A stretch of 64,000 nt of DNA, from the NCBI GenBank assembly GCA_041664285.1, contig JBAYLA010000001.1:227-64226 (forward strand), read 5' to 3'. Numbering within the stretch: the first letter of the stretch is position 1; each line of letters begins with the position of its first letter. Below the pieces are notes generated by a model, which had not been told where the DNA came from, searched no databases, and saw nothing but the letters and a program-made list of their open reading frames with translations. Of this stretch, positions 1 through 64,000 are shown piece by piece. The position numbers were made by a program, and so were the translations under genes. This stretch comes from Minisyncoccota bacterium (lineage in GTDB: Bacteria > Patescibacteriota > Minisyncoccia > Phycocordibacterales > UBA9973).

Positions 1-140
1 CTCGAAAACATAGAGCTCGATTAAAAAATATTTGGCTCGCTTAAGAATTTTTTAATCTAAACAAAAAAGCGCGCTATGTATGTAGACTTCTTTACAAAAA
101 CCTTCTGCACGGGGATTCGATTTCCCCCATCTCCACAAGG

Positions 141-692
141 TTAAATTATCTTTCTAAGTTTTTTTATTATTTCTTTAGAATTTTTTTGATTATATTCTAA
201 AACACAATCAGCCTCCGTATTCTTCACTGGCTCATATGCTCTTTTTCTTATATCTTTATAAAACTTAACCCATTTTAATTTTTCATTTTTCAGATCCCTT
301 TTCGATAGTCTTTTTAGTAATTCTTTTTCCTCTATTTTTGTTTCTATAATTACTGTAATTATTTTAGGATTAATATTTTTAGCAAGAGATAAATGCTTCT
401 TTCTTATTTTTCTTATTATTCCTCCACCATCCACAACAATAGATTGCTTATTAGAGAGAAGTTCTTTTACAAGCTGTTCTCGAAAAGCATAAACAAGTTT
501 ATTAACAGAGTCTATCTTTTTATTTGGATAAGAATAATGGGTATCCGAATAGAATCTTATTTTAGATATAAGTAAATCTCTGACATCATCTAAGCTAATT
601 TTGTTAATTTTTAATTTTGATTCTATCTCTCTTGAAATAGTTGATTTACCAGAAGCATTTTGACCAATTACCAAAATAAATATATTTTTCAT
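141..692 (-). CDS. P-loop kinase, shikimate-kinase-like
   Basis: Walker A GQNASGKST. A VVDGGGI motif matches AroK 'ATGGG', and the LDD and IETKIEE regions align with E. coli AroK. A generic AAA-kinase is not excluded. Confidence 0.45.
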   Translation of the reverse strand: MKNIFILVIGQNASGKSTISREIESKLKINKISLDDVRDLLISKIRFYSDTHYSYPNKKIDSVNKLVYAFREQLVKELLSNKQSIVVDGGGIIRKIRKKHLSLAKNINPKIITVIIETKIEEKELLKRLSKRDLKNEKLKWVKFYKDIRKRAYEPVKNTEADCVLEYNQKNSKEIIKKLRKII

Positions 693-810
693 AAGATGAT
701 TATATCATTAAATTTTTTCAATAATTGAACCTTTTTTGTTTTTGGTATAAAAAATTATAAATATATTTTAACATAGAATGTGAATATAATTCATGTTATA
801 GTTTATCAAT

Positions 811-1326
811 ATGAAAAAACACTTTCTATTAATACTTGATGGAATGACTGGTTCAGGCAAAACAACGATAGCAAGATTATTGGCAAAAAAATTACCTAGA
901 ACTGCAGTTATAGGAATGGACAAAGTAAAAAGATATATTTCTGATTTTGAGAGGGGAGAAAGAGATAACACAATTGCTAGAGATGTAGTGTTTGAAATGA
1001 CTAAAACATATTTTGAACACAATATTTCTGTTATTGTTGAGCAGCCATTCAAAAACAATGAAGAAATAAAAAAATATGAACGTCTGGCTGTTAAATACAA
1101 ATTGAATTGTTATAAGTTTCAATTATTTTCCTCTCCTGAAATTGCTTATGCCAGAGTAGTAAACAGACAACAAGATTTAAAAGATAAATGTCCAAAAGAA
1201 AGAATCAAGAGAAATATTTCTTTGTTTAAAAAAAATAACAACATGGGATTTGTTGTTATTGATACTTCTAATCTAGGAGAGAAAAAAGTTTCTAACTTAA
1301 TATTTAAAGAAATAAAACAACAATAA
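811..1326 (+). CDS. small P-loop NTPase/kinase (AAA_33-like)
   Basis: ATG start. N-terminal Walker A LDGMTGSGKTT. 171 aa, no other recognisable motifs. Confidence 0.4.
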   Translation: MKKHFLLILDGMTGSGKTTIARLLAKKLPRTAVIGMDKVKRYISDFERGERDNTIARDVVFEMTKTYFEHNISVIVEQPFKNNEEIKKYERLAVKYKLNCYKFQLFSSPEIAYARVVNRQQDLKDKCPKERIKRNISLFKKNNNMGFVVIDTSNLGEKKVSNLIFKEIKQQ

Positions 1327-1331
1327 AATTA

Positions 1332-2150
1332 ATGGAAAATCAACCTACAGAATTTGCCAATAATATTATAAACATTGCAGATAATGCTGGTAGTATTCTA
1401 ATGAAATATTATCAACAAATTTTAGATATAAATTACAAAAAAGATGAATTTGATCCGGTGACTGCTGCTGATATAGAATCCGATAACTATATCCGGCAAA
1501 AACTACATGAATTATTTCCCAAAGATGTTATTTTGTCTGAAGAAAATAATAATATTCCTAGTGATTATTCTCATAGAGTTTGGATGGTTGACCCATTAAA
1601 TGGAACGAAATCTTTTGTTAAGGGGATAGATACCTTTGCTGTTATAATTGGTCTGGTAGAAAATGGTATTCCAATTTTTGGTTGTGTAATTATCCCTGCG
1701 CAAAAGAAAGTTTTCTATGCAGAAAAAAACAAAGGTGCTTTCGAGAAGACGGCTAAAGAATTTATAAAAATTCATGCTTCTTCTATAAATACAATAAAGG
1801 AATCTTGTTTAATCACCAGAGAATCAAGTAATGAAATTCGTCCAATTGAAGAAAAATTTAATCAACTTCCATTTTTAAAAAGAGTGGAGGGGATTAGTGG
1901 AGCTAAGGTATGTATGATAGCGAGAGGGGATGCAGAAGTTCACATCAACACAAACTCTCGGGCTTGTAAGTGGGATGTTGCCGCTCCTCAATTAATACTT
2001 GAGGAAGCTGGAGGAGTTGTGACTGATTTAGATGGAAATAAAATTGATTATAAAAAAGATACTGTAAATCTCGAAAGAAGTTACGTGGCTTCTGCTAATA
2101 AAGAATTACACGAGCAAGTTATTAAAGAGTTATATAAATTGAATTTATAA
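1332..2150 (+). CDS. inositol monophosphatase / CysQ-family phosphatase
   Basis: WMVDPLNGTKSF matches the IMPase WxDPIDGT metal-binding motif. 272 aa is typical for the family. Confidence 0.7.
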   Translation: MENQPTEFANNIINIADNAGSILMKYYQQILDINYKKDEFDPVTAADIESDNYIRQKLHELFPKDVILSEENNNIPSDYSHRVWMVDPLNGTKSFVKGIDTFAVIIGLVENGIPIFGCVIIPAQKKVFYAEKNKGAFEKTAKEFIKIHASSINTIKESCLITRESSNEIRPIEEKFNQLPFLKRVEGISGAKVCMIARGDAEVHINTNSRACKWDVAAPQLILEEAGGVVTDLDGNKIDYKKDTVNLERSYVASANKELHEQVIKELYKLNL

Positions 2151-2198
2151 TCTTAAATTCAATTTCACTTTTCATGTTTTTTGTGCTATTCTATCCGA

Positions 2199-4109
2199 AT
2201 GGATTTTAATTTTCTTAATCAAAAAACCCCACAGAATAAAGGTAAAAAGATTCCGAAGAAAGCACAATTCGGAGCCAATATTGCTGGTGCGATACTTTTC
2301 TTTATGCTCATCACGGCACTTTATTTAGTAGTATCTGGAGACGGAAAAGTAATTCCTAAAGTTTCAATTTCTGAATTGGCGAACAGTGTTATAGCCGGGG
2401 AGGTTAAAACTGTTTTAGTGGAAGGGGACAAGCTCACTATCACGTATCAAAATGATGAAGTGAAAGAATCTAAAAAAGAAGTTGGTGCGCCACTTTCCCA
2501 GACACTCTCTGATTATGGTGTTCCTGCGACCGCTCTAGCAAAAACAAATATTCAAATAAAAGATGAAAGTGGATTTATGTACTTACTTGTAAATCTATTA
2601 CCGTTTCTTTTGCCAATAGTTTTTATTTTAATTTTCTTTTGGTATTTATCTAGACAAGTAAAAGGGGCTGGCATGCAAGCATTTTCCTTCGGCCAATCCA
2701 AAGCACGTCTGACTGATCCGAATGACAAGAACAATAGAGTGACTTTTAAAGATGTGGCTGGTTGTAAAGAAGCAAAAGACGAATTAAAAGAAATTGTTGA
2801 TTTCTTAAAAAGTCCTAAAAAGTTTTTAGACATAGGAGCTAGGATTCCAAAAGGAGTCATTTTGACGGGTGCTCCGGGTACCGGCAAGACCTTGCTTGCC
2901 CGAGCAGTCGCTGGAGAAGCTTCTGTTCCATTTTTTCATCTTTCTGGAAGCGAATTCGTGGAAATGTTCGTTGGGGTGGGAGCTTCTCGTGTACGAGACC
3001 TTTTCAAAATGGCGAAGAAAGCTGCTCCAGCTATAATCTTTGTAGATGAAATAGATGCTATCGGGCGTACTCGCGGAGGAGGTTTCGGTGGGGGGAATGA
3101 TGAACGTGAACAAACTTTAAACCAGATTTTAGTCGAGATGGATGGCTTTGAGCCGAATGATAAAGTTATTGTTATGGCAGCGACCAACAGACCAGACGTG
3201 CTTGACCCAGCGCTCATCCGTCCAGGACGCTTTGATCGAAAAGTAATTCTTGATTTACCAGATCGGGCGGATCGCGAAGAAATACTTAAAATTCATGCTG
3301 TGAAGAAACCTCTGGCAGAAGATATCAATTTGAAATTAGTAGCTGAACGTACTCCTGGTTTTTCCGGAGCGGATTTGTATTCGTTAATGAACGAAGGGGC
3401 AATCTTAGCAGCTCGAGAAAATCGTAAAAAAGTTTTTCAATTTGACTTGATTCGGGCAATCGAAAAAGTAATGCTTGGTCCCGAGAGAAAAAGTCACTTG
3501 CTTTCCAAAAAAGAAAAAGAAATTACTGCATATCATGAAGCAGGGCATGCGATCGTGGCTTCCGTGCTTCCTTATGCAGACCCAGTACATAAAGTTTCTA
3601 TTATTGCGCGTGGAAATGCTGGAGGATATACTTTGAAATTACCTTTAGAAGAGCGTCGTCTTCAATCTAAAAAAGAATTTATTGATGATATTGCTATGTC
3701 GCTCGGTGGCTATGTGGCAGAGCAGACAATTTTCGGAGACATTACGACTGGACCATCAAGTGATTTGCAAGTAGCGACGAATCTAGCCCGTGCTATGGTG
3801 ACGAGATGGGGGATGTCAGACGTTATTGGGCCGATAGCCTTAGTGGATTCTCCTGGGAGGCTTCAGTATGGCGAAATGCCTGAAAAAGAATTTTCTGAAA
3901 CTGTTTCTACGAAAGTAGACGCAGAAGTTTCGAGAATTATTAATGACGGACTAAAAACTGCGCAAAAAGTATTAGAGGAAAACAAAAAAGCTTTCACGGC
4001 TATTGCTCTGAAGTTAATTGAAGTAGAAACTTTAGAACAAGAAGAATATGAAAAAATATTGACAGCCCATGGGATTATGTTAAAAAAGAAAGAAGATATA
4101 AAAACTTAG
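2199..4109 (+). CDS. ftsH: ATP-dependent zinc metalloprotease FtsH
   Basis: N-terminal TM helices. AAA Walker [12 protein letters not shown] region. HEAGHAIV zinc site. First ATG of the frame is at 2199; the ORF track begins at a TTG at 2181. Confidence 0.9.
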
Positions 4110-4118
4110 CAATAATAT

Positions 4119-4192
4119 CCGCCTGTAGCTCAGCTGGTTAGAGCATCGAGCTTATACCTCGAGGGTCCTACGTTCGAATCGTAGCAGGCGGA
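4119..4192 (+). tRNA. tRNA-Ile (anticodon TAT/UAU)
   Basis: Cloverleaf folds by hand. Acceptor CCGCCTG/CAGGCGG. D-arm TAGCTCAGCTGGTTAGAGC. Anticodon stem TCGAG/CTCGA with loop CTTATAC. T-arm CTACG-TTCGAAT-CGTAG. Discriminator A. Confidence 0.7.
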
Positions 4193-4209
4193 CAAGTTAA
4201 GAAATCTAT

Positions 4210-4545
4210 ATGGTAAATATCTCAATCAACGTTCAGGAACCATACTATTCATTTATTTTACAAGGTAAAAAAACAATTGAGGGTCGTCTCAATAAAGGTA
4301 AATTTGCCACTATTCAAGTTGGTGATATTTTAGAATTGGAACTGGAAAAGATTAAATTTATAGTTGTTGGGAAAAATATCTATAAAAATTTTAGAGAAAT
4401 GATAGAAAAAGAGGGAATAGTAAATGTTATTCCTGAGAAAAATAGTATAGATGAAGCGGTGGATGTTTATTATATATTTTATACAAAAGAACAAGAAAAT
4501 GAATTTGGTGTTGTGGCTATTAAAATAAAAAAGGGGATGGTTTAA
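4210..4545 (+). CDS. ASCH-domain-like small protein
   Basis: 111 aa. The N-terminus (ISINVQEPYYSFILQGKKTIEGR) resembles the ASCH/PUA-like beta-barrel signature. Weak call. Confidence 0.4.
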   Translation: MVNISINVQEPYYSFILQGKKTIEGRLNKGKFATIQVGDILELELEKIKFIVVGKNIYKNFREMIEKEGIVNVIPEKNSIDEAVDVYYIFYTKEQENEFGVVAIKIKKGMV

Positions 4546-4641
4546 TGGTAGCTCAAATAATTAAAGGATACTGAAGATTAGTGAGGACAGTTCTAGTTAG
4601 TATTTAGCTAGTGTTTGGAACCCATAGTAAAAGATGCTTAA

Positions 4642-5862
4642 TTAATGCAAGTGTGTATTTGGTAATACGTAATGTATTTTAGTTAATTTTTTTGCTAGAT
4701 TCTTTACCTTATTTTTTAAACTACTTTCTATTTTTGTCTTAGATACACAAGATATAATGATTTGAGATAGTAATATCAAATCACTTTCCTTAAGTCCTAA
4801 TCTACATTGTTCCTGTATACCAAACCTTAAACCTATTCTACTAGTAGATGGAATTTTCATTGGAGTTGTAATAATTCCAATTGAAGCTAATTTCTGTACG
4901 GTTTCTGTAACATTAGGAACATCAACACAAATTTGGTGTGTATTTGTTAAGTGAGGAAGTGGGCCAACAAGATTTAATTTACAACTCAACAGTTTGGCAA
5001 GATATCGTGTTTTATCTAAAATATCCTTCGCATATTCGGCGCCAAATTTTTCCATTTCAAGTACTGTAATTAATAGTGCTAATAAACTTCCAGTATGTAT
5101 GCTCGAGATGGTCTTATCAAACTTAGTATTTATAAGGTTAAATAAATTTTTATTGTTTAATAAAATAATTGCTTTTTGTGGCCCCGGAAAAGTTTTGTGT
5201 GTAGTCCCACCAAAGAAAAAGTTTTTATATTTGGGAAAATTATAAATATGTGAAAAATAAAATAGTTGAAGATGAGATATGTCATAATAGATAATCCAGT
5301 TTTTCGGTATTTTTTTTATAAGTTTATTTATATTCAACGGATTTAATGTAATGGTGTGATCAATATAAATTAGAATTTTTTCGTCCTTCCATTTATCGGT
5401 AATAATTTTTAATTTTTTATAATCAATATCCCAGTTTTTAAACTCAAGATTGATATTGTCTATCTCGAAACCATGCTTTTTTGCAATTCCTTCCGTTTTA
5501 CTGTGTCCACCATTCAAATTATCCATAATAATGATTTTATCAGTTACTTGGATTAGGGCAGACATTATCATATCCATTTGGTGAATTCCAGAAAGTCCTT
5601 TTGTTATGGCGTATTTTGTTTTATATATTGAGGAAAGTTTTTTATCTAGAATCTTTATGATATTTTCTAAATTTTCCCGTCCTGGCATAAAATATTTATT
5701 ACCAATCTTTAATGGTAAAATATAACGATTACCCATTTTACTTGAGTACATACTTGTAGCTAGATTGCTCATTACGTTTTCTGAGGGTATTAACGATATT
5801 GTAGTTTTTTCTTTTTGAAATTCACTAGAAATCATATCTAGTATTTTGTTATTTTTTTTCAT
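4642..5862 (-). CDS. divergent serine hydroxymethyltransferase-like fold-type-I PLP enzyme
   Basis: ISLIPSENVMS resembles GlyA LELIASENFTS. GGTTHKTFPGPQ resembles the GlyA PLP-lysine motif TTTTHKTLRGPR. Far more divergent than a typical glyA. Confidence 0.55.
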   Translation of the reverse strand: MKKNNKILDMISSEFQKEKTTISLIPSENVMSNLATSMYSSKMGNRYILPLKIGNKYFMPGRENLENIIKILDKKLSSIYKTKYAITKGLSGIHQMDMIMSALIQVTDKIIIMDNLNGGHSKTEGIAKKHGFEIDNINLEFKNWDIDYKKLKIITDKWKDEKILIYIDHTITLNPLNINKLIKKIPKNWIIYYDISHLQLFYFSHIYNFPKYKNFFFGGTTHKTFPGPQKAIILLNNKNLFNLINTKFDKTISSIHTGSLLALLITVLEMEKFGAEYAKDILDKTRYLAKLLSCKLNLVGPLPHLTNTHQICVDVPNVTETVQKLASIGIITTPMKIPSTSRIGLRFGIQEQCRLGLKESDLILLSQIIISCVSKTKIESSLKNKVKNLAKKLTKIHYVLPNTHLH

Positions 5863-5921
5863 ATGTTGTGGATATTTTGTTTATAATACTATGTTTTGTG
5901 CTATTCGTCAATAGGTGAGTT

Positions 5922-6830
5922 GTGGGGTTTTATAATACAAAGTATACTTGTTTAATGAAAACGATATCTGGCAATAATGATAAATATAATAAATATATTC
6001 CTTTGGATAAATCGTGGATTACACGTATGGGGGTCTTGGATATAATTCATGGATATAATGATATTGAGATTTTTTTAAACAAAAAAACAGATCTCAATGA
6101 TGATTTATTGGCATTAAAAAATGCCGGTGAAGCATGGAGAAATAATGTCCTGATTAATGTTGGAGAATCAGCAACCTTATATCGATTATTGCAATTTGCT
6201 TCCTGGAAATTAAATTTGAATAAAATATTTATAAAAGAAGGAACACTTAAAGATAGGAAAATAATAAATAATCCAAGTATTGTTAATCTCAACTTAAAAG
6301 AACTTTTAAAATTAGATAACCAAACCACTCAATGGGCCACAGCTTCAGTTATTATGGGCAATAAACAACGTATTCAAAATCCTCCTAATAAATTACAACA
6401 AACATACGATGCAGTAGATCATTGGAATAAACAAAGGCAAGCTGGGTTGGTCTGGGAACCACAATATGATGAGACAATACAAAAACAAGTTGAAACCTTT
6501 TTAGATTTTAAAAATGGTTTAAACGTAATATATATTCCTGTGTGTTCCGATGATTATTGTTTCGCTAGGGTTTTTGGGTGTATAACTAAAGAAGAAGGAA
6601 AGAAAAACTGGCCAAGTCTTGAGGGGCATGAAACTAATCGTATAAAAGAAATGGAAAAAGTAATTGAAGAAACTACCGCAGGAAATTTAATTAATTCAAA
6701 AGATCACAGAGTAATACAAGCTATGGCTATGTGGGGAGTAGTAAATAATAGAAAGTTAAATTTTAAATATAAAGAAGCAGTAAATAAATCTTGGCCAAAA
6801 TTTTGGGATTTTTTAGATTCATTAAAATAA
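5922..6830 (+). CDS. hypothetical protein with EPSP-synthase/MurA-like motifs (shortened)
   Basis: IPLDKSWITRMGVL resembles LPGSKSxSNRALLL. VGESATLYRLL resembles GNAGTAMRPL. TTQWATASVIM resembles SSQFLTALLM. ETNRIKEM resembles ETDRLxAM. Only 302 aa against ~430 for AroA. GTG start, with an alternative ATG at 5955. Confidence 0.3.
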   Translation: MGFYNTKYTCLMKTISGNNDKYNKYIPLDKSWITRMGVLDIIHGYNDIEIFLNKKTDLNDDLLALKNAGEAWRNNVLINVGESATLYRLLQFASWKLNLNKIFIKEGTLKDRKIINNPSIVNLNLKELLKLDNQTTQWATASVIMGNKQRIQNPPNKLQQTYDAVDHWNKQRQAGLVWEPQYDETIQKQVETFLDFKNGLNVIYIPVCSDDYCFARVFGCITKEEGKKNWPSLEGHETNRIKEMEKVIEETTAGNLINSKDHRVIQAMAMWGVVNNRKLNFKYKEAVNKSWPKFWDFLDSLK

Positions 6831-6840
6831 TGAATTTTGG

Positions 6841-7410
6841 TTAATTTGTTTCAAAAATTTTTTCTATACTTTCTGGTCCAACATAAAGTACTGTTCTTAA
6901 ATTTGGATATTTTTTAAAATCAAGATCGGCAAATCTTTTTTCCTTATCATCAATAAAAATAATTTCATCATCTTTAAATTGTTCGCATATCATTTCCACT
7001 GGACCCTTTTTGGTGTCTAAAACAGTAAAAATTTGAGTAAAAAGTGGCCCAAGGCCAGTTCTGCTTACTTTTTCAAGCTGATATTCGTTCACACCATGTG
7101 TAACCATATAACAGTTTTCCACCTTTAATCGCTTTATTCGATCAATAAGTTCATCATTAATAAAATTTTTACATTCTCCCATTATTTTCTCGCTCAGTTC
7201 CTCTTTACTTATTGAAGTTAAATTTTCACCTTTCAAGACTGAAGCAACTAAATTATGAAGAACCCAACCTTTCTCTTTTTCAATTTTGTAGTATTTTTTT
7301 ACTGTATCATACTGAACTCCAATCTCCTCGAAACACTTATACATGTGTTTTTTAAATTTCTCTGTATTAAAAAATAATACATCATCAAAATCAAAAATAT
7401 ATTTTGTCAT
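6841..7410 (-). CDS. HAD-superfamily hydrolase
   Basis: N-terminal motif I FDFDDVLF (DxDxV/T). 189 aa. Confidence 0.6.
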   Translation of the reverse strand: MTKYIFDFDDVLFFNTEKFKKHMYKCFEEIGVQYDTVKKYYKIEKEKGWVLHNLVASVLKGENLTSISKEELSEKIMGECKNFINDELIDRIKRLKVENCYMVTHGVNEYQLEKVSRTGLGPLFTQIFTVLDTKKGPVEMICEQFKDDEIIFIDDKEKRFADLDFKKYPNLRTVLYVGPESIEKIFETN

Positions 7411-7466
7411 ACGATTATATTAGCATAAATTTAGTATTATCTACAAACTGATAGTAATTTGAAAAA

Positions 7467-8708
7467 TTAAGATTTAACAGCCTTGTCAAAATCTATAAGA
7501 TAGATTCTTGGAATTCTATCAAGATCAACACTGCCATTTTTGTTACGGTAAAAACGCAAACAAAAGTTTGCATTATTCGCATGACCATGAGTAATTTCTA
7601 ATTCTTTTAATGTATTTATTATTTTATCTTTTTGTACATCTAAATATTCTTTAAAAGTGTCTCCAGAAAATGAATACCATTCATCAAGATTTAGATCTAG
7701 TACACCTGATGCGACATTAACCAATTGCGTATATTCACTATATTTAAAAGAATGTATCGGCTCTATGGGTATGTAATCGAAACCCGCCTTATTCCAATTA
7801 GCATAACTTTCGTATGCTTTTTGCCAAGCCAAAAAACAAGGTTCCTCAAAATGTCTAATGATTAGATTTTTTTTAAATTGATCACCTAGTAATAGTGTTA
7901 TCTCAGACCCGGTTTTTGATAATTTTTCGTGAGAAAAAGTTGACGGATTGCTGTTTTCACTTTTTGTGTATAAAGGTGGCTCAACAATTTGATTAAACTT
8001 TCTTTGTTGTTTAGCTGATTCATACTTTATTTTGACAATGCTTTTTAATTCCCCCTGTTTATTTATCGGTGCATATTGAACCATAGTCGCGGCTAATCTC
8101 TGTATTCTAACGTCTTCTTGATTTAGTGCTTCAAGTATTTTTTGGTATACAATTTCACGCAAATTGTCTTGTGACTCGATGGGGGCACTATCAATTTTTT
8201 TAGCCATTATCTTTTGTTTGCCAACATCATTAGAATTAAATGCATCAAGAATTCTTTTTAGTACAAGATATTTTATTCCATCTCTAGTATCTTCAGGTGT
8301 AAACTGAATCATGTTTACTGCTATTCTTTGTATTTCTATATTTGGATTATTTAAAGCTTCAATTATTTTTTTACATGTCATTTCTTTTAAACTTCTTTGC
8401 TGATCTTCAGGTGCATTATTTATTATTGAAGCAGCCATCCTTTGTATTTCAATATCATTGTTTTGCAATGCATCCATTATGTAAATGGTTATATTTTCCG
8501 CATCTTGGCTTAGAATATAGTTTTTTGTTTTTAAAACTGAGGGCTGACTGTCGTTGCTTTGTTCATGGACAACGGCCCTTGAGCCCAAAAGACTTTTACT
8601 TTGTAGGTATTTTTTGTAATCAATGTCTTCATATCCGTCTATTTTATACATGTTAAGTATTTCTTGTGAGATAGGTTTAATTTTTTCTGGATTAAAATTT
8701 TGCATCAT
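7467..8708 (-). CDS. HEAT/PBS-lyase-like repeat protein with C-terminal atypical kinase-like domain
   Basis: About four tandem ~38-aa repeats of the form (I/L)xEALNxxxIEIQR(I/L)Ax. The C-terminus has ITHGHANNANF (HGD-like catalytic loop with Asp replaced by His) and LIDFDKA (DFG-like). ATG start (MMQNF) at 8708; the ORF track begins at a TTG at 8735. Confidence 0.5.
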   Translation of the reverse strand: MMQNFNPEKIKPISQEILNMYKIDGYEDIDYKKYLQSKSLLGSRAVVHEQSNDSQPSVLKTKNYILSQDAENITIYIMDALQNNDIEIQRMAASIINNAPEDQQRSLKEMTCKKIIEALNNPNIEIQRIAVNMIQFTPEDTRDGIKYLVLKRILDAFNSNDVGKQKIMAKKIDSAPIESQDNLREIVYQKILEALNQEDVRIQRLAATMVQYAPINKQGELKSIVKIKYESAKQQRKFNQIVEPPLYTKSENSNPSTFSHEKLSKTGSEITLLLGDQFKKNLIIRHFEEPCFLAWQKAYESYANWNKAGFDYIPIEPIHSFKYSEYTQLVNVASGVLDLNLDEWYSFSGDTFKEYLDVQKDKIINTLKELEITHGHANNANFCLRFYRNKNGSVDLDRIPRIYLIDFDKAVKS

Positions 8709-8809
8709 ATATAAATTACTTAGTGAGTATAACAAAAATTTACCATTTTGAGGTAATTTGTAAAGGTTTTTTCATTTGAGTAAATACAATTTGGGAGTAT
8801 AATCATTTT

Positions 8810-8908
8810 ATGCAATGGTTTTTTATAGCTTTAGTAGCGCCATTTTTGTGGGCCTTGGTAAATATTGCTGATAATTATTTAGTTAAAAAATTATCAGGTA
8901 TGAGTTGA
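8810..8908 (+). pseudogene. 32-aa ORF resembling the N-terminus of an EamA/DMT transporter (probable gene remnant)
   Basis: MQWFFIALVAPFLWALVNIADNYLVKKLSGMS then stop. A TATAAT at 8796-8801 sits 8 nt before the ATG. Confidence 0.3.
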
Positions 8909-8935
8909 CATTAACAGCTCTTGAGATTTTATAGT
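8905..8935 (+). promoter_or_regulatory. sigma70-like promoter for the E1-like operon
   Basis: TTGACA at 8905-8910, a 19-nt spacer, TATAGT at 8930-8935. Confidence 0.4.
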
Positions 8936-8990
8936 ATACTTGTTATGTACTTCAAAAGTCTTAATTTTTAGGTTTAATAGAACCTTAAAT

Positions 8991-10064
8991 ATGATACAAG
9001 AATACGAATATAAGCCAAAAATATTAACTGAAACGGAAGTAAAAAAATTAAAAAAACAAAAACACATTAAGATTGTTGATGTATTTTCTAACCAATTAAA
9101 AGAACTTTTTATAATAAAAAATCTGGGATATGTTGGACAGGAAAAAGAAAAGGTGTACCAGACACGTGAGTTTAAAAATTTTTCCAAGAAAATGGAGAAA
9201 AAATATGTTTATGTATTTTATCCGTGGAATTTTTCCATTGTAAAAACAGTAAGGAAAGAAGATTATTTAGAACTAAAGACAAACAGAAATAGAGACTTGA
9301 TCACGAAAGAGGAACAAGTTAAATTACGAAATGCGAGAGTGGGTATTTTTGGAATGAGTGTTGGAAGCAATATCGCTTTTGTGTTGACTCAAGCTGGAGT
9401 TGCAAACGAAATTACAATTTCTGATTTTGATGAACTTGATACTACTAACTTAAATAGAATCATTGCTGGAGTGCATCAGATTGGGCTTAATAAATGTATT
9501 GTCGCTGCTCGGCATATATATGAAGATAATCCATTTGCAAAAATTACAGTTTTACCTAATGGAGTTAGTAAGCAAACCATAGAAAAACTTTTGAAACAAA
9601 AAAGACTTGATCTTATTGTTGATGAAATTGACAATATGGCTATAAAAATAGATATACGAGTGCTGGCGCAAAAATATAAAGTGCCAGTGGTAATGGTTAC
9701 GGATAATGGAGAAGGAATTGTTTTGCACATAGAAAGATATGACTTAGCGCATAAAAAAATATTTGGAAAAGAAAAAGTTTATTTTGAATCTCTTGTATCT
9801 TCTGGTTTTTCAAAAGAAAAAATTGCTGAGCTTATTATTTCTGATATTGTAGGGGGAGTAGGGAAGGTTGATAAAAGAATGCACCAATCTGTAACAAAAG
9901 TATTGCGAAAAGAACTGGTGTCTTGGCCACAGCTCGGATCGGCTGCTATTCTTGCGGGAGTTATGGCGACATATGCTATTAAACAAGTTATACTTGGATA
10001 TGATAAGAGGATTGACGTGCGTGGACATATTAATCCACTTGAAATTACTTACGGCACCCATTAA
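8991..10064 (+). CDS. ThiF/MoeB/E1-like adenylyltransferase with ~95-aa N-terminal extension
   Basis: RVGIFGMSVGSNIAFVLTQAGVANEITISDFDELDTTNLNRI matches the E1 nucleotide-binding fold (GxGxxG ... D ... NLNRQ). ATG at 8991 (MIQEYEYK); the ORF track starts at a TTG at 8940. Confidence 0.75.
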   Translation: MIQEYEYKPKILTETEVKKLKKQKHIKIVDVFSNQLKELFIIKNLGYVGQEKEKVYQTREFKNFSKKMEKKYVYVFYPWNFSIVKTVRKEDYLELKTNRNRDLITKEEQVKLRNARVGIFGMSVGSNIAFVLTQAGVANEITISDFDELDTTNLNRIIAGVHQIGLNKCIVAARHIYEDNPFAKITVLPNGVSKQTIEKLLKQKRLDLIVDEIDNMAIKIDIRVLAQKYKVPVVMVTDNGEGIVLHIERYDLAHKKIFGKEKVYFESLVSSGFSKEKIAELIISDIVGGVGKVDKRMHQSVTKVLRKELVSWPQLGSAAILAGVMATYAIKQVILGYDKRIDVRGHINPLEITYGTH

Positions 10065-10079
10065 TATTTAATTAATAAA

Positions 10080-11186
10080 ATGATAACTGAAATAACGAAT
10101 AATCCAGAAGTAAAAGCCCTACCAGAATTTGATAATCATCATGCTGTTTTTCTTTTAGAAAATAAGGATATTGGTTTTAGGGGATATATTTCTATTCATA
10201 GAAAAAATCCAGCACTTCCATCTTTCGGAGCAACCAGAATGTGGTCATATGAAACTGACATTGATGGACTTAGAGACTCTTTGCGTCTTTCTAGAATGAT
10301 GTCATATAAGGCTGCTTTAGCAGGGCTTGGTTGTGGTGGAGCTAAAGGAGTTATCATAGCCAGCACCCTTGATTCTAATAGGGAGAAATTTTTACGGGAA
10401 TATTCTCGTAATGTTGATCTTCTTCAGGGGAAATTTATTACTGGCACTGATGTTGGTTTACAACAAGAAGATTTAACTATCATGAAAGAAGAAACTCCCT
10501 ACATCGTCGGCTTTAATGATAATTCTGTTGAATTTACTACTCTCGGTATTTTTAATTCAATAAGTGTTTGCCTGCAAAAGGTATTCGGAACAGACGATGT
10601 TTCAAAACGAAGTTTCGCGATTCAAGGTTTGGGCAACATAGGTTCTTCTTTAATAAAATTCCTTTGGAGTTTAGGATGTAGAAATATATATGCTTCTGAT
10701 GTTAACCCAGAAAAAATAAAAATAATAAAAGAACAATTTCCAGAAATTATAATTGTTGATCCAAAAAAAATACACCAAAAAGCAGTAGATGTATTTTCTC
10801 CCTGTGCGTTGAGTGGAATCATTAATGAAAAAACAGTTAAAGAGTTTAACTGTAAAATTATTGCGGGCGGGGCAAACAATCAAATTGTAAAAGAATCTCT
10901 TGGTACTGATCTTCTTGAAAAAAATATTTTGTATGCACCTGACTACATAACAAATGCGGGAGGGCTTATTAGTGTTTTTGACGAATACAGTAATAAAATA
11001 TATAACAGAGAAATAGTAACTGCAAAAGTGTTAGAGATTAAAAATGTTTTAAATAAAGTTTTCACAATTAGTGATCAAAGTGGAAGACCTACAAATATCA
11101 TTGCAAATGAATTTGCGGAGAAAATTTTTAATAGTTTCAATAAATCTTTATGGGATCTCTCGTTCATAAAAAAACTCTTAAAATAG
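10080..11186 (+). CDS. Glu/Leu/Phe/Val-family amino-acid dehydrogenase (leucine/phenylalanine dehydrogenase-like)
   Basis: GATRMWSY, RLSRMMSYKAALAGLGCGGAKGVII and a C-terminal Rossmann fold (GLGNIG) match the ELFV_dehydrog signature (GG.R ... K.A..G...GGGK). Confidence 0.8.
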   Translation: MITEITNNPEVKALPEFDNHHAVFLLENKDIGFRGYISIHRKNPALPSFGATRMWSYETDIDGLRDSLRLSRMMSYKAALAGLGCGGAKGVIIASTLDSNREKFLREYSRNVDLLQGKFITGTDVGLQQEDLTIMKEETPYIVGFNDNSVEFTTLGIFNSISVCLQKVFGTDDVSKRSFAIQGLGNIGSSLIKFLWSLGCRNIYASDVNPEKIKIIKEQFPEIIIVDPKKIHQKAVDVFSPCALSGIINEKTVKEFNCKIIAGGANNQIVKESLGTDLLEKNILYAPDYITNAGGLISVFDEYSNKIYNREIVTAKVLEIKNVLNKVFTISDQSGRPTNIIANEFAEKIFNSFNKSLWDLSFIKKLLK

Positions 11187-12655
11187 AAAAATTACTTAAG
11201 GAAAAAAAGGAATCTTTTTGGATTAAACGTGGAGAAAAATCAGTGCTTGAATGTTTTAAAGAAGCAAAACAAATTCCAGCCTATAAAGATTTTTTAAAAA
11301 GAGAAAATTACAAAATACCTGCCATTAAAACAATTTTAGATTTTAAATTATTGCCGATGCCAAGCAAGAGCAATTATCTTCGCTCTTATCCTTTTGACAA
11401 ACTTTTTATAAAAAATCAATTTGTGGATATCCCTCGTGTTTTTTCTGCAACATCTGGTTCAACTGGAGAACCATTTTATTTTCCTCGAACTGAAATACAA
11501 GACAAGCAATATCAAATTTATGCGGAACTTTATTTAAGAAATAATTTCAATATACATAAAAAGAAAACCTTATATATTGATGCTTTTCCGATGGGTCCAT
11601 GGATTGGTGGAGTTTTTACCTATGAAGTAATTACACGAATTGCTCGTGAATCACAATATCCCTTAAGTATCATCACTACGGGCATTGATACTGCCTCAAT
11701 TATAAAAACAGTAAAAAAAATGGGTCAATATTATGATCAAATTATTATTGGGGCATATGGTCCGTTTACAAAAGATATTCTTGATACAGGAATAGATGAA
11801 GGAATTAACTGGAGACAGTACAATATTAAATTCATATTTTCCGCCGAAGCATTTCCCGAATCTTTTCGAGATTATGTTGGTAATATTGTCGGTAGTAAAA
11901 ATATTTTTTTAGACACACTTAATCACTATGGAACAGTTGACCTCGGCACAATGTCATATGAAACACCCATTTGTATTTTAATAAGAAAATTAGCTGAAAA
12001 AAATAAGTTTCTGTATAAAAAAATATTTGGGGATACAATAAAAATACCCACCTTAACTCAATATTTACCGGAATTATTTTATTTTGAGTCAGTTAATGGA
12101 AATCTTTATTGCACAAGTGAAAGTGCAATTCCACTTATAAGATATAATCTTGAAGATAGGGGAAATGTTATTGGTTTCAATGAAATGAAATCCATTTTTA
12201 AAGAGGTTAATATTGATCTTTTAAAAGAAGCTCAAAAGTGCAACATACAAGAGAGTATCTGGGAATTGCCTTTTGTCTATGTGTTTGAAAGAAGTGACTT
12301 TTCCGTAAGTTATTATGCTTTTCAAGTTTATCCTGGTCCTATCAGAAAAATACTTCTTCAGAAAGATGTTCAAAAAAAAGTTACCGGAAAGTTTACTATG
12401 GAATCGGGTTTTTCATGGAAGCAAAACCCTCAACTTGTTGTTAGTATTGAACTCAAAAAAAATATTTTACCGTCTAAACAACTTTCAAAGAATATTACGA
12501 AACTTGTACATAATCAATTATTGAAAACTCACTCAGAATACAGAGAAACAGTGAATCACTTTGGGACAAAGGCGCATGTTTCTGTTATACTTTTAGAAAA
12601 TGGAAACCAAGAACACTTTAAATCTGGAACAAAACAAAAATGGATAAAAAAATAA
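11150..12655 (+). CDS. PaaK / coenzyme-F390-synthetase-like adenylate-forming enzyme (ANL superfamily)
   Basis: FSATSGSTGEPFYFPRT at ~aa 100 matches the PaaK phosphate-binding motif SSGTTGKPT. 501 aa. Overlaps the upstream gene by 37 nt. Confidence 0.6.
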   Translation: MGSLVHKKTLKIEKLLKEKKESFWIKRGEKSVLECFKEAKQIPAYKDFLKRENYKIPAIKTILDFKLLPMPSKSNYLRSYPFDKLFIKNQFVDIPRVFSATSGSTGEPFYFPRTEIQDKQYQIYAELYLRNNFNIHKKKTLYIDAFPMGPWIGGVFTYEVITRIARESQYPLSIITTGIDTASIIKTVKKMGQYYDQIIIGAYGPFTKDILDTGIDEGINWRQYNIKFIFSAEAFPESFRDYVGNIVGSKNIFLDTLNHYGTVDLGTMSYETPICILIRKLAEKNKFLYKKIFGDTIKIPTLTQYLPELFYFESVNGNLYCTSESAIPLIRYNLEDRGNVIGFNEMKSIFKEVNIDLLKEAQKCNIQESIWELPFVYVFERSDFSVSYYAFQVYPGPIRKILLQKDVQKKVTGKFTMESGFSWKQNPQLVVSIELKKNILPSKQLSKNITKLVHNQLLKTHSEYRETVNHFGTKAHVSVILLENGNQEHFKSGTKQKWIKK

Positions 12656-13710
12656 AAGAAATACTTGAATACGGCGTGATGGCTCCTTCGGGTGATAATT
12701 CTCAACCGTGGAAATTTGTTATTTCTGATACGATACTTAAAATATATAATTTACCTGATAAAGATAATCCATATTTAAATTTTATGCAAAGTGGTTCTCT
12801 AGTTGCGCATGGTGCGTTACTAAAGAACATAGAAATAGCTTCATCAAAAGTAGGGCTAATATCAAAAATAAAATTGTTTCCATCATCGAATGACCCTAAT
12901 CTTATATCGGAAATATCCTTTGAAAACACGTCTCCAGCACAACAGATAGACCCCTTGTTTGAATTTATTTCTAAAAGAGTAACAAATAGACGACCTTATG
13001 AGAATAAAAAATTTTCTGAAAAAGAGAAAGTTCTTCTTGAAGAAGCTGGTGTTTTTGGGGACGTAGGATTACATTTTATAATCGATCCTGAAAATAAAAA
13101 ACGTGCTGGAGCTGCAAGCAGTATGGTTGAAATAATTATCTTGGAAAATAAATTATTGCATAGCTATCTCTTTAAAGATGTTATGTGGTCTGAAAAACAA
13201 GAAAGAAAAGAGAAGCATGGTCTTTATATAAAAACTATGGAATTTAATCCTATACAAAAATTTCTTTTTAAATTAGCTAGTAATAAACTATTAATGCATA
13301 TTGCTGTCAAACTTCATTTTTCTTATTTTATTGCAAAACAAGATGCTTTATTGTATGCAAGCGGTTCTACTATGTGCTTGTTCACTTTAAAAAAAATATC
13401 TTTAGAAAATTTTGTTAAGCTTGGAATGAAAATGCAAGAAATATGGCTCAAGGCAACATCTCTTGGGCTTGCATCCCAGCCAGTCACTGCAATTTTATTT
13501 TTAGGTTTCAAATTACAAAATGACCAAAATGATCAAATATTAAGTCAGAAACATAAAAATATTGCTTTTGAATCGTGCAAAAATATATTTTCTGCATTCA
13601 GCCTTAATTCAGAAGAAATACCTTTTATAATGTTTCGTATTGGTCATGCAAAAGATCCTTCAGCCCGTAGTAGTAGAAAAGAACCAATTATAAAAATAGA
13701 AAATAAATGA
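12640..13710 (+). CDS. nitroreductase-fold flavoprotein (long, 356 aa; SagB/McbC-like or tandem nitroreductase)
   Basis: The N-terminus EYGVMAPSGDNSQPWKFVI is the nitroreductase FMN-binding signature. The C-terminus IWLKATSLGLASQPV resembles the conserved C-terminal helix. Overlaps the upstream gene by 16 nt. Confidence 0.6.
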   Translation: MDKKIKEILEYGVMAPSGDNSQPWKFVISDTILKIYNLPDKDNPYLNFMQSGSLVAHGALLKNIEIASSKVGLISKIKLFPSSNDPNLISEISFENTSPAQQIDPLFEFISKRVTNRRPYENKKFSEKEKVLLEEAGVFGDVGLHFIIDPENKKRAGAASSMVEIIILENKLLHSYLFKDVMWSEKQERKEKHGLYIKTMEFNPIQKFLFKLASNKLLMHIAVKLHFSYFIAKQDALLYASGSTMCLFTLKKISLENFVKLGMKMQEIWLKATSLGLASQPVTAILFLGFKLQNDQNDQILSQKHKNIAFESCKNIFSAFSLNSEEIPFIMFRIGHAKDPSARSSRKEPIIKIENK

Positions 13711-13735
13711 GTTTTAGGTTATAATAAGAAAAATT

Positions 13736-15364
13736 ATGAATGTAATAGAAAATTTAGATATTTTATCAGTTGCTATAGCGGTTGCAGGTACTTTCATCCT
13801 TGGGTTTACCGTATTTTTTACCGACAAAAAAAGTATTACAAATAAAACATTCCTTTTATTTTCAATAATTACAGGGATATGGGGGTTGGCTAACTTTTTT
13901 GGGTATAGACTTACAGATCACAATATCGCGTTTTTATTATTGAGATTGGTTATGTTTTTAGCGGTATTGCAATCCTTATCTATTTTTCAGCTTTTTTATG
14001 TTTTTCCAAATGCAACAATAATTTTCCCTAAAATATATAAATACTTTTTTATGCCACTGATGTTGTTAGTAGCGTTAATATCAGCATCTCCGTTAGTTCT
14101 TTCTAGTATAAAAGAAGTATCAGAAATAGGAAATATAACAAAAATAACCAATGGTCCAGCCATTCCTCTTTTTGGAATTGTAAGCATTGGTTTGGTAATT
14201 TCAGCTCTTTACATATTTATACGAAATCTTCGTCAGACAAAAAACAGACAACTCGGAGTATACATAGAAATACTTATTGGCACAGCTCTCATGTTTGGAT
14301 TAATCATAACTTTTAATTTTATATTTCCTGCAATTTTTGAGAACTCAAAATATTTGCCTTTGGGCGCACTATTTACTTTTCCGTTTGTTATTTTTACAAC
14401 TTATGCAATATTATACCACCATCTTTTCAATATAAAAGTTGTTTCAACAGCTACTCTTGTTTTTCTTTTATCAATTATTTTATTCCTTGAAATAATATAT
14501 GCCGATTCCATTACACTTATTCTTTTTAGAAGCAGTATATTTTTATTGGTACTTGTCTTTGGTATTAATCTTATTCGTAGTGTCATGAAAGAAGTTAAGC
14601 AGCGTGAACAATTGGAAATCATGACCGGACAACTTGAGGTTGCAAATGATGATTTGAAAAATTTACTTAAACAAAGGGAAAGTTTGGTGCACTTGGTTAC
14701 TCACAAGGTGAAAGGATCTTTTACTCGTTCTAAATATATTTTTGCCGGATTACTTGATGGAACTTTTGGTGAGATAAGTCCCGTGGTAAAAAAGTATGCC
14801 GAACAAGGTTTGGAATCAGATAATGGGGGGATTCAAACAGTTGATTTAGTTTTGAGTGCTTCTAATTTGAGTAGTGGAACAGTAACATACGACATGAAGC
14901 CTCTTGATTTTAAGGAAATAATTTTGAAAGTTTTAGCTGATAAAAAAATTCAAGCTGAAGCCAAAGGTCTTCAAATGGAAAATATTATTCATGAAGATAA
15001 AGATGATGTTTATAATGTTTTGGGTGATGATTCTTGGCTTAAAGAGGCGGTTAATAATTTAATTGATAATTCTATTAAATATACAAAAGAAGGGAAGATA
15101 ACTGCTGAGCTCCATGATGGTAATGGTTTGGTTAAATTTTCTATTAAAGATACAGGTGTAGGTATTACAGAAGAAGACAAAAAACATTTATTTACTGAAG
15201 GTGGACGAGGTAAAGATTCTGTTAAAATAAATGTGGATAGTACTGGTTATGGTCTCTATTCTGTTAAATTAATCATCGAAGCTCATAAAGGACGTGTTTG
15301 GGCAGAATCAGAAGGGACAGGGAAAGGTTCTACTTTCTATATTGAGTTGCCGGCTACAAAATAG
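13736..15364 (+). CDS. membrane sensor histidine kinase
   Basis: About 7 N-terminal TM helices, a coiled coil, and an HATPase_c G-boxes region (DTGVGI ... GTGLGLYSVKLIIEAHKGRVWAES). Confidence 0.7.
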   Translation: MNVIENLDILSVAIAVAGTFILGFTVFFTDKKSITNKTFLLFSIITGIWGLANFFGYRLTDHNIAFLLLRLVMFLAVLQSLSIFQLFYVFPNATIIFPKIYKYFFMPLMLLVALISASPLVLSSIKEVSEIGNITKITNGPAIPLFGIVSIGLVISALYIFIRNLRQTKNRQLGVYIEILIGTALMFGLIITFNFIFPAIFENSKYLPLGALFTFPFVIFTTYAILYHHLFNIKVVSTATLVFLLSIILFLEIIYADSITLILFRSSIFLLVLVFGINLIRSVMKEVKQREQLEIMTGQLEVANDDLKNLLKQRESLVHLVTHKVKGSFTRSKYIFAGLLDGTFGEISPVVKKYAEQGLESDNGGIQTVDLVLSASNLSSGTVTYDMKPLDFKEIILKVLADKKIQAEAKGLQMENIIHEDKDDVYNVLGDDSWLKEAVNNLIDNSIKYTKEGKITAELHDGNGLVKFSIKDTGVGITEEDKKHLFTEGGRGKDSVKINVDSTGYGLYSVKLIIEAHKGRVWAESEGTGKGSTFYIELPATK

Positions 15365-15526
15365 GTAAAAACATAACTTTAAACCCCTTCAAAAGCCATG
15401 TTTCTGAACTATTTTTGAAACTTCGTCTTGTCTTATTTTCTTTTATGTGTTTAGAATAATTTTCTCTTAAAAATGCTTAAGAAATTGAGTTATCCACTGT
15501 ACATTAGATGACCGTTTTCGTGTATA

Positions 15527-16099
15527 ATGGTCTTCATGGACGCAAACGAAAAAAATTATTTCAAATTTACCGCAGCCCTAATTTTATGTTTACTTATCCG
15601 ACTTATTCCTTTTCGTGCTCCAAATATTGAGCCCATTTTAGCGACCTTAATGCCTTTTAGTAAAGTTTATGGAGCGTTTGTTGGGTTCTTTTTTGCTGTT
15701 TTAAGTATTTTACTTTACGATGTTATAACTGGGACACTAGGAATTCAAACTTTTTTTACTACTTTAGCTTATGGAATAATTGGTTTCTGGTCTGCTAATT
15801 ATTTTACGAAAAACAAAGCAGATAAATGGGGTTATGTGCGTTTTGCAATTTTAGGCACACTCTTTTTTGATGCATTTACTGGGCTGACTGTTGGTCCTAT
15901 GTTTTTTCATCAATCATTTATTGGATCTTTGATTGGACAAATCCCATTTACTTTTTTCCATTTACTTGGTAATGTTGTTCTTGCTTATACATTGAGTCCC
16001 GTTATTTATAATTTTTTGATTAAGAAAAAGATTCATCCGCCGTTAAGTAGGGAAAAGACATTAATCCCTGTCCTTAGTAGTACTCTTAATTCTAAATAA
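15527..16099 (+). CDS. small polytopic membrane protein (ECF-transporter S-component-like)
   Basis: 190 aa with 5-6 TM helices. The extended -10 TGTATAAT at 15511-15518 ends 8 nt before the ATG, so the transcript would be near-leaderless. Confidence 0.35.
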   Translation: MVFMDANEKNYFKFTAALILCLLIRLIPFRAPNIEPILATLMPFSKVYGAFVGFFFAVLSILLYDVITGTLGIQTFFTTLAYGIIGFWSANYFTKNKADKWGYVRFAILGTLFFDAFTGLTVGPMFFHQSFIGSLIGQIPFTFFHLLGNVVLAYTLSPVIYNFLIKKKIHPPLSREKTLIPVLSSTLNSK

Positions 16100-16108
16100 T
16101 TTAAAAAT

Positions 16109-18403
16109 ATGAAAAAAGCAGAAAAAATTTTAAAAAGTGAATTGAAAAAAATTAAATCAATTCGTAGAAGAACTGGAGAAGTCGTTCCTTTAGATTTAGA
16201 AAGAGTTGCTCGAGCTGTTTTTAGAGCTTTTGAGGTAACAGAGGAAGGAGGAGAGTCAGAATCTCATACAATAGCTAATCATGTTTTTAAAAATCTTTTA
16301 AAGCTTCAATCTGAGTTAACATCTGTCCATAAGGGCGCAAAATTTTTACCAACAGTTGAAATGGTTCAAGATTTAGTGGAAAAAGAGTTGATGAAAAATA
16401 GTTTTACCGAGACTGCTAAAAAATATATTCTTTATCGTAACAAACGTTCAGAACTTAGAGCAGTTTTCGGACCTGTATCAGAAACAGTGAGAGTAGCCGT
16501 AGAAGAATCTAGTAAATATTTTTATAGTCCTTATTCAGAATATATTTTTTATCAGTTTTATTCAAGGTGGGTTCCAGAATTAGGTCGCAGAGAGACTTGG
16601 GTTGAGGCTGTTGATCGTTACATGGATTATATGAAGGAAAATCTTGGGAACAAACTCACAGTCAAAGAATATGCTGATGTTCGAGAAGCCATCTTAAAGC
16701 AAGATATTTGCCCATCTATGCGTCTTTTGTGGTCTTCGGGGCGTGCATGTCGAAATTCAAATGTTTGGGCTTATAACTGTTCTTATATTGCTCCTACCTG
16801 TACTCAAGATTTAGGAGAAATTATGTATATTTCCATGTGTGGGGCAGGATTAGGTTTTGCGGTTGAGTGGGAGAATGTTCAACAATTTCCACAAATTAAA
16901 AAACAAGGAAAAGAAAAGCCAACTGTTCACGTTGTGGCAGATAGTAAAGAAGGTTGGGCGGATGCTTTTGTGTTTGGTTTGAATTCTTGGTTTGATGGTA
17001 AAGATGTAAAATTTGATTATTCACGTATTCGACCAGCTGGTGCGCGATTAGAAGTTGCTGGTGGAAGAGCTTCTGGGCCTCAGCCCCTGATGGATCTTAT
17101 GGAATTTGCTAGACGTAAAATTTTAGCTAAACAAGGTCGCCGACTTTCTAACTTAGATATGCATGACATCATTTGTCAGATTGGGATGATTGTGGTGGCA
17201 GGTGGAGTACGACGTAGCGCTCTTATTTCTCTTTCTGAATTAGAAGATACAGAAATGCGAGATGCGAAGAAGGGACAATTTTATTTAACTGAAGGACAGC
17301 GTAGTATGGCAAATAATTCTGCTGTTTATAATTCTAAACCTTCGGCTGAAGAATTTTTAAACGAATGGACTGCTCTAGTAAAGTCTAAGTCTGGAGAGCG
17401 TGGAATTTTTAATCGAGGTGGACTAGAGAAGCAAGTACCAGCACGTCGTTGGGCGGCTATTAAAGATGAAAGACAAATGGGAATGAATCCTTGTGGAGAA
17501 ATTTATTTGCGTTCTAGACAATTTTGTAATTTAACTAGTATCGTAATTCGCCCGAAGGACACAGCTGAAACATTGAAAAGAAAAATGGAATTGGCAACCT
17601 TACTTGGAACTTATCAATCTACCTTAACCAATTTTGGCTATCTATCAAAAAAATGGAAAGAAAATTGCGAAAATGAAAGATTGCTCGGAGTGTCCCTAAC
17701 TGGTTATTACGATAATCAAATTATTCGAGACGATAAAGTGCTCGATACTCTTCGAATTGATTCTATTGAAACAAATAAAAAGTACGCTAAGCGTTTTGGG
17801 ATCAATCCTTCTACCGCTATCACTTGCGTAAAACCTCATGGTAATTCTGGACAGCTTTTGGGTGTTGGTTCAGGTATGCATCCTTGGTATGCTCCATATT
17901 TTATCCGTCGAGTGCGTATTTCTCATACTGATACATTACTTCAAATGGCTCGGGATCAGGGTGTGCCGTGTTTACCAGAAGTTGGTCAATCTGAAGCGTT
18001 AGCCACTACTTTTGTTTTAGAATTTCCAGTCAAGGCACCAGAAGGAGCAATTTTTAAAGATGAAGTTTCTGCCTTGGATTTAATCAAGGAATGGAAAAGG
18101 CTTAAAGAGCATTTCGTGGAACATAATCCATCAGCTACTATTTATGTTGGGCCAGAAGAGTGGCTCGCTGTTGGTAACTTTGTTTATGAAAATTGGGATT
18201 CTATTGGCGGACTTTCTTTTCTTCCACGATCAGAACACGTTTATCAACTAGCTCCTTATGAGGCAATTACAAAAGAAGAATACGAAAGAAGAACAAAAGC
18301 TATTGGTAAAATTGATTTTTCTAAACTTTCTCAATATGAAGCAACAGACAATACTACTGGAGCCAAAGAATTTGCTTGTGTTTCGGGTGTTTGTGAGATT
18401 TAA
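16109..18403 (+). CDS. nrdJ: class II adenosylcobalamin-dependent ribonucleotide reductase
   Basis: N-terminal ATP-cone (GEVVPLDLERVARAV). NPCGEI active-site motif. 764 aa. Confidence 0.9.
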   Translation: MKKAEKILKSELKKIKSIRRRTGEVVPLDLERVARAVFRAFEVTEEGGESESHTIANHVFKNLLKLQSELTSVHKGAKFLPTVEMVQDLVEKELMKNSFTETAKKYILYRNKRSELRAVFGPVSETVRVAVEESSKYFYSPYSEYIFYQFYSRWVPELGRRETWVEAVDRYMDYMKENLGNKLTVKEYADVREAILKQDICPSMRLLWSSGRACRNSNVWAYNCSYIAPTCTQDLGEIMYISMCGAGLGFAVEWENVQQFPQIKKQGKEKPTVHVVADSKEGWADAFVFGLNSWFDGKDVKFDYSRIRPAGARLEVAGGRASGPQPLMDLMEFARRKILAKQGRRLSNLDMHDIICQIGMIVVAGGVRRSALISLSELEDTEMRDAKKGQFYLTEGQRSMANNSAVYNSKPSAEEFLNEWTALVKSKSGERGIFNRGGLEKQVPARRWAAIKDERQMGMNPCGEIYLRSRQFCNLTSIVIRPKDTAETLKRKMELATLLGTYQSTLTNFGYLSKKWKENCENERLLGVSLTGYYDNQIIRDDKVLDTLRIDSIETNKKYAKRFGINPSTAITCVKPHGNSGQLLGVGSGMHPWYAPYFIRRVRISHTDTLLQMARDQGVPCLPEVGQSEALATTFVLEFPVKAPEGAIFKDEVSALDLIKEWKRLKEHFVEHNPSATIYVGPEEWLAVGNFVYENWDSIGGLSFLPRSEHVYQLAPYEAITKEEYERRTKAIGKIDFSKLSQYEATDNTTGAKEFACVSGVCEI

Positions 18404-18406
18404 GGA

Positions 18407-18538
18407 ATGCTGCTAGATTTTTAAAATACAAACTTTTCTTCGGTACGAATTTTTTTTGGTGAAAAAAATTCTGAAGTTCTCGGCTCGACAGCCTACGAAA
18501 CCCCTGCGAAAAGTTGTATTATAAAAATTTAGCAGCAT
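18407..18538. repeat. 17-bp long-range inverted repeat enclosing a ~97-nt element between nrdJ and the adenosyltransferase gene
   Basis: ATGCTGCTAGATTTTTA (18407-18423) pairs with TAAAAATTTAGCAGCAT (18522-18538) with one G-U wobble. Inner hairpins are GAATTTTTTT...AAAAAAATTC and GGCT-cgac-AGCC. Confidence 0.5.
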
Positions 18539-18547
18539 ACAAAAACT

Positions 18548-19105
18548 ATGTTATATACAAAAAAAGGAGACAAAGGTATGACTAAAACTTTTGGATGCGA
18601 TCAAAGTATTTCCAAGAGTTCGATAGTGGCAGAAGCCTTAGGCGCACTAGATGAAACTAATTCTTTTTTAGGTTTAGCTCGGGCTAGAACAAAAGAAAAG
18701 ACTTTTGAAATTAAGGGTGAAAAAATAAATTTTTCCGATCTTATTTTAGAGATTCAACAAAATTTATTTATAGTACAAGCAGAGATTGCTGGAGCAACTT
18801 TGTCTATCGACATAGAAAAAGTAAATAGAATTGAAAAAATAGTTAATGAAATTGAAAAAATTTTACCACCAATTAAGAATTTTTTTATCAGTGGTGCAAC
18901 TAAAGACGGAGCAGTGTTAGATATTGGGAGAACTTTATCTCGAAAGGCTGAAAGACGAGTAGTGGCAGTAAAAGAAGAAGGGTTAGTAGATGTGAGTGAT
19001 GAAACCTTGTCCTATTTAAACAGACTTTCGAGCTTGCTTTATGCATTAGCTAGAATAGCGAGTCATCTAGATGGTGAGGAAGAAATTAAACCAGACTATA
19101 AATAA
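18548..19105 (+). CDS. PduO-type ATP:cob(I)alamin adenosyltransferase
   Basis: MLYTKKGDKGMTKTF ... ALGALDETNSFLG aligns with the PduO/MMAB N-terminus (YTKTGDKGETSL ... DELNS.IG). Confidence 0.8.
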   Translation: MLYTKKGDKGMTKTFGCDQSISKSSIVAEALGALDETNSFLGLARARTKEKTFEIKGEKINFSDLILEIQQNLFIVQAEIAGATLSIDIEKVNRIEKIVNEIEKILPPIKNFFISGATKDGAVLDIGRTLSRKAERRVVAVKEEGLVDVSDETLSYLNRLSSLLYALARIASHLDGEEEIKPDYK

Positions 19106-21376
19106 TTATTCAAAATGGAACTCGTCGGCTTTTTCTTTTACTTTTTGTTTTAAGAGAGGATACTTGGTGAGTTCCGGATCTTCTCCTATTAGACGAATGG
19201 CTTCAGCGCGGGCGGCTTCTACCATTTTTATGTTTTTTATAGCTTCCATCCCTAGATCGGTAATGCCCCATTGCTTTGTTCCTCCGAGTCCACCCGAACC
19301 ACGAAGGGTGAGATCTAGCTCAGCTAATTCAAAACCATTTTTTGCAGTTTTCAATGCTTTTAACCGAGCTATTGTTTTTTCACTTTTTGCTTCTGCAAAA
19401 ATATAACAATATGCTTGATGTGAGCTTCGGATGACCCGTCCACGGAGTTGGTGTAACTGAGCGAGCCCGAAACGTTCTGCTCCTTCAATTATTATCACTG
19501 TCGCATTGGGCACATTAACCCCGACTTCCACTACTGAAGTAGCGCACAAGATATTTATTTTCCCAGCAGAAAACTCTTGCATTACTTTTTCTTTTTTTTC
19601 TTTACTCATCTTGCTGTGTAATACCCCTATTTCATATTCTGTGAAAATTTCTTTTTTTAAACGCTTAGCTTCTGATATTACCGATTTTAATTCAAGCGAA
19701 ATTGTCCTTTGGTTTTTCGAGCGAGGAATTCCGCTTGGCGGTACGTAGGGAGAAAAACTAGAGGACAGTTTCGCTTCTTCTTCCTCTTCGAAAATCTTTG
19801 GACAAATTACATAGAGTTGTCTGCCAGCTTTTAGTTCGAGCTTGATTTTTTCATAAGTACTTTCTCTTTTGCCGGGGGTGATTATCTCTGTGATTATTTG
19901 TTTTCTACCAGCTGGCATTTCATCAAGAAGTGATAAATCTAAATCTCCATAGATAGTAAGCGCAAGCGTGCGGGGTATAGGAGTGGCTGTCATAGAAAGT
20001 AGGTGTGGAGCGATGTTGTCCTTTCTTACCAGTTTTCTTCTTTGCATTGTGCCAAAACGATGTTGTTCATCTATCACCACTAAAGCTAGATTTTTAAACT
20101 TCACAGTTTTTTGAATAAGGGTATGTGTGCCGATTAAAATTGGAATTTCTCCATTTGCTACCCATTTTAAAAGTTGCGTGCGAGAAATAGTGGTCCAATT
20201 TACCTTATCTTTGGTGTTGCCGATTGTTTTGGCTGGAAACTTTCTGCAACCGGATCCAGTGATGAGACCAATATTAATTGGTAAATGTTTAAAGTATTCT
20301 ATAAAAGATTCAAAATGCTGAGTCGCCAATATTTCAGTTGGAGCCATATAAGCGACTTGGAGATTACCGAAATTCTGTCCATTTGGGCGTTGTTGGGCTG
20401 TTGTATAACTAGCGGTCGCGGCTACTGCTGTTTTTCCGCTTCCTACGTCACCCTCCAAGAGTCGAGACATTGGGAAACTTTTTGCCATATCATCCAATAT
20501 TGTTGCTATTGATTTTTTTTGTGAATTAGTGGCATTGAATGGAAATTTTTGTAAAAATTCTTTTACATTTTTTTCTTCTATTTTTATTTGAAAAGATTTG
20601 TTTTTCCTATATTCAAATTTATCATGTTGGCGTTCTAGCTGAATGCAAAAAACTTCTTCAAAAGCAAATCTTTTACGTGCGGACTCCGCATTATTTTTAT
20701 TTTTTGGTTTATGAATCCAAACAAGAGCTGTTTTTAAAGTGGGTAAGTGGTATTTTTTCAAAATATCATCTGGGATATAATCATCTAGATTATCCAAAGT
20801 ACGCTCTTTGAATATTTTTTCAACTGCATGATAAAACCACTTGGAAGTGATGCCTCGAGTTTCCGTATAAATTGGATAAGAAAAACCAGTATTTTTAGTA
20901 CCGTCTTTTTTAAAAAGGGTATCGTGCATATCTATCGGCATAGAAGGTAATTTTTCAAATTCTGGGTTGGCTAAATAAACACCGTTCTTTCCCTGAGTGA
21001 CCTTACCAGTTAATTTTACATTCTCGCCATTTTTAATCATTTTAGCGAGATAGGCTTGATTAAACCAAGTTATTTTTATTTTTCCGGACAGGTCTTCGAT
21101 TTCACCTTCGGCCATTGGTATTTTTGAGTGAAAAGCTTTTTTAGTTTTTAATTTTGAGACTTTGCCATAAATTGTAGCTAGGTCACCAGGAATTAATTCT
21201 GCGATATTTTTTATCTCACTGATATCGCTATAACGAACAGGGAAGTGAAATAGCAAATCTGCTACAGAAAAAATTTTTAGTTTATGCAAGGCTTTTTTTT
21301 GATTTAGATCGAGACGAAATTTTTCTTCTAATTTATCACTTAATTCCATCTTTGAATTATACGGCTTTTTGAGCAT
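19106..21376 (-). CDS. recG: ATP-dependent DNA helicase RecG
   Basis: N-terminal wedge region (ADLLFHFPVRYSD). Helicase motifs GDVGSGKT, DEQHRFG, and a C-terminal RecG helicase domain. The ORF extends to 21433; the start is more likely Met20 (21376) or Met29 (21349) by alignment with the E. coli N-terminus. Confidence 0.85.
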   Translation of the reverse strand: MLKKPYNSKMELSDKLEEKFRLDLNQKKALHKLKIFSVADLLFHFPVRYSDISEIKNIAELIPGDLATIYGKVSKLKTKKAFHSKIPMAEGEIEDLSGKIKITWFNQAYLAKMIKNGENVKLTGKVTQGKNGVYLANPEFEKLPSMPIDMHDTLFKKDGTKNTGFSYPIYTETRGITSKWFYHAVEKIFKERTLDNLDDYIPDDILKKYHLPTLKTALVWIHKPKNKNNAESARKRFAFEEVFCIQLERQHDKFEYRKNKSFQIKIEEKNVKEFLQKFPFNATNSQKKSIATILDDMAKSFPMSRLLEGDVGSGKTAVAATASYTTAQQRPNGQNFGNLQVAYMAPTEILATQHFESFIEYFKHLPINIGLITGSGCRKFPAKTIGNTKDKVNWTTISRTQLLKWVANGEIPILIGTHTLIQKTVKFKNLALVVIDEQHRFGTMQRRKLVRKDNIAPHLLSMTATPIPRTLALTIYGDLDLSLLDEMPAGRKQIITEIITPGKRESTYEKIKLELKAGRQLYVICPKIFEEEEEAKLSSSFSPYVPPSGIPRSKNQRTISLELKSVISEAKRLKKEIFTEYEIGVLHSKMSKEKKEKVMQEFSAGKINILCATSVVEVGVNVPNATVIIIEGAERFGLAQLHQLRGRVIRSSHQAYCYIFAEAKSEKTIARLKALKTAKNGFELAELDLTLRGSGGLGGTKQWGITDLGMEAIKNIKMVEAARAEAIRLIGEDPELTKYPLLKQKVKEKADEFHFE

Positions 21377-21411
21377 ATTTACTATTTTTAATATGTGATA
21401 TAATTCATAGT

Positions 21412-21663
21412 ATGGATACGCTTTTGCAATCACAAATTTTCTTTTTTATATCTTCAATTGGCTTTGTCCTGTTATGGATTCTGGTCGCTATTTTTCTATT
21501 TTATCTTATTTGTGTCACCAAAACCTTTTCAAGGATTTTAGATAGAGTAGAAAAAGATATAGATAACATAGGTGATACTACCAAAGAAATGCTAGATGAT
21601 ATAAGAGATAGCGCAATGTTTAATTTTCTTTTTAAGAAAAAAAGAAGAAGTCGAAAAGATTAA
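21412..21663 (+). CDS. small membrane-anchored hypothetical protein
   Basis: 83 aa. One TM helix (FFFISSIGFVLLWILVAIFLFYLI) and a charged tail. Confidence 0.3.
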   Translation: MDTLLQSQIFFFISSIGFVLLWILVAIFLFYLICVTKTFSRILDRVEKDIDNIGDTTKEMLDDIRDSAMFNFLFKKKRRSRKD

Positions 21664-21692
21664 TTTTTATTAGAATTTAAGTATATAAATAT

Positions 21693-22061
21693 ATGAAAAA
21701 AAAGATAAATACAAAAAAAGGACTATCGGGTGGAAAAATAATAGCAGGAGTAGCAGGGATGGCGGCCTTGGGGGCAGGAGCATATTATTTTTTAGGACCA
21801 AAAGCTAAGGCTCATCAAAAGAAAGCAAAAATATTAGTAGAAAAGATGAAAAAAGAAGTAGAGAAAGAAATTAAGAAAGTTAAAGAAGTTACACCCGCTC
21901 TGTATTACAAAGCAATAGATGTTGTAGCTTCAAATTATGCTAAGCAATATAAATTACATGAAAAAGACGTTAAAGCTATTGCAGATAAAATGAAAAATGA
22001 ATGGAAAGGAGCAAATAAAATAGTTAAAAAGGCTGTTCGCGAAGCCAAAAAGAAAAGCTAA
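21693..22061 (+). CDS. lysine-rich hypothetical protein with N-terminal TM/Gly-zipper
   Basis: 122 aa. IAGVAGMAALGAGAYYF followed by KE-rich helices. Confidence 0.4.
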   Translation: MKKKINTKKGLSGGKIIAGVAGMAALGAGAYYFLGPKAKAHQKKAKILVEKMKKEVEKEIKKVKEVTPALYYKAIDVVASNYAKQYKLHEKDVKAIADKMKNEWKGANKIVKKAVREAKKKS

Positions 22062-22064
22062 TTC

Positions 22065-23027
22065 ATGTACGAAGAAATAAAAAATTTTAATAAACAATTT
22101 TCTTATGAGCCAAAGATTGAGAATCAGGGAAACTTTATAAAAAAATCAAGTTTTATTGTTATTGGAATGGGTGGATCTGCTTTAGCTCAAGAATTATTGA
22201 AAAATTGGAAACCAGAATTAGATATTGTAACTAGACGTGATTATGGTTTACCAGAGCTTCCAGTAGAAGAATTTAAAAACAAACTTATTATATTGAGTTC
22301 TTATTCTGGTAATACCGAAGAAGTAATTAGTGCTTTTAATGATGCCAAAAAACAAAACCTTAACATGGCTGTTGTTACAATTGGTGGTAAATTATTATCA
22401 CTTGCGAAAGAAAACAATGTTCCTTACATACAAATGTCAGATACTGGAATTCAGCCTCGTATGGCTCTCGGTTTCTCTATTAAAGCATTTTTGAAACTTA
22501 TTGGAGAAGAGGATGAGTTGGAAAAAATTAACAATCTAACAACCACTCTAAGTCCACTTGATTTTGAAAAAGAAGGAAAAGCATTGGCAGAAAAAATGAA
22601 GAATTATGTTCCTATTATTTATGCTTCAGGTCGCAATTTATCTCTAGCTAGTACTTGGAAAATAAAAATAAATGAGGCTAAGGTTCCTGCTTTTTATAAT
22701 ATTTTTCCAGCCTTGAATCATAATGAAATGACTAGTTTTGATGTAAAAGATTCTACTAAGGAACTAATTAATAAATTTTATTTTATATTTCTTAAAGACA
22801 CAGAAGATAGCCCTAAAATTTTAAAAAGAATGGAGGTAACAGAAAAATTATATAAAGATCGTGGCTTGCAGGTTGAAGTTGTCAGTGTCCAAGGGGAAAA
22901 TTTTTGGCAGAAAATGTTCTCCGTCCTAGTTTTAGGAGATTGGGTTGCTTATTATTTGGCAATTCAATATGGATTAGAACCCGAGCAAGTACCAATGGTG
23001 GAAGAATTTAAAAAGCTTATTTCTTAA
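22065..23027 (+). CDS. bifunctional phosphoglucose/phosphomannose isomerase (SIS-domain, archaeal-type PGI/PMI)
   Basis: FIVIGMGGSAL SIS signature. 320 aa. Confidence 0.7.
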   Translation: MYEEIKNFNKQFSYEPKIENQGNFIKKSSFIVIGMGGSALAQELLKNWKPELDIVTRRDYGLPELPVEEFKNKLIILSSYSGNTEEVISAFNDAKKQNLNMAVVTIGGKLLSLAKENNVPYIQMSDTGIQPRMALGFSIKAFLKLIGEEDELEKINNLTTTLSPLDFEKEGKALAEKMKNYVPIIYASGRNLSLASTWKIKINEAKVPAFYNIFPALNHNEMTSFDVKDSTKELINKFYFIFLKDTEDSPKILKRMEVTEKLYKDRGLQVEVVSVQGENFWQKMFSVLVLGDWVAYYLAIQYGLEPEQVPMVEEFKKLIS

Positions 23028-23039
23028 CAAAATAAAAAT

Positions 23040-23972
23040 ATGAAAAAAGAAATAGGATATATTGGGTTGGGGAAAATGGGTAAAAATATGGTTTTTCGCT
23101 TGCTCAATGCGGGGTGGAATATTATTGCTTATAACAGAAGCTCAGAAAGCGTTCAAGAGGTAGTAGAAAAAGGGGGGATAGGGACACAAAGTATGAAAGA
23201 AGTTATTTCTAAGCTTTCCTCGCCTCGTACTGTGTGGCTGATGGTTCCACACCAAACGGTGGATGAAGTTATAAATGAACTAGTACCAATGCTCCAAAAA
23301 GGGGATCTTGTTATCGACGGCGGAAATTCTCCATACCAAGAATCAATGCGCAGAGCGAAAGAATTAAACGATAAAGGGATTGAATTTTTAGATATTGGAG
23401 TCTCTGGCGGCCCTGGTGGAGCATTGAACGGTGCTTGTATGATGGTGGGCGGCAAGAAAGAATTATATGACCGATTTGAAGAGAGTGGATTTTTTAAAGA
23501 TACATGTTTACCAAATGGTTGGGGACATATGGGTTCGTCTGGGGCAGGTCATTTTGTGAAAATGGTGCACAATGGAATTGAATACGGGATGATGCAAGCT
23601 ATTGCGGAAGGTTTCGACCTCATGAGGCATTCAAAAGAATTTAACTTAGATCTTATAAAAATTACAGACGTATATTCGCATGGAAGCGTGATTACTTCTA
23701 GTTTAGTGTCTTGGATGAATGATGGATATAAAAAATATGGCAAAGATTTAAATGAAATATCTGGCAAGGCTTCCAGTACTGGGGAAGGAGCATGGACAGT
23801 GGAAGCTGGGATACGAGAAAATATATCAATGCCAGTTATTCAGGCGTCACTAGACGTAAGACAAGCATCACAAGTAAAACCATCCTATCAGGGTAAAGTA
23901 GTTTCTACTATGCGTGGAGAATTTGGACAACATCCAGTGAAAAGAACTCCCGACGAACCGGAGGTGTTGTAA
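23040..23972 (+). CDS. 6-phosphogluconate dehydrogenase (decarboxylating), short NAD-binding form
   Basis: IGYIGLGKMGKNM Rossmann motif. GHFVKMVHNGIEYG is the 6PGDH catalytic signature. 310 aa. Confidence 0.8.
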   Translation: MKKEIGYIGLGKMGKNMVFRLLNAGWNIIAYNRSSESVQEVVEKGGIGTQSMKEVISKLSSPRTVWLMVPHQTVDEVINELVPMLQKGDLVIDGGNSPYQESMRRAKELNDKGIEFLDIGVSGGPGGALNGACMMVGGKKELYDRFEESGFFKDTCLPNGWGHMGSSGAGHFVKMVHNGIEYGMMQAIAEGFDLMRHSKEFNLDLIKITDVYSHGSVITSSLVSWMNDGYKKYGKDLNEISGKASSTGEGAWTVEAGIRENISMPVIQASLDVRQASQVKPSYQGKVVSTMRGEFGQHPVKRTPDEPEVL

Positions 23973-23982
23973 AAATAATTTG

Positions 23983-24069
23983 CGGAGAGAGAGGGATTCG
24001 AACCCTCGGTCCTTTTAAGGGGACGACAGTTTAGTAAACTGTTGGTTTAAGCCACTCACCCATCTCTCC
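23983..24069 (-). tRNA. type-II (long variable arm) tRNA, Ser-like, with anomalous anticodon loop TTACTAA (ACU)
   Basis: 87 nt. Acceptor GGAGAGA/TCTCTCC. D-stem GGT/ACC. Anticodon stem ACAGT/ACTGT. 18-nt variable arm with GTCC/GGAC stem. T-arm GAGGG-TTCGAAT-CCCTC. Discriminator G73. Confidence 0.55.
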
Positions 24070-24152
24070 TAAACTTAAAGAGAGTATAACATAGAAAAAA
24101 TGAAAAAATAGTACCAATATGTTAGAGTAATTAAGTTATTTTAATATGTAAC

Positions 24153-24241
24153 GGAGCCGTGTCAGAGTGGTCTAACGTACCTCTTTGCTAAAGAGGCAGG
24201 GGCTTCAAAACCCCTCGGCGGTTCGAATCCGCCCGGCTCCG
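24153..24241 (+). tRNA. tRNA-Ser (anticodon GCT)
   Basis: Acceptor GGAGCCG/CGGCTCC. Anticodon stem CCTCT/AGAGG with loop TTGCTAA. Long variable arm. T-arm GGTTCGAATCC. Discriminator G. Confidence 0.8.
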
Positions 24242-24265
24242 CACGAATTATGTTATAGTATTTTT

Positions 24266-24754
24266 ATGACAGGAGAAGATAAAGTAAAACAGAAAATTTG
24301 GCATTTTATTTATAGTTTCTTTTTGCCAGCTAGACAATTTCTTTTAAAGATTGGAATTATTTGGCATAAAAAGGGGAGACAGCGATATCATCTTGGCTGG
24401 CTTGCTCCTCATAAAACCTTAGAAGGACTTAAACGTCATTTAAATGAGAAATGGGGTTTTGGCAATCATTTTATCGCCTGGATAGATGAAGACCAAGTTC
24501 TAAGTTGGAGAAAATTAACTGATTTTCAAGATCAATATCATTTGCGAGTTTACAAAGATGGAGAAATTTGTGGTCATTTTGAATTGACCCCTGAAGCTCA
24601 TCCCTTAGAGCATATTGAAGAAAAAGGAGAGGTGGATAAGACGGAAGACTTTTTGAAATTCTTGGGAGATTTTGTGGTTCAAGGAAAATATATTTCACAT
24701 CTTGAAATGGATCCAAATGCTTTTGATCCAAAATCTGAAATTACGTTAAAATAA
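24266..24754 (+). CDS. hypothetical protein
   Basis: The ORF track starts at 24185 inside tRNA-Ser. The first non-overlapping Met (MTGEDK) is at 24266. No recognisable motifs. Confidence 0.35.
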   Translation: MTGEDKVKQKIWHFIYSFFLPARQFLLKIGIIWHKKGRQRYHLGWLAPHKTLEGLKRHLNEKWGFGNHFIAWIDEDQVLSWRKLTDFQDQYHLRVYKDGEICGHFELTPEAHPLEHIEEKGEVDKTEDFLKFLGDFVVQGKYISHLEMDPNAFDPKSEITLK

Positions 24755-24756
24755 TA

Positions 24757-25944
24757 TTAATTGATTTTTGATTCTGGTAAAACTAAATCCCAAAGTTTTC
24801 CAGCGACGTTATTGGGTTTACCAAAAAGTGGATAATGATGTAAATCTATAAATGGCAAACTATTGCATTCTATTATTCCACAATGTTGTTCTTCTTTCCA
24901 TGATTTTGTGATGTCTTCGATTATAAAGTCTACTCCAATAAGTGGATCAGCTAAAAATTTAGCAATATGTTCTAACATTTCTATATTATCAGGATGCACA
25001 ATGTCGGTGACTTCAGTAGTTGTACCTCCACAGCCCCGACTTGTTTTCTGAGAAAATGTTACCACTTTACCTTTCTCTATCACTTCATCTAATTTTATAT
25101 TCTGTCTTTTTAATTCTTTTTCAGCCTCTTTATCTATAATTATTTTGTGGAAAATTGGACCATTACGCTCTAGCCTTTTGTTTTCTATCTCTAGTAATTG
25201 TTCAACTGTTTGTATTCCATTACCTTCAGCTTGTGGTTGATCTCGTTTTACTACTCCAACTAATTTGCCACCAATTAATGTTCCACGAAAGAGATATCCG
25301 TTCAATTCTTCTTCAACAACAACCAGGGGAGAGAGTTTTTTTGCTTTTTTAAAACCAATTAATAAATCTTCTTTAGTATTTATGTGAATCATTGTATGCC
25401 GACTTCGAGAACCTAAATTTGGTTTAGTGATGACGGGCTTAGTAACGCTATTGAAAATTTTTAACGCTTTATTTTTAGTAAAGGCAACACCACCTTTTGC
25501 TACTGGCAAACCTTCCGTCAAGAATTTTTCTTTCATTGTGCCCTTGTTGTCCATCCATTTCAAAGCTTCTGATTCTTGGAAACCGGGCCTAGGGAGTCCG
25601 TCAAAAATTATTGTTTTTCCTTTGTATTCAGCCACGAAACCATCTCGGATTGGACCCAAGTGAAATTCACGCATTTTTATTCCGCGTCGAATTGCTTCGT
25701 CCCAGAAACATTTCGTTCTCCAGGTGTCTTTTTTATCAGGCTGAAGGGAAAAATATCCTAATTTTAGAAAAACCATTAGATTAAAAAAAGGCAAAGTTAT
25801 TTTATCAGAAATTGTTTCGGCAGTATTTTTAAAAAGACGTTCCATTAAATTAAAAAATGGTTCGTCTATCAAATCAAAAACTACTGATGTATATGCCATC
25901 AAATGACTTTCTTGGGCTGGTTCACAATCTTTACAGTGTTTCAT
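24757..25944 (-). CDS. ATP-grasp enzyme, cyanophycin-synthetase N-terminal-like / RimK-like ligase
   Basis: PVITKPNLGSRSRHTM matches the ATP-grasp KPxxGSxGxG loop. LIGVDFIIEDITKSW ... GIIECNSLP resembles the CphA/ATP-grasp Mg-binding ExN motif. Confidence 0.5.
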   Translation of the reverse strand: MKHCKDCEPAQESHLMAYTSVVFDLIDEPFFNLMERLFKNTAETISDKITLPFFNLMVFLKLGYFSLQPDKKDTWRTKCFWDEAIRRGIKMREFHLGPIRDGFVAEYKGKTIIFDGLPRPGFQESEALKWMDNKGTMKEKFLTEGLPVAKGGVAFTKNKALKIFNSVTKPVITKPNLGSRSRHTMIHINTKEDLLIGFKKAKKLSPLVVVEEELNGYLFRGTLIGGKLVGVVKRDQPQAEGNGIQTVEQLLEIENKRLERNGPIFHKIIIDKEAEKELKRQNIKLDEVIEKGKVVTFSQKTSRGCGGTTTEVTDIVHPDNIEMLEHIAKFLADPLIGVDFIIEDITKSWKEEQHCGIIECNSLPFIDLHHYPLFGKPNNVAGKLWDLVLPESKIN

Positions 25945-26599
25945 TTTTTAAGAATAATTTCCAATCTTTTTTAAATAATGTTCGGCAAATATGAAAAATA
26001 GTGAAGGTAATAAAGTAAGCCGATAGAACATCTATTGAATAGTGCAAATGTCCAAGGAGTACTACTGTTGCAAACATAACAGAGAATGAAAGAAAAACTA
26101 TTCTCAGGGTTTTATTTTCCCAAAAAATTAAAGCTAAGAGAAAAGGCACACCTGTATGCCCAGAAAAGAAAAGATCATTACCGGTGAAAATACCACGAAA
26201 TACCTCACCACTGAAAAAAGCTGAATCTATTAATGCACGGGTAGGGAATGGACTGATATGAGTAAGGCTTACAAAGAGTGACCTTATTAAGGTAAAAGTA
26301 GCAATACTTTTCGCTACAAACGGCAGATAGTTTGGTCGTTTAAATACAACCAAAAGACCAATAATAACTAAAACTATAGATCCCCAGACAAAAATTCCAC
26401 CCACATCATAAACTCGTGTATTGCTAAGTATTACATCGGTGACAGGTTCACTACTTACACTTGCAACATAACCACTTACTAAAAATTGGACGACTAGACT
26501 TATTGATAGTAATACTAAACCACCTAAAAAAGAGATAAGGAAGTTTTTATCAGTGAAATGAGTTTTATAACTTTGCATGTATTTAGTATACCCCAACAC
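25931..26599 (-). CDS. polytopic membrane protein, PAP2-like
   Basis: LFFSGHTGVPF resembles the PSGH motif. LLGHLHYSIDVL resembles the SRxxxxxHxxxD motif. 222 aa with ~6 TM helices. Confidence 0.4.
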   Translation of the reverse strand: MLGYTKYMQSYKTHFTDKNFLISFLGGLVLLSISLVVQFLVSGYVASVSSEPVTDVILSNTRVYDVGGIFVWGSIVLVIIGLLVVFKRPNYLPFVAKSIATFTLIRSLFVSLTHISPFPTRALIDSAFFSGEVFRGIFTGNDLFFSGHTGVPFLLALIFWENKTLRIVFLSFSVMFATVVLLGHLHYSIDVLSAYFITFTIFHICRTLFKKDWKLFLKNETL

Positions 26600-26651
26600 T
26601 TATTTTAATTCAAAATTTAAAATAAGTGTGGGGATAGCAAGTAAATAATTT

Positions 26652-27479
26652 TTAAGAAAACAACAGTTTTGTCTTGTTTTTTTCTACAAAAGACTCTATA
26701 GCTTGCGACATTTCAAGGACCGCATTATGAGCAGTATTGTGGTCAACATTGGGGATACTGATAAATTCTGAATTAGTTATTTCCCTAGACATTTTCATTG
26801 AATTTTTAATTGGAACCATTGAATCTTTTTCTCCATGCATGACGAGGGTAGGAACGTTTATTTTTTCTAAATCATATTCCTGGTTAGCATCAAGAGATTG
26901 TTTGAGGGTGTAAAAATGTGCATGAAGTCCGGTGTTTTTAATGTCAGCTAAATTTCTGCTAATACTCCAATCAGTTGAATTTATATGTTTTCTGTAATCA
27001 ACATGGCCACGAGGTTTTGGATTAAAAGGTAATAAACTGATAATGCCTGTAAATATTGCGAGGGAGAATCTCATAATTTTTGCTAAAAATCCTTCGTGTA
27101 GATATATCTCTGGAGAAGTAAAGACATTAGCAGACACTGTCTCTCTCCATAATTTTATATATTCGAGCGCAATTAGTCCGGCAAAAGAGTTACTAATCAG
27201 AACGAATTTCGGAATCTTTAAATACATGATTAAATCATGAAGGTCTTCGGCAAAATTTTTAATTTCATAATCAGAATAATTCGGAAACTTTTTTGACATA
27301 CCATGTCCTCTTATATCAACAGTTACGACATTATATTTTTTTTCAAATATTTTTTCATATGGAAGCCAAGCGGAAGAAGAACCAGAAACCCCATGTACAA
27401 ATACTAGAGTTATTCTATCTGTTTTATATTCATTAGTTCGATAATATATTCTATTTTCAAAAATATGTTCTTGCATCAC
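26652..27479 (-). CDS. alpha/beta-hydrolase fold protein
   Basis: LVFVHGVSGSSSAW oxyanion region. ISNSFAG nucleophile elbow (GxSxG-like). Confidence 0.7.
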   Translation of the reverse strand: MMQEHIFENRIYYRTNEYKTDRITLVFVHGVSGSSSAWLPYEKIFEKKYNVVTVDIRGHGMSKKFPNYSDYEIKNFAEDLHDLIMYLKIPKFVLISNSFAGLIALEYIKLWRETVSANVFTSPEIYLHEGFLAKIMRFSLAIFTGIISLLPFNPKPRGHVDYRKHINSTDWSISRNLADIKNTGLHAHFYTLKQSLDANQEYDLEKINVPTLVMHGEKDSMVPIKNSMKMSREITNSEFISIPNVDHNTAHNAVLEMSQAIESFVEKNKTKLLFS

Positions 27480-27487
27480 ACTGTAAG

Positions 27488-28684
27488 TTATTTTTCTAAT
27501 ATTTGATAATAAGTTTCTTCTAATAAATCTACACTTTTATTTATAGCATAATTTTTACTTTTTTCTAAACTAACCTTACCTTGCTTTTTTCTTAAATCTG
27601 GATCATTAATTAATCTCAACGTTTTTTCTGCTAAATCTTTATGATTTTCAGTTTCAAATAAAAATCCATTATTGTCTATAAAAAATTTTGCAGCATTCAT
27701 CTGTGCATCCGGAACGATGATTGGTTTACCACAAGCCATTGCTTCTAAAACTGTCATTCCTTCTAGCTCTGCAAAGGATGGTGAAATAAATATGTCACCT
27801 GCATTATAAGCCAAGATTTTATCTTCATCACTTACCAATCCTAAAAAGGTAACGTGTTTATTAATTTTTAAATTGTTTACTAATTTTTCTAATTTAGGCC
27901 TAACATGTCCAGCACCAGCTAGCATTACGTGTATGTTTGGATTTTCTTTAATAATATGCGGGATTGCTTTGATGAGTGTATCAATGGATTTTTCTGGATA
28001 AAGTCTTCCGACATATACTATATTTATAGTATCTTTTGGAATATTGAATCGACTATGAAAATCGCTAACTTCTTTTATTTTATATCTTTCAATATTGATT
28101 CCATTTGAAATAATAGTTGATGGTTTTTCTTTTCCTATCAAATGATGCAACAGATTTCGGCCAAATTCTGCTGGGTAAATAATTAAATCTGCTTTTCGAT
28201 AAAACCAAACAAGGTATTTGTTCCAAATTTTACCAAGAGTAGGTTGGATTATTTTTGGCATATCCATAAATAAATTTTCTGGTTGAGAGTGAGAAGCTAT
28301 AACCACTTTGATATTTAAAGATTTGGCTGCCAAGGTTGCTGCTACTCCGCATCCCATTGGCAAGACCACATGCACGACATCAATCTTTTCTTCTTTAAAA
28401 ACTTTTTTTAATTCTTTGACGGCTGGAAGAGCAAAATACCATCCCCCACTCTTTGGGACAGGGAAGCCTCGATAACCGTGCATTTTAATCCCATCGTAAT
28501 GACTTTTATTTTTATGTTCTTTGCCACGTGCTCCAACGAAAATAACATTATGTCCCCGTTCTTTTAATAACTTTGAAAATCGTACCGTAGAAACAACTAC
28601 GCCAGATTTATTACTGCCAATTGGATCACAAATCATCGCTATGTTTAATTTGTTCCTTATTTTATTTTCAGATTTTTCTTTCAT
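27488..28684 (-). CDS. glycosyltransferase family 4 (GT-B)
   Basis: A C-terminal EGMTVLEAMACGKPIIV motif is typical of GT4. Confidence 0.8.
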   Translation of the reverse strand: MKEKSENKIRNKLNIAMICDPIGSNKSGVVVSTVRFSKLLKERGHNVIFVGARGKEHKNKSHYDGIKMHGYRGFPVPKSGGWYFALPAVKELKKVFKEEKIDVVHVVLPMGCGVAATLAAKSLNIKVVIASHSQPENLFMDMPKIIQPTLGKIWNKYLVWFYRKADLIIYPAEFGRNLLHHLIGKEKPSTIISNGINIERYKIKEVSDFHSRFNIPKDTINIVYVGRLYPEKSIDTLIKAIPHIIKENPNIHVMLAGAGHVRPKLEKLVNNLKINKHVTFLGLVSDEDKILAYNAGDIFISPSFAELEGMTVLEAMACGKPIIVPDAQMNAAKFFIDNNGFLFETENHKDLAEKTLRLINDPDLRKKQGKVSLEKSKNYAINKSVDLLEETYYQILEK

Positions 28685-29250
28685 ATTTCTTTTCTGTTTT
28701 GTTTGTATTTTTTAATAAAAATAAAAAATAATACAGTAGCCATAACTAAAATACTTATTCCTGCTGCATAATAATCAAAATATTTTCCTATAATTATATA
28801 TGCTTGTCCAAAGAATATACCCAGCATAATCATAACAAAAGACTGAGCCAGAGAATACAAAGCACATGTTTTAAAATATTTTTTATATGATATATGTAAT
28901 GCTCCAGCAGCAATGAGTCCGGCTGTTCCTATTCCCCACATTATTTTTGATGCAGCAATTGCTTTTTTATGGTTTTCTTGAAAATATATTTTTGCTTTTT
29001 CTATTTTTTCTTCACGTATATTAAAATATTTAAACAATTTTTTTCCTTTATATCCAATAAAATAAAATATTGCATCTCCAACGATATCTCCAGCCACCAT
29101 TACTAAAAAGACCAAAAGGGGATTGAAAATATTTAAGGTCGTCAAAAATCCAGCAATTACACTCACTATCGGGCCTTCGACAATAGAAAGAGGAATTAAA
29201 ATGAGATATTTATATGTTAGCAATAATTGAATTACACTCATTAAGGACAA
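28681..29250 (-). CDS. DedA/SNARE-associated (TVP38) family membrane protein
   Basis: LILIPLSIVEGPIVSVIAGFL matches the DedA re-entrant motif. 189 aa. Confidence 0.7.
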   Translation of the reverse strand: MSLMSVIQLLLTYKYLILIPLSIVEGPIVSVIAGFLTTLNIFNPLLVFLVMVAGDIVGDAIFYFIGYKGKKLFKYFNIREEKIEKAKIYFQENHKKAIAASKIMWGIGTAGLIAAGALHISYKKYFKTCALYSLAQSFVMIMLGIFFGQAYIIIGKYFDYYAAGISILVMATVLFFIFIKKYKQNRKEI

Positions 29251-29280
29251 TTATAGAGTATTTTTAGGTTTTATTTGGTA

Positions 29281-29309
29281 TTGACGAATAGCATATTTTC
29301 TGTTATACT
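29281..29309 (+). promoter_or_regulatory. near-consensus sigma70 promoter
   Basis: TTGACG at 29281-29286, exact 17-nt spacer, TATACT at 29304-29309. Confidence 0.55.
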
Positions 29310-29387
29310 ATATACTGAAAAAGTCAGGTAGCGTATCTTGCGCCACCCCAAAAACAAAATAAAAAAAAGAAAGAGAGGAAATGACAA

Positions 29388-29942
29388 ATGGAACTTTACG
29401 GAAGTTACTACATTTTGACAGTGTTGCCCATCTGGGCAACAGCAATTTTACTTTATTTTTTGACAATGGGAGTGTTATTTATCCTTCGCGATATATTCGA
29501 GGGGTTATTTTATAACACTTCATATTCAGCCGTCTTGGGTGATGGCGGAATATTAGTTATTCCCTTAATGGCCGCTGGCATACTTCAGCGTGGTGCTCCT
29601 CTGCCGTGGTGGGTAAGGGGTTGGGAGTATCATCAAATTGCCGTCTGCCTGGGTTTATTACTTGGGATGATATGGCTGGCACTTGATCGTCCTAAGCAGT
29701 GGGGTGATCGGTATCATCACCTAGTAATTGCCCCACTAATATGTTACATGGGGGGAACCTTACTCCCAGTAATTTTTACAAGTGGGACATGCTTAGAAAA
29801 ATTGGCGACAATTTTTCTAATTGCTCTGTGGGCTGGGTTGGTTGTCTATGATGCGAAGACTCATAGGTTAGACCAACGTAATTATAGAGATATCGGTTCT
29901 TATCTTACTATGATTAAAAACACCCCTATTCATCCGAGATAG
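29388..29942 (+). CDS. polytopic membrane hypothetical protein (GC-rich cassette)
   Basis: 184 aa with 5-6 TM helices. Local GC is markedly higher than its flanks. Confidence 0.45.
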   Translation: MELYGSYYILTVLPIWATAILLYFLTMGVLFILRDIFEGLFYNTSYSAVLGDGGILVIPLMAAGILQRGAPLPWWVRGWEYHQIAVCLGLLLGMIWLALDRPKQWGDRYHHLVIAPLICYMGGTLLPVIFTSGTCLEKLATIFLIALWAGLVVYDAKTHRLDQRNYRDIGSYLTMIKNTPIHPR

Positions 29943-29965
29943 AAGGGAAGATAAAGGAGGATACA

Positions 29966-30163
29966 ATGTCACCAGGACCCCAAGCCAGTATGGTAATTTT
30001 GTCGTTTTTAGTTTTCTTCTTTGGGTATAGTACGATCAAGGAGATACAACAAAAAGAGAAAAAATCGTATATTCTTATTATGGTCTTTGCCACATCTGCA
30101 GTCTTTTTTGCATATTTGACATGGAACGCTATGCCTGAATTAATATCAATTTCAAAGCCCTAA
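29966..30163 (+). CDS. small two-TM hypothetical protein
   Basis: 65 aa. RBS AAGGAGG about 8 nt upstream. Confidence 0.35.
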   Translation: MSPGPQASMVILSFLVFFFGYSTIKEIQQKEKKSYILIMVFATSAVFFAYLTWNAMPELISISKP

Positions 30164-30210
30164 CGTAGCAGGTGGAAGCTGCTTCGTTAGGGCTTTCATT
30201 TTGCCTTTTT
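30154..30210. terminator. bidirectional intrinsic terminator between convergent genes
   Basis: AAGCCCTAACG (30154-30164) pairs with CGTTAGGGCTT (30184-30194). An inner hairpin is AGCAG..CTGCT. Followed by TTTCATTTTGCCTTTTTT. Confidence 0.6.
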
Positions 30211-30219
30211 TGTGAAATT

Positions 30220-30891
30220 CTAATGCGCCACAGTGAACGCTATGATTTTTCTTGCGCCAGCTTGCTTTAAAATTTTCCTTGCTTCGTTTAGAGTGGCGCC
30301 AGTGGTGGTGATGTCATCTATTAAAATTATATTTCTATTTTTTATTAAGTTTAAATTTTTTTCTTTATTTTTTACCGCAAATGAGCCTATTAGATTTTTT
30401 AATCTAATATTTCGATTTTTAATACGGGCTTGATGTTCAGTTTCTTTTATTTTAATTAAAATATTATTTTCTAATTGCATATTTACGCCATGGCGTAAAT
30501 GGTTTATTTTTATTAATTCTTTACAAATCAATTCTGCTTGATTATATCCTCGCTCACGATATCTTTTAGAGGATAGGGGAATAGGGATTAAAATTGGCTT
30601 TACAAAATTTTCCAAAATACTCAATTCTGAAAGTTCTTCTAAAATTTTATCATAAATAATTTCTGCGAAAATATTTGCTAATCTTTTTTTACCTTTATAC
30701 TTTAGAAGCCATAATGATTTTTTAATAGTTGGATGACGATAATCATATAGAGGAAAAACCCATTTTATACTTTCACGTTCTGCCCCCGGTGCTTCTTTTA
30801 AACAATCTAAACATAAGTCCACTCCAGTTTTACCACATAACATGCATTTTATAGGGAAAACTATGTCTAATATGGTGTTTAAAAATCTCAT
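30220..30891 (-). CDS. comFC: ComF-family competence protein (ComFC), phosphoribosyltransferase domain
   Basis: N-terminal zinc ribbon (CMLCGKTGVDLCLDCL). C-terminal PRTase motif IILIDDITTTGATL. Confidence 0.75.
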   Translation of the reverse strand: MRFLNTILDIVFPIKCMLCGKTGVDLCLDCLKEAPGAERESIKWVFPLYDYRHPTIKKSLWLLKYKGKKRLANIFAEIIYDKILEELSELSILENFVKPILIPIPLSSKRYRERGYNQAELICKELIKINHLRHGVNMQLENNILIKIKETEHQARIKNRNIRLKNLIGSFAVKNKEKNLNLIKNRNIILIDDITTTGATLNEARKILKQAGARKIIAFTVAH

Positions 30892-30913
30892 TTATGATAC
30901 AATATTAGCATAA

Positions 30914-32041
30914 ATGGACAATCCATTAAAAAATCTTATTTCAGGTTTTAGTAAATTTGTAGGGGGGTCGAAAGATTCCGCCATCGGTGTTGATATTGGT
31001 TCGAGCTCAATTAAGATAGTTGAAATAAAAAAAAAGGGCAATAGAGCCGTACTTGAAACTTATGGTGTAATAGCGCTTGGTCCGTATGCTGACCTTGAGG
31101 CTGGACGGGTCACTAGTCTGCCTGTTGAAAAAATTATATTAGCCTTAAAAGAAGTTCTTAAGCAATCTGACGCCACTAGTGACTCTTTGGCTTTTTCTAT
31201 TCCAGTTCAATCAAGTTTAATTTTTACCATTGAGCTTCCTGCTAAAATAGAAGCAGAGAAAATGGCTACCATTGTCCCCATTGAAGCTCGTAAATATATT
31301 CCAGTTCCTATCACTGAAGTTTCAATTGATTATTTTATCATACCTAAAAAAGAAGCTTCTTTTGAAGAAATGAACACTGAAGATGTTCCAGTAAAAGAAG
31401 AAGAAAAAATAAATGTTTTAGTTGTCACAACCCAAAATGATGCAGTAGCTAGATATCGTTCAATTGTTTCAGGGTGTAATCTTTCAGCTTCCTTTTTTGA
31501 AATTGAAATTTTTTCTTCTATTCGAGCAAATTTTGAACATGAGCTTTCTCCAGTTTTGTTGATTGATTTTGGTGCGTCGTGCACTAAGCTTTCGGTGGTT
31601 GAATTTGGCATGGTTAAGAGTTATCACACCATAGAAAGAGGAGGGGCTGATATATCTAATTCTATTTCTAAATCTCTTTCTATTTCTTTTTCTGAAGCAG
31701 AAAAAATGAAAAAAGAATTTGGTCTTTTTGGAAATCCATTAGAAAAAAGTTTAGCTGATATTATTAAAGTTCATGTTGATTATATTTTTTCTGAAACGAA
31801 TAATGTATTATTAGGATATGAAAAGAAAAATAATCAAACTATTAATAAAATCATATTTACGGGTGGCGGGTCTCTTTTAAAAGGGTTAAAAGAAGTGGCT
31901 GTAAATGATTTTCAAGCCGAAATAGAAATTGGTCATCCTTTTTCTAAGATTGGTGCGCCAGCATTTTTAGAAAAAGTTCTTTTGACGATTGGTCCTGAAT
32001 TTGCAGTTGCCTTAGGTTTAGCATTGCGCAAATTACAGTAA
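30914..32041 (+). CDS. pilM: type IV pilus assembly protein PilM (actin-like ATPase)
   Basis: GVDIGSSSIKIVEI phosphate-1 motif. 375 aa. Confidence 0.8.
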   Translation: MDNPLKNLISGFSKFVGGSKDSAIGVDIGSSSIKIVEIKKKGNRAVLETYGVIALGPYADLEAGRVTSLPVEKIILALKEVLKQSDATSDSLAFSIPVQSSLIFTIELPAKIEAEKMATIVPIEARKYIPVPITEVSIDYFIIPKKEASFEEMNTEDVPVKEEEKINVLVVTTQNDAVARYRSIVSGCNLSASFFEIEIFSSIRANFEHELSPVLLIDFGASCTKLSVVEFGMVKSYHTIERGGADISNSISKSLSISFSEAEKMKKEFGLFGNPLEKSLADIIKVHVDYIFSETNNVLLGYEKKNNQTINKIIFTGGGSLLKGLKEVAVNDFQAEIEIGHPFSKIGAPAFLEKVLLTIGPEFAVALGLALRKLQ

Positions 32042-32671
32042 GTGCGATATAATAGAATAAAGACAATGGAACAAAATTTTCAAACGTCATTTATACCTAA
32101 AAAACCGATGCTCAAAGAAGAGAGTACTACTTATGCTCGTCCTGTTAATTTTTTTCTTATCATATCTATTTTTGTTTTAGTTACTATATTGGTTGCCACT
32201 GGTGGACTCTATTTTTATAAAGGAATAGTAGAAAAAAAGATTACTAAACTGGACAGTACTTTAAATTTAGCTAAAAATCGTTTTGAGCCTTCAAAAATAA
32301 CTGAGCTTCAAAAGTTAGATAAGCGCTTGCGTGCTTCAAATGAAATTTTAACTCAACATACCACAGTCGTTCCAATTTTTAAGGCTCTGGAACAAATTAC
32401 TATGAAAAGTGTTCGTTTTACTAAATTTAGTTATGATTTAAGCACCGATAAAGATAATAAGACTTTAATAAACATAAAAATGTCTGGAGTTGCGATTGGC
32501 TATCGTTCTGTTGCTTTGCAATCTGATTTATTTACTAAAAATAAAAATTTACTTGATCCTGTTTTTTCTAATTTAGTGTTGGACAATAGTGGTAATGTTA
32601 TTTTTGATTTAGATTTTTCAGTTAATCCAAGTTTTATTAATTATAAACAAACATTAATGGCTCAAAGTTAA
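32042..32671 (+). CDS. PilN-like bitopic pilus assembly protein
   Basis: Single N-terminal TM helix, coiled coil, ~200 aa, positioned after pilM. Confidence 0.5.
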   Translation: MRYNRIKTMEQNFQTSFIPKKPMLKEESTTYARPVNFFLIISIFVLVTILVATGGLYFYKGIVEKKITKLDSTLNLAKNRFEPSKITELQKLDKRLRASNEILTQHTTVVPIFKALEQITMKSVRFTKFSYDLSTDKDNKTLINIKMSGVAIGYRSVALQSDLFTKNKNLLDPVFSNLVLDNSGNVIFDLDFSVNPSFINYKQTLMAQS

Positions 32672-32675
32672 ATTT

Positions 32676-33269
32676 ATGATGAGATTTATAATGCCCCTTT
32701 TTTTGATAGGAATCGCTGTTGCTCTGTTTTTTCTTTTTACCAATCCTATCTATAATGAAATTTCGGAATTAAATTTAAACGTGGCATCATACAATGGTGC
32801 GCTTGATAATTCTAAAATGTTTGAAAACAAACGTGATAAATTAACTGCCCAATATAATGCAATTGATCCTGATAATTTAACAAAATTACAAAAACTTTTA
32901 CCTGAAAATGTTGATAATGTTCGTTTAATTTTAGAGATAGGACAAATAGCATTACCTTATGGAATGGTTTTGAAAGATGTAAAATATAACGCAATTCGGG
33001 CAGATACCACTAAAGAAAATGTTGTCCAAGGTGGGGCGGTTGCAACACCTAAAGATTATGGAATTTTTGATTTGGAATTTTCCACAGCAGGAACTTACGA
33101 TAATTTTATTAATTTTACCAAAGATCTTGAGAGTAATCTTAGAATTGTAGATATTTCATCAATTGTATTTTCATCTAATACCGGGAATATTGACAATAAT
33201 CCAAAAGTAAATTCTACCGAAGTTTATAAATATAATTTTAAAATTAAAACTTATTGGTTAAAAAATTAA
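32676..33269 (+). CDS. PilO-like bitopic pilus assembly protein
   Basis: Single TM helix followed by a coiled coil. Position in the locus. Confidence 0.45.
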   Translation: MMRFIMPLFLIGIAVALFFLFTNPIYNEISELNLNVASYNGALDNSKMFENKRDKLTAQYNAIDPDNLTKLQKLLPENVDNVRLILEIGQIALPYGMVLKDVKYNAIRADTTKENVVQGGAVATPKDYGIFDLEFSTAGTYDNFINFTKDLESNLRIVDISSIVFSSNTGNIDNNPKVNSTEVYKYNFKIKTYWLKN

Positions 33270-33270
33270 A

Positions 33271-33705
33271 ATGCCTAAAATTAAAAACATCATTATATTT
33301 TCAATAATCGCTATAGCTTTTATTTTAATCTATGTTTTTTTTCCAAAATCATCTCCACCAGAGGCTAATTTAGTTTCATCAGGAACAGGTGTTACCTTAC
33401 CAAACATGGACGGTTCCACCAATGAAGCAAGTATTAAAAATACAAATTCTTTAATTGCAAAAGATTTTCTTTCAATATTTTCTAATATTCAAAATATAAA
33501 ATTAGATGACGCTATTTTCTCTGACGGAGCTTTTAATAGTTTGCATGATTCTAGTATTGTACTTACCCCAGATGGTACTGAAGGTAGACCAAATCCATTT
33601 GCTCAATTTGGAAATGATGCTGTTGTGTCAACTACACAAACTACACCACCAGACATAACCACATCTACTAAATCCACTACACTTAATCCTTCCACTCCCG
33701 ACTAA
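33271..33705 (+). CDS. small bitopic protein with Thr/Pro-rich tail (PilP-like position)
   Basis: One TM helix and a TTQTTPPDITTSTKSTT tail. Confidence 0.3.
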   Translation: MPKIKNIIIFSIIAIAFILIYVFFPKSSPPEANLVSSGTGVTLPNMDGSTNEASIKNTNSLIAKDFLSIFSNIQNIKLDDAIFSDGAFNSLHDSSIVLTPDGTEGRPNPFAQFGNDAVVSTTQTTPPDITTSTKSTTLNPSTPD

Positions 33706-33832
33706 ACTCCAGGATGATTCCGTTAAGCCGCAGTCACAGTTTTGATAAAAAATATGTATATAAAAAATATGAAATTTAATAATATAACAAAGCATGGTTA
33801 CGGCATACTAACCGTGACCTGCTTCTAACGGG

Positions 33833-35575
33833 ATGAGTTTTTTAGAAGAATTATCTAAAAAAGGCTTAATCAATGAAAGCCAAATAGGTGAAATCAAGAG
33901 TCGTGCCCAAAAAGAACACGAGGGAGATGTGGAAAAAACACTCCTTGATTTAGGTATTCCAGAAAAAATAATTCTTGAAATGAAAGGAGAATATTTAAAT
34001 ATACCAGTAAAAAGTGTAAGTTCAGCAGAAATCTCTTTTGAAGTATTGAAATATATTTCAGAAGATTCAGCTGCACATTATCACTTTGTACCAATTAAAT
34101 TAAGAGATGGGGTATTAGAAGTTGGAATGATAGATCCAGAAAATATTCAGGCGATGGACGCGTTACAATTTATTTCTACCAAGCTTGGTGTTCCTTTTAA
34201 AATCTTTCTTATTTCTAAAAGTGACTATGAGAGTATTATGCAAAGTTATAAAGGGCTAGGAAGTCAAGTTGAAAAAGCTTTGGATGAGTTAAATCAAGAG
34301 GAAACAGATGAGAACAAACTTTTAAATGAAGAGAATTTAAATAAAGAGATTAAAAATATAAAAGGAGATACTGAAACAAAGATTGTAGAGGATGCTCCAG
34401 TTATAAAAATTGTAGCGGTTATCTTAAGTAATGCAATAGAAGGAAATGCTTCAGATATACATATTGAATATACAGGCGAAAAAGTTAAAGTACGTTTTCG
34501 AATTGATGGAATTCTTCATACTACGATAGTATTACCGCCGAATGTTTATAGTGGGGTTGTTGCTCGTATAAAAATTCTTTCTAAATTAAGACTGGATGAG
34601 AAACGTAAGCCTCAGGACGGGTCTTTTAGTACAAATGTTGATGGTCGTAAAATTGATTTTCGTGTTTCTACCATGCCAGCATATTATGGTGAAAAAGTTG
34701 TTATGCGTATTTTAGATTCTGAAAAAGGAGTGAAGCCATTAGACCAATTGGGTTTATCAGAAATAAATTTAAAGATAATAAAAGAAGCAATTGAGAAACC
34801 ATATGGACTTATTTTAATTACTGGTCCGACGGGGTCTGGAAAATCGACCACTCTGTATTCAATGATGAATGCACTTGATAAAGAAAAAAGTAATATTGTA
34901 TCCTTGGAAGATCCAGTGGAGTATCATATGCCAGAGATTAATCAATCACAAATGATGCCAGAGATTGGTTATACATTTGCATCAGGGCTTCGTTCAATTC
35001 TTCGTCAAGATCCTGACATTATTATGGTTGGCGAGATCCGCGATAAAGAAACAGCTCAACTTGCAATTCAAGCCGCTCTAACTGGACATTTGGTGCTTTC
35101 GACTCTTCATACCAATAGTGCCATTGGTGCAGTTCCTCGTTTAGTTGACATGGGAGTTGATCCGTATTTAATTGCTCCGACCTTGATTGTTTCTATTGCT
35201 CAACGTTTGGCTCGAATGACTTACCCAACTTCACGCAAAGAGATGCCTATAAGCGAAAGTGTTAAAAAGCAAATAGAAGAACAGATAAAAGATTTACCAG
35301 ATGAATTCAAACCAAATATTGGTGATAAAATGTACGATACAGTGCCATCCCCTGAATGTCCTTCTGGTACAAGGGGACGTATTGCTGTTTTTGAAATGTT
35401 CAAAATTGACAAGGAAATGCAAGAGGTAATCTTGAAAAGTCCTACCGAGGCAGCCATTTATAAATTAGCTCGTAGTAAAGGAATGTTAATGATGAGAGAA
35501 GACGCAATGCTTAAATCTCTTCAAGGCATAATTCCTTTCACTGAAGTGTATAATTTTAGTAATAACAATGAATAG
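33833..35575 (+). CDS. pilB: type IV pilus assembly ATPase PilB (GspE family)
   Basis: N-terminal GSPII_E_N domain. Walker A ILITGPTGSGKSTT. Asp/His boxes. Tetracysteine zinc motif (CPSGTRGR). Confidence 0.9.
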   Translation: MSFLEELSKKGLINESQIGEIKSRAQKEHEGDVEKTLLDLGIPEKIILEMKGEYLNIPVKSVSSAEISFEVLKYISEDSAAHYHFVPIKLRDGVLEVGMIDPENIQAMDALQFISTKLGVPFKIFLISKSDYESIMQSYKGLGSQVEKALDELNQEETDENKLLNEENLNKEIKNIKGDTETKIVEDAPVIKIVAVILSNAIEGNASDIHIEYTGEKVKVRFRIDGILHTTIVLPPNVYSGVVARIKILSKLRLDEKRKPQDGSFSTNVDGRKIDFRVSTMPAYYGEKVVMRILDSEKGVKPLDQLGLSEINLKIIKEAIEKPYGLILITGPTGSGKSTTLYSMMNALDKEKSNIVSLEDPVEYHMPEINQSQMMPEIGYTFASGLRSILRQDPDIIMVGEIRDKETAQLAIQAALTGHLVLSTLHTNSAIGAVPRLVDMGVDPYLIAPTLIVSIAQRLARMTYPTSRKEMPISESVKKQIEEQIKDLPDEFKPNIGDKMYDTVPSPECPSGTRGRIAVFEMFKIDKEMQEVILKSPTEAAIYKLARSKGMLMMREDAMLKSLQGIIPFTEVYNFSNNNE

Positions 35576-35655
35576 ATCCATACGCCTTTTGTTTTGTTAG
35601 AACAAAAGGCGTATGGATAGAGTTGCATTATATTTTATGGTATAATTAAAACATT

Positions 35656-36051
35656 ATGGAAAACAAAAAAAGAAAAATTTTAATAACCGATGATGATAGT
35701 TTTCTTTTGGACATGTATGCGCTTAAATTTAGCCAGAATAATTTTGAAGTTTACACAGCAAGTGGTGGAATTCATGCATTAGAAAAACTTAAAGACGGGC
35801 TATCTCCTGATGTCCTTTTGGTTGACATAATTATGCCCGAGATGGATGGTTTTGAAGTTTTAACACAAATAAATACACAAAAGTTATGTCCAAATTGTGT
35901 AAAAATAATTTTATCTAACAAAAGTGAACAACAAGACATAGATAAAGGTAATAAACTAGGGGTAGCAGGGTATATTGTGAAAGCCAATTTTACTCCAGCA
36001 GAAGTTATTGAAGAGGTAATAAAGATTTTGGAAAAAAACCATGGATTATAA
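35656..36051 (+). CDS. stand-alone CheY-like response-regulator receiver domain
   Basis: ILITDDDSFLLD ... VDIIMPEMDGFEVL with the phospho-acceptor Asp context. 131 aa. Overlaps pilT by 11 nt. Confidence 0.8.
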   Translation: MENKKRKILITDDDSFLLDMYALKFSQNNFEVYTASGGIHALEKLKDGLSPDVLLVDIIMPEMDGFEVLTQINTQKLCPNCVKIILSNKSEQQDIDKGNKLGVAGYIVKANFTPAEVIEEVIKILEKNHGL

Positions 36052-37099
36052 AAACGAACTTGAAAATTTTATTTTAAATCTTATCCATGAAAATGGTTCA
36101 GATTTACATTTGGGAGCCGGACGCAGACCAGCTATTCGAGTAGCCGGAGAACTTATATTTTTAGCTAAGTATCCAGTTTTAACTCAAGAAGATTTATGGA
36201 TTTTTTTGGGTGAAATTTTAGAAAAAGAAAAAATTGAAAAATTTAAAGAAAATCAAGAAGCTGATTTTTCTTATGATTTTCGTGGAGAAGCTCGACTTCG
36301 TGGTAATGCTTTCTTCCAAAAAGGTTTAGTTAATATAGTTTTTCGATTAGTCCCTAAGGTTCAAACATTGGAGCAATTACGCTTACCTCCCATTTTAGCG
36401 GACCTTGCTCGTAAAAAACAAGGTTTTTTTCTAGTGGTGGGTCCTGTTGGGCAAGGGAAATCAACTACTTTATCGGCTATGGTTGATTTAATAAACAATG
36501 AACAAGCGCGTCATATAGTAACTATTGAAGATCCAATTGAGCATGTTTATGTGGCTAATAAATCTATAATTAATCAACGTGAAGTAGGTATTGACACTAA
36601 AGATTTTCACGTGGCTTTGAAAGAAGTTTTTCGTGAAGATGTGAATGTAATTATGGTTGGCGAGATGCGTACTCCAGAAACTATCGCAACTGCGGTAACT
36701 GCAGCCGAGACGGGGCACCTTGTGTTGTCAACTCTTCATACTAACAATGCTTCTCAGACTATCGATAGAATTATAGATTCTTTTCCAGGAAATCAACAAG
36801 ATCAAATTCGTGCCCAGCTTGCAGCTTCTTTGCTTGGTATTTTTTCCCAAAGGCTTGTTCCTAGAATTACGGGCGGACTTATTCCAGCTTATGAACTTCT
36901 TTTAAATAATAATGCGGTGGCTAATTTAATTCGTGAAAAACGTACACATGAGATAGACGTTGTTATTGAAACAGGAACGGAATCTGGGATGATTGATTTA
37001 AACCACTCATTAATGGAGCTTGTGAGGACTGGAGAAATTTCTATTGAGAATGCTCAAGAGTACTCACTTAACCCAAAAGGGCTTGAACGCCTTATTTAG
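36041..37099 (+). CDS. pilT: twitching-motility retraction ATPase PilT
   Basis: Walker A FLVVGPVGQGKSTT. 352 aa and no N-terminal extension, as expected for PilT. Confidence 0.85.
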   Translation: MDYKNELENFILNLIHENGSDLHLGAGRRPAIRVAGELIFLAKYPVLTQEDLWIFLGEILEKEKIEKFKENQEADFSYDFRGEARLRGNAFFQKGLVNIVFRLVPKVQTLEQLRLPPILADLARKKQGFFLVVGPVGQGKSTTLSAMVDLINNEQARHIVTIEDPIEHVYVANKSIINQREVGIDTKDFHVALKEVFREDVNVIMVGEMRTPETIATAVTAAETGHLVLSTLHTNNASQTIDRIIDSFPGNQQDQIRAQLAASLLGIFSQRLVPRITGGLIPAYELLLNNNAVANLIREKRTHEIDVVIETGTESGMIDLNHSLMELVRTGEISIENAQEYSLNPKGLERLI

Positions 37100-37102
37100 T
37101 TT

Positions 37103-38311
37103 ATGTTATTTAAATATAAAGCAATAAATGATACTGGTGTAAATAAAGAAGGAGAAATTGATGCACCCAATCGTGATATGGCAATTAGTGGACTTCAGAG
37201 ACGAGGATTGGTTGTTATTTCTATTGTAGAAGAAGGAGAAACTAAGTCATTTTTGAAAATTTCTTTTTTTGAAAGAGTAAAGACGAAAGACGTAGTGATT
37301 CTTTCTCGTCAGATTGCAACTTTATTCGAAGCACAAGTTTCTGCCCTGAAAGCTTTTACTATGTTGGCTACCAATACAGAAAACAAACTTCTTGGGCGTA
37401 AACTTGCTCAGATTAGTGATGATCTTCAAGCAGGAGTTTCTATTTCTGGAGCTCTTTCTCATCACCCAGATGTATTTTCAGATTTTTATGTAAATATGGT
37501 AAAGGTAGGTGAAGAAACAGGTAAACTTAATCAAACCTTTTTACATTTGGCAGATTATTTAGATCGTCAATACTCCATTACTTCTAAAACTAAAAATGCA
37601 CTTATTTACCCAGCTTTTGTTGTCCTTACTTTTTTTGTCGTGATGACATTGATGTTTGTGGTTGTTATTCCAAAGCTTGCAGCAATTATTTTAGATTCTA
37701 ATCAAGAAGCTCCCTTTTTTACTAAATTAGTAATTGGAGTTTCAAATTTATTTGTTCATTATGGTTTTTTTGCTTTGATCTTTTTTATATTTTTAGGAAT
37801 TTGGGTTTGGAGATTATCTCTTACTGTAAAAGGGAAAGCATATCTTGATGAATTAAAACTTTCCGTACCAGGTGTTGGTAATTTATATAAAAAGCTTTAT
37901 TTTTCTAGAATAACAGATAACTTAAGTGTTATGCTTAGTTCTGGAATTCCTATTGTTCGGGCAATAGACATTACCTCGGAAGTTGTTGGGTCTTTGATCT
38001 ATAAAGATATTTTGGTAGATGTGGCAGATGGAGTGAAATCAGGATTATCTCTCTCGGCGGCATTTGGAAAGCATGACGACAAAGTACCTAATATTTTGAT
38101 ACAGATGATACAAGTAGGTGAAGAAACGGGTTCTCTTGGAAATATTTTGAAAACTCTAACTGATTTTTATAGACGCGAAGTAGATGATGCTGTTGATACA
38201 TTGGTTGGTTTAATAGAGCCTATTATGATTGTAGTTTTGGGATTAGGAGTAGGAATATTGCTCGTTTCTGTGTTGATGCCAATTTATAATATGGCAGGAA
38301 GTATAAGTTAA
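37103..38311 (+). CDS. pilC: type IV pilus platform protein PilC (GspF family)
   Basis: Two GspF repeats with a conserved VGEETG in each half. 402 aa. Confidence 0.85.
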   Translation: MLFKYKAINDTGVNKEGEIDAPNRDMAISGLQRRGLVVISIVEEGETKSFLKISFFERVKTKDVVILSRQIATLFEAQVSALKAFTMLATNTENKLLGRKLAQISDDLQAGVSISGALSHHPDVFSDFYVNMVKVGEETGKLNQTFLHLADYLDRQYSITSKTKNALIYPAFVVLTFFVVMTLMFVVVIPKLAAIILDSNQEAPFFTKLVIGVSNLFVHYGFFALIFFIFLGIWVWRLSLTVKGKAYLDELKLSVPGVGNLYKKLYFSRITDNLSVMLSSGIPIVRAIDITSEVVGSLIYKDILVDVADGVKSGLSLSAAFGKHDDKVPNILIQMIQVGEETGSLGNILKTLTDFYRREVDDAVDTLVGLIEPIMIVVLGLGVGILLVSVLMPIYNMAGSIS

Positions 38312-38420
38312 AATGGGTGTGGATAACTTAATTGCATATATATTATTATTGATATGATATAATATGTATATTAAAAATGAGTCGAGGTTTGTTAGTTATT
38401 ATTATTAAATAATTTTTATT

Positions 38421-38861
38421 ATGAAGAATTTAAAGAAAGGTTTTACATTAATTGAATTACTGGTGGTTGTAGCCATCATTGGTATTTTAGCGTCAGTTGT
38501 GCTTGCGTCGCTGAACACTGCACGTGCAAAAGGTGCTAATGCAGCAGTTAAGGCGAACATGTCTGGCATTCGGGCAGCAGCAGAATTATCTTATGATACT
38601 GGTAGTACATATGCAGGAGTTTGTGCAGCTGTTGCTTCTTCTCTTGCGGCTGCGGATTCTGCTGGAGGAGGTGCCACCTCTGCTGTTGGGGCGGGCAATA
38701 CGTGTATTAACAGTGCAACCGTTTGGGCTGCAGCGGCTGGTCTTAAATCAACTGATGGTACATCAACAGCTTGGTGTGTTGATTCAACCGGTAAATCTGT
38801 TGGTATAACAACTGCTCAATTTAGTGCGATAAGTCTCACTGGTCCTGTATTGTGTCCTTAA
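38421..38861 (+). CDS. type IV pilin (prepilin, class III signal peptide)
   Basis: KKG|FTLIELLVVVAIIGILA matches the prepilin consensus (G-F-T-L-I-E). Ala/Gly-rich and GC-rich body with a C-terminal Cys pair. Confidence 0.8.
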   Translation: MKNLKKGFTLIELLVVVAIIGILASVVLASLNTARAKGANAAVKANMSGIRAAAELSYDTGSTYAGVCAAVASSLAAADSAGGGATSAVGAGNTCINSATVWAAAAGLKSTDGTSTAWCVDSTGKSVGITTAQFSAISLTGPVLCP

Positions 38862-38887
38862 GATAAAAAGACGAAGAAGTTTTTTAA

Positions 38888-38926
38888 AAAACCACCCTTT
38901 AGGAATTTTCTCAGGGTGGTTTTTGT
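38888..38926 (+). terminator. intrinsic terminator after first pilin gene
   Basis: ACCACCCT (38891-38898) pairs with AGGGTGGT (38913-38920), followed by TTTTT. Confidence 0.6.
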
Positions 38927-38990
38927 ATTTTGATAATGATATAATAAGTTATATAAAAAGGTCCTTTTATTATTTATTGTTTATTATTTT

Positions 38991-39530
38991 ATGAAAGATT
39001 TTAAAGGAAATTTAGTTAAGAGGAATATAAAAGGTTTCACATTGATAGAACTTTTAATTGTTGTAGCTATCATTGGTATTTTAACTGCTGTAGTGTTCGT
39101 TTCAGTTAGTTCATCTCGTGCAAAAGGTGGTGATGGAGCTGTTAAATCTAACTTAAATACAATAAAAGGTGCGTCTGAGATTTTTTATGCCAACAATAAT
39201 TTTTCTTTTGGTTCTGCTCTTGCTATTACTGTTCCTTGTCCTACTTATCTATCAACTTCTACCAATATGTTTCAAAAAGATAAAACGATAGCTGACGCTA
39301 TAGCTGAAGCAGTTAAAAGAGGTGGTGGTGCAAGTGTTTGCTATAATTCAAATAATGTTTGGGCTGTTGCTGTACAACTAAAGACTAGTGATGGTGCTAC
39401 AAATGTTGCTGGGACAACTGGTCTATTACCAGATTCATGGTGTGTAGATAGTGGAGGAGTCAGTAAGTCGTATACATGGGCCAACGGTCAAACAATTGCC
39501 GATTCTATTAATATTTCTTTTTGCAGATAA
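38991..39530 (+). CDS. second type IV pilin paralog
   Basis: KG|FTLIELLIVVAIIGIL prepilin N-terminus. C-terminal disulfide-loop Cys residues. Confidence 0.75.
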   Translation: MKDFKGNLVKRNIKGFTLIELLIVVAIIGILTAVVFVSVSSSRAKGGDGAVKSNLNTIKGASEIFYANNNFSFGSALAITVPCPTYLSTSTNMFQKDKTIADAIAEAVKRGGGASVCYNSNNVWAVAVQLKTSDGATNVAGTTGLLPDSWCVDSGGVSKSYTWANGQTIADSINISFCR

Positions 39531-39543
39531 TTTTTAAAGAATT

Positions 39544-40338
39544 ATGATATTTATTATTACTTCAATTTTCTTTATTTTTGGTCTGGTTATTGGAAGTTTT
39601 TTGAATGTTGTTATTTTTCGGTTGAATACCCAGAGATCTTTTGGCGGGAGGAGCGGATGTATGTCTTGTCAGAATAAACTTACTTGGCTAGAGCTTATAC
39701 CCGTTTTTAGTTTTTTGGGGTTAAGAGGAAGATGTAAAAATTGTAAAACTAAAATTTCACTTCAGTATCCATTGGTAGAGCTTATCACTGGTTTGATTTT
39801 TGCTCTTTTGTTTTTAAAATTCCAAAATATATTTTTTTTAAATACACTTCTTTTTACTTTTAATTATATATATTATGCTACCATTTTTTCTCTTCTCTTG
39901 ATAATTGCTGTTTATGATTTAAAACATAAAATAATTCCAGATATTCTGTCTCTTGTTTTTGGTATTTTAGCTTTTGCGGGTTTATTTCTTACGCAGATAG
40001 ATTTTTCTATTATTTTCTCTGTATTTTATTTTCCTACCCTCTTAGAATTTTTGTCTGGTCCAATTATCGCCATTCCTTTTGCTTTTCTTTGGTTAGTATC
40101 TTCTGGAAAATGGATGGGGCTAGGGGATGCAAAATTGGCAATTGGGTTAGGATATTTTCTTGGCCTTCGTCTTATGTTTTCTGCTCTTGTATTAGCTTTT
40201 TGGATCGGAGCTATTGTCGGTCTTTTATTAATTATTTTTTCTAATAAAAAATATGGGTTGAAAAGTGAAATTCCCTTTGCTCCATATTTGGTTTTGGGTA
40301 CATCATTAGTATTTCTTTTTGGTTGGTATCTTTTTTAA
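39544..40338 (+). CDS. pilD: prepilin peptidase PilD (A24 family)
   Basis: Cytoplasmic zinc-finger Cys pairs (CMSCQNKL ... CKNCKTKI). Polytopic membrane protein with the catalytic Asp region. Confidence 0.8.
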   Translation: MIFIITSIFFIFGLVIGSFLNVVIFRLNTQRSFGGRSGCMSCQNKLTWLELIPVFSFLGLRGRCKNCKTKISLQYPLVELITGLIFALLFLKFQNIFFLNTLLFTFNYIYYATIFSLLLIIAVYDLKHKIIPDILSLVFGILAFAGLFLTQIDFSIIFSVFYFPTLLEFLSGPIIAIPFAFLWLVSSGKWMGLGDAKLAIGLGYFLGLRLMFSALVLAFWIGAIVGLLLIIFSNKKYGLKSEIPFAPYLVLGTSLVFLFGWYLF

Positions 40339-40985
40339 TGAAAAAATTAATTAAAAGTAAAAAAAACAGAGGAATGACTTATGTGGAGCTTATTGTTGTT
40401 CTTGGTATTTTTGCTGTTTTATCTTCTGTTTCTATTTTTAATTATGGAGCTTTTCAAGACAAGGTTGATATAAAAAGTATGGCCAATGATATCGCATTGA
40501 AATTTGTTGAAGCGCAAAGATCATCTCTAAATGGTGTTTTGCCTAATGTTACTTATTTAGATACTTGGACACCAGGTTATGGAGTTTATTTCAATTTAAC
40601 TACAGACCCTACAGCTCTTGATGCTGATGATATAGCTTTCAATAAAAAATTTGTTTATTTTGTAGATCTTGATAATAATTACGAATATTTTGGCACTACT
40701 CCAAATTGCACAGTAATGGAATGTTTAGATAAAATTATTATCACTAAAAATAATTTTATAGCTAACATTGAAAAATGCGACGACGCTGATTGCAACACTC
40801 TACCCAAACAATCGATTACCTCTATTGCTACAGCTTTTATGCGACCGGATTCAGGAGCTCATTTTACTAGCAATCCACCTTATGACTTCTCTGGTTCTAG
40901 TTATGTTAAAATTACTATTGAATCGCCTAAAGGATTACAAGCTTTTATAAAATTATATCCTTCAGGTAGAGTACAGATAGATTAA
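40323..40985 (+). CDS. minor pilin / pseudopilin
   Basis: RG|MTYVELIVVLGIFAVL prepilin-type N-terminus. 220 aa. Confidence 0.6.
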   Translation: MVSFLMKKLIKSKKNRGMTYVELIVVLGIFAVLSSVSIFNYGAFQDKVDIKSMANDIALKFVEAQRSSLNGVLPNVTYLDTWTPGYGVYFNLTTDPTALDADDIAFNKKFVYFVDLDNNYEYFGTTPNCTVMECLDKIIITKNNFIANIEKCDDADCNTLPKQSITSIATAFMRPDSGAHFTSNPPYDFSGSSYVKITIESPKGLQAFIKLYPSGRVQID

Positions 40986-41007
40986 GTAGTTATAAAGTTG
41001 TAAAAAA

Positions 41008-41643
41008 ATGAAATTATTTTTTAAAAAAATAATTAATAAGAATAATAAAGGCCGAAAGGCCCTGGTCGAAATGAGGGGATACACTCTCATTGAGACGATG
41101 ATAGCTGTTGCTCTTTTTTTAATTGTTATAACAACAGGCCTTGGAGCGTTACTGAGTGCCAATTCACTTCAAAAAAAATCACAAGATATGCGTTCCATTC
41201 TAGATAACTTAAACTTTGCTATGGAAGATATGTCTAGAAATATAAGAACAGGATATAATTTTGTTTGTATTGTTGGGGGGAGTCCTCTTCCATCTGATGT
41301 TAGTACGCCCAATAATTTTCATAATTGTGGGGGAATTGCATTTGAATCTGGAACTGGCAGGATTTCTGACCCTCTTGATCAATGGGTTTATTACATAAGT
41401 AACAATAGAATTTTTAAAACAACCAAAAGTCCTTATGATGATTCTAGTAATTATATTCAATTAACTCCCGATGAAATAAACATTGATGCAGCGTCCGGTT
41501 TTGTAGTAACAGGGGCTGAGCCAGGTGATGGGAAACAACCTTTTATTACCATCAAGTTGGTTGGGACAATAACTACTCCTCAAGGTGTCAGTACTCCTTT
41601 TTATTTACAAACTTCCGTGTCTCAAAGAATTATGGATATGTAA
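41008..41643 (+). CDS. minor pilin / pseudopilin
   Basis: RG|YTLIETMIAVALFLIV prepilin-type N-terminus. Confidence 0.6.
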   Translation: MKLFFKKIINKNNKGRKALVEMRGYTLIETMIAVALFLIVITTGLGALLSANSLQKKSQDMRSILDNLNFAMEDMSRNIRTGYNFVCIVGGSPLPSDVSTPNNFHNCGGIAFESGTGRISDPLDQWVYYISNNRIFKTTKSPYDDSSNYIQLTPDEINIDAASGFVVTGAEPGDGKQPFITIKLVGTITTPQGVSTPFYLQTSVSQRIMDM

Positions 41644-41646
41644 TTT

Positions 41647-42096
41647 ATGATGAAGAAAAATAATAAATTAAATAAAGGGTTTACATTAGTAGAAACACTT
41701 GTAGCTATTTCAATTTTTACTATGTCAATTTTAGGGTTAATGTCAATTTTGGCGTCATCTATTTCCGACATTAATTATGCTAAACAGAAAATAGCAGCTT
41801 CATATTTAGCGCAAGAAGGAATTGAATATGTTAGAAATTTGAGAGATACTGCAATAATTTCTTCGGTGGATGGAACTGGTTGGACAACCTTTAAGGCTCT
41901 TTTGCCCCCTTCGTCCGATTCTTCTTTTTATCCTCCTGATGGTTCAACATTTCCTAATTTTACAAGAACCATAAGTGTTGATACAACTTTTGGGCCAGAT
42001 GAAATAAAAATTACTTCAGATGTTAGTTGGACGCAGGGTTCTGGCGATAAACATATAATTTTTTCAGAAAATTTATATAATTGGACAGAAGAATAG
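41647..42096 (+). CDS. minor pilin / pseudopilin
   Basis: KG|FTLVETLVAISIF prepilin-type N-terminus. Confidence 0.6.
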   Translation: MMKKNNKLNKGFTLVETLVAISIFTMSILGLMSILASSISDINYAKQKIAASYLAQEGIEYVRNLRDTAIISSVDGTGWTTFKALLPPSSDSSFYPPDGSTFPNFTRTISVDTTFGPDEIKITSDVSWTQGSGDKHIIFSENLYNWTEE

Positions 42097-42097
42097 C

Positions 42098-43603
42098 ATG
42101 ATAAATATAATAAGAAAATTTAATATTTTAAAAAGAGAATTTATTCAATGCCTAAAACGCAAGTCTTCTAGTTCGGGGTTCGTATTACTTTTTGCAGTTA
42201 CTATTTCAGCGATTATTTTATCAATAACCTTAGGTCTAACTAATATTGCTTTTAACGAAATTAAATTTAGTACTTCTGTTAAAGATAGTAATAATGCTTT
42301 TTATGCCGCTGACACAGGTTACGAATGTGCACTTTTTAATGACAAATCTGCCACCAGCGCCTTCGATCCTACCAATCCTACTTCCCCCTTATCAATAACT
42401 TGTAACAAAAGTAGTTCTATTACTGTAAATAAAGATATAATGTCCCCGATTTGGAATTTTAATATGAATGGATTAGGTATTGGAGGACAAAGTTGTGCTC
42501 AAGTAACTGTCGATAAACATACTTCGCTATTTTCTATTACTTCAAAGGGATATAACATTAGTGATTGTAGTTTAATAAGCGCAGGACGAGTTGAAAGAGA
42601 GTTAAAAATTAATTATAGTGGTTCTTCTTCTTTTACTTGTTCTAATTTACCTGCTCATGCAACGTTTTGCGAGTATGATTTGGATAACGATATACTAACC
42701 CCTCCTTCTTTGGTTCCTTCCTGTACTTTGCCTACCCTTCCAAATGTATGTGAAGCAATGTGCGATTCAGGCTACACAATAAGCGGAAGTGGAGAAGATT
42801 GTGTGGAAACAGCACCACCAATTCCTCTTATTACTGCTAGTGGCGGAACAATAACCTATGCTGATTCTAGTGGCGCAACATCTCCAGTTCAGGTTTCTGG
42901 TGGATATAAGATTCATACGTTTACTTCGGCTACACCTGTAAAAAAATTCATTGTTAATAGTGGTAGTGGCACTGTTGATGTTTTGGTTGTTGGAGGAGGT
43001 GGTGGTGGAGCTGGAGATGGAGCAAGTTGGGAACATTGTATGGGTTCTGGCGGTGCAGGGGGATATAGATATCAGACTAATTTTCCTATAGACCCACAAG
43101 AATATCAGGTTAAGGTTGGTACTGGTGGTAGCGCTGGTCCGGCAGGTAATCCAGCCGGAAATACTGTGGGAAACGGCGGAGATTCTGCTTTTAGTACAAT
43201 TACATCTACTGGAGGTGGTGCAGGAAAACAAACAGAAGCTGGAAAGAGTGGTGGTTCTGGTGGGGGTGCAGGAGCATGGGGGGGGTCACGCACGGGAGGG
43301 GCTGCTTCTGCTGGACAAGGAAACGCAGGAGGTTCTTCTAAACAATGCGCATCTTCTGGTTGTGGAAGTCATAGTGGCGGAGGTGGAGGGTCGGCTTCTG
43401 TTGGAGGATCTGAAAACGGAATAGGGGGCAATGGAACGGTTAATAGTATATCAGGATCATCAATAACTTATGCTGCCGGTGGTTCTCATGGTGGTGGAAA
43501 TGCCGTTGCTAATACTGGAAATGGTGGTGGTGGTGGTTTACAATCTTCAGCTGGCGGTTCTGGTGGTTCGGGTATTGTAATAATTAGATATCTAACTCCG
43601 TAA
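42098..43603 (+). CDS. large PilX-like minor pilin with Cys-rich middle and extreme Gly-rich C-terminal domain
   Basis: The N-terminal hydrophobic segment GFVLLFAVTISAIILSITLGL is PilX_N-like. The last ~230 aa are Gly/Ser/Ala repeats (GGGGGAGDG ... GSGGSGGGAGAWGG ...) in a GC-rich block. Confidence 0.5.
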   Translation: MINIIRKFNILKREFIQCLKRKSSSSGFVLLFAVTISAIILSITLGLTNIAFNEIKFSTSVKDSNNAFYAADTGYECALFNDKSATSAFDPTNPTSPLSITCNKSSSITVNKDIMSPIWNFNMNGLGIGGQSCAQVTVDKHTSLFSITSKGYNISDCSLISAGRVERELKINYSGSSSFTCSNLPAHATFCEYDLDNDILTPPSLVPSCTLPTLPNVCEAMCDSGYTISGSGEDCVETAPPIPLITASGGTITYADSSGATSPVQVSGGYKIHTFTSATPVKKFIVNSGSGTVDVLVVGGGGGGAGDGASWEHCMGSGGAGGYRYQTNFPIDPQEYQVKVGTGGSAGPAGNPAGNTVGNGGDSAFSTITSTGGGAGKQTEAGKSGGSGGGAGAWGGSRTGGAASAGQGNAGGSSKQCASSGCGSHSGGGGGSASVGGSENGIGGNGTVNSISGSSITYAAGGSHGGGNAVANTGNGGGGGLQSSAGGSGGSGIVIIRYLTP

Positions 43604-43621
43604 CAATAAAATAAAAACAAA

Positions 43622-43655
43622 AAAAACCACTTATAGGCAAGGTGGTTTTTTTGTT
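43622..43655 (+). terminator. intrinsic terminator ending the pilus operon
   Basis: AAACCAC-ttataggca-AGGTGGTTTTTTTG. Confidence 0.5.
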
Positions 43656-43670
43656 TTATAATGAAAATAA

Positions 43671-45746
<2,076 letters not shown>

Positions 45747-45776
45747 TGTGTTTATTATCAATAAACAATAAATTTT

Positions 45777-46040
45777 ATGAACGTAAATATGAACATAGAA
45801 GGGATAAATCGATCAAAACAACCAACAATTCCACCAGACCAAATGAAATTTATTTTAGATGAGGTTAATCTTCAAAAGATTAAAGATATTAGAGCACGTC
45901 CTTTTTCTTTTTTAGAAGCAGATGTACTAAAAAAGATAGAAGCTAATCCTACTATAACAGCAGAAGAAATTATAGCTTCTTTAAAAGAAGAAAGAAAAAG
46001 AACCCTCGAAAGACTAAATCCAAACATAAATCTTAACTAA
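45777..46040 (+). CDS. hypothetical protein
   Basis: 87 aa, charged, no motifs. Confidence 0.3.
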   Translation: MNVNMNIEGINRSKQPTIPPDQMKFILDEVNLQKIKDIRARPFSFLEADVLKKIEANPTITAEEIIASLKEERKRTLERLNPNINLN

Positions 46041-46089
46041 AATGATTGTTTTAGTGTTTTTAAAGCGGTAAATACTACATATTTTGCAC

Positions 46090-46119
46090 TTGACTTTTCT
46101 ATACTTTGTGTGATATAAT
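46090..46119 (+). promoter_or_regulatory. sigma70-like promoter
   Basis: TTGACT at 46090-46095, an 18-nt spacer, TATAAT at 46114-46119. A hairpin GAGAAT...ATTCTC lies in the leader at 46125-46155. Confidence 0.5.
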
Positions 46120-46205
46120 ATACGAGAATGAAGAGAGGTTGAGAGTTTATTCTCAATAAAAAGGGTTTATCCTTTAATTGTTATTTCAAAACAAGGAGAT
46201 TGAAA

Positions 46206-46496
46206 ATGAAAAAAAGAAAAATTTTTATTTTTATTTTATTTTTTGTTATCGCATTTATAATCATTGTGTTGGAAAGAGTTCCAGCACAGACAATGTCCTC
46301 GTTGGGAACTTGGTGTTGTTGGGGTTTAATGGCAATAGTGCTAGGGGCCATTTTGAAACTCGACGAGAACATTACCCAGTTTTTACAGATTCGTTGGGCG
46401 AGAGCTTTACGATATCTAGCGAGAGCGCAGTGGTATCAAGAACTCGTTAACGAGATAGGTGAAACTATCTTAAGGATCAAGAAAGGCGGGGCTTGA
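46206..46496 (+). CDS. small membrane protein
   Basis: ATG at 46206 preceded by AAGGAG 7 nt upstream. N-terminal TM helix (IFIFILFFVIAFIIIVL). Two overlapping frames are open here; the region is GC-richer. Confidence 0.35.
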   Translation: MKKRKIFIFILFFVIAFIIIVLERVPAQTMSSLGTWCCWGLMAIVLGAILKLDENITQFLQIRWARALRYLARAQWYQELVNEIGETILRIKKGGA

Positions 46497-46526
46497 AGTT
46501 TAAGCCCTGGTAAATTTATCAGCTTT

Positions 46527-46575
46527 AGCCCGAATCCATTTATCTTTACAAATGGTTCGGGCTATCACTTTTTTA
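46527..46575 (+). terminator. intrinsic terminator
   Basis: AGCCCGAATCCATTT-atctttac-AAATGGTTCGGGCT is a ~14-bp stem, followed by ATCACTTTTTT. Confidence 0.6.
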
Positions 46576-46628
46576 GGCCTGTTTTTGATTGCTTTGCTCA
46601 AGAAAATCAATCATGTTATTATATCTTT

Positions 46629-47423
46629 ATGGCAATTACTTCTTGGGCTTTAAGACGACAAATTTTTTATGTATTGGTTCTTATTTTGTTTTTTTCTATT
46701 GTTGGATTTTTAATACTTTATCCTAAGCTCAACATGGCGCCGAATTGCTCGGATGGCAAACAGAATGGTACAGAAACAGGGATAGATTGTGGAGGATCCT
46801 GTTTAAATGCTTGCTTGAATCAAATGGACACAATTTCTATTCTTTGGTCACGCTCTTTTAAGGTTGTCCCTGGACGTTATAATGCTCTTGCTTATTTAGT
46901 TAATCACAACAGAAACGCTGTAATTGAAAATATAAATTATAGATTTACGTTTCATGATGCAAATAATATTTATATAGGCAAACGTGATGGAAGCACCTTT
47001 GTTCCTCCTGGAGGCAATTTTGCCATTTTTGAGCCGGGGATAGATATTGGTAATTCTATTCCTGTTTATGTAGATTTTGAATTCACCGATAAAGTACCGC
47101 AATGGCAGCAAGTATCACAAGAGAAAATTAATCAATTAAAAGTTTTAATTTCCAATATACAATTAGCAGATGAGGATATCTCTCCTAAACTTTCTGCTTC
47201 TATAAAAAATAATTCACTCTTTACTATCCCAAATGTAAACATAGTTGCGATTCTTTATAACGGAGAAGGAAATGCTATTTCTACTAGTCGTACTTTCTTA
47301 GATCAGCTTAATCCACTACAAGATGTTGATATTAATTTCACTTGGCCGGAGCCATTACCAGGCAAAGTTGTCGTTAAAGAAATAATTCCGATATATAATA
47401 TTTTCTCTGTTAAATTACAATAA
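46629..47423 (+). CDS. membrane-anchored extracellular hypothetical protein
   Basis: N-terminal TM helix. Cys-rich segment CSDGKQNGTETGIDCGGSCLNAC. 264 aa. Confidence 0.4.
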   Translation: MAITSWALRRQIFYVLVLILFFSIVGFLILYPKLNMAPNCSDGKQNGTETGIDCGGSCLNACLNQMDTISILWSRSFKVVPGRYNALAYLVNHNRNAVIENINYRFTFHDANNIYIGKRDGSTFVPPGGNFAIFEPGIDIGNSIPVYVDFEFTDKVPQWQQVSQEKINQLKVLISNIQLADEDISPKLSASIKNNSLFTIPNVNIVAILYNGEGNAISTSRTFLDQLNPLQDVDINFTWPEPLPGKVVVKEIIPIYNIFSVKLQ

Positions 47424-47501
47424 ATAAATACCTGTCCCGTATTAAATTTTTGATTACGGGGTATAAAGATAAAGATTATTAGTTAAAATTTTAGTACTGG
47501 G

Positions 47502-48632
47502 ATGGCGGAAAAAGCTTTTAAAAGAATAGATTGGATGTTGGTTATTTTTATTATTCCAATAATAGCTGCTGGTCTTGTGACCATGAAGTCTTTTACTCCG
47601 CTTGAAAATGCAGGTGATTTCTTTAATAAGCAAATTATTTGGGTCGCTATTTCTTTTATTGTTTTTTTTATTTTTTCTTTTATTGATTTTCGTTTTTTAA
47701 AACGCACTGACGTATTAGTATTTTTATTTCTTTTTGTATCTTTTATTTTATTGGCACTTATTGTTTTAGGACAAATCACGCATGGAGTAAAAAGTTGGTT
47801 TGATTTTGGTTTATTTTTTTTTCAGCCAGTTGATGTGATGAAATTGGTTTTAGTTCTTGTTTTAGCAAAATATTTTTCTCGTCGGCATGTGGAAATTAGA
47901 GATTTTAAACATATTTTTATTTCTGGACTTTATGCTTTAGTACCATTAGTTTTAGTTTTACTTCAACCAGATTTTGGTTCAGCGATGATTATATTTTTAA
48001 TTTGGCTCGCTATGGTGTTTGTTTCTGGAATTTCTAAGACTCATTTATTGGTCGTGTTTACAACTGGACTTTTGATTTTTGCCTCTCTTTGGTTTTTTGT
48101 TTTTGCGCCATATCAAAAAGCTCGTATTTATAATTTTATAAATCCTTTAACAGATATTCATAAAACTGGATACAACGTATTTCAGTCAACTATTGCTGTA
48201 GGTTCTGGGCAAGTGACAGGCAAGGGTTTGGGCTTTGGGACACAATCAAGATTGAAATTTTTACCAGTTCCTCAATCTGATTTTATTTTTGCTGCTTATG
48301 CTGAAGAATGGGGTTTTGTTGGGTCATCTTTGATTTTACTTTTCTATATCCTAGTTATTGGGAGAATTCTTTATTTTGCATCTTTAGGTGCATCTAATTT
48401 TGAAATACTTTTTGGGATGGGCATTGCTATCTTTTTTATGAGTCATGTGTTCGTAAATATTGGGATGAATCTAGGGCTCTTGCCGGTCACTGGTATTCCT
48501 CTTCCGTTTATGAGTTATGGTGGTTCACATTTGTTAACCGAATTTGCTGGATTGGGTATTTTAATGGGTATGCGTAAATATTCTAGATCTGTTCATCCAG
48601 ACGATATGAAGAATGAGTTTTTGGGTGTATAA
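47502..48632 (+). CDS. ftsW: SEDS-family peptidoglycan glycosyltransferase FtsW/RodA
   Basis: About 10 TM helices. Conserved C-terminal LPxTGxxLPFxSYGGS motif (LPVTGIPLPFMSYGGS). Confidence 0.8.
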   Translation: MAEKAFKRIDWMLVIFIIPIIAAGLVTMKSFTPLENAGDFFNKQIIWVAISFIVFFIFSFIDFRFLKRTDVLVFLFLFVSFILLALIVLGQITHGVKSWFDFGLFFFQPVDVMKLVLVLVLAKYFSRRHVEIRDFKHIFISGLYALVPLVLVLLQPDFGSAMIIFLIWLAMVFVSGISKTHLLVVFTTGLLIFASLWFFVFAPYQKARIYNFINPLTDIHKTGYNVFQSTIAVGSGQVTGKGLGFGTQSRLKFLPVPQSDFIFAAYAEEWGFVGSSLILLFYILVIGRILYFASLGASNFEILFGMGIAIFFMSHVFVNIGMNLGLLPVTGIPLPFMSYGGSHLLTEFAGLGILMGMRKYSRSVHPDDMKNEFLGV

Positions 48633-48671
48633 TCCTGAGCGAAATTGTGGACATATAAATTAAATAAAATT

Positions 48672-49520
48672 ATGAAAATAATTGATGGAAAAAAAATAAG
48701 AGACGAAATTTTAGCTAAAGTGAAAAAAGAAATAGCCAATCTTTCTTTTAAGCCGGTTTTTTGTGATGTATTAGTGGGGGAGGATCCTGTGTCAGCTCAA
48801 TACGTACGCATGAAAGCACGTATGTCAGAGTCGGTGGGTATTAAATTTCAAAGCGCATCTTTTCCCTCGGATATTACTACAGAAGATTTAGTTAAAGAAA
48901 TAAAGATTTTAAATAAAGTAGAAAATATGTGTGGAATTATTATTCAACTCCCATTACCTGCATCTTTAGATCAAAGGCGTATATTAGACTCAATAGATTC
49001 CAAACTGGACGTGGATTGTCTTGGAAGTGTTGCTAGTGAAAAGTTTTATAATGGAGACTTTACTATTATTTTTCCGACAGCTCTTGCTTGTATGCAAATG
49101 CTTGATTCTTTAAATTTAGATTTGAAAGATAAAAAAATAATAATAATTGGCAAGGGTGAACTTGTGGGTCGTCCAGTTAAGAAATTATTAAATGCAAGGA
49201 ATTTAGAAACATTTGTCATTGATAGAAAAACTGAAGAAAATGAAAGAATAAAAAGATTTAAAGAGGCTGATGTTATTATTTCTGCTACAGGGAAAGGGAA
49301 GTTGATAAATGGTAATATGATAAAGAAAGGTGCAATTTTAATTGATGCAGGAACTTCTGAGTCAGGGGCTGGTATTGTGGGAGATATTGACTTAGATTCT
49401 GTTTCGGAGGTAGCGGGCTATGTTTCACCTGTGCCTGGAGGGGTAGGGCCGGTCACAGTCGCAATGCTCCTTAATAATGTATTAATCGTAGCGAAGTCTC
49501 TTGTAAAATCAAATGAATAA
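48672..49520 (+). CDS. folD: bifunctional methylene-THF dehydrogenase/methenyl-THF cyclohydrolase FolD
   Basis: MKIIDGKKI... N-terminus. PVPGGVGPVTVAMLL C-terminal signature. The ORF track starts upstream at 48645. Confidence 0.85.
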   Translation: MKIIDGKKIRDEILAKVKKEIANLSFKPVFCDVLVGEDPVSAQYVRMKARMSESVGIKFQSASFPSDITTEDLVKEIKILNKVENMCGIIIQLPLPASLDQRRILDSIDSKLDVDCLGSVASEKFYNGDFTIIFPTALACMQMLDSLNLDLKDKKIIIIGKGELVGRPVKKLLNARNLETFVIDRKTEENERIKRFKEADVIISATGKGKLINGNMIKKGAILIDAGTSESGAGIVGDIDLDSVSEVAGYVSPVPGGVGPVTVAMLLNNVLIVAKSLVKSNE

Positions 49521-50049
49521 TCAAATCTTTTTATTTTTTTATAATCTAGCCCATCAGTCAAAAATTTTTGATAGTTTGATAATCTTTTTCGCTGTTTACT
49601 TCCCATATATTGTAGTTATTCTAATAGGACTTTTTTTGCTTTTTCATCATGAAGTTTTAAAAGCAGAAGAGCCTTTTCAGGTTTTAATGGAGAAAAAGAA
49701 AGAAATATTTTTTATTGTATTTTCTGGCGTTTCGGCTTGGGTTGTGGCTGTGATTTTAAAAAATTTATTTCACGTATCAAGACCGTTTTTAACATTACCG
49801 GATATCCATCCTCTTTTTATGAAAACTACCTTTTCTTTTCCTTCTGAACATGCTATGTTTTTTTCCGCATTAGCTTTTTCAATTTTTTTCCTACATAAAA
49901 AAGCCGGTTATATTTTTATGTTTTTTGTTTTAATTATTGGTCTCTCGCGTATTGTCTCTGGAGTACATTTTCCAGCTGATATTTTTGGCGGATTTATCCT
50001 TGGTTTTCTATTAGTATATTTTATTAATTTTTTCCGTAATTCTAAATGA
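49513..50049 (+). CDS. PAP2-family phosphatase (BcrC/PgpB-like)
   Basis: All three PAP2 motifs are present: KxxxxxxRP (FHVSRPF), PSGH (FPSEHA) and SRxxxxxHxxxD (SRIVSGVHFPAD). Confidence 0.7.
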   Translation: MNNQIFLFFYNLAHQSKIFDSLIIFFAVYFPYIVVILIGLFLLFHHEVLKAEEPFQVLMEKKKEIFFIVFSGVSAWVVAVILKNLFHVSRPFLTLPDIHPLFMKTTFSFPSEHAMFFSALAFSIFFLHKKAGYIFMFFVLIIGLSRIVSGVHFPADIFGGFILGFLLVYFINFFRNSK

Positions 50050-50624
50050 TTTTATCTTTGATAGAAAGTTTGGGATTGTTGGGTATTTTTTTTGTCGTCT
50101 TTGCTGAGTCGGGTCTTTTTTTTGGTTTCTTTTTCCCTGGTGACTCTCTTTTATTTAGTGCTGGACTTTTAGCTTCAGCAGGCTATTTTAATATATTTTA
50201 TTTATTTGTTGGATCATTCATTTGTGCGGTGTTAGGGGACAGTATTGGATACTGGACAGGTAAGAAATTAGGTCCAAGAATTTTTTCTAAACCAGATTCA
50301 TTTTTTTTCAATAAAAATAATTTAGATAAAACTGCCAAATTTTATGACAAATATGGTAAGAAAACAATAGTGCTGGCACGTTTTGTTCCCATTGTTAGGA
50401 CATTCGCTCCGATCTTGGCTGGTGTTGGGAAGATGCATTATAAAAATTTCATCTTTTATAATGTCTTAGGTGGCTTTCTATGGACATTTATCATTATCTT
50501 TAGTGGATATTTTTTAGGAAATTCTATTAAAAATATTGATCAATATATATTACCTATTACGGCTGCAATAATATTTTTGTCTTTAATACCATTTTTTACA
50601 GAATTTATAAAAAGAAAAAATTAA
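50046..50624 (+). CDS. DedA-family membrane protein
   Basis: FFPGDSLLFSAG is the DedA signature. 192 aa. Overlaps the PAP2 gene by 4 nt. Confidence 0.75.
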   Translation: MILSLIESLGLLGIFFVVFAESGLFFGFFFPGDSLLFSAGLLASAGYFNIFYLFVGSFICAVLGDSIGYWTGKKLGPRIFSKPDSFFFNKNNLDKTAKFYDKYGKKTIVLARFVPIVRTFAPILAGVGKMHYKNFIFYNVLGGFLWTFIIIFSGYFLGNSIKNIDQYILPITAAIIFLSLIPFFTEFIKRKN

Positions 50625-50714
50625 TGTATACCCCCACACTTAATTTTTTATTTTCAATATAAGCTTGTTTTTGTTGACTTTTTAAGTGTGGGGGTATAGA
50701 ATATTCTTATCTTT

Positions 50715-52079
50715 ATGTGGAAGAAAATAGTTTTAGCTTTAATAATACTTGTTTTAGGTGGGGGAATAGCCCTTTTTGTTTTTAAGTCTGAGCCTCGATT
50801 AAATAAAAATTTTTCTACTACATATTCATTTCTTAAAAATCATCCTTTTCGTCTTGGGCTTGATCTCTCAGGTGGTACTCATTTAATATACAAAGCGGAT
50901 ATTTCAGCAGTTCCAGCTGGTCAAGTTGGGGATTCAATGAACGCACTTCGTGATGTTATTGAAAGACGTGTAAATCTTTTTGGAGTTTCTGAGCCAGTTG
51001 TGCAAGTGCAACATGGCGGATTGGTTTCTGGATCAACAGGAGAGCGGTTAATCGTTGATCTTCCTGGGGTGACTGATGTTAAACAAGCAATAGAGATGAT
51101 CGGACAAACTCCACTGCTTGAATTTAAAACTGAAGCGCCTACTGGGACTCCTCAAAATGCAACAGTCGACAAAGATGGCAAGGTTACTTTAGATATGAGC
51201 TCTCAGTTTGTTTCTACAGAATTAACTGGAAGATATTTACAAAAAGCAATTTTAGAATTTGACACAAGTACTCGTGAACCAAAAGTAAGTTTACAATTTA
51301 ATGATGCGGGGACGAAACTCTTTGCAGAGATTACTAAAAATAATGTTGGGAAAATGGTAGCGATTTATCTGGACGGTGCTCCTATTTCTACTCCAGTTGT
51401 TCGAGAAGAAATTCCTAATGGTCAAGCCGTTATTTCTGGAAGTTTTACCCCCACTGAAGCAAAGTTATTAGTCGGTAGACTTAATTCTGGAGCTCTGCCT
51501 GTGCCTATTACTCTTCTTTCTACTCAAACAATTGGTGCTATCTTAGGGGATAGTGCAGTAAATGCTGGAGTTAAAGCTGCTCTTATTGGATTTTTATTGG
51601 TGGTTATTTTCCTTATTCTTTTATACCGTTTACCTGGATTAATAGCTTCTCTTTCTCTTTGTATTTTTATTTCTATCATATTGGCACTTTTTAAATTAAT
51701 GCCTGTTACCTTAACGGCGGCTGGTATTGCAGGGTTTATAATTTCTATAGGAATAGCTGTTGATGCTAACGTACTTATTTTTGAACGTATTAAAGAAGAA
51801 TTGCGTTCTGGTCAGACTATTCATGATTCAATTTCTGCAGGTTTTTCTCGGGCTTGGTTTTCTATTCGAGATTCAAATATTTCTAATTTTATTACTGCCA
51901 TTATTCTTTTTTGGTTTGGCACATCTTTAATAAAAGGCTTTGCTTTGACACTTGGAATGGGAGTGATTATATCAATGTTTAGTGCTATTACCATTACTAG
52001 AATTTTCTTAGGAGTGTTTAGTTTTATTGGAGAGGGAAAAGTTGCTCGATTTTTATTTAATTCTGGTCTTGCTAAATAA
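50715..52079 (+). CDS. secD: protein-export membrane protein SecD
   Basis: N-terminal TM helix, periplasmic domain (LGLDLSGG), and a C-terminal 6-TM SecD/F domain. Confidence 0.85.
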   Translation: MWKKIVLALIILVLGGGIALFVFKSEPRLNKNFSTTYSFLKNHPFRLGLDLSGGTHLIYKADISAVPAGQVGDSMNALRDVIERRVNLFGVSEPVVQVQHGGLVSGSTGERLIVDLPGVTDVKQAIEMIGQTPLLEFKTEAPTGTPQNATVDKDGKVTLDMSSQFVSTELTGRYLQKAILEFDTSTREPKVSLQFNDAGTKLFAEITKNNVGKMVAIYLDGAPISTPVVREEIPNGQAVISGSFTPTEAKLLVGRLNSGALPVPITLLSTQTIGAILGDSAVNAGVKAALIGFLLVVIFLILLYRLPGLIASLSLCIFISIILALFKLMPVTLTAAGIAGFIISIGIAVDANVLIFERIKEELRSGQTIHDSISAGFSRAWFSIRDSNISNFITAIILFWFGTSLIKGFALTLGMGVIISMFSAITITRIFLGVFSFIGEGKVARFLFNSGLAK

Positions 52080-52110
52080 TTTTATAATTTAAAAAATTTT
52101 CAATCAAACT

Positions 52111-53031
52111 ATGTTTATAATAAAATACAAAAAAATATTTATCGGTATATCAGTAGCACTGGTCGCTTTTTCGTTACTTTCTATGATTGTATTTGGATTT
52201 AATGTTGGTATTGATTTTAAAGGTGGAGCATTGACGGAAGTTGTTTATAAAACAGAGCGTCCCGCTCAAGATACTTTAGATAAGTCTTTAATCGCTCTTG
52301 GTTTTGGTTCTGTTGTTCTTCAGCCAACAGGGGATTTAGGTTATATTGTAAAAACTCGTGATTTGAGCGATCAAGAACATACCACTTTATTGCAAACACT
52401 TTCGCAGAACAGTACTAATCCTCTTACAGAAATGAGTTTCAATTCTGTTGGGCCAACAGTTGGCCAAGAACTTACTAGAAAAGCAATTTTGGCAATTATT
52501 TTAATTTCTTTGGCTATTATTTGCTTTATTGCTTTTGCTTTTAGAAAAGTTTCTAAACCAGTTTCTTCTTGGAGATATGGTCTCATTGCAATAGTTTCAC
52601 TTTTACATGATGTAGTGATACCTATTGGATTATTTGTTATACTTTCCCATTATTATGGAGCAGAGTTGGATACTCTTTTTGTGGTAGCAGTTCTTACTAT
52701 CTTAGGTCTTTCTGTTTCAGATACGATAGTTATTTTTGATCGAATCAGAGAAAACCTAAGAAATCAAAACACTATAGCTAAAGTAAATTTTGGTGAAATA
52801 GTTGGTAAAAGCTTAGAGCAATCATATGTCCGATCTATTTGTACTTCGTTGACTGTTATTTTGGTGTTGCTGGCATTATTCTTCTTTGGTCCCGTATCTA
52901 CTAGATATTTTGCTCTTATGCTTACAGCTGGAATGTTTTTTGGAACATATTCTTCAATTTTCTTAGCTTCACCATTGCTGGTCTTAGTAGAAGAGTGGCA
53001 GAAGAAACCTGCTCGCAATACTAAAGCATAA
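52111..53031 (+). CDS. secF: protein-export membrane protein SecF
   Basis: GIDFKGG motif and a C-terminal SecD/F TM domain. Immediately follows secD. Confidence 0.85.
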   Translation: MFIIKYKKIFIGISVALVAFSLLSMIVFGFNVGIDFKGGALTEVVYKTERPAQDTLDKSLIALGFGSVVLQPTGDLGYIVKTRDLSDQEHTTLLQTLSQNSTNPLTEMSFNSVGPTVGQELTRKAILAIILISLAIICFIAFAFRKVSKPVSSWRYGLIAIVSLLHDVVIPIGLFVILSHYYGAELDTLFVVAVLTILGLSVSDTIVIFDRIRENLRNQNTIAKVNFGEIVGKSLEQSYVRSICTSLTVILVLLALFFFGPVSTRYFALMLTAGMFFGTYSSIFLASPLLVLVEEWQKKPARNTKA

Positions 53032-53067
53032 CTGTTGCAGGTTGGAAATAAGTGTTACAATACAAAT

Positions 53068-53619
53068 ATGATGTATCTTTTAATAATTTTAGGAGTTCTA
53101 GTTTTACTATTAATCTTTGTTTTTAATCGTTTTGTTTCTCTTCGTAACCGAGCAAAAGAAGCTTGGGCGGATATTGAAGTGCAGTTGAAGCGTCGATATG
53201 ATTTAATTCCAAATTTAGTAAGTACAGTTAAAGGATATGCCACTCACGAATCTAGTGCTTTTGAGAATGTCACTAAAGCACGAACAGCTGCGATGGGGGC
53301 TCCTGCTAATTTGGTGGACAAAGGGCAAGCGGAGAATATGCTCACTGGAGCCTTAAAATCTGTTTTTGCTATTGCTGAAGCTTATCCAGATTTAAAAGCT
53401 AATCAGAATTTCTTAGCACTTCAAAATGAACTTTCAGATACAGAAAATAAAATTCAGGCTGCTCGAAGATTCTACAATACTAATGTTCGAGATTTGAACA
53501 TTTCTATTGAAAGTTTTCCAGGTAATCTTATCGCTCCTATATTTAATTTCTCTAAAATGGAATTTTTTGATCTTCCTGACAATGATGTTGCGCAGAATTC
53601 TGTCGAAGTGAAGTTTTAA
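53068..53619 (+). CDS. lemA: LemA-family protein
   Basis: N-terminal TM helix, then RNRAKEAWADIEVQLKRRYDLIPNLV (LemA signature). The ORF track starts at 53035; MMYLL at 53068 fits a TM-first start. Confidence 0.7.
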   Translation: MMYLLIILGVLVLLLIFVFNRFVSLRNRAKEAWADIEVQLKRRYDLIPNLVSTVKGYATHESSAFENVTKARTAAMGAPANLVDKGQAENMLTGALKSVFAIAEAYPDLKANQNFLALQNELSDTENKIQAARRFYNTNVRDLNISIESFPGNLIAPIFNFSKMEFFDLPDNDVAQNSVEVKF

Positions 53620-53637
53620 AAAACTTAATTTTTATCT

Positions 53638-54915
53638 ATGATTAACGATCAATTATTAAGTTATGTTAAACAACAGCTATCTCTTAATGTGGGAAGAGAA
53701 GTAATTACCTCTAATTTAAAATCTCAAGGCTGGACAGACGACGACGTTAATGAAGCTTTTAGAGCTATCATGCCTGTTTCTGTACCAACATCTGTTCCAA
53801 CTCCTCTTGTAGTTTCTTGTGTGAATCCAAATTTAACACAAATACAAACTAATTTTTCTAATACAACACATATCAAAAGTAAAAAAATATTTTTTATAGT
53901 TATTATTATATTAATTTTACTTTGTATGGCTGGCGGAGGGGCATATGCGTATTATTCGGGAGTTTTCGTGTCGCTTCCAAAGCTTGTTTCTGAGGCTATT
54001 GATAAAACTAGGGTTGTTAATAGTGCTAATTATGACACCACTGTTAGTATTGATTTTTCAGAAGTTAAAAGTGCTGCAACTTTGCTTCCTGTAGGTCTTT
54101 CTTCTAATAAAGTTATTTTTACCACAAAAGGGTCTTATGATATTTCTGATAAAAATAATCTAAAAAGTTCAATGATTCTTTCTATCGACGGAGGCGATGT
54201 TTCTATAGCAGCTGAGTTTCGGATGTTAAACGATACTCTGTATGGAGCCCTTACTAAGGTTCCTTCTGCTGTAACTTTATTTTTACCGATGATTTCTTCA
54301 TATGAAAATAAATGGTTTTCGGTTCCATTCAAGTCAACAAATGGTCAAGCCGTAGATAATCCGATTGCTTCATTTTCTAATATTGACATAAGTGTTGTTG
54401 ATAAAATAACACCAGAACAAGAAGAACGTTTATACCAGATGACTCGCGATGCTAGTTTTATAAAAGTAGTAAAAAGGTTTTCTCCGGAGACAATTACTGG
54501 TGAAATGTCCTATCATTTTACTTTTGACCTTGATCGAGAAGGAATTAGTTCATATCTGCAGTCATTAAAAGATTATATTAACTCTGTAGGTAAAAACGAC
54601 TCTTCTTTGTCTGCTTTTGATCCAACATCCTTTGATAAAGAATTAGATAATTTAAAAGATTTTACAGGAGAAATATGGATTGGTCGCAACGATAAATTAT
54701 TACATAAAATTGTTTTGAATTTTGGAATTCAACTTGATCCCACAAAAAACGAACAAGTAAAAGTAAGCATTGTGGGTATTATGAGTGGCTGGAATCAGCC
54801 TGTATCAATTACTGCTCCAGCTGAGAGCACTCCTTTTGCTGATTTAATATCTACTTTGTTTAACCCAAGCCAACTACCAGTGAAAGAAATACAGAAGAAG
54901 TCAATAAAAAAATAA
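53638..54915 (+). CDS. membrane-anchored hypothetical protein with N-terminal ~45-aa cytoplasmic domain
   Basis: LLSYVKQQLSLNVGREVITSNLKSQGWTDDDVNEAFRAI, then Pro/Val linker, TM helix, and ~300-aa extracytoplasmic region. Confidence 0.45.
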   Translation: MINDQLLSYVKQQLSLNVGREVITSNLKSQGWTDDDVNEAFRAIMPVSVPTSVPTPLVVSCVNPNLTQIQTNFSNTTHIKSKKIFFIVIIILILLCMAGGGAYAYYSGVFVSLPKLVSEAIDKTRVVNSANYDTTVSIDFSEVKSAATLLPVGLSSNKVIFTTKGSYDISDKNNLKSSMILSIDGGDVSIAAEFRMLNDTLYGALTKVPSAVTLFLPMISSYENKWFSVPFKSTNGQAVDNPIASFSNIDISVVDKITPEQEERLYQMTRDASFIKVVKRFSPETITGEMSYHFTFDLDREGISSYLQSLKDYINSVGKNDSSLSAFDPTSFDKELDNLKDFTGEIWIGRNDKLLHKIVLNFGIQLDPTKNEQVKVSIVGIMSGWNQPVSITAPAESTPFADLISTLFNPSQLPVKEIQKKSIKK

Positions 54916-54919
54916 ATTT

Positions 54920-55138
54920 ATGGTTACTCCAGAACTTTTAGAATACGTACGAATAGGAATTACTCATGGTAAAACTCGTGAAGAAATTAATCAGGTATTA
55001 ATTTCTCATGGTGGGTGGAGCGAGGCTGATTTAAGTGAAGCATTTAGAACTGTAATTCCCATGCAGGGTGTTGTTCTTCCCAATCTTGTTGTCGAAGATC
55101 AACCAATAGGCAATTCTAATTTAACCAAGAAGGAGTAA
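54920..55138 (+). CDS. stand-alone paralog of the 53638 N-terminal domain
   Basis: ELLEYVRIGITHGKTREEINQVLISHGGWSEADLSEAFRTV aligns residue-by-residue with the N-terminus of the preceding protein. Confidence 0.45.
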   Translation: MVTPELLEYVRIGITHGKTREEINQVLISHGGWSEADLSEAFRTVIPMQGVVLPNLVVEDQPIGNSNLTKKE

Positions 55139-55144
55139 AAATCC

Positions 55145-56047
55145 ATGACAAACCTTTATACAGAACAATCGAATAATGTGTTGAAGACTTGGCTATTGAT
55201 GTCAATATTTTTTATTGTTGTTATTGGTTTTGGTTGGTTTTTTAGTTTTTATTATGGCAATCCTAGTATCCTGTATTTTTTTGTTATTTTTAGTATTTTA
55301 ATGAATATTTTTTCCTATTGGTTTTCAGATAAAATTGTTCTTACTTTAGCTGGCGCTAAAATTGCAAAAAAAGAAGATAACTTTAATTTATATACTACTG
55401 TTGAGAATCTTGCCATTACAGCAGGGCTTCCTATGCCCAAGGTGTATATTGTTACTGATAGTGCACCGAATGCTTTTGCTACTGGACGGAACAAGGAACA
55501 CGCAGTGGTGGCAGTAACTACTGGCTTGCTTGGCCTTTTAGATAAAACAGAACTAGAGGGAGTAATCGCACACGAACTTTCCCATGTTGGCAATAGAGAT
55601 ATGTTGCTTTCTACTGTGGTTGTGGTGCTTGTAGGTTTTATTTCTATCATTGCAGATATTTTTACGCGAAATTTATTTTTTGGTAATTTAGGAAAGAGTA
55701 GAAACAATGAAGGAGGAAGTAATGCTATTTTTATGATTATTGGAATTGTTTTATCTATTTTAGCACCATTAATCGCAATTTTGATTCAATTAGCTATTTC
55801 TAGAAAACGCGAATTTTTAGCTGATGCTTCTGGAGCATTACTTACTCGATATCCAGAAGGATTGGCGAATGCACTGCGTAAAATTTCCCAATATAGTCAG
55901 CCGATGGTTCATCAGTCTAGTGCTATTGCGCATCTTTATATAGCTGATCCCAAAGGAAATCAGCGTTCAAAATTTGGTAAGAAAATGATTGGTTTCTTTG
56001 CCACTCATCCACCAGTAGAAGAAAGAGTCAAGGCCTTGGTGGGGTAG
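55145..56047 (+). CDS. htpX: M48 zinc metalloprotease HtpX
   Basis: Two N-terminal TM helices. HELSH zinc motif (IAHELSHVGNRD). C-terminal TM helices and the ATHPP(V)EER tail. Confidence 0.85.
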   Translation: MTNLYTEQSNNVLKTWLLMSIFFIVVIGFGWFFSFYYGNPSILYFFVIFSILMNIFSYWFSDKIVLTLAGAKIAKKEDNFNLYTTVENLAITAGLPMPKVYIVTDSAPNAFATGRNKEHAVVAVTTGLLGLLDKTELEGVIAHELSHVGNRDMLLSTVVVVLVGFISIIADIFTRNLFFGNLGKSRNNEGGSNAIFMIIGIVLSILAPLIAILIQLAISRKREFLADASGALLTRYPEGLANALRKISQYSQPMVHQSSAIAHLYIADPKGNQRSKFGKKMIGFFATHPPVEERVKALVG

Positions 56048-56136
56048 AAATAATAGAAATATAAAAACTTATTTTTGCTATACCCGTACACTTGTTTAAA
56101 TTTTGAATAAAATAAGTGTTGGGGTATACTTTTTAT

Positions 56137-56409
56137 ATGGATATTAAAGATGTAGAAAACCTAGCGAAACTCGCGAGAATTGAGCTTTCCGAAGATGAAA
56201 AAAAGGATTTACTTCATGACATGGATAATATTTTGGGATATGTAAAGCAAATTGAGGAGATGAAAATTGAAGATGTAGGACAAGAACAAGGTGTCCATAA
56301 TATTTGGCGTGAAGATATTATAGAACAACGTGATTTTTCTTCGGAAATTATTGCGAAACAATTTCCTGATGCACATGATGGGTTTTTAAAAGTAAAAAAG
56401 ATTTTATGA
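56137..56409 (+). CDS. gatC: Glu/Asp-tRNA amidotransferase subunit C
   Basis: MDIKDVENLAKLARIELSEDEK resembles GatC. Immediately upstream of gatA with a 4-nt overlap. Confidence 0.7.
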   Translation: MDIKDVENLAKLARIELSEDEKKDLLHDMDNILGYVKQIEEMKIEDVGQEQGVHNIWREDIIEQRDFSSEIIAKQFPDAHDGFLKVKKIL

Positions 56410-57827
56410 TTAATTTAAATACTCTCACTATTGCTAAAGCAAGAGTGGCTCTTGATAAAAAAGTTTTTTCTGCGGTAGATCTGGCGAAAGTTTATTTAGC
56501 GGAGATTGAAAAGAAAAACAAAGAACTCAATGCTTATTTAGAAGTTTATGATGATGTTTTAGATCAAGCAAAAGAAGCAGATGATAGAATCACTAAAGGG
56601 GAATCATATCCACTCCTAGGTATTCCTCTGGCTATTAAAGATGTTATTTTAATCAAGGGTAAAAAAGTTTCTTCGGCATCAAAAATTTTAGAAAATTATA
56701 CTGCCTCTTATAACGCTACTGCAATAATTAAGTTAAAGAAACAAGGAGCTGTATTTCTCGGTAGAACAAATATGGATGAATTTGCCCTAGGAAGTTCGAC
56801 TGAAAATTCTGCCTATGGAGTGACAAAAAATCCTTACGACATCAACAGAGTGCCCGGAGGCACTTCTGGTGGTTCGGCTGTTGCCGTAGCCAGTAATATG
56901 GCGTTGGCTGCTCTTGGATCAGATACTGGGGGATCTGTGCGCCTACCAGCTGCTTTTTGTGGAGTAGTTGGAATGAAACCTACTTATGGAGGAGTTTCTC
57001 GTTATGGTCTCATAGCAGCAGTGTCATCTTTTGATGTCATTGGGCCAATTACTAAAACTATGGAAGATGCTCAAATTATATTTGATGTGATAAAAGGACA
57101 GGATATTTTGGATAGTACTAGTGTTCCAGATAACTTTTATAAAAAACTTTCTCCTAAAGAAGAATTAATTATTGGGGTACCTTGGGATTTAATAAATCAA
57201 GAAGGAGTTAATGCTGATATTAAGAAAAACTTTGAAAAAGTGGTAAAAAGTTTTGAGAATTTAGGTTATAAAATTAAAGATATTAAATTACCGAATTGTT
57301 TAGCTTTATATTACATCATTAATTTTGCTGAAGTTTCAACTAATTTAGCTCGTTTTGATGGTGTAAGATATGGTTTACGTAAAGATGGTAAGAATTTGCT
57401 TGAAGATTATTTATTAACCAAAGGTGCAGGTTTTGGTAAAGAAACTCGAAGAAGAGTTTTACTTGGAGCTTATGTGCTTTCGGCTGGATATTATGATGCT
57501 TATTATGGTAAGGCACAAAAAGCTAGAACATCCTTAAGAAAAGAGTTTAAAGAATTATTCTCTGGGATTGATCTTATTTTAACACCGACTTCTCCTATTC
57601 CGGCTTGGAAAATAGGAGAAAAAAGTGATCCACTTTCTATGTATTTAGCTGATATTTTCACTTGTACAGCAAACATTGTTGGCGTGCCAGCCGTTTCTTT
57701 ACCGTCAGGTTTTATAGAAATAGAAAGGACAAAATTACCAATTGGGGTTCAGCTTATGGCCTCACATGGTCAAGAGGATTTACTTTTTGAAATTGGTAAG
57801 AAATTTGAGTCTAATATAATCTTGTAG
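56406..57827 (+). CDS. gatA: Glu/Asp-tRNA amidotransferase subunit A (amidase)
   Basis: Amidase signature GGSSGGSAVAVAS and catalytic Ser-cisSer-Lys context. 473 aa. Confidence 0.85.
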   Translation: MINLNTLTIAKARVALDKKVFSAVDLAKVYLAEIEKKNKELNAYLEVYDDVLDQAKEADDRITKGESYPLLGIPLAIKDVILIKGKKVSSASKILENYTASYNATAIIKLKKQGAVFLGRTNMDEFALGSSTENSAYGVTKNPYDINRVPGGTSGGSAVAVASNMALAALGSDTGGSVRLPAAFCGVVGMKPTYGGVSRYGLIAAVSSFDVIGPITKTMEDAQIIFDVIKGQDILDSTSVPDNFYKKLSPKEELIIGVPWDLINQEGVNADIKKNFEKVVKSFENLGYKIKDIKLPNCLALYYIINFAEVSTNLARFDGVRYGLRKDGKNLLEDYLLTKGAGFGKETRRRVLLGAYVLSAGYYDAYYGKAQKARTSLRKEFKELFSGIDLILTPTSPIPAWKIGEKSDPLSMYLADIFTCTANIVGVPAVSLPSGFIEIERTKLPIGVQLMASHGQEDLLFEIGKKFESNIIL

Positions 57828-57871
57828 TAGAATTTTGAAAAAATTTCTCTACAAGGTATAATTCATTATAT

Positions 57872-58507
57872 ATGGAAACAGTTAATCAAAATAATTTACT
57901 ATCTGGCTCTTTCCTTGATTCTAAATTTTTTGATCCAATATATTTATTTAATCAAGGAGCAACATATCTTCACAATTTTTTCTCTTATATTTTTAGTAAC
58001 CAAGTAACAAATCTTGCAAAAACAGCTCTTTTCTTTTTGGCGATGTTTTTTTTGATAATAATTTTTTATACGGCTATTCGGTTGCTTGAAATTAGAGCCA
58101 AAGAGAAAAAACATTTAAAGCATGAAATAATGGAGTATGCTCACAATAAAGCTGAATATGAAAAACATTTGCGCGAAGAAGTCGGAGGTTCAAAAAATGA
58201 ACGTTGGAGCAAGACTCTTAGTTATCTTTTTTCTCAACATGCAAGTGATTGGAAGCTTGCTATTATTGAAGCGGATTCTATGTTGGAGAATTTGATGGAT
58301 CAATTAGGCTTTAGAGGTGAAACTTTGGGTGAAAGATTAAAATTAGCTAATCAAGATAATTTTCCTAATCTGACTATTGCCTGGGAAGTTCATACAGTTA
58401 GGAATAGAATAGCGCATGAAGGCTTGGCTTTTGAACTTTCACAACATGAAGCTAAAAGAGTAATTGCTTTATATGAGAGGATTTTCCATGAATATGGTTT
58501 TATATAA
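57872..58507 (+). CDS. hypothetical membrane-anchored protein
   Basis: One TM helix (LFFLAMFFLIIIFYTAI) then a charged helical domain. No motifs. Confidence 0.4.
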   Translation: METVNQNNLLSGSFLDSKFFDPIYLFNQGATYLHNFFSYIFSNQVTNLAKTALFFLAMFFLIIIFYTAIRLLEIRAKEKKHLKHEIMEYAHNKAEYEKHLREEVGGSKNERWSKTLSYLFSQHASDWKLAIIEADSMLENLMDQLGFRGETLGERLKLANQDNFPNLTIAWEVHTVRNRIAHEGLAFELSQHEAKRVIALYERIFHEYGFI

Positions 58508-58560
58508 AGTATTTTTTTAATTTTAGTTTGCTTTTTTTGTAATTTAGGGTAAAATCAAAA

Positions 58561-58584
58561 GGTGCCTGTTAGGGCATTTTTTTA
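58561..58584 (+). terminator. weak intrinsic terminator
   Basis: TGCCT-gtta-GGGCA hairpin (one G-U pair) followed by TTTTTTT. Confidence 0.35.
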
Positions 58585-58585
58585 T

Positions 58586-58640
58586 AGCGGGGTAGAGAAG
58601 AGGCATCTCCAAAAGGATTAATAGCGCGAATAACCTTAAG
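58586..58640 (+). pseudogene. tRNA(CAT) pseudo-fragment (partial tandem duplicate of downstream tRNA)
   Basis: AGCGGGGTAGAGAAGAGGCATCTC is identical to positions 1-25 of the tRNA at 58677. ATAACCTTAAG equals its anticodon 3' half. The middle is replaced by 20 unrelated nt and there is no T-arm. Confidence 0.5.
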
Positions 58641-58676
58641 GGTGCTTTGAAAATACTTTGTTTATATTATATTTAT

Positions 58677-58747
58677 AGCGGGGTAGAGAAGAGGCATCTC
58701 GTAAGGCTCATAACCTTAAGACTCACGTTCGATTCGTGACCCCGCAA
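58677..58747 (+). tRNA. tRNA(CAT), initiator-like (tRNA-fMet candidate)
   Basis: Hand-folded cloverleaf: 1:72 A·A mismatch, acceptor GCGGGG/CCCCGC, U8, D-stem GAGA/TCTC with A11:U24, D-loop AGAGGCA, anticodon stem TAAGG/CCTTA with loop CTCATAA, T-arm TCACG-TTCGATT-CGTGA. Confidence 0.55.
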
Positions 58748-58825
58748 CACTCCCGCCATAGGCGGGCAAGTCGGCAGGTGACATGCCTTTTGCATCTCTC
58801 CTCGCCGGTATAATTGATGTATAAT

Positions 58826-58898
58826 GTCGGCGTAGCTCAGTCGGTAGAGCGGAGGACTCATAAGCCTCAGGTCACAGGTTCGATCCCTGTCGCCGACA
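58826..58898 (+). tRNA. tRNA-Met (CAT) elongator (or Ile2-lysidine type)
   Basis: Acceptor GTCGGCG/CGCCGAC with G1-C72 paired. D-arm TAGCTCAGTCGGTAGAGC. Anticodon loop CTCATAA. T-arm ACAGG-TTCGATC-CCTGT. Discriminator A. The -10 element TATAAT lies at 58809-58814. Confidence 0.8.
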
Positions 58899-58926
58899 CC
58901 CTTCAAAAGAGAAGGAAATATAGTAT

Positions 58927-59000
58927 GCGGTCGTAGCTCAACTGGTTAGAGCGCTTCCCTGTCACGGAAGAGGTTGCCGGTTCAAGTCCGGTCGATCGCG
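58927..59000 (+). tRNA. tRNA-Asp (GTC)
   Basis: Acceptor GCGGTCG/CGATCGC. Anticodon stem CTTCC/GGAAG with loop CTGTCAC. T-arm GCCGG-TTCAAGT-CCGGT. Discriminator G. Confidence 0.8.
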
Positions 59001-59092
59001 CAAGAATTTAGCTAATAAATAAGACTTAAAATTGCAATTAACATTGTGTTTTTTTATGCTATAATTAGCCTTATTATTTAATTTTAATTTTC

Positions 59093-59833
59093 ATGATTTA
59101 CACAATTTTATTAATCTTATTATTTATTATCGTTATAAGTATTCGTCAAATTAATCAATATGAAAAAGGTATAAAATTTACTTTTGGTAAATTTACTCGA
59201 ATCATGGAACCTGGATGGAGGCTTGTTTTGCCGATTATTCAAAGTTACCAAAAAGTAGATATCAGAGTAAAGGCCGTAGATGTTCCAGATCAAAATGCAA
59301 TAACGAGAGACAATGTTTCTGTAAAAGTTAACGCTGTCATATATTACAAAGTTAGCGATGCTCCAAAATCTATTATTGAAGTGGAAGATTTCAGATATGC
59401 AATTTCTCAATATGCCCAAACAACAATGCGAAACATTGTTGGTGAAGTAACATTAGATGAATTACTCTCTAGTAGAGATAAAATTGCCGACAGAATTAGG
59501 GAGATTGTTGATAAAGAGACAGATGCTTGGGGTCTGAAGGTCCAAAATGTGGAATTGAAAGATGTTAGTTTGCCACCTGACATGGAGAGAACTATTGGCA
59601 AACAAGCAGAAGCCGAAAGAGAGAAGAGGGCGGTAATTATAAATTCAGAAGGAGAACTTGCTGCTTCTCAAAACATAGCAAAAGCTGCAGGGGTGCTTGC
59701 TGCATCGCCAGGAGCACTTCATCTAAGAACTCTCCAATCTATTAATGACATTTCTTCTGATCAATCAAATACTGTTGTTTACATGATTCCTATTGAGGCT
59801 TTAAAAGCTTTAGAAGGGTTTGCTAAAAAATAA
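59093..59833 (+). CDS. SPFH/band-7 (stomatin/prohibitin-like) membrane protein
   Basis: N-terminal TM helix, then QYEKGIKFTFGKF ... VDIRVKAVDVPDQNAITRDNVSVKVNAVIYYKV, the SPFH core. Confidence 0.8.
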   Translation: MIYTILLILLFIIVISIRQINQYEKGIKFTFGKFTRIMEPGWRLVLPIIQSYQKVDIRVKAVDVPDQNAITRDNVSVKVNAVIYYKVSDAPKSIIEVEDFRYAISQYAQTTMRNIVGEVTLDELLSSRDKIADRIREIVDKETDAWGLKVQNVELKDVSLPPDMERTIGKQAEAEREKRAVIINSEGELAASQNIAKAAGVLAASPGALHLRTLQSINDISSDQSNTVVYMIPIEALKALEGFAKK

Positions 59834-59937
59834 TCGCAATCCAAGCTTTATCCACAAGCCTCGCTAAGTTTTAAGCCTTAATTTATAAAGGATATTTTCT
59901 TCCGACTGATTAGAGAAAGAAATGATATAATAAAAAT

Positions 59938-60882
59938 ATGAAAATAAAAAAATTAACAAAACCCACTATCCGTAAAGTACTTTTTGTTTGTAATGGAAAT
60001 ACTTTTAGAAGTTTTTCTGCAGAATTTCTCCTCAAGCATTATCTTGATAAACATAATATAAAAGGATGGAATGTTTTTTCAGCAGGATTGATAAAAAATC
60101 ATAGTAAGGTTGATCCTGAAACTATTGCCGACCTTAATGCCCTTGGTGTTAAAATATTTCATCGTGCTCATCATAAATTAAATAAGTTATTACTAAAGAA
60201 ATTTGATCTTGTAATTGCTATGGCCCAAGATCAAGTTGATGTTTTAAAAAATAATTTCAATTATCAACACGCAATTTTATTTAATGAATTAGTTAAAGAT
60301 GAGAAAAGTTCTATTTGGGATATACAAGACGAAGTGAAAGATTGTCACACCAATCGAAGGGGAGTTGAGAAAAAAATTGATAGAACGATACAATATATTC
60401 ACGATAGTATTCCAAAACTTGTTAAAAATATTAATGAGCGTGTATATCTTTTTGAAGATTTTGCCAAAGGATTAAAGAAAAGAGAACACAGAAATGGGTT
60501 TCCTATAATAAGACTTTATGAAACTCGGAATACCTTAGCCTTTATGTCTATTAGTATTCCTTCGAAGGAAGATGGGCATATTTTAGTAATCCCTAAAAAG
60601 AGATATATTTATTTTCACGAAATTCCACCTAAAATTTTAAAAGAACTTCTGATGGTAGTACAGAAAATTGGTGCGGTTCTAGAGAATGATCATGAAGGAT
60701 ATAATATACTTCTTAATAATGGTAGAGCAGCGATGCAATATGTTTTTCATGCACATTTCCATCTTATTCCTAGAGATAGTAAAGATAAAATTAAACTTGA
60801 GGATTGGAGTAATAAGAGATTGACTATACAGCAATTTATCATGCTCAATAAAAAACTCAAGCAGAAAATTGCAAACCAATAA
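59938..60882 (+). CDS. fusion: low-molecular-weight protein-tyrosine phosphatase domain + HIT (histidine triad) domain
   Basis: N-terminal VLFVCNGNTFRS is the CX5R(S) P-loop of LMW-PTP/ArsC-like enzymes. C-terminal HAHFHLIPR is the HIT HxHxHxx motif. Confidence 0.6.
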   Translation: MKIKKLTKPTIRKVLFVCNGNTFRSFSAEFLLKHYLDKHNIKGWNVFSAGLIKNHSKVDPETIADLNALGVKIFHRAHHKLNKLLLKKFDLVIAMAQDQVDVLKNNFNYQHAILFNELVKDEKSSIWDIQDEVKDCHTNRRGVEKKIDRTIQYIHDSIPKLVKNINERVYLFEDFAKGLKKREHRNGFPIIRLYETRNTLAFMSISIPSKEDGHILVIPKKRYIYFHEIPPKILKELLMVVQKIGAVLENDHEGYNILLNNGRAAMQYVFHAHFHLIPRDSKDKIKLEDWSNKRLTIQQFIMLNKKLKQKIANQ

Positions 60883-60902
60883 ATAAATAAAAATAATTTT
60901 AT

Positions 60903-61376
60903 TTATTTAGCAGGGCAAGTTTTAACAGCTGTTGCGTAATCACTCCAAGCAGTTTTAACTGCATTAGCTTGTGTTGCGGCAATATTCTTGATAGATGCCT
61001 TATATGTAACATTTGCAGCCCTAACCGCAGCAGCATAAGCAACATTGGCAGCTTTTACAGCCGCAGCTTTTACTGTTTTATCTGTATTTGCTTTTGCAAT
61101 AACTAGAGCAGCATTTCTTGTTTTTTTTGCGGTAGTGAGAGCATTATTTCTAGTCGTTTTTACATCAATCCTAGCTGACTTTGCTGTATCGGATGCTGTT
61201 TTCACAGTAGCCACCCGTGCAATTTTAGCAGTTGTAATACATGCTTTTCTGGCAGATACTATTGTTCCTATTTCTATATTAGTATTTGTGGTAGTATCCT
61301 CAGCAAAAACAACTGCCGAAGAGAGAAATAAGCTAAGAGCTAAAAATGGAACAACTAATTTTATTTTTTTTATCAT
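60903..61376 (-). CDS. secreted Ala/Lys/Thr-rich low-complexity repeat protein
   Basis: Signal peptide (LVVPFLALSLFLSSAVVFA). Body made of degenerate ~11-aa A/K/T/V repeats (TAK.AR ... VKT ... AAVKAANV). GC-rich through Ala codons. Confidence 0.4.
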   Translation of the reverse strand: MIKKIKLVVPFLALSLFLSSAVVFAEDTTTNTNIEIGTIVSARKACITTAKIARVATVKTASDTAKSARIDVKTTRNNALTTAKKTRNAALVIAKANTDKTVKAAAVKAANVAYAAAVRAANVTYKASIKNIAATQANAVKTAWSDYATAVKTCPAK

Positions 61377-61517
61377 AATTTTTTTTAAATTAATACTATT
61401 AACCCGACCTTATATATATATCTATTTATAATGACTTATTTTGCAAAATAAGTCAAAATACACTAAGATAAATAAATGCCCTTGTGGCTGTTTTGGTAGG
61501 TCGTTTACGTTTAGTTT

Positions 61518-61590
61518 GCCGTTGTAGCTCAGTTGGTAGAGCACGTCATTGGTAATGACGAGGTCATCGGTTCAATCCCGATCAACGGCT
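61518..61590 (+). tRNA. tRNA-Thr (GGT)
   Basis: Acceptor GCCGTTG/CAACGGC. Anticodon stem CGTCA/TGACG with loop TTGGTAA. T-arm ATCGG-TTCAATC-CCGAT. Confidence 0.8.
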
Positions 61591-61619
61591 CTAGTTTGTT
61601 CTGTAGTTAAACTTGATTT

Positions 61620-61692
61620 GCCATCCTAGCTCAGTTGGTAGAGCACGTCTTTCGTAAAGACGGGGTCCCGAGTTCGATCCTCGGGGATGGCT
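61620..61692 (+). tRNA. tRNA-Thr (CGT)
   Basis: Acceptor GCCATCC/GGATGGC. Anticodon stem CGTCT/AGACG with loop TTCGTAA. T-arm CCGAG-TTCGATC-CTCGG. Confidence 0.8.
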
Positions 61693-61693
61693 C

Positions 61694-62581
61694 ATGGATA
61701 AAGAAACAAAGAGTATTAATGAGCAAATAAAAAATTTAGAAGAGCAAATGATTGCTCCAGATTTTTGGAGTGATAAAAATAAAGCTCAAGTGATCTTAAA
61801 AGAATTAGCGAATCTGAAAGAAAAAAAAGAAGGCATAGGCAAATATGACAAAGGGAGTGCTGTCATTACAATAATTTCTGGAGCAGGGGGGGATGATGCC
61901 GAAGATTTTTCAGCGATGCTTTTGTCTATGTATCTAAAATATGTAAACAAAAAAGGTTGGAAAGTTTTTTTTATTCATGAAAATAAAAATGAACATAATG
62001 GATATAGGAATGTTTCTTTTGAAGTACAAGGTAGAAATGCTTATGGAATATTAAAAAATGAGTCTGGGGTTCATCGCCTCGTGCGAATTTCACCCTTTGA
62101 TGCAAAAAAATTACGACATACCTCTTTTTCCATGGTGGAAGTTTTACCTAAATTTTCTAAACTTGAAGAAAAAGATTTTGTTATACCGGCAGTTGATTTA
62201 AAGATAGAATATTCTCGCTCTGGTGGTCCTGGGGGGCAGAATGTAAACAAAAGGGAGACAGCAGTTCGTTTGGTGCATATTCCTACTGGGATAGCTGTGC
62301 ACGCTTCAAATGAACGTTCTCAAGAACAAAATCGAGAACGAGCCATGGCTATTCTTTTAGCTAAAATTTTTAAAAAAGCAGAAGCCGACAAGGAAAGTAT
62401 GGAAGAAAGTTTGAAATTAACTAGAAATACTGAAATAGAATGGGGGAATCAGATTCGTTCTTATGTTCTACACCCTTATAAAATGGTCAAAGATCACCGG
62501 ACGGACGCAGAAACATCTAATATCGATGCAGTTTTAAATGGCGGGCTAGATATTTTTATTGAAGCTGAGAAGAATTTATGA
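61694..62581 (+). CDS. prfB: peptide chain release factor 2 (short form, no programmed frameshift apparent)
   Basis: SPF tripeptide ([10 protein letters not shown]), which is RF2-specific. GGQ motif ([11 protein letters not shown]). 295 aa. The ATG lies 2 nt after the tRNA-Thr 3' end. Confidence 0.8.
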
Positions 62582-62593
62582 TAGAATGGGAGA

Positions 62594-63262
62594 GTGATTT
62601 ATTTCAATAATGTTTCAAAAATCTATAAGGACGCAACGGCCCTAGATGATGTTACTTTTGCGATAGAGACTGGAGAATTTGTCTCTGTGGTTGGGCATTC
62701 TGGTGCTGGTAAAACTACTTTAACAAAAATGATTTTAGCAGAAGAAATGCCATCCCTCGGTACAGTTTTTTTTGAGTCTATTAATGTAAATGAAATAAAA
62801 AATAAAGATTTAACCAAATTGCGTCGTCGTATTGGTATAGTTTTTCAAGATTATAGATTACTTTCTAATAAAACTGCCTATGAAAATATCGCTTTTGCCA
62901 TGGAAGCTGTTGGTAAAACAGAGGAAGAGATAGCAAGCGACGTTCCGCATGTTTTGGAGCTCGTTGACTTGAGTCATAGAATTTGTCATTTCCCAAATCA
63001 AATGTCTGGGGGCGAGCAACAACGTTTGGCCATAGCGCGGGCCATTATTAATCAGCCAGAACTTATCATTGCGGATGAACCAACGGGGAATCTGGACCCA
63101 GTAAACACCAGTGAAATAGTTCAGATTTTAAAGAAAATAAATGATCTTGGTACAACTGTGATTTTAACTACACATAATCGTGGAGTGGTTGAATCTATTG
63201 GGAAAAGGGTAATTACGATGGAAAATGGGAAAATTATAAGGGATTCCAAACATAAGAAATAG
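62594..63262 (+). CDS. ftsE: cell-division ABC ATPase FtsE
   Basis: MIYFNNVSKIY start. Walker A GHSGAGKTT. ABC signature MSGGEQQR. Walker B IIADEPTGNLD. 222 aa. Confidence 0.85.
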   Translation: MIYFNNVSKIYKDATALDDVTFAIETGEFVSVVGHSGAGKTTLTKMILAEEMPSLGTVFFESINVNEIKNKDLTKLRRRIGIVFQDYRLLSNKTAYENIAFAMEAVGKTEEEIASDVPHVLELVDLSHRICHFPNQMSGGEQQRLAIARAIINQPELIIADEPTGNLDPVNTSEIVQILKKINDLGTTVILTTHNRGVVESIGKRVITMENGKIIRDSKHKK

Positions 63263-63289
63263 TATGTTATAATTCTCTGATAATTATTT

Positions 63290-64000
63290 ATGGCATTCAT
63301 TTCATTCAAAAGAATTATAAAAGGTGGATTTTTAAACTTTAAAAGAAGTGGACTTGTTTCTTGGGCAGCTGTTCTGGTGGTGACAGTTACTCTCTGTGTT
63401 ATTACTATCATTATTCTTTTGCAAGCAGTTTTACATTTTTCTCTCAATCAAATTAAGGACAAGGTGGATGTTGCTATTTATTTCACTACCAGTGCGTCAG
63501 AGGACAAAATTTTATCTTTAAAATCTTCCTTGGAAAAATTACCAGAAGTGGCCACTGTGTCTTATACGAATGCAGATGAAGCTTTAAAAATTTTCCGTGA
63601 TCGCCATTCTAATGATTATCCGACGATTCAAGCCTTGGATGAAATAGGGACAAACCCTCTCGGGGCATACCTAAATGTGAAAGCTAAAGAAGTTTCTCAA
63701 TATGAAAGTATTGCGAATTTCTTGAAATCAGATGATGCCTTAGTTATCGGATCTGTTTCTATCATAGACAAAGTAAATTATTATCAAAACAAATCTGTTA
63801 TTGATAAGTTAAATTCAATTATCTCCGGAGCGCAAAAACTAGGTTTTCTAGTAACGCTACTTTTTGTAATTCTTTCTATTATTATTACTTTTAATACTAT
63901 TCGATTAACAATTTTTATTTCTAAAGAAGAAATCGGTGTCATGCGTCTTGTAGGTGCTTCGAAAATGCACGTCCGGGGACCTTTTATGATTGAAGGTGTA
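63290..64000 (+). CDS. ftsX: cell-division permease FtsX (5' partial, runs off window)
   Basis: N-terminal TM helix, a periplasmic domain, and the start of the C-terminal TM bundle. Immediately follows ftsE. Confidence 0.7.
   Translation, partial: MAFISFKRIIKGGFLNFKRSGLVSWAAVLVVTVTLCVITIIILLQAVLHFSLNQIKDKVDVAIYFTTSASEDKILSLKSSLEKLPEVATVSYTNADEALKIFRDRHSNDYPTIQALDEIGTNPLGAYLNVKAKEVSQYESIANFLKSDDALVIGSVSIIDKVNYYQNKSVIDKLNSIISGAQKLGFLVTLLFVILSIIITFNTIRLTIFISKEEIGVMRLVGASKMHVRGPFMIEGV

Follow-up and report, generated by a model that had tools for sequence, protein, structure and literature searches.

What could a bacterium make with an E1-like adenylyltransferase, an amino-acid dehydrogenase, a PaaK-like ligase and a nitroreductase-fold protein, and why should a membrane sensor kinase follow the four genes directly? 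The question is raised by an operon in a 64,000-nucleotide stretch of DNA (the window) from a Minisyncoccota bacterium, on which the searchable literature yielded nothing. We confirmed five open reading frames on the + strand, at the positions given for them in the original prediction, and list them here with the site that precedes them:

8905..8935, + strand: putative promoter-like site, read from the literal sequence as TTGACA (8905-8910), a 19-nt spacer and TATAGT (8930-8935)
8991..10064, + strand: ThiF/E1-like protein (E1) of 357 aa (open reading frame 8940-10064, start ATG 8991)
10080..11186, + strand: ELFV dehydrogenase (DH; Pfam PF02812 and PF00208)
11150..12655, + strand: PaaK-like ligase (LIG; weak PaaK matches, AlphaFold/Foldseek)
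12640..13710, + strand: nitroreductase-fold protein (NTR) of 356 aa (NF011424, NF005901)
13736..15364, + strand: membrane sensor histidine kinase (HK; HATPase_c)

The genes are packed as tightly as predicted, being separated in gene order by a 15-nt gap, a 37-nt overlap, a 16-nt overlap and, before the kinase, a 25-nt gap. The start at ATG 8991 is supported by a 357-aa product identical to P0121, a ‘ThiF family adenylyltransferase [Ca. Paceibacterota]’. The operon had also been credited with its own promoter. The TTGACA-19-TATAGT site is present, with a spacer that exceeds the consensus length, but its status as a promoter is without statistical support, as promoter-like matches between 8600 and 16200 are at chance level (39, versus 37.7 expected from shuffled sequence). 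The stretch is AT-rich.

The most informative matches came from the E1-like and nitroreductase-fold proteins. As the ThiF domain (66 bits) of the former begins at about residue 99 (Pfam/NCBIfam), the N-terminal extension of ~95 residues noted in the original prediction is real. The protein matches NF005901, the ‘Rv1355c family’, with 233 bits over profile positions 24-325, while NTR, which carries the predicted Nitroreductase domain, matches the same model with 159 bits over positions 375-713 (NF011424, 173 bits; Acg family, 122 bits). Each of the split proteins falls below the NF005901 cut-off of 476, whereas a fused CPR homologue (E1::NTR, L038), about 29% identical to actinobacterial members, matches over the full length with 534 bits. 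Concatenated, E1 and NTR of the window align along their entire length with a Rhodococcus RefSeq ‘Rv1355c family protein’, the E1-like protein being colinear with it and NTR, with its APSxxNSQPW and R-x-T-N-R motifs, colinear with its FDO half. Rv1355c, also called TrzS, synthesises oxazolones and acts on small molecules. In vitro it cyclises N-acyl-Trp in an ATP-dependent step and desaturates it in an O2-dependent one (PMC12856293), chemistry that has also been demonstrated for OxzB (10.1101/2020.06.11.147165) and TyzB/TyzC (PMC10404671). Homology thus indicates that E1 and NTR are, respectively, the ATP-dependent ThiF-like cyclase half and the flavin-dependent desaturase half of an oxazolone synthetase of the Rv1355c/TrzS type.

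The E1-like protein keeps the nucleotide loop G-x-G-M-S-V-G, the DxD...NLNR motif and the adenylation Asp of D-E-I-D; its AF2 model (pLDDT 90) has an E1 fold, and its closest solved sequence is the cyclodehydratase TcdA. It is predicted to be an ATP-dependent cyclodehydratase, the counterpart of the N-terminal half of TrzS/OxzB. NTR, for which Acg (2ymv) is the sole relative with a solved structure, is the counterpart of the C-terminal half of TrzS and a putative C-alpha/C-beta desaturase.

How does the window compare with known oxazolone pathways? It shares with the tryptazolone pathway TrzA/TrzS (Rv1356c/Rv1355c of mycobacteria and Rhodococcus; PMC12856293) a ThiF-like cyclase with an N-terminal extension and a nitroreductase-superfamily FDO, in full-length colinear alignment. 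Unlike in TrzA/TrzS, these modules are separate genes with two others between them, there is no TrzA-type N-acyltransferase, and a PaaK-fold ligase, an amino-acid dehydrogenase and a co-operonic histidine kinase are added. ThiF-like and nitroreductase-fold enzymes also act together on N-acyl aromatic amino acids in OxzA/OxzB (Pseudoalteromonas rubra), TyzA/B/C (M. tuberculosis) and NasY clusters, the last of which make N-acyl dehydrotyrosines (stieleriacines, thalassotalic and kyonggic acids). In TyzB/TyzC and NasY clusters the two enzymes lie on separate genes, as in the window, and some clusters of these types include a methyltransferase, as does locus L005. All known oxazolone clusters rely on an acyl-CoA N-acyltransferase (OxzA/TyzA/TrzA/NasY), in whose place the window has an ATP-dependent ligase, and the described Oxz/Tyz/NasY clusters have no dedicated sensor kinase, whereas the window operon does. 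Characterised oxazolones all derive from aromatic amino acids (PMC12856293), and the substrate amino acid here is probably aromatic too.

In the dehydrogenase, both ELFV_dehydrog_N and ELFV_dehydrog were found by Pfam, in agreement with the Leu/Phe/Glu-family call, and the protein scores 224 bits with LeuDH 6acf and 221 bits with TrpDH 5b37. Across 48 cluster-linked homologues the catalytic K68, K80, D115 and N261 are invariant, and in the pocket (LeuDH positions) A113 is replaced by Gly in all 48, G42 by Ala in all 48 and L40 by Phe in 42. We assign the enzyme to the Leu/Phe/Trp subfamily of NAD(P)-dependent dehydrogenases; its pocket is of the Phe/Trp type. The dehydrogenase and a class I/II aminotransferase (PF00155) replace one another exactly: 43 loci have the former, 27 the latter, none both and two neither.

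The ligase has no Pfam match and reaches just 18-21 bits against PaaK models, whose cut-offs are ~650-700. Its AlphaFold (AF2) model (pLDDT 89) matches PaaK1 in Foldseek with a target-normalised TM-score (TMt) of 0.80 at 15% identity, which bears out the PaaK-like label; the amide/ester ligase ClxA (E=2.6e-15) and the GH3 amido synthetase GH3.15 (2e-10) also match, the weaker structural matches, ClxA among them, having a TMt of 0.66. The family comprises 799 50%-identity clusters at E<=1e-30, is ~50% identical across CPR classes and has invariant adenylation motifs including TSGSTG, YGT and the C-terminal Lys. The model and motifs point to a PaaK-fold adenylate-forming enzyme of a distinct, mostly CPR family. 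ClxA and NatL2 of benzoxazole pathways and the GH3 acyl-acid amido synthetases share the PaaK/ANL-type fold and pass an acyl-adenylate straight to an amine or hydroxyl without CoA, ClxA forming both amide and ester bonds (PMC12519233). We propose that the window ligase likewise catalyses a CoA-independent N-acylation, although it is only ~13-15% identical to these enzymes, its best structural match is still the CoA ligase PaaK1, and it may form a CoA thioester rather than an amide.

To assess conservation of the gene set, we used 40 species-level loci whose flanks extend for 6 kb or more. All 40 combine ligase and E1; the kinase follows within 8 kb in 38, and NTR is present within 8 kb in 32, the dehydrogenase in 27, a response regulator (RR) in 24 and a hydrolase (ABH) in eight. 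Two of the eight loci in which NTR was undetected within 8 kb carry it ~10 kb away (L052, L064); several NTR-less loci consist of LIG-E1-HK plus an aminotransferase. The enzymes are also fused in many combinations: LIG::E1 or E1::LIG (L001, L020, P0342), E1::NTR (eight CPR loci), NTR::ABH, E1::ABH, DH::LIG (L085, P0277) and the triple fusion DH::LIG::E1 (P0316). The gene set is not a chance neighbourhood. The original prediction would have yielded had these been housekeeping MoeB, GDH and PaaK enzymes with no conserved co-occurrence; instead, co-occurrence is very strong, and all three proteins lie far below the curated cut-offs of those families.

Together, these data lead us to a model, to which we assign a probability of roughly 0.55, in which the operon directs CoA-independent biosynthesis of an oxazolone or N-acyl-dehydroamino acid. 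The Phe/Trp-type dehydrogenase, or the aminotransferase in other lineages, would convert between an amino acid with a bulky hydrophobic or aromatic side chain and the corresponding 2-oxo acid; as no fatty acyl-CoA pool is evident in these organisms, we favour the 2-oxo acid as acyl donor. The ligase would adenylate a carboxylic acid and transfer it straight onto an amino acid's amino group, giving an N-acyl amino acid and standing in for OxzA/TyzA/TrzA/NasY. The E1-like enzyme would then adenylate the alpha-carboxylate of this intermediate and cyclise it to a 5(4H)-oxazolone, and NTR would desaturate C-alpha/C-beta, so that the end product would be an unsaturated oxazolone or, once the ring opens, an N-acyl-dehydroamino acid. 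The TrzS homology of E1 and NTR, the ligase fold, the intact catalytic residues, the conservation, the fusions and the exchange of dehydrogenase for aminotransferase are observed; the substrates, amide formation and product are what we infer from them.

Several observations bear on this model. An acyltransferase was detected neither among the scanned window genes nor among genes recorded within ~10 kb, and no acyltransferase family recurs in the loci, which favours a CoA-independent route. Against the pathway, desaturation by TrzS requires O2, and many of these organisms inhabit anoxic groundwater; the ligase shares just 15% identity with any solved enzyme; NTR comes in two subtypes, Rv1355c-like and Acg-like; and, as NTR is absent from some loci, an unsaturated oxazolone cannot be the universal product.

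Would a different chemistry explain the same genes? A dehydrogenase or aminotransferase with a PaaK-type ligase is the usual start of Phe/Trp degradation or fermentation, and phenylacetate-CoA ligases are the best solved structural matches of the ligase. The operon could then salvage aromatic amino acids through arylpyruvate and an aryl-CoA thioester, with the kinase sensing the substrate. We regard this as improbable: no locus has a decarboxylase, a 2-oxoacid:ferredoxin oxidoreductase or downstream paa genes, the ligase scores are far from the PaaK cut-offs, and covalent fusion of the ligase to the E1-like cyclase, and thereby its linkage to the FDO, has no catabolic role. The original prediction looked instead to azol(in)e RiPP machinery (McbB/McbC, SagC/SagB), in which an E1-like protein is likewise paired with a nitroreductase-fold FMN dehydrogenase. 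In a RiPP pathway of this or the microcin C type, E1 would bind or adenylate a precursor peptide and NTR would oxidise the heterocycle; MccB and PaaA, which have N-terminal peptide-binding domains, do align over the full E1 model, but at ~11 Å rmsd. The McbBCD and SagBCD systems depend on a precursor peptide and on a cyclodehydratase of the YcaO type, and their E1-like partner serves for docking, whereas the window E1 retains its adenylation residues. As originally stated, no YcaO was found among called genes within 10 kb on either side; the SagB-type and ocin-ThiF models do not match the window proteins, the sole small ORF at the locus (8811-8909) is not conserved, and no small ORF is conserved across ~80 loci. 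With E1 and NTR matching the two halves of NF005901, their best family match, and L038 above its cut-off, the RiPP analogy is the wrong reference; the ~95-aa domain is common to TrzS, which acts on small molecules, and a RiPP role is largely refuted and very improbable. The broader suggestion of an amino-acid-derived metabolite fits; TrzS-type enzymes act on N-acyl amino acids and not on peptides. Also largely refuted, and least probable of all, is the suggested carrier-protein thiocarboxylation (ThiS/MoaD-like), or a ubiquitin-like conjugation or anti-phage E1 system. The E1 core weakly matches ThiF/MoeB (45-66 bits) and PADLOC E1-E2 models (<=48 bits), but all of these matches fall far short of the cut-offs and reflect the Rossmann core only. 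The E1-like protein has no CxxC motif, rhodanese domain or catalytic Cys loop. Thiocarboxylation is unsupported, as the cluster lacks both a sulfur-carrier protein and a rhodanese domain, and neither the operon nor related loci contain a small beta-grasp protein or an E2/JAB partner. Overall, the domain calls and the observation of the gene set were confirmed and their interpretation was partly supported.

Finally, we return to the kinase, which scores 83 bits with HATPase_c (Pfam) and keeps a conserved phospho-acceptor His inside an unusual H-box, LVTHKVKGSF. Its close homologues carry HisKA_7TM (PF16927) and PF00512, in line with the predicted 7-TM kinase, although it has ~9 hydrophobic segments and not exactly seven. 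Rather than merely following the operon, it is a conserved member of the module, co-operonic with the pathway: it lies 3' of the cluster in the 38 loci and ~10 kb off in the other two, the gap to the preceding cluster gene has a median of 13 bp (66 of 73 gaps <150 bp), and the two sensor homologues that were located independently on long contigs both lie behind E1-DH-LIG-NTR as well. Autoinducer loci such as CqsA/CqsS, LuxM/LuxN and agrBDCA also place small-signal synthesis genes beside a polytopic membrane histidine kinase; their proteins are unrelated and their chemistry differs, and what they share with the window operon is the layout. It is possible, and we suggest it tentatively, that the co-transcribed kinase detects the lipophilic product, or else a precursor of it, and relays the signal via a stand-alone receiver protein.

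Adjacency indicates co-regulation and is no proof of ligand identity; it does not distinguish a receptor from a regulator. The same biosynthesis could serve to make an antimicrobial, antioxidant or membrane-active metabolite, with a kinase that responds to an external cue, be it the host, a nutrient or envelope stress, and that only regulates the operon or is expressed along with it. The M. tuberculosis tyz cluster is linked to oxidative-stress resistance (PMC10404671), N-acyl tyrosine derivatives act as antimicrobials or shape communities (PMC10404671; PMC12479983), and LIG-E1-NTR occurs with no kinase at all in a high-GC locus from outside the CPR (L035), which, like the lack of a response regulator adjoining the window kinase, speaks against a sensor of the product. 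Even so, we consider an external cue rather unlikely. As in autoinducer synthase/receptor layouts, the kinase gene shares the transcription unit of the pathway and is downstream in it, not upstream or divergent; the response regulators adjacent to other clusters are stand-alone receivers without a DNA-binding domain, a poor fit to a simple transcriptional regulator of the operon; and kinase class tracks enzyme class, Rv1355c-like NTR occurring with a short HK and the aminotransferase with a long HK, which could be simple phylogeny.

Collectively, the operon is a split, re-equipped version of a recently discovered oxazolone synthetase, for whose products a signalling role has been raised (PMC12856293). 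As it sits directly before a membrane sensor kinase across CPR/Patescibacteria, it may be a small-molecule signalling system, here in a tiny-genome member of that group.

The operon comprises five tightly packed genes on the forward strand. All five were found as first described, and Pfam and NCBIfam agree on their domains:

8991-10064 (+), ThiF/E1-like gene (E1), 357 aa from the ATG at 8991; open reading frame 8940-10064
10080-11186 (+), ELFV dehydrogenase (DH); Pfam and NCBIfam
11150-12655 (+), PaaK-like ligase (LIG); fold match to PaaK1, no Pfam match
12640-13710 (+), nitroreductase-fold protein (NTR), 356 aa; Pfam and NCBIfam
13736-15364 (+), histidine kinase (HK); Pfam HATPase_c

We take the ATG at 8991 as the true start of E1, and 357 aa as its length, because the protein read from there is identical to a database protein (P0121) from a Candidatus Paceibacterota MAG. 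An exact-sequence database lookup returned no record of the window NTR. The promoter proposed for the operon, TTGACA-19-TATAGT, is literally in the sequence, but our promoter and terminator scan of this AT-rich DNA (window GC about 32%) stayed at chance level, with 39 promoter-like matches found and 37.7 expected. The window also holds a tmRNA and tRNAs. A 32-aa open reading frame (MQWFFIALVAPFLWALVNIADNYLVKKLSGMS; 8811-8909, +), a called gene in the ENA copy of the contig, stops right at the promoter-like site and resembles, by eye, the N-terminal helix of a membrane transporter. None of the related loci has a counterpart of it 5' of the cluster, so it is probably spurious or a leftover, and it was ruled out as a precursor peptide on the same ground.

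Other neighbors of the operon can be described briefly. Divergent from it, at 7467-8735 (-), is a 422-aa protein with internal repeats of type 'NxxIEIQRxAxxxI', which matches no Pfam, NCBIfam or PADLOC family and is not kept beside the cluster in other loci. Just 3' of HK, an ECF-type S-component-like membrane protein with weak riboflavin-type ECF matches (15527-16099, +) is followed by a 764-aa ribonucleotide reductase with an ATP-cone, for which faint Pfam matches suggest class II (16109-18403, +), and by a PduO-type cob(I)alamin adenosyltransferase (18548-19105, +). If the reductase is of the B12-dependent class II, the genes from 15527 to 19105 would look like a module of B12 uptake and activation plus reductase, and the S component may be a cobalamin rather than a riboflavin transporter.

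Both E1 and NTR match NCBIfam NF005901, the 'Rv1355c family', a model of 722 positions with a curated cut-off of 476 bits. E1 covers profile positions 24-325 (233 bits, E=6e-69, versus 66 bits on its best ThiF/MoeB model) and NTR covers positions 375-713 (159 bits; 173 bits on the related NF011424). Since they match different parts of this model, on sequence grounds they are the two halves of a known fusion protein, encoded separately. The split proteins do not reach the whole-protein cut-off (233 + 159 = 392 bits), which a fused E1::NTR homologue from a Patescibacteria (CPR) cluster of the same kind (L038:11488-13719) exceeds with 534 bits over positions 12-715; two further fusions fall under it, at 377 and 381 bits. 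When concatenated, window E1 and NTR are colinear with a plasmid-borne Rhodococcus protein, 'Rv1355c family protein' in RefSeq; the alignment takes in the N-terminal extension, nucleotide loop, adenylation Asp, D.D....NLNR motif and FMN-type motifs. The non-E1 N-terminal domain originally predicted for E1 is present, and with the ThiF-like domain it matches the N half of NF005901.

Individual residues were also compared. The G-x-G-x-S-x-G loop is kept, the D of the window 'VDEIDN' aligns with the 'EECD' motif of the Rhodococcus protein, and E212 and D214 of window E1 are invariant in 39 homologues. In TrzS (Rv1355c), an oxazolone synthetase that joins a ThiF-like cyclase to a flavin-dependent desaturase, the adenylation Asp is D217, and R540 and Q651 of the desaturase matter (PMC12856293). 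Our match of the adenylation Asp is by motif, via the Rhodococcus protein, and not by the numbering of M. smegmatis TrzS D217. Arg residues near the expected region of the Rhodococcus protein, which is placed only approximately, are not kept in the NTR subtype of the window; across loci there are two subtypes, Rv1355c-like and Acg-like. The closest solved sequence to window E1 is TcdA, an E1-type cyclodehydratase, and the best structural match of its model is AclA, on which our literature search found no paper. The only solved relative of window NTR is Acg, a reference also used by the TrzS authors (PMC12856293).

TrzS converts N-acyl-tryptophan to N-acyl tryptazolone by ATP-dependent cyclisation, then O2-dependent desaturation (PMC12856293). 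The same chemistry has been shown for OxzB (bioRxiv 10.1101/2020.06.11.147165) and TyzB/TyzC (PMC10404671), and inferred for N-acyl dehydrotyrosine clusters (PMC12479983). Each of the oxzAB, tyzACB, trzAS and nasY clusters has an adjacent N-acyl amino acid synthase (OxzA, TyzA, TrzA and NasY). We found no such synthase or N-acyltransferase in the scanned or recorded genes near the window operon, nor does one recur across the roughly 80 related loci. Instead, the operon has the PaaK-fold LIG in place of the N-acyltransferase, and LIG and DH lie between the two synthetase halves.

LIG has no Pfam AMP-binding match and stays far under the cut-offs of the PaaK models TIGR02155 (18.4 bits, cut-off 646) and NF041878 (21.4 bits, cut-off 700). 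LIG and PaaK have only the fold in common: the AlphaFold model of LIG (pLDDT 89) fits PaaK1 at 15% identity, with a TM-score normalised to the target (TMt) of 0.80. Weaker structural matches included a GH3 amido synthetase and ClxA (TMt 0.66). As ClxA and NatL2 need no CoA to pass the acyl group of an adenylate straight to an amine or hydroxyl (PMC12519233), they are by analogy a precedent for, although not proof of, CoA-independent acyl transfer by LIG. The LIG family is sharply bounded, a search of 1.84 billion representatives yielding 799 50%-identity clusters at E<=1e-30. Members from different CPR classes share about 50% identity, with no variation in the adenylation motifs. DH belongs to the ELFV family and its Leu/Phe/Trp subfamily, is equally near LeuDH and TrpDH, and is not a ScyB equivalog (270 bits on NF035922, cut-off 600). 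The catalytic residues K68, K80, D115 and N261 are invariant in 48 cluster-linked homologues, and the pocket position of LeuDH Ala-113 is always Gly in these 48, as in Phe/Trp dehydrogenases.

Scanning one genome per species, we found LIG in 263 genomes, fetched 80 loci and annotated their open reading frames with phmmer seeds. By record title, the loci come from Paceibacterota, Nomura-, Magasanik-, Doudna-, Roizman-, Gottesman- and Woykebacteria, Saccharimonadales and others. With the E1 seed read from 8991, E1 was found in all loci (400-612 bits in loci of the window type). A search for conservation of the gene neighborhood, proposed with the original prediction, showed the genes to co-occur across CPR. 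Counting presence within 8 kb among the 40 loci with at least 6 kb of flank on each side, we obtained:

E1, 40/40 loci
kinase, 38/40 loci, with a kinase about 10 kb away in the remaining two
nitroreductase, 32/40 loci
dehydrogenase, 27/40 loci
stand-alone receiver protein, 24/40 loci
alpha/beta hydrolase (ABH), 8/40 loci

Gene order varies, from the E1-DH-LIG-NTR-HK of the window to the commonest, DH-LIG-E1-NTR-(ABH)-HK. Fusion proteins (LIG::E1, E1::LIG, E1::NTR, NTR::ABH, E1::ABH, DH::LIG and a 1242-aa DH::LIG::E1) bind the enzymes into one pathway. In loci without DH, a class I/II aminotransferase adjoins LIG: 43 loci have only DH, 27 only the aminotransferase, none both and two neither. 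This non-orthologous displacement shows that interconversion of an amino acid and its 2-oxo acid is an integral step. The loci fall into three classes: an Rv1355c-like NTR with DH and a short kinase, which is the class of the window; an Acg-like NTR with a hydrolase and DH; and an Acg-like NTR or none with the aminotransferase and a long kinase. We found no recurrent transporter, acyltransferase, carrier protein or other extra gene in the related loci; candidate extra 'families' proved to be antisense shadow ORFs or lineage synteny (Mur ligase, FolD, MurI).

Several single loci deserve mention. Microgenomates-type clusters (L005-L007, 7185-7997) carry a SAM-dependent methyltransferase between DH and LIG, together with an NTR::ABH fusion, and this insertion parallels the methyltransferase-ThiF-nitroreductase sets of stieleriacine clusters (PMC12479983). 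Numerous loci of 30-40% GC whose gene content is CPR-like carry the label 'uncultured Gammaproteobacteria' in TPA assemblies, one of them on a 938-kb 'chromosome' (OZ246401.1, L039); these labels look like taxonomic misassignment of Patescibacteria MAGs. Outside CPR, LIG-E1-NTR occurs at 5527-9292 of a 62% GC contig labelled Polyangiaceae (L035, CAYRKE010000052.1), near genes for an arylsulfotransferase and a TonB-dependent receptor. This locus lacks a kinase, a dehydrogenase and an aminotransferase, and its ligase is 51% identical to that of the window, which suggests horizontal transfer of the trio. On a plasmid of Kitasatospora sp. NBC_00070 (L090, NZ_CP108248.1; 7146-10030), a 616-aa 'ThiF family adenylyltransferase' with an extra N-terminal region of about 285 aa precedes a ketoacyl-ACP synthase III and a LuxR-type regulator. 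With the fused protein of L038 as query, its E1 part is 39% identical to the E1 half, more than the roughly 29% of mycobacterial TrzS-type proteins over full length, although the lengths compared differ. This may be another uncharacterised small-molecule ThiF-like system.

HK has the features of a two-component sensor kinase: a HATPase_c match (83 bits), an aligned and conserved phospho-acceptor His and a polytopic N-terminal sensor, with about nine hydrophobic segments in the protein. The divergent H-box of the window subgroup escapes Pfam. Cluster orthologues and a homologue with 83% identity carry the PF16927 (HisKA_7TM) domain, which gave no match at E<=0.01 in window HK itself. In one MAG (L093, 7423-9044), the kinase is split into 192-aa and 347-aa genes abutting at 8001, and the cause could be a misassembly, a frameshift or decay of the receptor. 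Response regulators adjoining the cluster elsewhere are stand-alone receiver domains. There is none next to HK in the window, where the only receiver gene of the 64 kb (35656-36051, +) lies between pilB and pilT and encodes a protein 37% identical to the receivers that flank the cluster elsewhere. The type IV pilus operon around it (33833-38311, +) includes PilB with an MshEN domain (33833-35575) and PilT (36041-37099). In only three of the roughly 80 loci do pilus genes border the cluster, and the link to type IV pili is a weak lead. Two gene orders seen are HK-RR-PilB-PilC (L063) and PilB-PilC-RR(divergent)-DH-LIG (L045), RR being the response regulator.

The pairing of E1 and NTR, as in azol(in)e RiPP (TOMM) machinery, had raised peptide modification as one possibility. 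The window cluster has none of the hallmarks of those systems: YcaO is absent within 10 kb on either side, as first noted, neither SagB-type nor ocin-ThiF-like NCBIfam models match at E<=0.01, and related loci hold no conserved small ORF that could be a precursor peptide. With partners missing and scores low, we rejected a RiPP system, and for the same reasons sulfur-carrier activation and the carrier-protein thiocarboxylation system that had also been offered. An anti-phage E1 or defence system was rejected as well, PADLOC giving only weak generic E1-core matches. Aromatic amino-acid catabolism could make use of a dehydrogenase like DH, but it is unlikely given the enzyme fusions and the missing downstream genes.

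We instead propose a biosynthetic route. DH, or the aminotransferase, would interconvert a bulky or aromatic amino acid and its 2-oxo acid; LIG would adenylate an acid and N-acylate an amino acid without CoA; E1 would cyclise the product to an oxazolone, which NTR would desaturate; and HK would sense the product or a precursor. For the acyl donor of LIG we infer, and prefer, a 2-oxo acid, on three grounds: DH forms the N-terminal part of its fusion with LIG, the genes usually run DH-LIG-E1-NTR, and there is no enzyme that uses acyl-CoA. The desaturation step carries caveats: NTR is missing within 8 kb in 8/40 loci, it comes in two subtypes, and the O2 dependence of the reaction may not fit anoxic habitats.

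The role of the kinase is where the readings part. We put at roughly one in four the chance that the cluster is a CPR/Patescibacteria-wide autoinducer-like system, with an oxazolone or N-acyl-dehydroamino-acid as signal and HK as its receptor, acting via the stand-alone receiver and possibly on type IV pili. Such a signal would be built without CoA or fatty acids, from a 2-oxo acid supplied by DH or the aminotransferase and an amino acid, and variants of the enzymes and kinase would define lineage-specific 'dialects'. The strongest rival keeps the same biosynthesis and makes the kinase a regulator answering another cue; the L035 trio, which lacks a kinase, is a caveat to counting HK as part of the pathway. 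Within CPR, HK is co-operonic with the cluster, with a median gap of 13 bp to the preceding cluster gene and fewer than 150 bp in 66 of 73 gaps. A reverse search from the HK sensor domain returned 12 proteins; the two on long contigs both lie 3' of E1-DH-LIG-NTR (n=2).

CPR bacteria have genomes of roughly 1 Mb, and to our knowledge almost no specialised metabolism has been described in them. Oxazolone synthetases were reportedly discovered only in 2021. We found no description of this CPR cluster in the literature searched. According to a 2025 review, OxzB alone among ThiF-like enzymes has been validated as acting on a small molecule (PMC12596934), and the physiological role of oxazolones has been called 'a major unresolved question' by the TrzS authors, who note their resemblance to signalling molecules (PMC12856293). 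Here, a re-equipped form of oxazolone chemistry appears to be kept across many CPR classes, its genes nearly always sharing a transcription unit with a membrane sensor kinase. The predicted enzymology, a PaaK-fold, CoA-independent N-acyl-amino-acid ligase with possibly a 2-oxoacyl donor, could serve biocatalysis. The cluster offers a testable candidate role, signalling, for oxazolone-type molecules, and a testable candidate means by which episymbiotic CPR cells might detect each other or their hosts. If the autoinducer-like reading is true, oxazolone-class metabolites would gain in HK their first cognate receptor, and these ultra-small episymbionts would have in the cluster their first proposed endogenous system of small-molecule signalling.

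What the first reader, a model, noticed from the sequence alone, without database searches (positions are those of the whole stretch)
42098..43603. 501-aa PilX-like minor pilin with Cys-rich adhesin-like core and ~230-aa polyglycine/Ser C-terminus
After a PilX-type N-terminal helix the protein has a Cys-containing middle domain (CNKSS ... CAQV ... CSLISAG ... CSNLPAHATFCEYD ... CTLPTLPNVCEAMCDSGYTISGSGEDC), then a Gly/Ser/Ala low-complexity region (runs such as GGGGGAGDG, GSGGGAGAWGG, GGGGGSASVGG). Gly codons make this region a GC-rich island that produces several spurious antisense ORFs. It is a likely pilus-tip adhesin with a flexible Gly-rich tail. That arrangement is atypical for minor pilins and could mediate host-cell attachment in an episymbiont.
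Basis: seen in the sequence. Interest (0 to 1): 0.55.

Follow-up and report, generated by a model that had tools for sequence, protein, structure and literature searches.

The report
Pilus-tip pilin carrying phage-type binding domain
The last gene of a type IV pilus operon in an uncultivated ultrasmall (Paceibacterota) bacterium encodes a three-part pilus-tip protein whose glycine-rich end is not a floppy tail but a folded domain of the kind phages use on their tail fibres to recognise host cells.

Summary
Its parts need re-labelling. (1) Residues 1-176 are a PilX/GspK-class minor pilin module: the leader ends in Gly, and Phe replaces Glu at +5. Stand-alone proteins of about 150 aa with this module occupy the same operon slot in related genomes. 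(2) Residues 181-235 are a single copy of a six-cysteine, roughly 52-aa repeat that forms tandem arrays in other surface proteins. It is a spacer, not an "adhesin core". (3) Residues ~243-501 are a Pfam Gly_rich_2 domain (PF21722, E 7e-18). The model is confident here (pLDDT 88-98), and its closest solved relatives are the receptor-binding tip of the cyanophage Pam3 tail fibre and a Bxb1 tail-tip protein. The glycine motifs are conserved, and the loops between them are hypervariable. The gene closes a complete T4P operon, directly after the prepilin peptidase gene and three minor pilin genes, and this synteny holds in four relatives. Most likely this is a modular tip pilin that presents a phage-type receptor-binding head. 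The "flexible tail" reading is rejected. Adhesin function is inferred, not shown. It is a new variant of the known "modular pilin" kind and is of moderate interest.

The parts
42098..42178 (+). Leader peptide, aa 1-27 (MINIIRKFNILKREFIQCLKRKSSSSG), basic and ending in Gly27. It is the putative prepilin-peptidase site, G|FVLLFAV.
   Evidence: Read from the sequence. Gly27 is at least 90% conserved and Phe32 (+5) is invariant in the family. The long 'MINII.K' leader is shared with P0004 and P0006. Cleavage has not been tested.
42179..42625 (+). PilX/GspK-class pilin module, aa 28-176. It has a long hydrophobic N-terminal helix followed by an antiparallel beta-sheet, and four Cys (77, 102, 133, 157). 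It has no Glu at +5.
   Evidence: The AF2 model has mean pLDDT 85.9, with a helix at 26-83 and six strands. There are 105 homologues, nearly all stand-alone proteins of 140-200 aa from Patescibacteria, and some are named PilX by JGI. PilX_N matched 17 of 42 family members. C133 and C157 are invariant.
42638..42802 (+). Single six-cysteine repeat unit, aa 181-235 (C-x9-C-x17-C-x8-C-x3-C-x2-GY-x8-C). It is Sushi/CCP-like only in a loose sense and is a probable rigid spacer.
   Evidence: An exhaustive phmmer search found 11 other proteins that carry 3-12 copies of the unit. The query unit aligns with 19 repeat units with all six Cys, the 'P-x-x-A-T', 'LV.S-C' and 'C-[DN]-x-G-Y' motifs in register. 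Family members give marginal Sushi (PF00084) hits, but the query gives none. AF2 pLDDT is below 50 here because the alignment lacked homologues for this unit.
42824..43600 (+). Gly_rich_2 module, aa ~243-501. A beta-sandwich base carries about 6-7 glycine-rich hairpins. The Pfam match covers aa 284-498 (nt 42947-43591). Variable loop tips lie at aa 306-316, 345-358, 377-383, 392-400, 413-426, 438-443, 464-471 and 481-487.
   Evidence: PF21722 E 7.1e-18, 65.9 bits. pLDDT is 88-98. Foldseek against the PDB gives 7ypx_A (Pam3 fibre) at E 9.2e-6, 7yfw_a at 3.3e-4 and 9d93_Qb (Bxb1 tail tip) at 3.5e-4. There are 183 BFVD matches at E<=1e-3. It matches PHROG 2295 at E 9e-42. Scaffold positions are 50-62% identical to relatives and tip positions 13-30%.
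43620..43652 (+). Terminator-like hairpin 17 nt after the stop codon. It marks this gene as the last of the pilus operon.
   Evidence: A 13-pair stem followed by a T-run. This is a consensus match only.
40323..42096 (+). Three upstream minor pilin genes (40323-40985, 41008-41643, 41647-42096). Each has a canonical G|(M/Y/F)T..E motif. They are the presumed partners in a four-pilin tip complex.
   Evidence: N_methyl hits, with weak GspH, ComGE, GspJ, GspI and PilV NCBIfam hits. The N-terminal sequences are shown. The stop codon of the third gene ends 1 nt before the ATG of the gene studied.
30914..40338 (+). The rest of the T4P operon: PilM (30914-32041), two ORFs with no family match (32042-32671 and 33271-33705) flanking PilO (32676-33269), PilB (33833-35575), a response regulator (35656-36051), PilT (36041-37099), PilC (37103-38311), two pilins (38421-38861, 38991-39530) and prepilin peptidase PilD (39544-40338).
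   Evidence: Pfam hits. The same gene order is seen in relatives L001, L003, L004, L006 and L007.
42767..43424 (.). Spurious ORFs produced by the Gly-codon-rich stretch: 42767-43231 (-), 43105-43293 (-) and 43116-43424 (+, other frame).
   Evidence: Their translations are low-complexity sequences rich in Pro, Ala, Ser and Thr, or in Val, Leu and Glu, as expected when GGN-rich sequence is read in other frames. They lie entirely within the conserved coding region.

Best explanation
The gene encodes a three-module type IV pilus minor pilin of the PilX/GspK class. Module 1 (aa 28-176) is the pilin anchor. Its hydrophobic N-terminal helix inserts into the filament core. Like GspK and PilX, it lacks the Glu5 that every other pilin in the operon has, which is the hallmark of the subunit that caps the filament. 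It would therefore sit at the very tip, together with the three minor pilins encoded just upstream, and would prime assembly. Module 2 (aa 181-235) is one disulfide-locked six-Cys repeat unit that acts as a short rigid spacer. Module 3 (aa ~243-501) is a Gly_rich_2 domain, a beta-sandwich from which glycine-rich hairpins pack side by side into a lattice. This is the architecture solved in the receptor-binding tip of the cyanophage Pam3 tail fibre, and that study compares it with the phage S16 gp38 adhesin. The conserved glycine motifs build the scaffold, and the hypervariable hairpin tips form the ligand-binding face. Pilus extension would present this head to a target surface, presumably the envelope of the host cell of this episymbiont-type bacterium, and retraction by PilT would pull the cells together. 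What is shown: the module boundaries, their homologies, the predicted fold, the operon position, the conserved synteny, and the contrast between scaffold and tip conservation. What is inferred: PilD cleavage, tip location, the polyglycine-II conformation, adhesin function and the identity of the ligand.
For: Gly_rich_2: Pfam E 7e-18 over profile positions 8-225 of 226. The homologue profile gives 186.5 bits against at most -17.9 for 300 shuffles. pLDDT is 88-98. The best PDB fold matches are the Pam3 fibre gp24 and the Bxb1 tail tip. [quoted passage not shown] The same pattern is seen here, with scaffold identity of 50-62% and tip identity of 13-30% plus indel hot spots.

Pilin module: Gly at -1 is at least 90% conserved and Phe at +5 is invariant. 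All five other pilins of the operon have Glu at +5. The model shows a 58-residue helix plus a beta-sheet at pLDDT 85.9. PilX_N matched 17 of 42 family members.

Context: this is the last gene of a complete T4P operon, 1 nt after the third minor pilin gene and followed by a terminator-like hairpin. The order PilD, 3-4 minor pilins, this gene, ligA is conserved in L001, L003 and L004. L005, which starts at a contig end, preserves only the last two minor pilins, this gene and ligA. Stand-alone PilX-like proteins of about 150 aa fill the identical slot in L006 and L007.

Modularity: at this locus the region between anchor and head varies among relatives. It is absent in some and is a PA14 domain, an InlB-B-repeat domain or a four-Cys module in others. 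In P0002 the Gly_rich_2 domain is inserted before the last strand of the pilin domain. In L005 the second minor pilin also carries a Gly_rich_2 domain. Two canonical GFTxxE pilins carry one as well.

Precedent: modular pilins act as tip adhesins (PMC8179133). In Saccharibacteria, PilX1 and PilX2 have C-terminal accessory domains, and PilX2 is needed for efficient host binding (PMC11623550).
Against: There is no experimental evidence for any step. The query itself falls below the Pfam PilX_N threshold, at 12.9 bits against 25.5, and has no N_methyl hit. Foldseek of the pilin-module model found no significant PDB match. The best E-value was 0.05, and the S. sanguinis minor pilin PilA came in at 0.42. 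The full-length model matched an XcpGHIJK pseudopilus chain only at E 1.6. In phage Pam3 the domain works within a trimeric fibre, whereas here it would be a single copy, although S16 gp38 is described as a single adhesin tip protein. Many relatives manage with a bare 150-aa PilX-like protein, so the head is an accessory and not essential for pilus biogenesis. The host organism and the ligand are unknown.
Confidence: 0.6

Rival explanations
1. One reading: the C-terminal ~230 aa are an intrinsically disordered, flexible Gly/Ser low-complexity tail appended to a Cys-rich adhesin core.
For: The composition is 30-34% Gly and 14% Ser. DSSP assigns little regular secondary structure within the Gly segments.
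Against: There is a position-specific match to PF21722 across the whole profile. Non-Gly anchor residues are conserved, and the terminal strand 'GSGIVIIRY' is invariant. pLDDT is 88-98. The fold matches solved phage structures. Domain length is constrained among relatives. There are no significant DNA-level tandem repeats. Shuffled sequences score below zero.
Confidence: 0.03
2. A cell-surface adhesin that is never built into the pilus. The N-terminal hydrophobic helix would serve as an uncleaved signal-anchor that holds the protein in the membrane, and the spacer and Gly_rich_2 head would project from the cell body. Operon membership would then reflect co-regulation only.
For: There is no Glu5 and no N_methyl hit. 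[quoted passage not shown] The leader is unusually long at 27 aa.
Against: Gly at -1 is conserved and is followed by an invariant hydrophobic stretch typical of PilX and GspK. The predicted fold is a full pilin fold, not a bare TM helix. The slot directly after three minor pilins is conserved across distant relatives. Lack of Glu5 is expected for the capping pilin, from established knowledge of the GspK-GspI-GspJ complex. With one spacer unit, the head would barely clear a cell wall.
Confidence: 0.15
3. A tip pilin whose Gly_rich_2 head has a job other than adhesion. It could be a bulky cap that controls assembly, retraction or passage through the cell wall, or a decoy or shield against pilus-specific phages.
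For: The core minor pilins prime assembly in other systems (PMC11623550 discussion). Function of the head has not been tested. Many relatives lack it altogether.
Against: The solved relatives of this fold are distal tail-fibre or tail-tip proteins of phages. The Pam3 authors assign receptor recognition to their domain, and glycine-rich 'brush' domains are described as candidate antireceptors. The pattern of a conserved scaffold with hypervariable, indel-rich loop tips is what is expected of a specificity surface, not of a steric cap. The companion modules found at the same locus in relatives, PA14 and InlB B-repeat, are surface or ligand-binding types.
Confidence: 0.15
4. A DNA receptor at the pilus tip for natural transformation or nucleotide scavenging, analogous to modular DNA-binding pilins such as ComZ.
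For: Patescibacteria are naturally competent and depend on uptake (PMC10187176 abstract). The minor pilins give weak ComG-type hits. Modular pilins include DNA binders (PMC8179133).
Against: The Gly_rich_2 module is close to neutral, with 10 K+R against 9 D+E and pI 8.2. The spacer is acidic, with pI 4.05. No relative of the fold is known to bind DNA.
Confidence: 0.04
5. A phage-derived tail-fibre gene or an assembly chimera, accidentally joined to a pilin gene.
For: The fold is abundant in viruses, with 183 BFVD matches. It matches PHROG 2295.
Against: GC3 is 0.18 against 0.21 in the two halves. The identical protein is recorded from several independent sources (ncbi, jgi, lgn, ena), with a longest contig of 203 kb. 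Of the 100 nearest homologues, 16 besides the query share the fusion. Synteny within T4P operons is conserved. There are no phage genes around it.
Confidence: 0.02

Closest known systems
Modular type IV pilins (S. sanguinis PilB with a vWA module and PilC with a lectin module; concept of Raynaud et al. 2021, PMC8179133)
   Same: An N-terminal pilin module has a functional module grafted on that is not specific to T4P, for display by the filament. The protein is a minor pilin encoded in the pilus locus and is expected at the tip.
   Different: The carrier here is a PilX/GspK-class pilin without Glu5 and without an N_methyl signature, so the InterPro IPR012902-based survey in that paper would not have picked it up. 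The cargo is Gly_rich_2, which is not among the modules named in the passages of that paper read here (its full dataset was not checked). A six-Cys spacer lies between carrier and cargo.
Saccharibacteria (TM7x) PilX1 and PilX2 (PMC11623550)
   Same: These are Patescibacteria minor pilins named PilX and are the largest pilins in their loci. They carry C-terminal accessory domains and have no canonical PilD signal prediction. PilX2 is needed for efficient host binding.
   Different: Their cargo domains are a beta-jelly-roll and a seven-bladed RCC1 beta-propeller, not Gly_rich_2. Sequence homology to the present protein was not tested here. The lineage also differs (Paceibacterota against Saccharibacteria).
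Cyanophage Pam3 tail fibre gp24 (PDB 7YPX and 7YFW; PMC9608196), and S16 gp38 by way of that paper's comparison
   Same: This is the best solved fold match (E 9e-6, TM 0.54 normalised to the target). A beta-sandwich gives rise to Gly-rich hairpins (GGGGxGG-type motifs) that stack into a lattice, with a conserved stem and hypervariable distal tips. The authors assign host-receptor recognition to it.
   Different: gp24 is a homotrimeric phage fibre joined by an N-terminal helical bundle and folded with a dedicated chaperone, gp25. Here the domain is a single copy on a pilin, and no chaperone gene is evident. Sequence identity is only 23%. The domain here is larger, with a core of about 200 aa against 125.
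Glycine-rich 'brush' domains of siphophage tail tips (Bxb1 9D93; described in PMC13243795, citing Cambillau & Goulet 2023 and Freeman et al. 2025)
   Same: There is a Foldseek match to 9d93_Qb at E 3.5e-4. These are glycine-rich fingers displayed at the distal end of an attachment organelle and are presumed to contact the cell envelope.
   Different: They are phage tail components. Their function as antireceptors is itself presumed. The primary papers could not be read here.
GspK / PilX core minor (pseudo)pilins
   Same: Each is the fourth minor pilin of a four-gene set, lacks Glu5 and is larger than its partners because of an added domain. The proposed position is at the very tip.
   Different: GspK's extra domain is an alpha-domain inserted in the beta-sheet. 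No significant sequence or fold match to GspK or PilX structures was obtained. The PilX_N match is below threshold for the query.
Tapirins of Caldicellulosiruptor (NCBIfam NF051896)
   Same: Six of 42 members of the N-domain family give weak hits to the tapirin model, with a best E of 2.7e-4. From my own knowledge, tapirins are adhesins encoded next to a T4P locus.
   Different: The hits are weak and the query itself does not match. The tapirin binding domain is, from memory, a beta-helix and not Gly_rich_2. This is a lead only.

Membership tests
Pfam PF21722 Gly_rich_2 | Score above the curated gathering threshold (24.3 bits) with near-full profile coverage | tested here: met
   65.9 bits, E 7.1e-18, aa 284-498 against profile positions 8-225 of 226. 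All 11 family members match.
Pfam PF21722 Gly_rich_2 | The signal is not explained by Gly-rich composition alone | tested here: met
   A profile built without the query scores the real sequence at 186.5 bits, and the best of 300 shuffles at -17.9 bits.
Phage glycine-rich receptor-binding fold (Pam3 gp24 type) | Beta-sandwich base with stacked Gly-rich hairpins, and structural similarity to solved members | tested here: met
   Foldseek gives 7ypx_A at E 9.2e-6 (probability 1.00, TMt 0.54), 7yfw_a at 3.3e-4 and 9d93_Qb at 3.5e-4. The model has 12 short strands plus long non-alpha, non-beta Gly segments at pLDDT 88-98.
Phage glycine-rich receptor-binding fold (Pam3 gp24 type) | Polyglycine-II / PPII backbone geometry and a hydrogen-bonded lattice | not testable with these tools
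   Model coordinates are not exposed, so phi and psi angles could not be measured. The feature is inferred from homology to the solved structure (PMC9608196).
Phage glycine-rich receptor-binding fold (Pam3 gp24 type) | Conserved Gly stem with hypervariable distal loop tips | tested here: met
   Per-column conservation over 100 sequences. Scaffold identity is 50-62% and tip identity 13-30%, with indel hot spots. That these variable segments are the distal ends is inferred.
Phage glycine-rich receptor-binding fold (Pam3 gp24 type) | Binds a cell-surface receptor | not testable with these tools
   This needs binding experiments.
Type IV pilin (class III signal peptide) | Basic leader ending in Gly, followed by about 20 hydrophobic residues | tested here: met
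   ...KRKSSSSG|FVLLFAVTISAIILSITLGL. Gly27 is conserved in at least 90% of members.
Type IV pilin (class III signal peptide) | Glu at +5 and an N_methyl (PF07963 / TIGR02532) signature | tested here: not met
   Phe at +5 is invariant in the family. There is no N_methyl hit at E<=1. This exception is the one known for GspK/PilX-class capping pilins.
Type IV pilin (class III signal peptide) | Pilin fold: an extended alpha-1 helix packed on an antiparallel beta-sheet | tested here: inconclusive
Type IV pilin (class III signal peptide) | Cleavage and N-methylation by the prepilin peptidase | not testable with these tools
   A PilD gene is present four genes upstream, at 39544-40338. Processing itself needs an experiment.
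PilX (Pfam PF14341 PilX_N) / GspK-class fourth minor pilin | PilX_N score above the gathering threshold (25.5 bits) | tested here: not met
   The query scores 12.9 bits, E 0.11, covering only aa 56-76, and nothing when the full-length protein is scanned. At family level, 17 of 42 members match with a best E of 1.3e-5, P0198 has a precomputed PF14341 hit, and two members are named PilX by JGI. Homology is therefore supported transitively, not directly.
PilX (Pfam PF14341 PilX_N) / GspK-class fourth minor pilin | Encoded as the last of a set of minor pilins in a T4P or T2SS locus | tested here: met
   for the window. The position is conserved in L001, L003, L004, L006 and L007.
Modular pilin (sensu PMC8179133) | [quoted passage not shown] | tested here: met
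   The pilin module ends at about aa 176 (the stand-alone homologues end there). Gly_rich_2 also occurs in phage and virus proteins. The HMM of the stand-alone family matches aa 20-183 of the query.
Sushi / CCP (PF00084) | Pfam match above threshold, and the four-Cys CCP pattern | tested here: not met
   The query has no Sushi hit at E<=1. The unit has six Cys, not four. Only some repeat-family members give partial Sushi hits, for example P0233 at 34.9 bits over profile positions 24-51 of 56. This is a resemblance only.

The most novel reading that the evidence does not exclude
Ultrasmall Paceibacterota bacteria may recognise their host cells with the same kind of hypervariable, glycine-lattice receptor-binding head that phages carry on their tail fibres, mounted on the capping pilin of a retractile type IV pilus. 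The head is a swappable cassette. At one orthologous locus the region between anchor and head is absent or holds a PA14, B-repeat or Cys-repeat module. The head is sometimes inserted inside the pilin fold, and sometimes sits on a second minor pilin. If this is right, host range in these uncultivated episymbionts would be encoded in the loop tips of this domain and could be read or re-engineered, as is done for phage receptor-binding proteins.
Probability: 0.35. Interest if true: 0.65.

Novelty: new variant of a known kind. Interest (0 to 1): 0.45.

Why it matters
How uncultivated Patescibacteria find and hold their hosts is an open question. The only genetic evidence comes from Saccharibacteria, where a PilX-type modular minor pilin contributes to host binding (PMC11623550). 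This locus shows that in Paceibacterota the equivalent capping pilin is a carrier for interchangeable surface-binding cassettes. One recurrent cassette is a fold so far characterised structurally only in phage host-recognition organelles. That yields a concrete, testable candidate for the host-specificity determinant: aa 243-501, and within it eight variable loop tips. It also gives a sequence handle for surveying it in metagenomes, namely the HMM of the stand-alone PilX-like family combined with PF21722. Finally, it corrects a likely annotation trap, because Gly-rich C-termini of this type should not be dismissed as low complexity or disorder. The protein is already deposited and generically named "glycine-rich domain-containing protein", and modular pilins are a known concept, so this is an incremental advance and not a categorical one.

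Tried and rejected
The following led nowhere or were set aside.

- A sequence search of the whole protein against the PDB gave only chance-level hits, with E of 0.14 or worse.
- A profile of the N-domain family against the PDB gave no hit at E<=10.
- Foldseek of the N-domain model against the PDB gave nothing significant. The top hits were levivirus coat proteins at E of about 0.05, which I regard as generic sheet-plus-helix similarity.
- tblastn of the Gly_rich_2 module against 50,697 phage records gave no match, probably because of the low-complexity filter, so it says nothing about presence in phages. BFVD fold search and PHROGs did find viral relatives.
- NCBIfam gave no hit for the query.
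- A literature search for 'Gly_rich_2' or 'PF21722' returned no papers. No paper combined 'glycine-rich domain' with pilins or CPR.
- The 2026 preprint on a 'novel pilus system in CPR' concerns an unrelated donor-strand-exchange pilus.
- Two primary papers on mycobacteriophage brush domains were not held.

Ideas considered and rejected:
- A slippage-prone repeat tract or phase variation. Only trivial tandem repeats with scores of 30-37 were found.
- Recent horizontal acquisition. GC3 is unchanged between the two halves.
- A second copy of either module elsewhere in the window. There is none.
Full report
OBSERVATION. The ORF 42098..43603 (+) encodes 501 aa and starts at an ATG 1 nt after the stop codon of the preceding gene. 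Cys residues lie at 77, 102, 133, 157, 181, 191, 209, 218, 222 and 235, and three more fall in the C-terminal part. The last ~260 residues are 30% Gly and 14% Ser (34% Gly within the Pfam-matched stretch), and the longest Gly run is six residues. GC climbs to 0.52-0.54 at 43100-43550 against about 0.32 for the surroundings. The rise is confined to codon positions 1 and 2. GC3 is 0.18 in the C-terminal part and 0.21 in the N-terminal part, so it reflects amino-acid composition and not foreign DNA. The predicted spurious ORFs exist: two antisense and one in another frame of the same strand. There are no DNA-level tandem repeats of note, with TRF scores of 30-37 only.

WHOSE GENE IT IS. The identical protein is in public databases as [quoted passage not shown], with a longest contig of 203 kb. 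The window therefore comes from a Patescibacteria/CPR genome.

CONTEXT. The gene is the last of a complete type IV pilus operon. The order is PilM, an ORF with no family match, PilO, another ORF with no family match, PilB, a response regulator, PilT, PilC, two pilins, prepilin peptidase PilD, three minor pilins, and then this gene. A terminator-like hairpin at 43620-43652 follows it, and then comes ligA. The five other pilins all carry the canonical G|(F/M/Y)T..E motif with Glu at +5. This protein instead has G27|FVLLF, with Phe at +5.

MODULE 1, aa 1-176. Searching this part alone retrieved 105 homologues. Nearly all are stand-alone proteins of 140-200 aa from Patescibacteria. Two are named "Tfp pilus assembly protein PilX" by JGI, and one carries a precomputed PF14341 hit. 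In two such genomes the stand-alone protein occupies exactly the same slot, after PilD and three minor pilins and before ligA (L006 and L007). In the 42-sequence family alignment, Gly at -1 is at least 90% conserved, and Phe at +5, Cys133 and Cys157 are invariant. Pfam PilX_N matches 17 of the 42 members, with a best E of 1.3e-5. The query reaches only 12.9 bits against a cut-off of 25.5. AlphaFold2 with this alignment gives mean pLDDT 85.9, a single 58-residue N-terminal helix (26-83) and a six-stranded sheet, which is the pilin "lollipop" topology. Foldseek against the PDB found nothing significant, and a profile search of PDB sequences found nothing. I therefore call this module a PilX/GspK-class minor pilin on four grounds: operon position, N-terminal anatomy, topology and transitive family evidence. 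Strict Pfam membership is not met. Lack of Glu5 is, from established knowledge of the GspK-GspI-GspJ complex, the property of the subunit that caps the filament.

MODULE 2, aa 181-235. This stretch was modelled at pLDDT below 50, and none of the close relatives shares it. An exhaustive phmmer search of 1.84 billion representatives with aa 176-243 found 11 other proteins at E<=1e-3. These proteins match in 3 to 12 separate stretches each, so the unit is a repeat. Extracting 19 units from five of these proteins and aligning them with the query puts all six Cys in register, together with the "P-x-x-A-T-x-C", "L-V-x-S-C-T" and "C-E-Y-x-C-[DN]-x-G-Y" motifs. Some of these proteins give partial hits to Sushi/CCP (PF00084). 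One is a eukaryote-type protein with 27 Sushi repeats, and another (P0229) is itself an N_methyl pilin carrying three units. The query unit has no Sushi hit. It has six Cys, whereas the CCP module has four (from my own knowledge), so "Sushi-like" describes a resemblance and not membership. A single disulfide-locked unit between two globular modules is best read as a spacer. At the orthologous position, relatives have nothing (P0002, P0014), a four-Cys module (P0004, P0006, P0009, P0012), a PA14 domain (P0010) or InlB-B-repeat domains (P0015, P0011).

MODULE 3, aa ~243-501. Pfam PF21722 Gly_rich_2 matches at E 7.1e-18, with aa 284-498 covering profile positions 8-225 of 226. The database search returned 626 homologues, and all 120 listed carry this domain. 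To exclude a composition artefact I built an HMM from 99 homologues without the query. The real sequence scores 186.5 bits, and the best of 300 shuffles scores -17.9. The core, from "VLVVGGGG" to "GIVIIRY", is 203 aa here. Across 89 relatives the median is 215, and most lie between 192 and 237, so the domain has a constrained size and is not an expandable tract. AlphaFold2 with 100 sequences models aa 280-500 at pLDDT 88-98. The model has twelve short strands and long segments that are neither alpha nor beta. The best PDB fold matches are the cyanophage Pam3 fibre (7ypx_A, E 9.2e-6, TM 0.54 normalised to the target; 7yfw_a, 3.3e-4) and a chain of the mycobacteriophage Bxb1 tail tip (9d93_Qb, 3.5e-4). 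The Pam3 paper describes gp24 as a TNF-like beta-sandwich whose strands extend into six Gly-rich loops, giving 12 glycine-rich motifs stacked in a four-layer lattice. [quoted passage not shown] Related "brush" domains at siphophage tail tips are described as candidate antireceptors (PMC13243795). The fold is abundant in viral proteomes, with 183 BFVD matches at E<=1e-3 from tailed phages, an archaeal virus and algal giant viruses. The protein also matches PHROG 2295, of unknown function. In the present family the same two-tier pattern holds. Gly motifs and flanking strands are invariant or nearly so, and eight intervening segments are variable and rich in indels. Identity to the ten relatives is 50-62% at scaffold positions and 13-30% in those segments. 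The region is therefore a folded domain of a type used for host recognition, not a flexible tail.

THE FUSION IS REAL AND RECURRENT. Synteny of PilD, 3-4 minor pilins, PilX-like+Gly_rich_2 and ligA is conserved in three relatives, including a Yanofskybacteria contig (L001, L003, L004). L005, which starts at a contig end, preserves the last two minor pilins, this gene and ligA. Of the 100 nearest Gly_rich_2 proteins, 17 (the query included) contain the PilX-like module, and 2 are canonical GFTxxE pilins. In P0002 the Gly_rich_2 domain is inserted before the last beta-strand of the pilin module: the family HMM matches aa 1-139 and then aa 421-439. In the same genome (L005) the homologue of the window's second minor pilin also ends in a poly-Pro linker followed by a Gly_rich_2 domain. 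The domain thus behaves as a mobile cassette that has been grafted onto tip pilins several times.

MECHANISM (INFERRED). After PilD processing, the protein would nucleate the filament together with the three upstream minor pilins and end up as its cap. The spacer would hold the Gly_rich_2 head clear of the pilin bundle. The variable loop tips would bind a surface ligand on a partner cell, and PilT-driven retraction would then draw the cells together. Precedents are the modular pilins of S. sanguinis and the survey showing 264 modular architectures, several of them in CPR (PMC8179133). A further precedent is TM7x, where PilX1 and PilX2 carry C-terminal accessory domains, lack predicted PilD signals, and PilX2 is required for efficient host binding (PMC11623550). 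The head is near neutral in charge, which argues against DNA as the ligand. None of these steps has been tested.

COMPARISON AND NOVELTY. The thing works like a modular tip pilin, and I file it there. It meets the definition of a pilin module plus a domain not specific to T4P. It fails the strict Pfam tests for N_methyl and PilX_N, and I report it as PilX-class by context and transitive homology. The cargo is a bona fide PF21722 member. I found no paper that mentions this Pfam family by name or links glycine-rich domains to pilins or CPR. The protein is already deposited and generically named, and the general principle is known. I rate it a new variant of a known kind, with interest 0.45. The most novel reading still open is that host range in these episymbionts is encoded in phage-style hypervariable loops on a swappable pilus-tip cassette. 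I give that reading a probability of about 0.35.

Noticed in passing
window 4119-4193 (+): ARAGORN calls a tRNA-Ile with anticodon TAT (UAU). From my own knowledge this is uncommon in bacteria, where AUA is usually read by a lysidine-modified CAU tRNA. It would be worth checking whether tilS is absent from this genome.
   Followed up: no
window 23982-24069 (-) and 24153-24242 (+): ARAGORN calls a tRNA-Ser with anticodon ACT on the minus strand, about 85 nt from a tRNA-Ser(GCT) on the plus strand. An A34 anticodon for Ser is odd, so this may be a false call or an unusual tRNA.
   Followed up: no
L005 1-1197 (GCA_043809405.1, JAZDDU010000020.1): In this relative the homologue of the window's second minor pilin (41008-41643) also carries a C-terminal Gly_rich_2 domain after a PPPPPPPP linker. 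Two of the four tip pilins in that genome therefore display this domain.
   Followed up: partly
P0002 (L005 1702-3021): The Gly_rich_2 domain is inserted inside the PilX-like pilin fold. The last beta-strand ('..VERELLITY') comes after the domain, at the extreme C-terminus. This shows domain insertion as well as end-to-end fusion.
   Followed up: partly
window 35656-36051 (+): A stand-alone response-regulator receiver gene sits between pilB and pilT. It is conserved in that position in L001, L003, L006 and L007 but absent in L004. It may be a regulator of extension versus retraction.
   Followed up: no
window 42638-42802; P0227, P0228, P0229, P0233, P0236: The six-Cys repeat of about 52 aa (C..P.NAT.C..D..L......LV.SCT...KCEY.C.SGY......C) forms tandem arrays in several uncharacterised surface proteins and in another pilin (P0229). 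It gets only marginal Sushi hits, so it looks like an undescribed bacterial repeat family.
   Followed up: partly
N-domain family (alignment A3): Six of 42 stand-alone PilX-like proteins give weak hits to the NCBIfam 'tapirin' model (NF051896, best E 2.7e-4). This hints that the tapirin adhesins of Caldicellulosiruptor share a PilX-like N-terminus.
   Followed up: no
window 42098-42178: The leader is unusually long at 27 aa. The full-length model gives it a helix at aa 2-20, but confidence is low in the N-domain model (pLDDT 51-54 over aa 1-20). 'MINII.K' is conserved in P0004 and P0006, whereas most relatives have leaders of 10-12 aa.
   Followed up: no
window 38421-38861 (+): A second local GC peak (0.50 at 38450-38750) coincides with the 146-aa gene that is presumably the major pilin. 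Like the Gly-rich island, it is probably compositional.
   Followed up: no
L003 11178-12816: In the relative carrying P0010, an Ice_binding (PF11999) protein and a sortase lie just downstream of ligA. This is another candidate surface-display pair next to the pilus operon.
   Followed up: no
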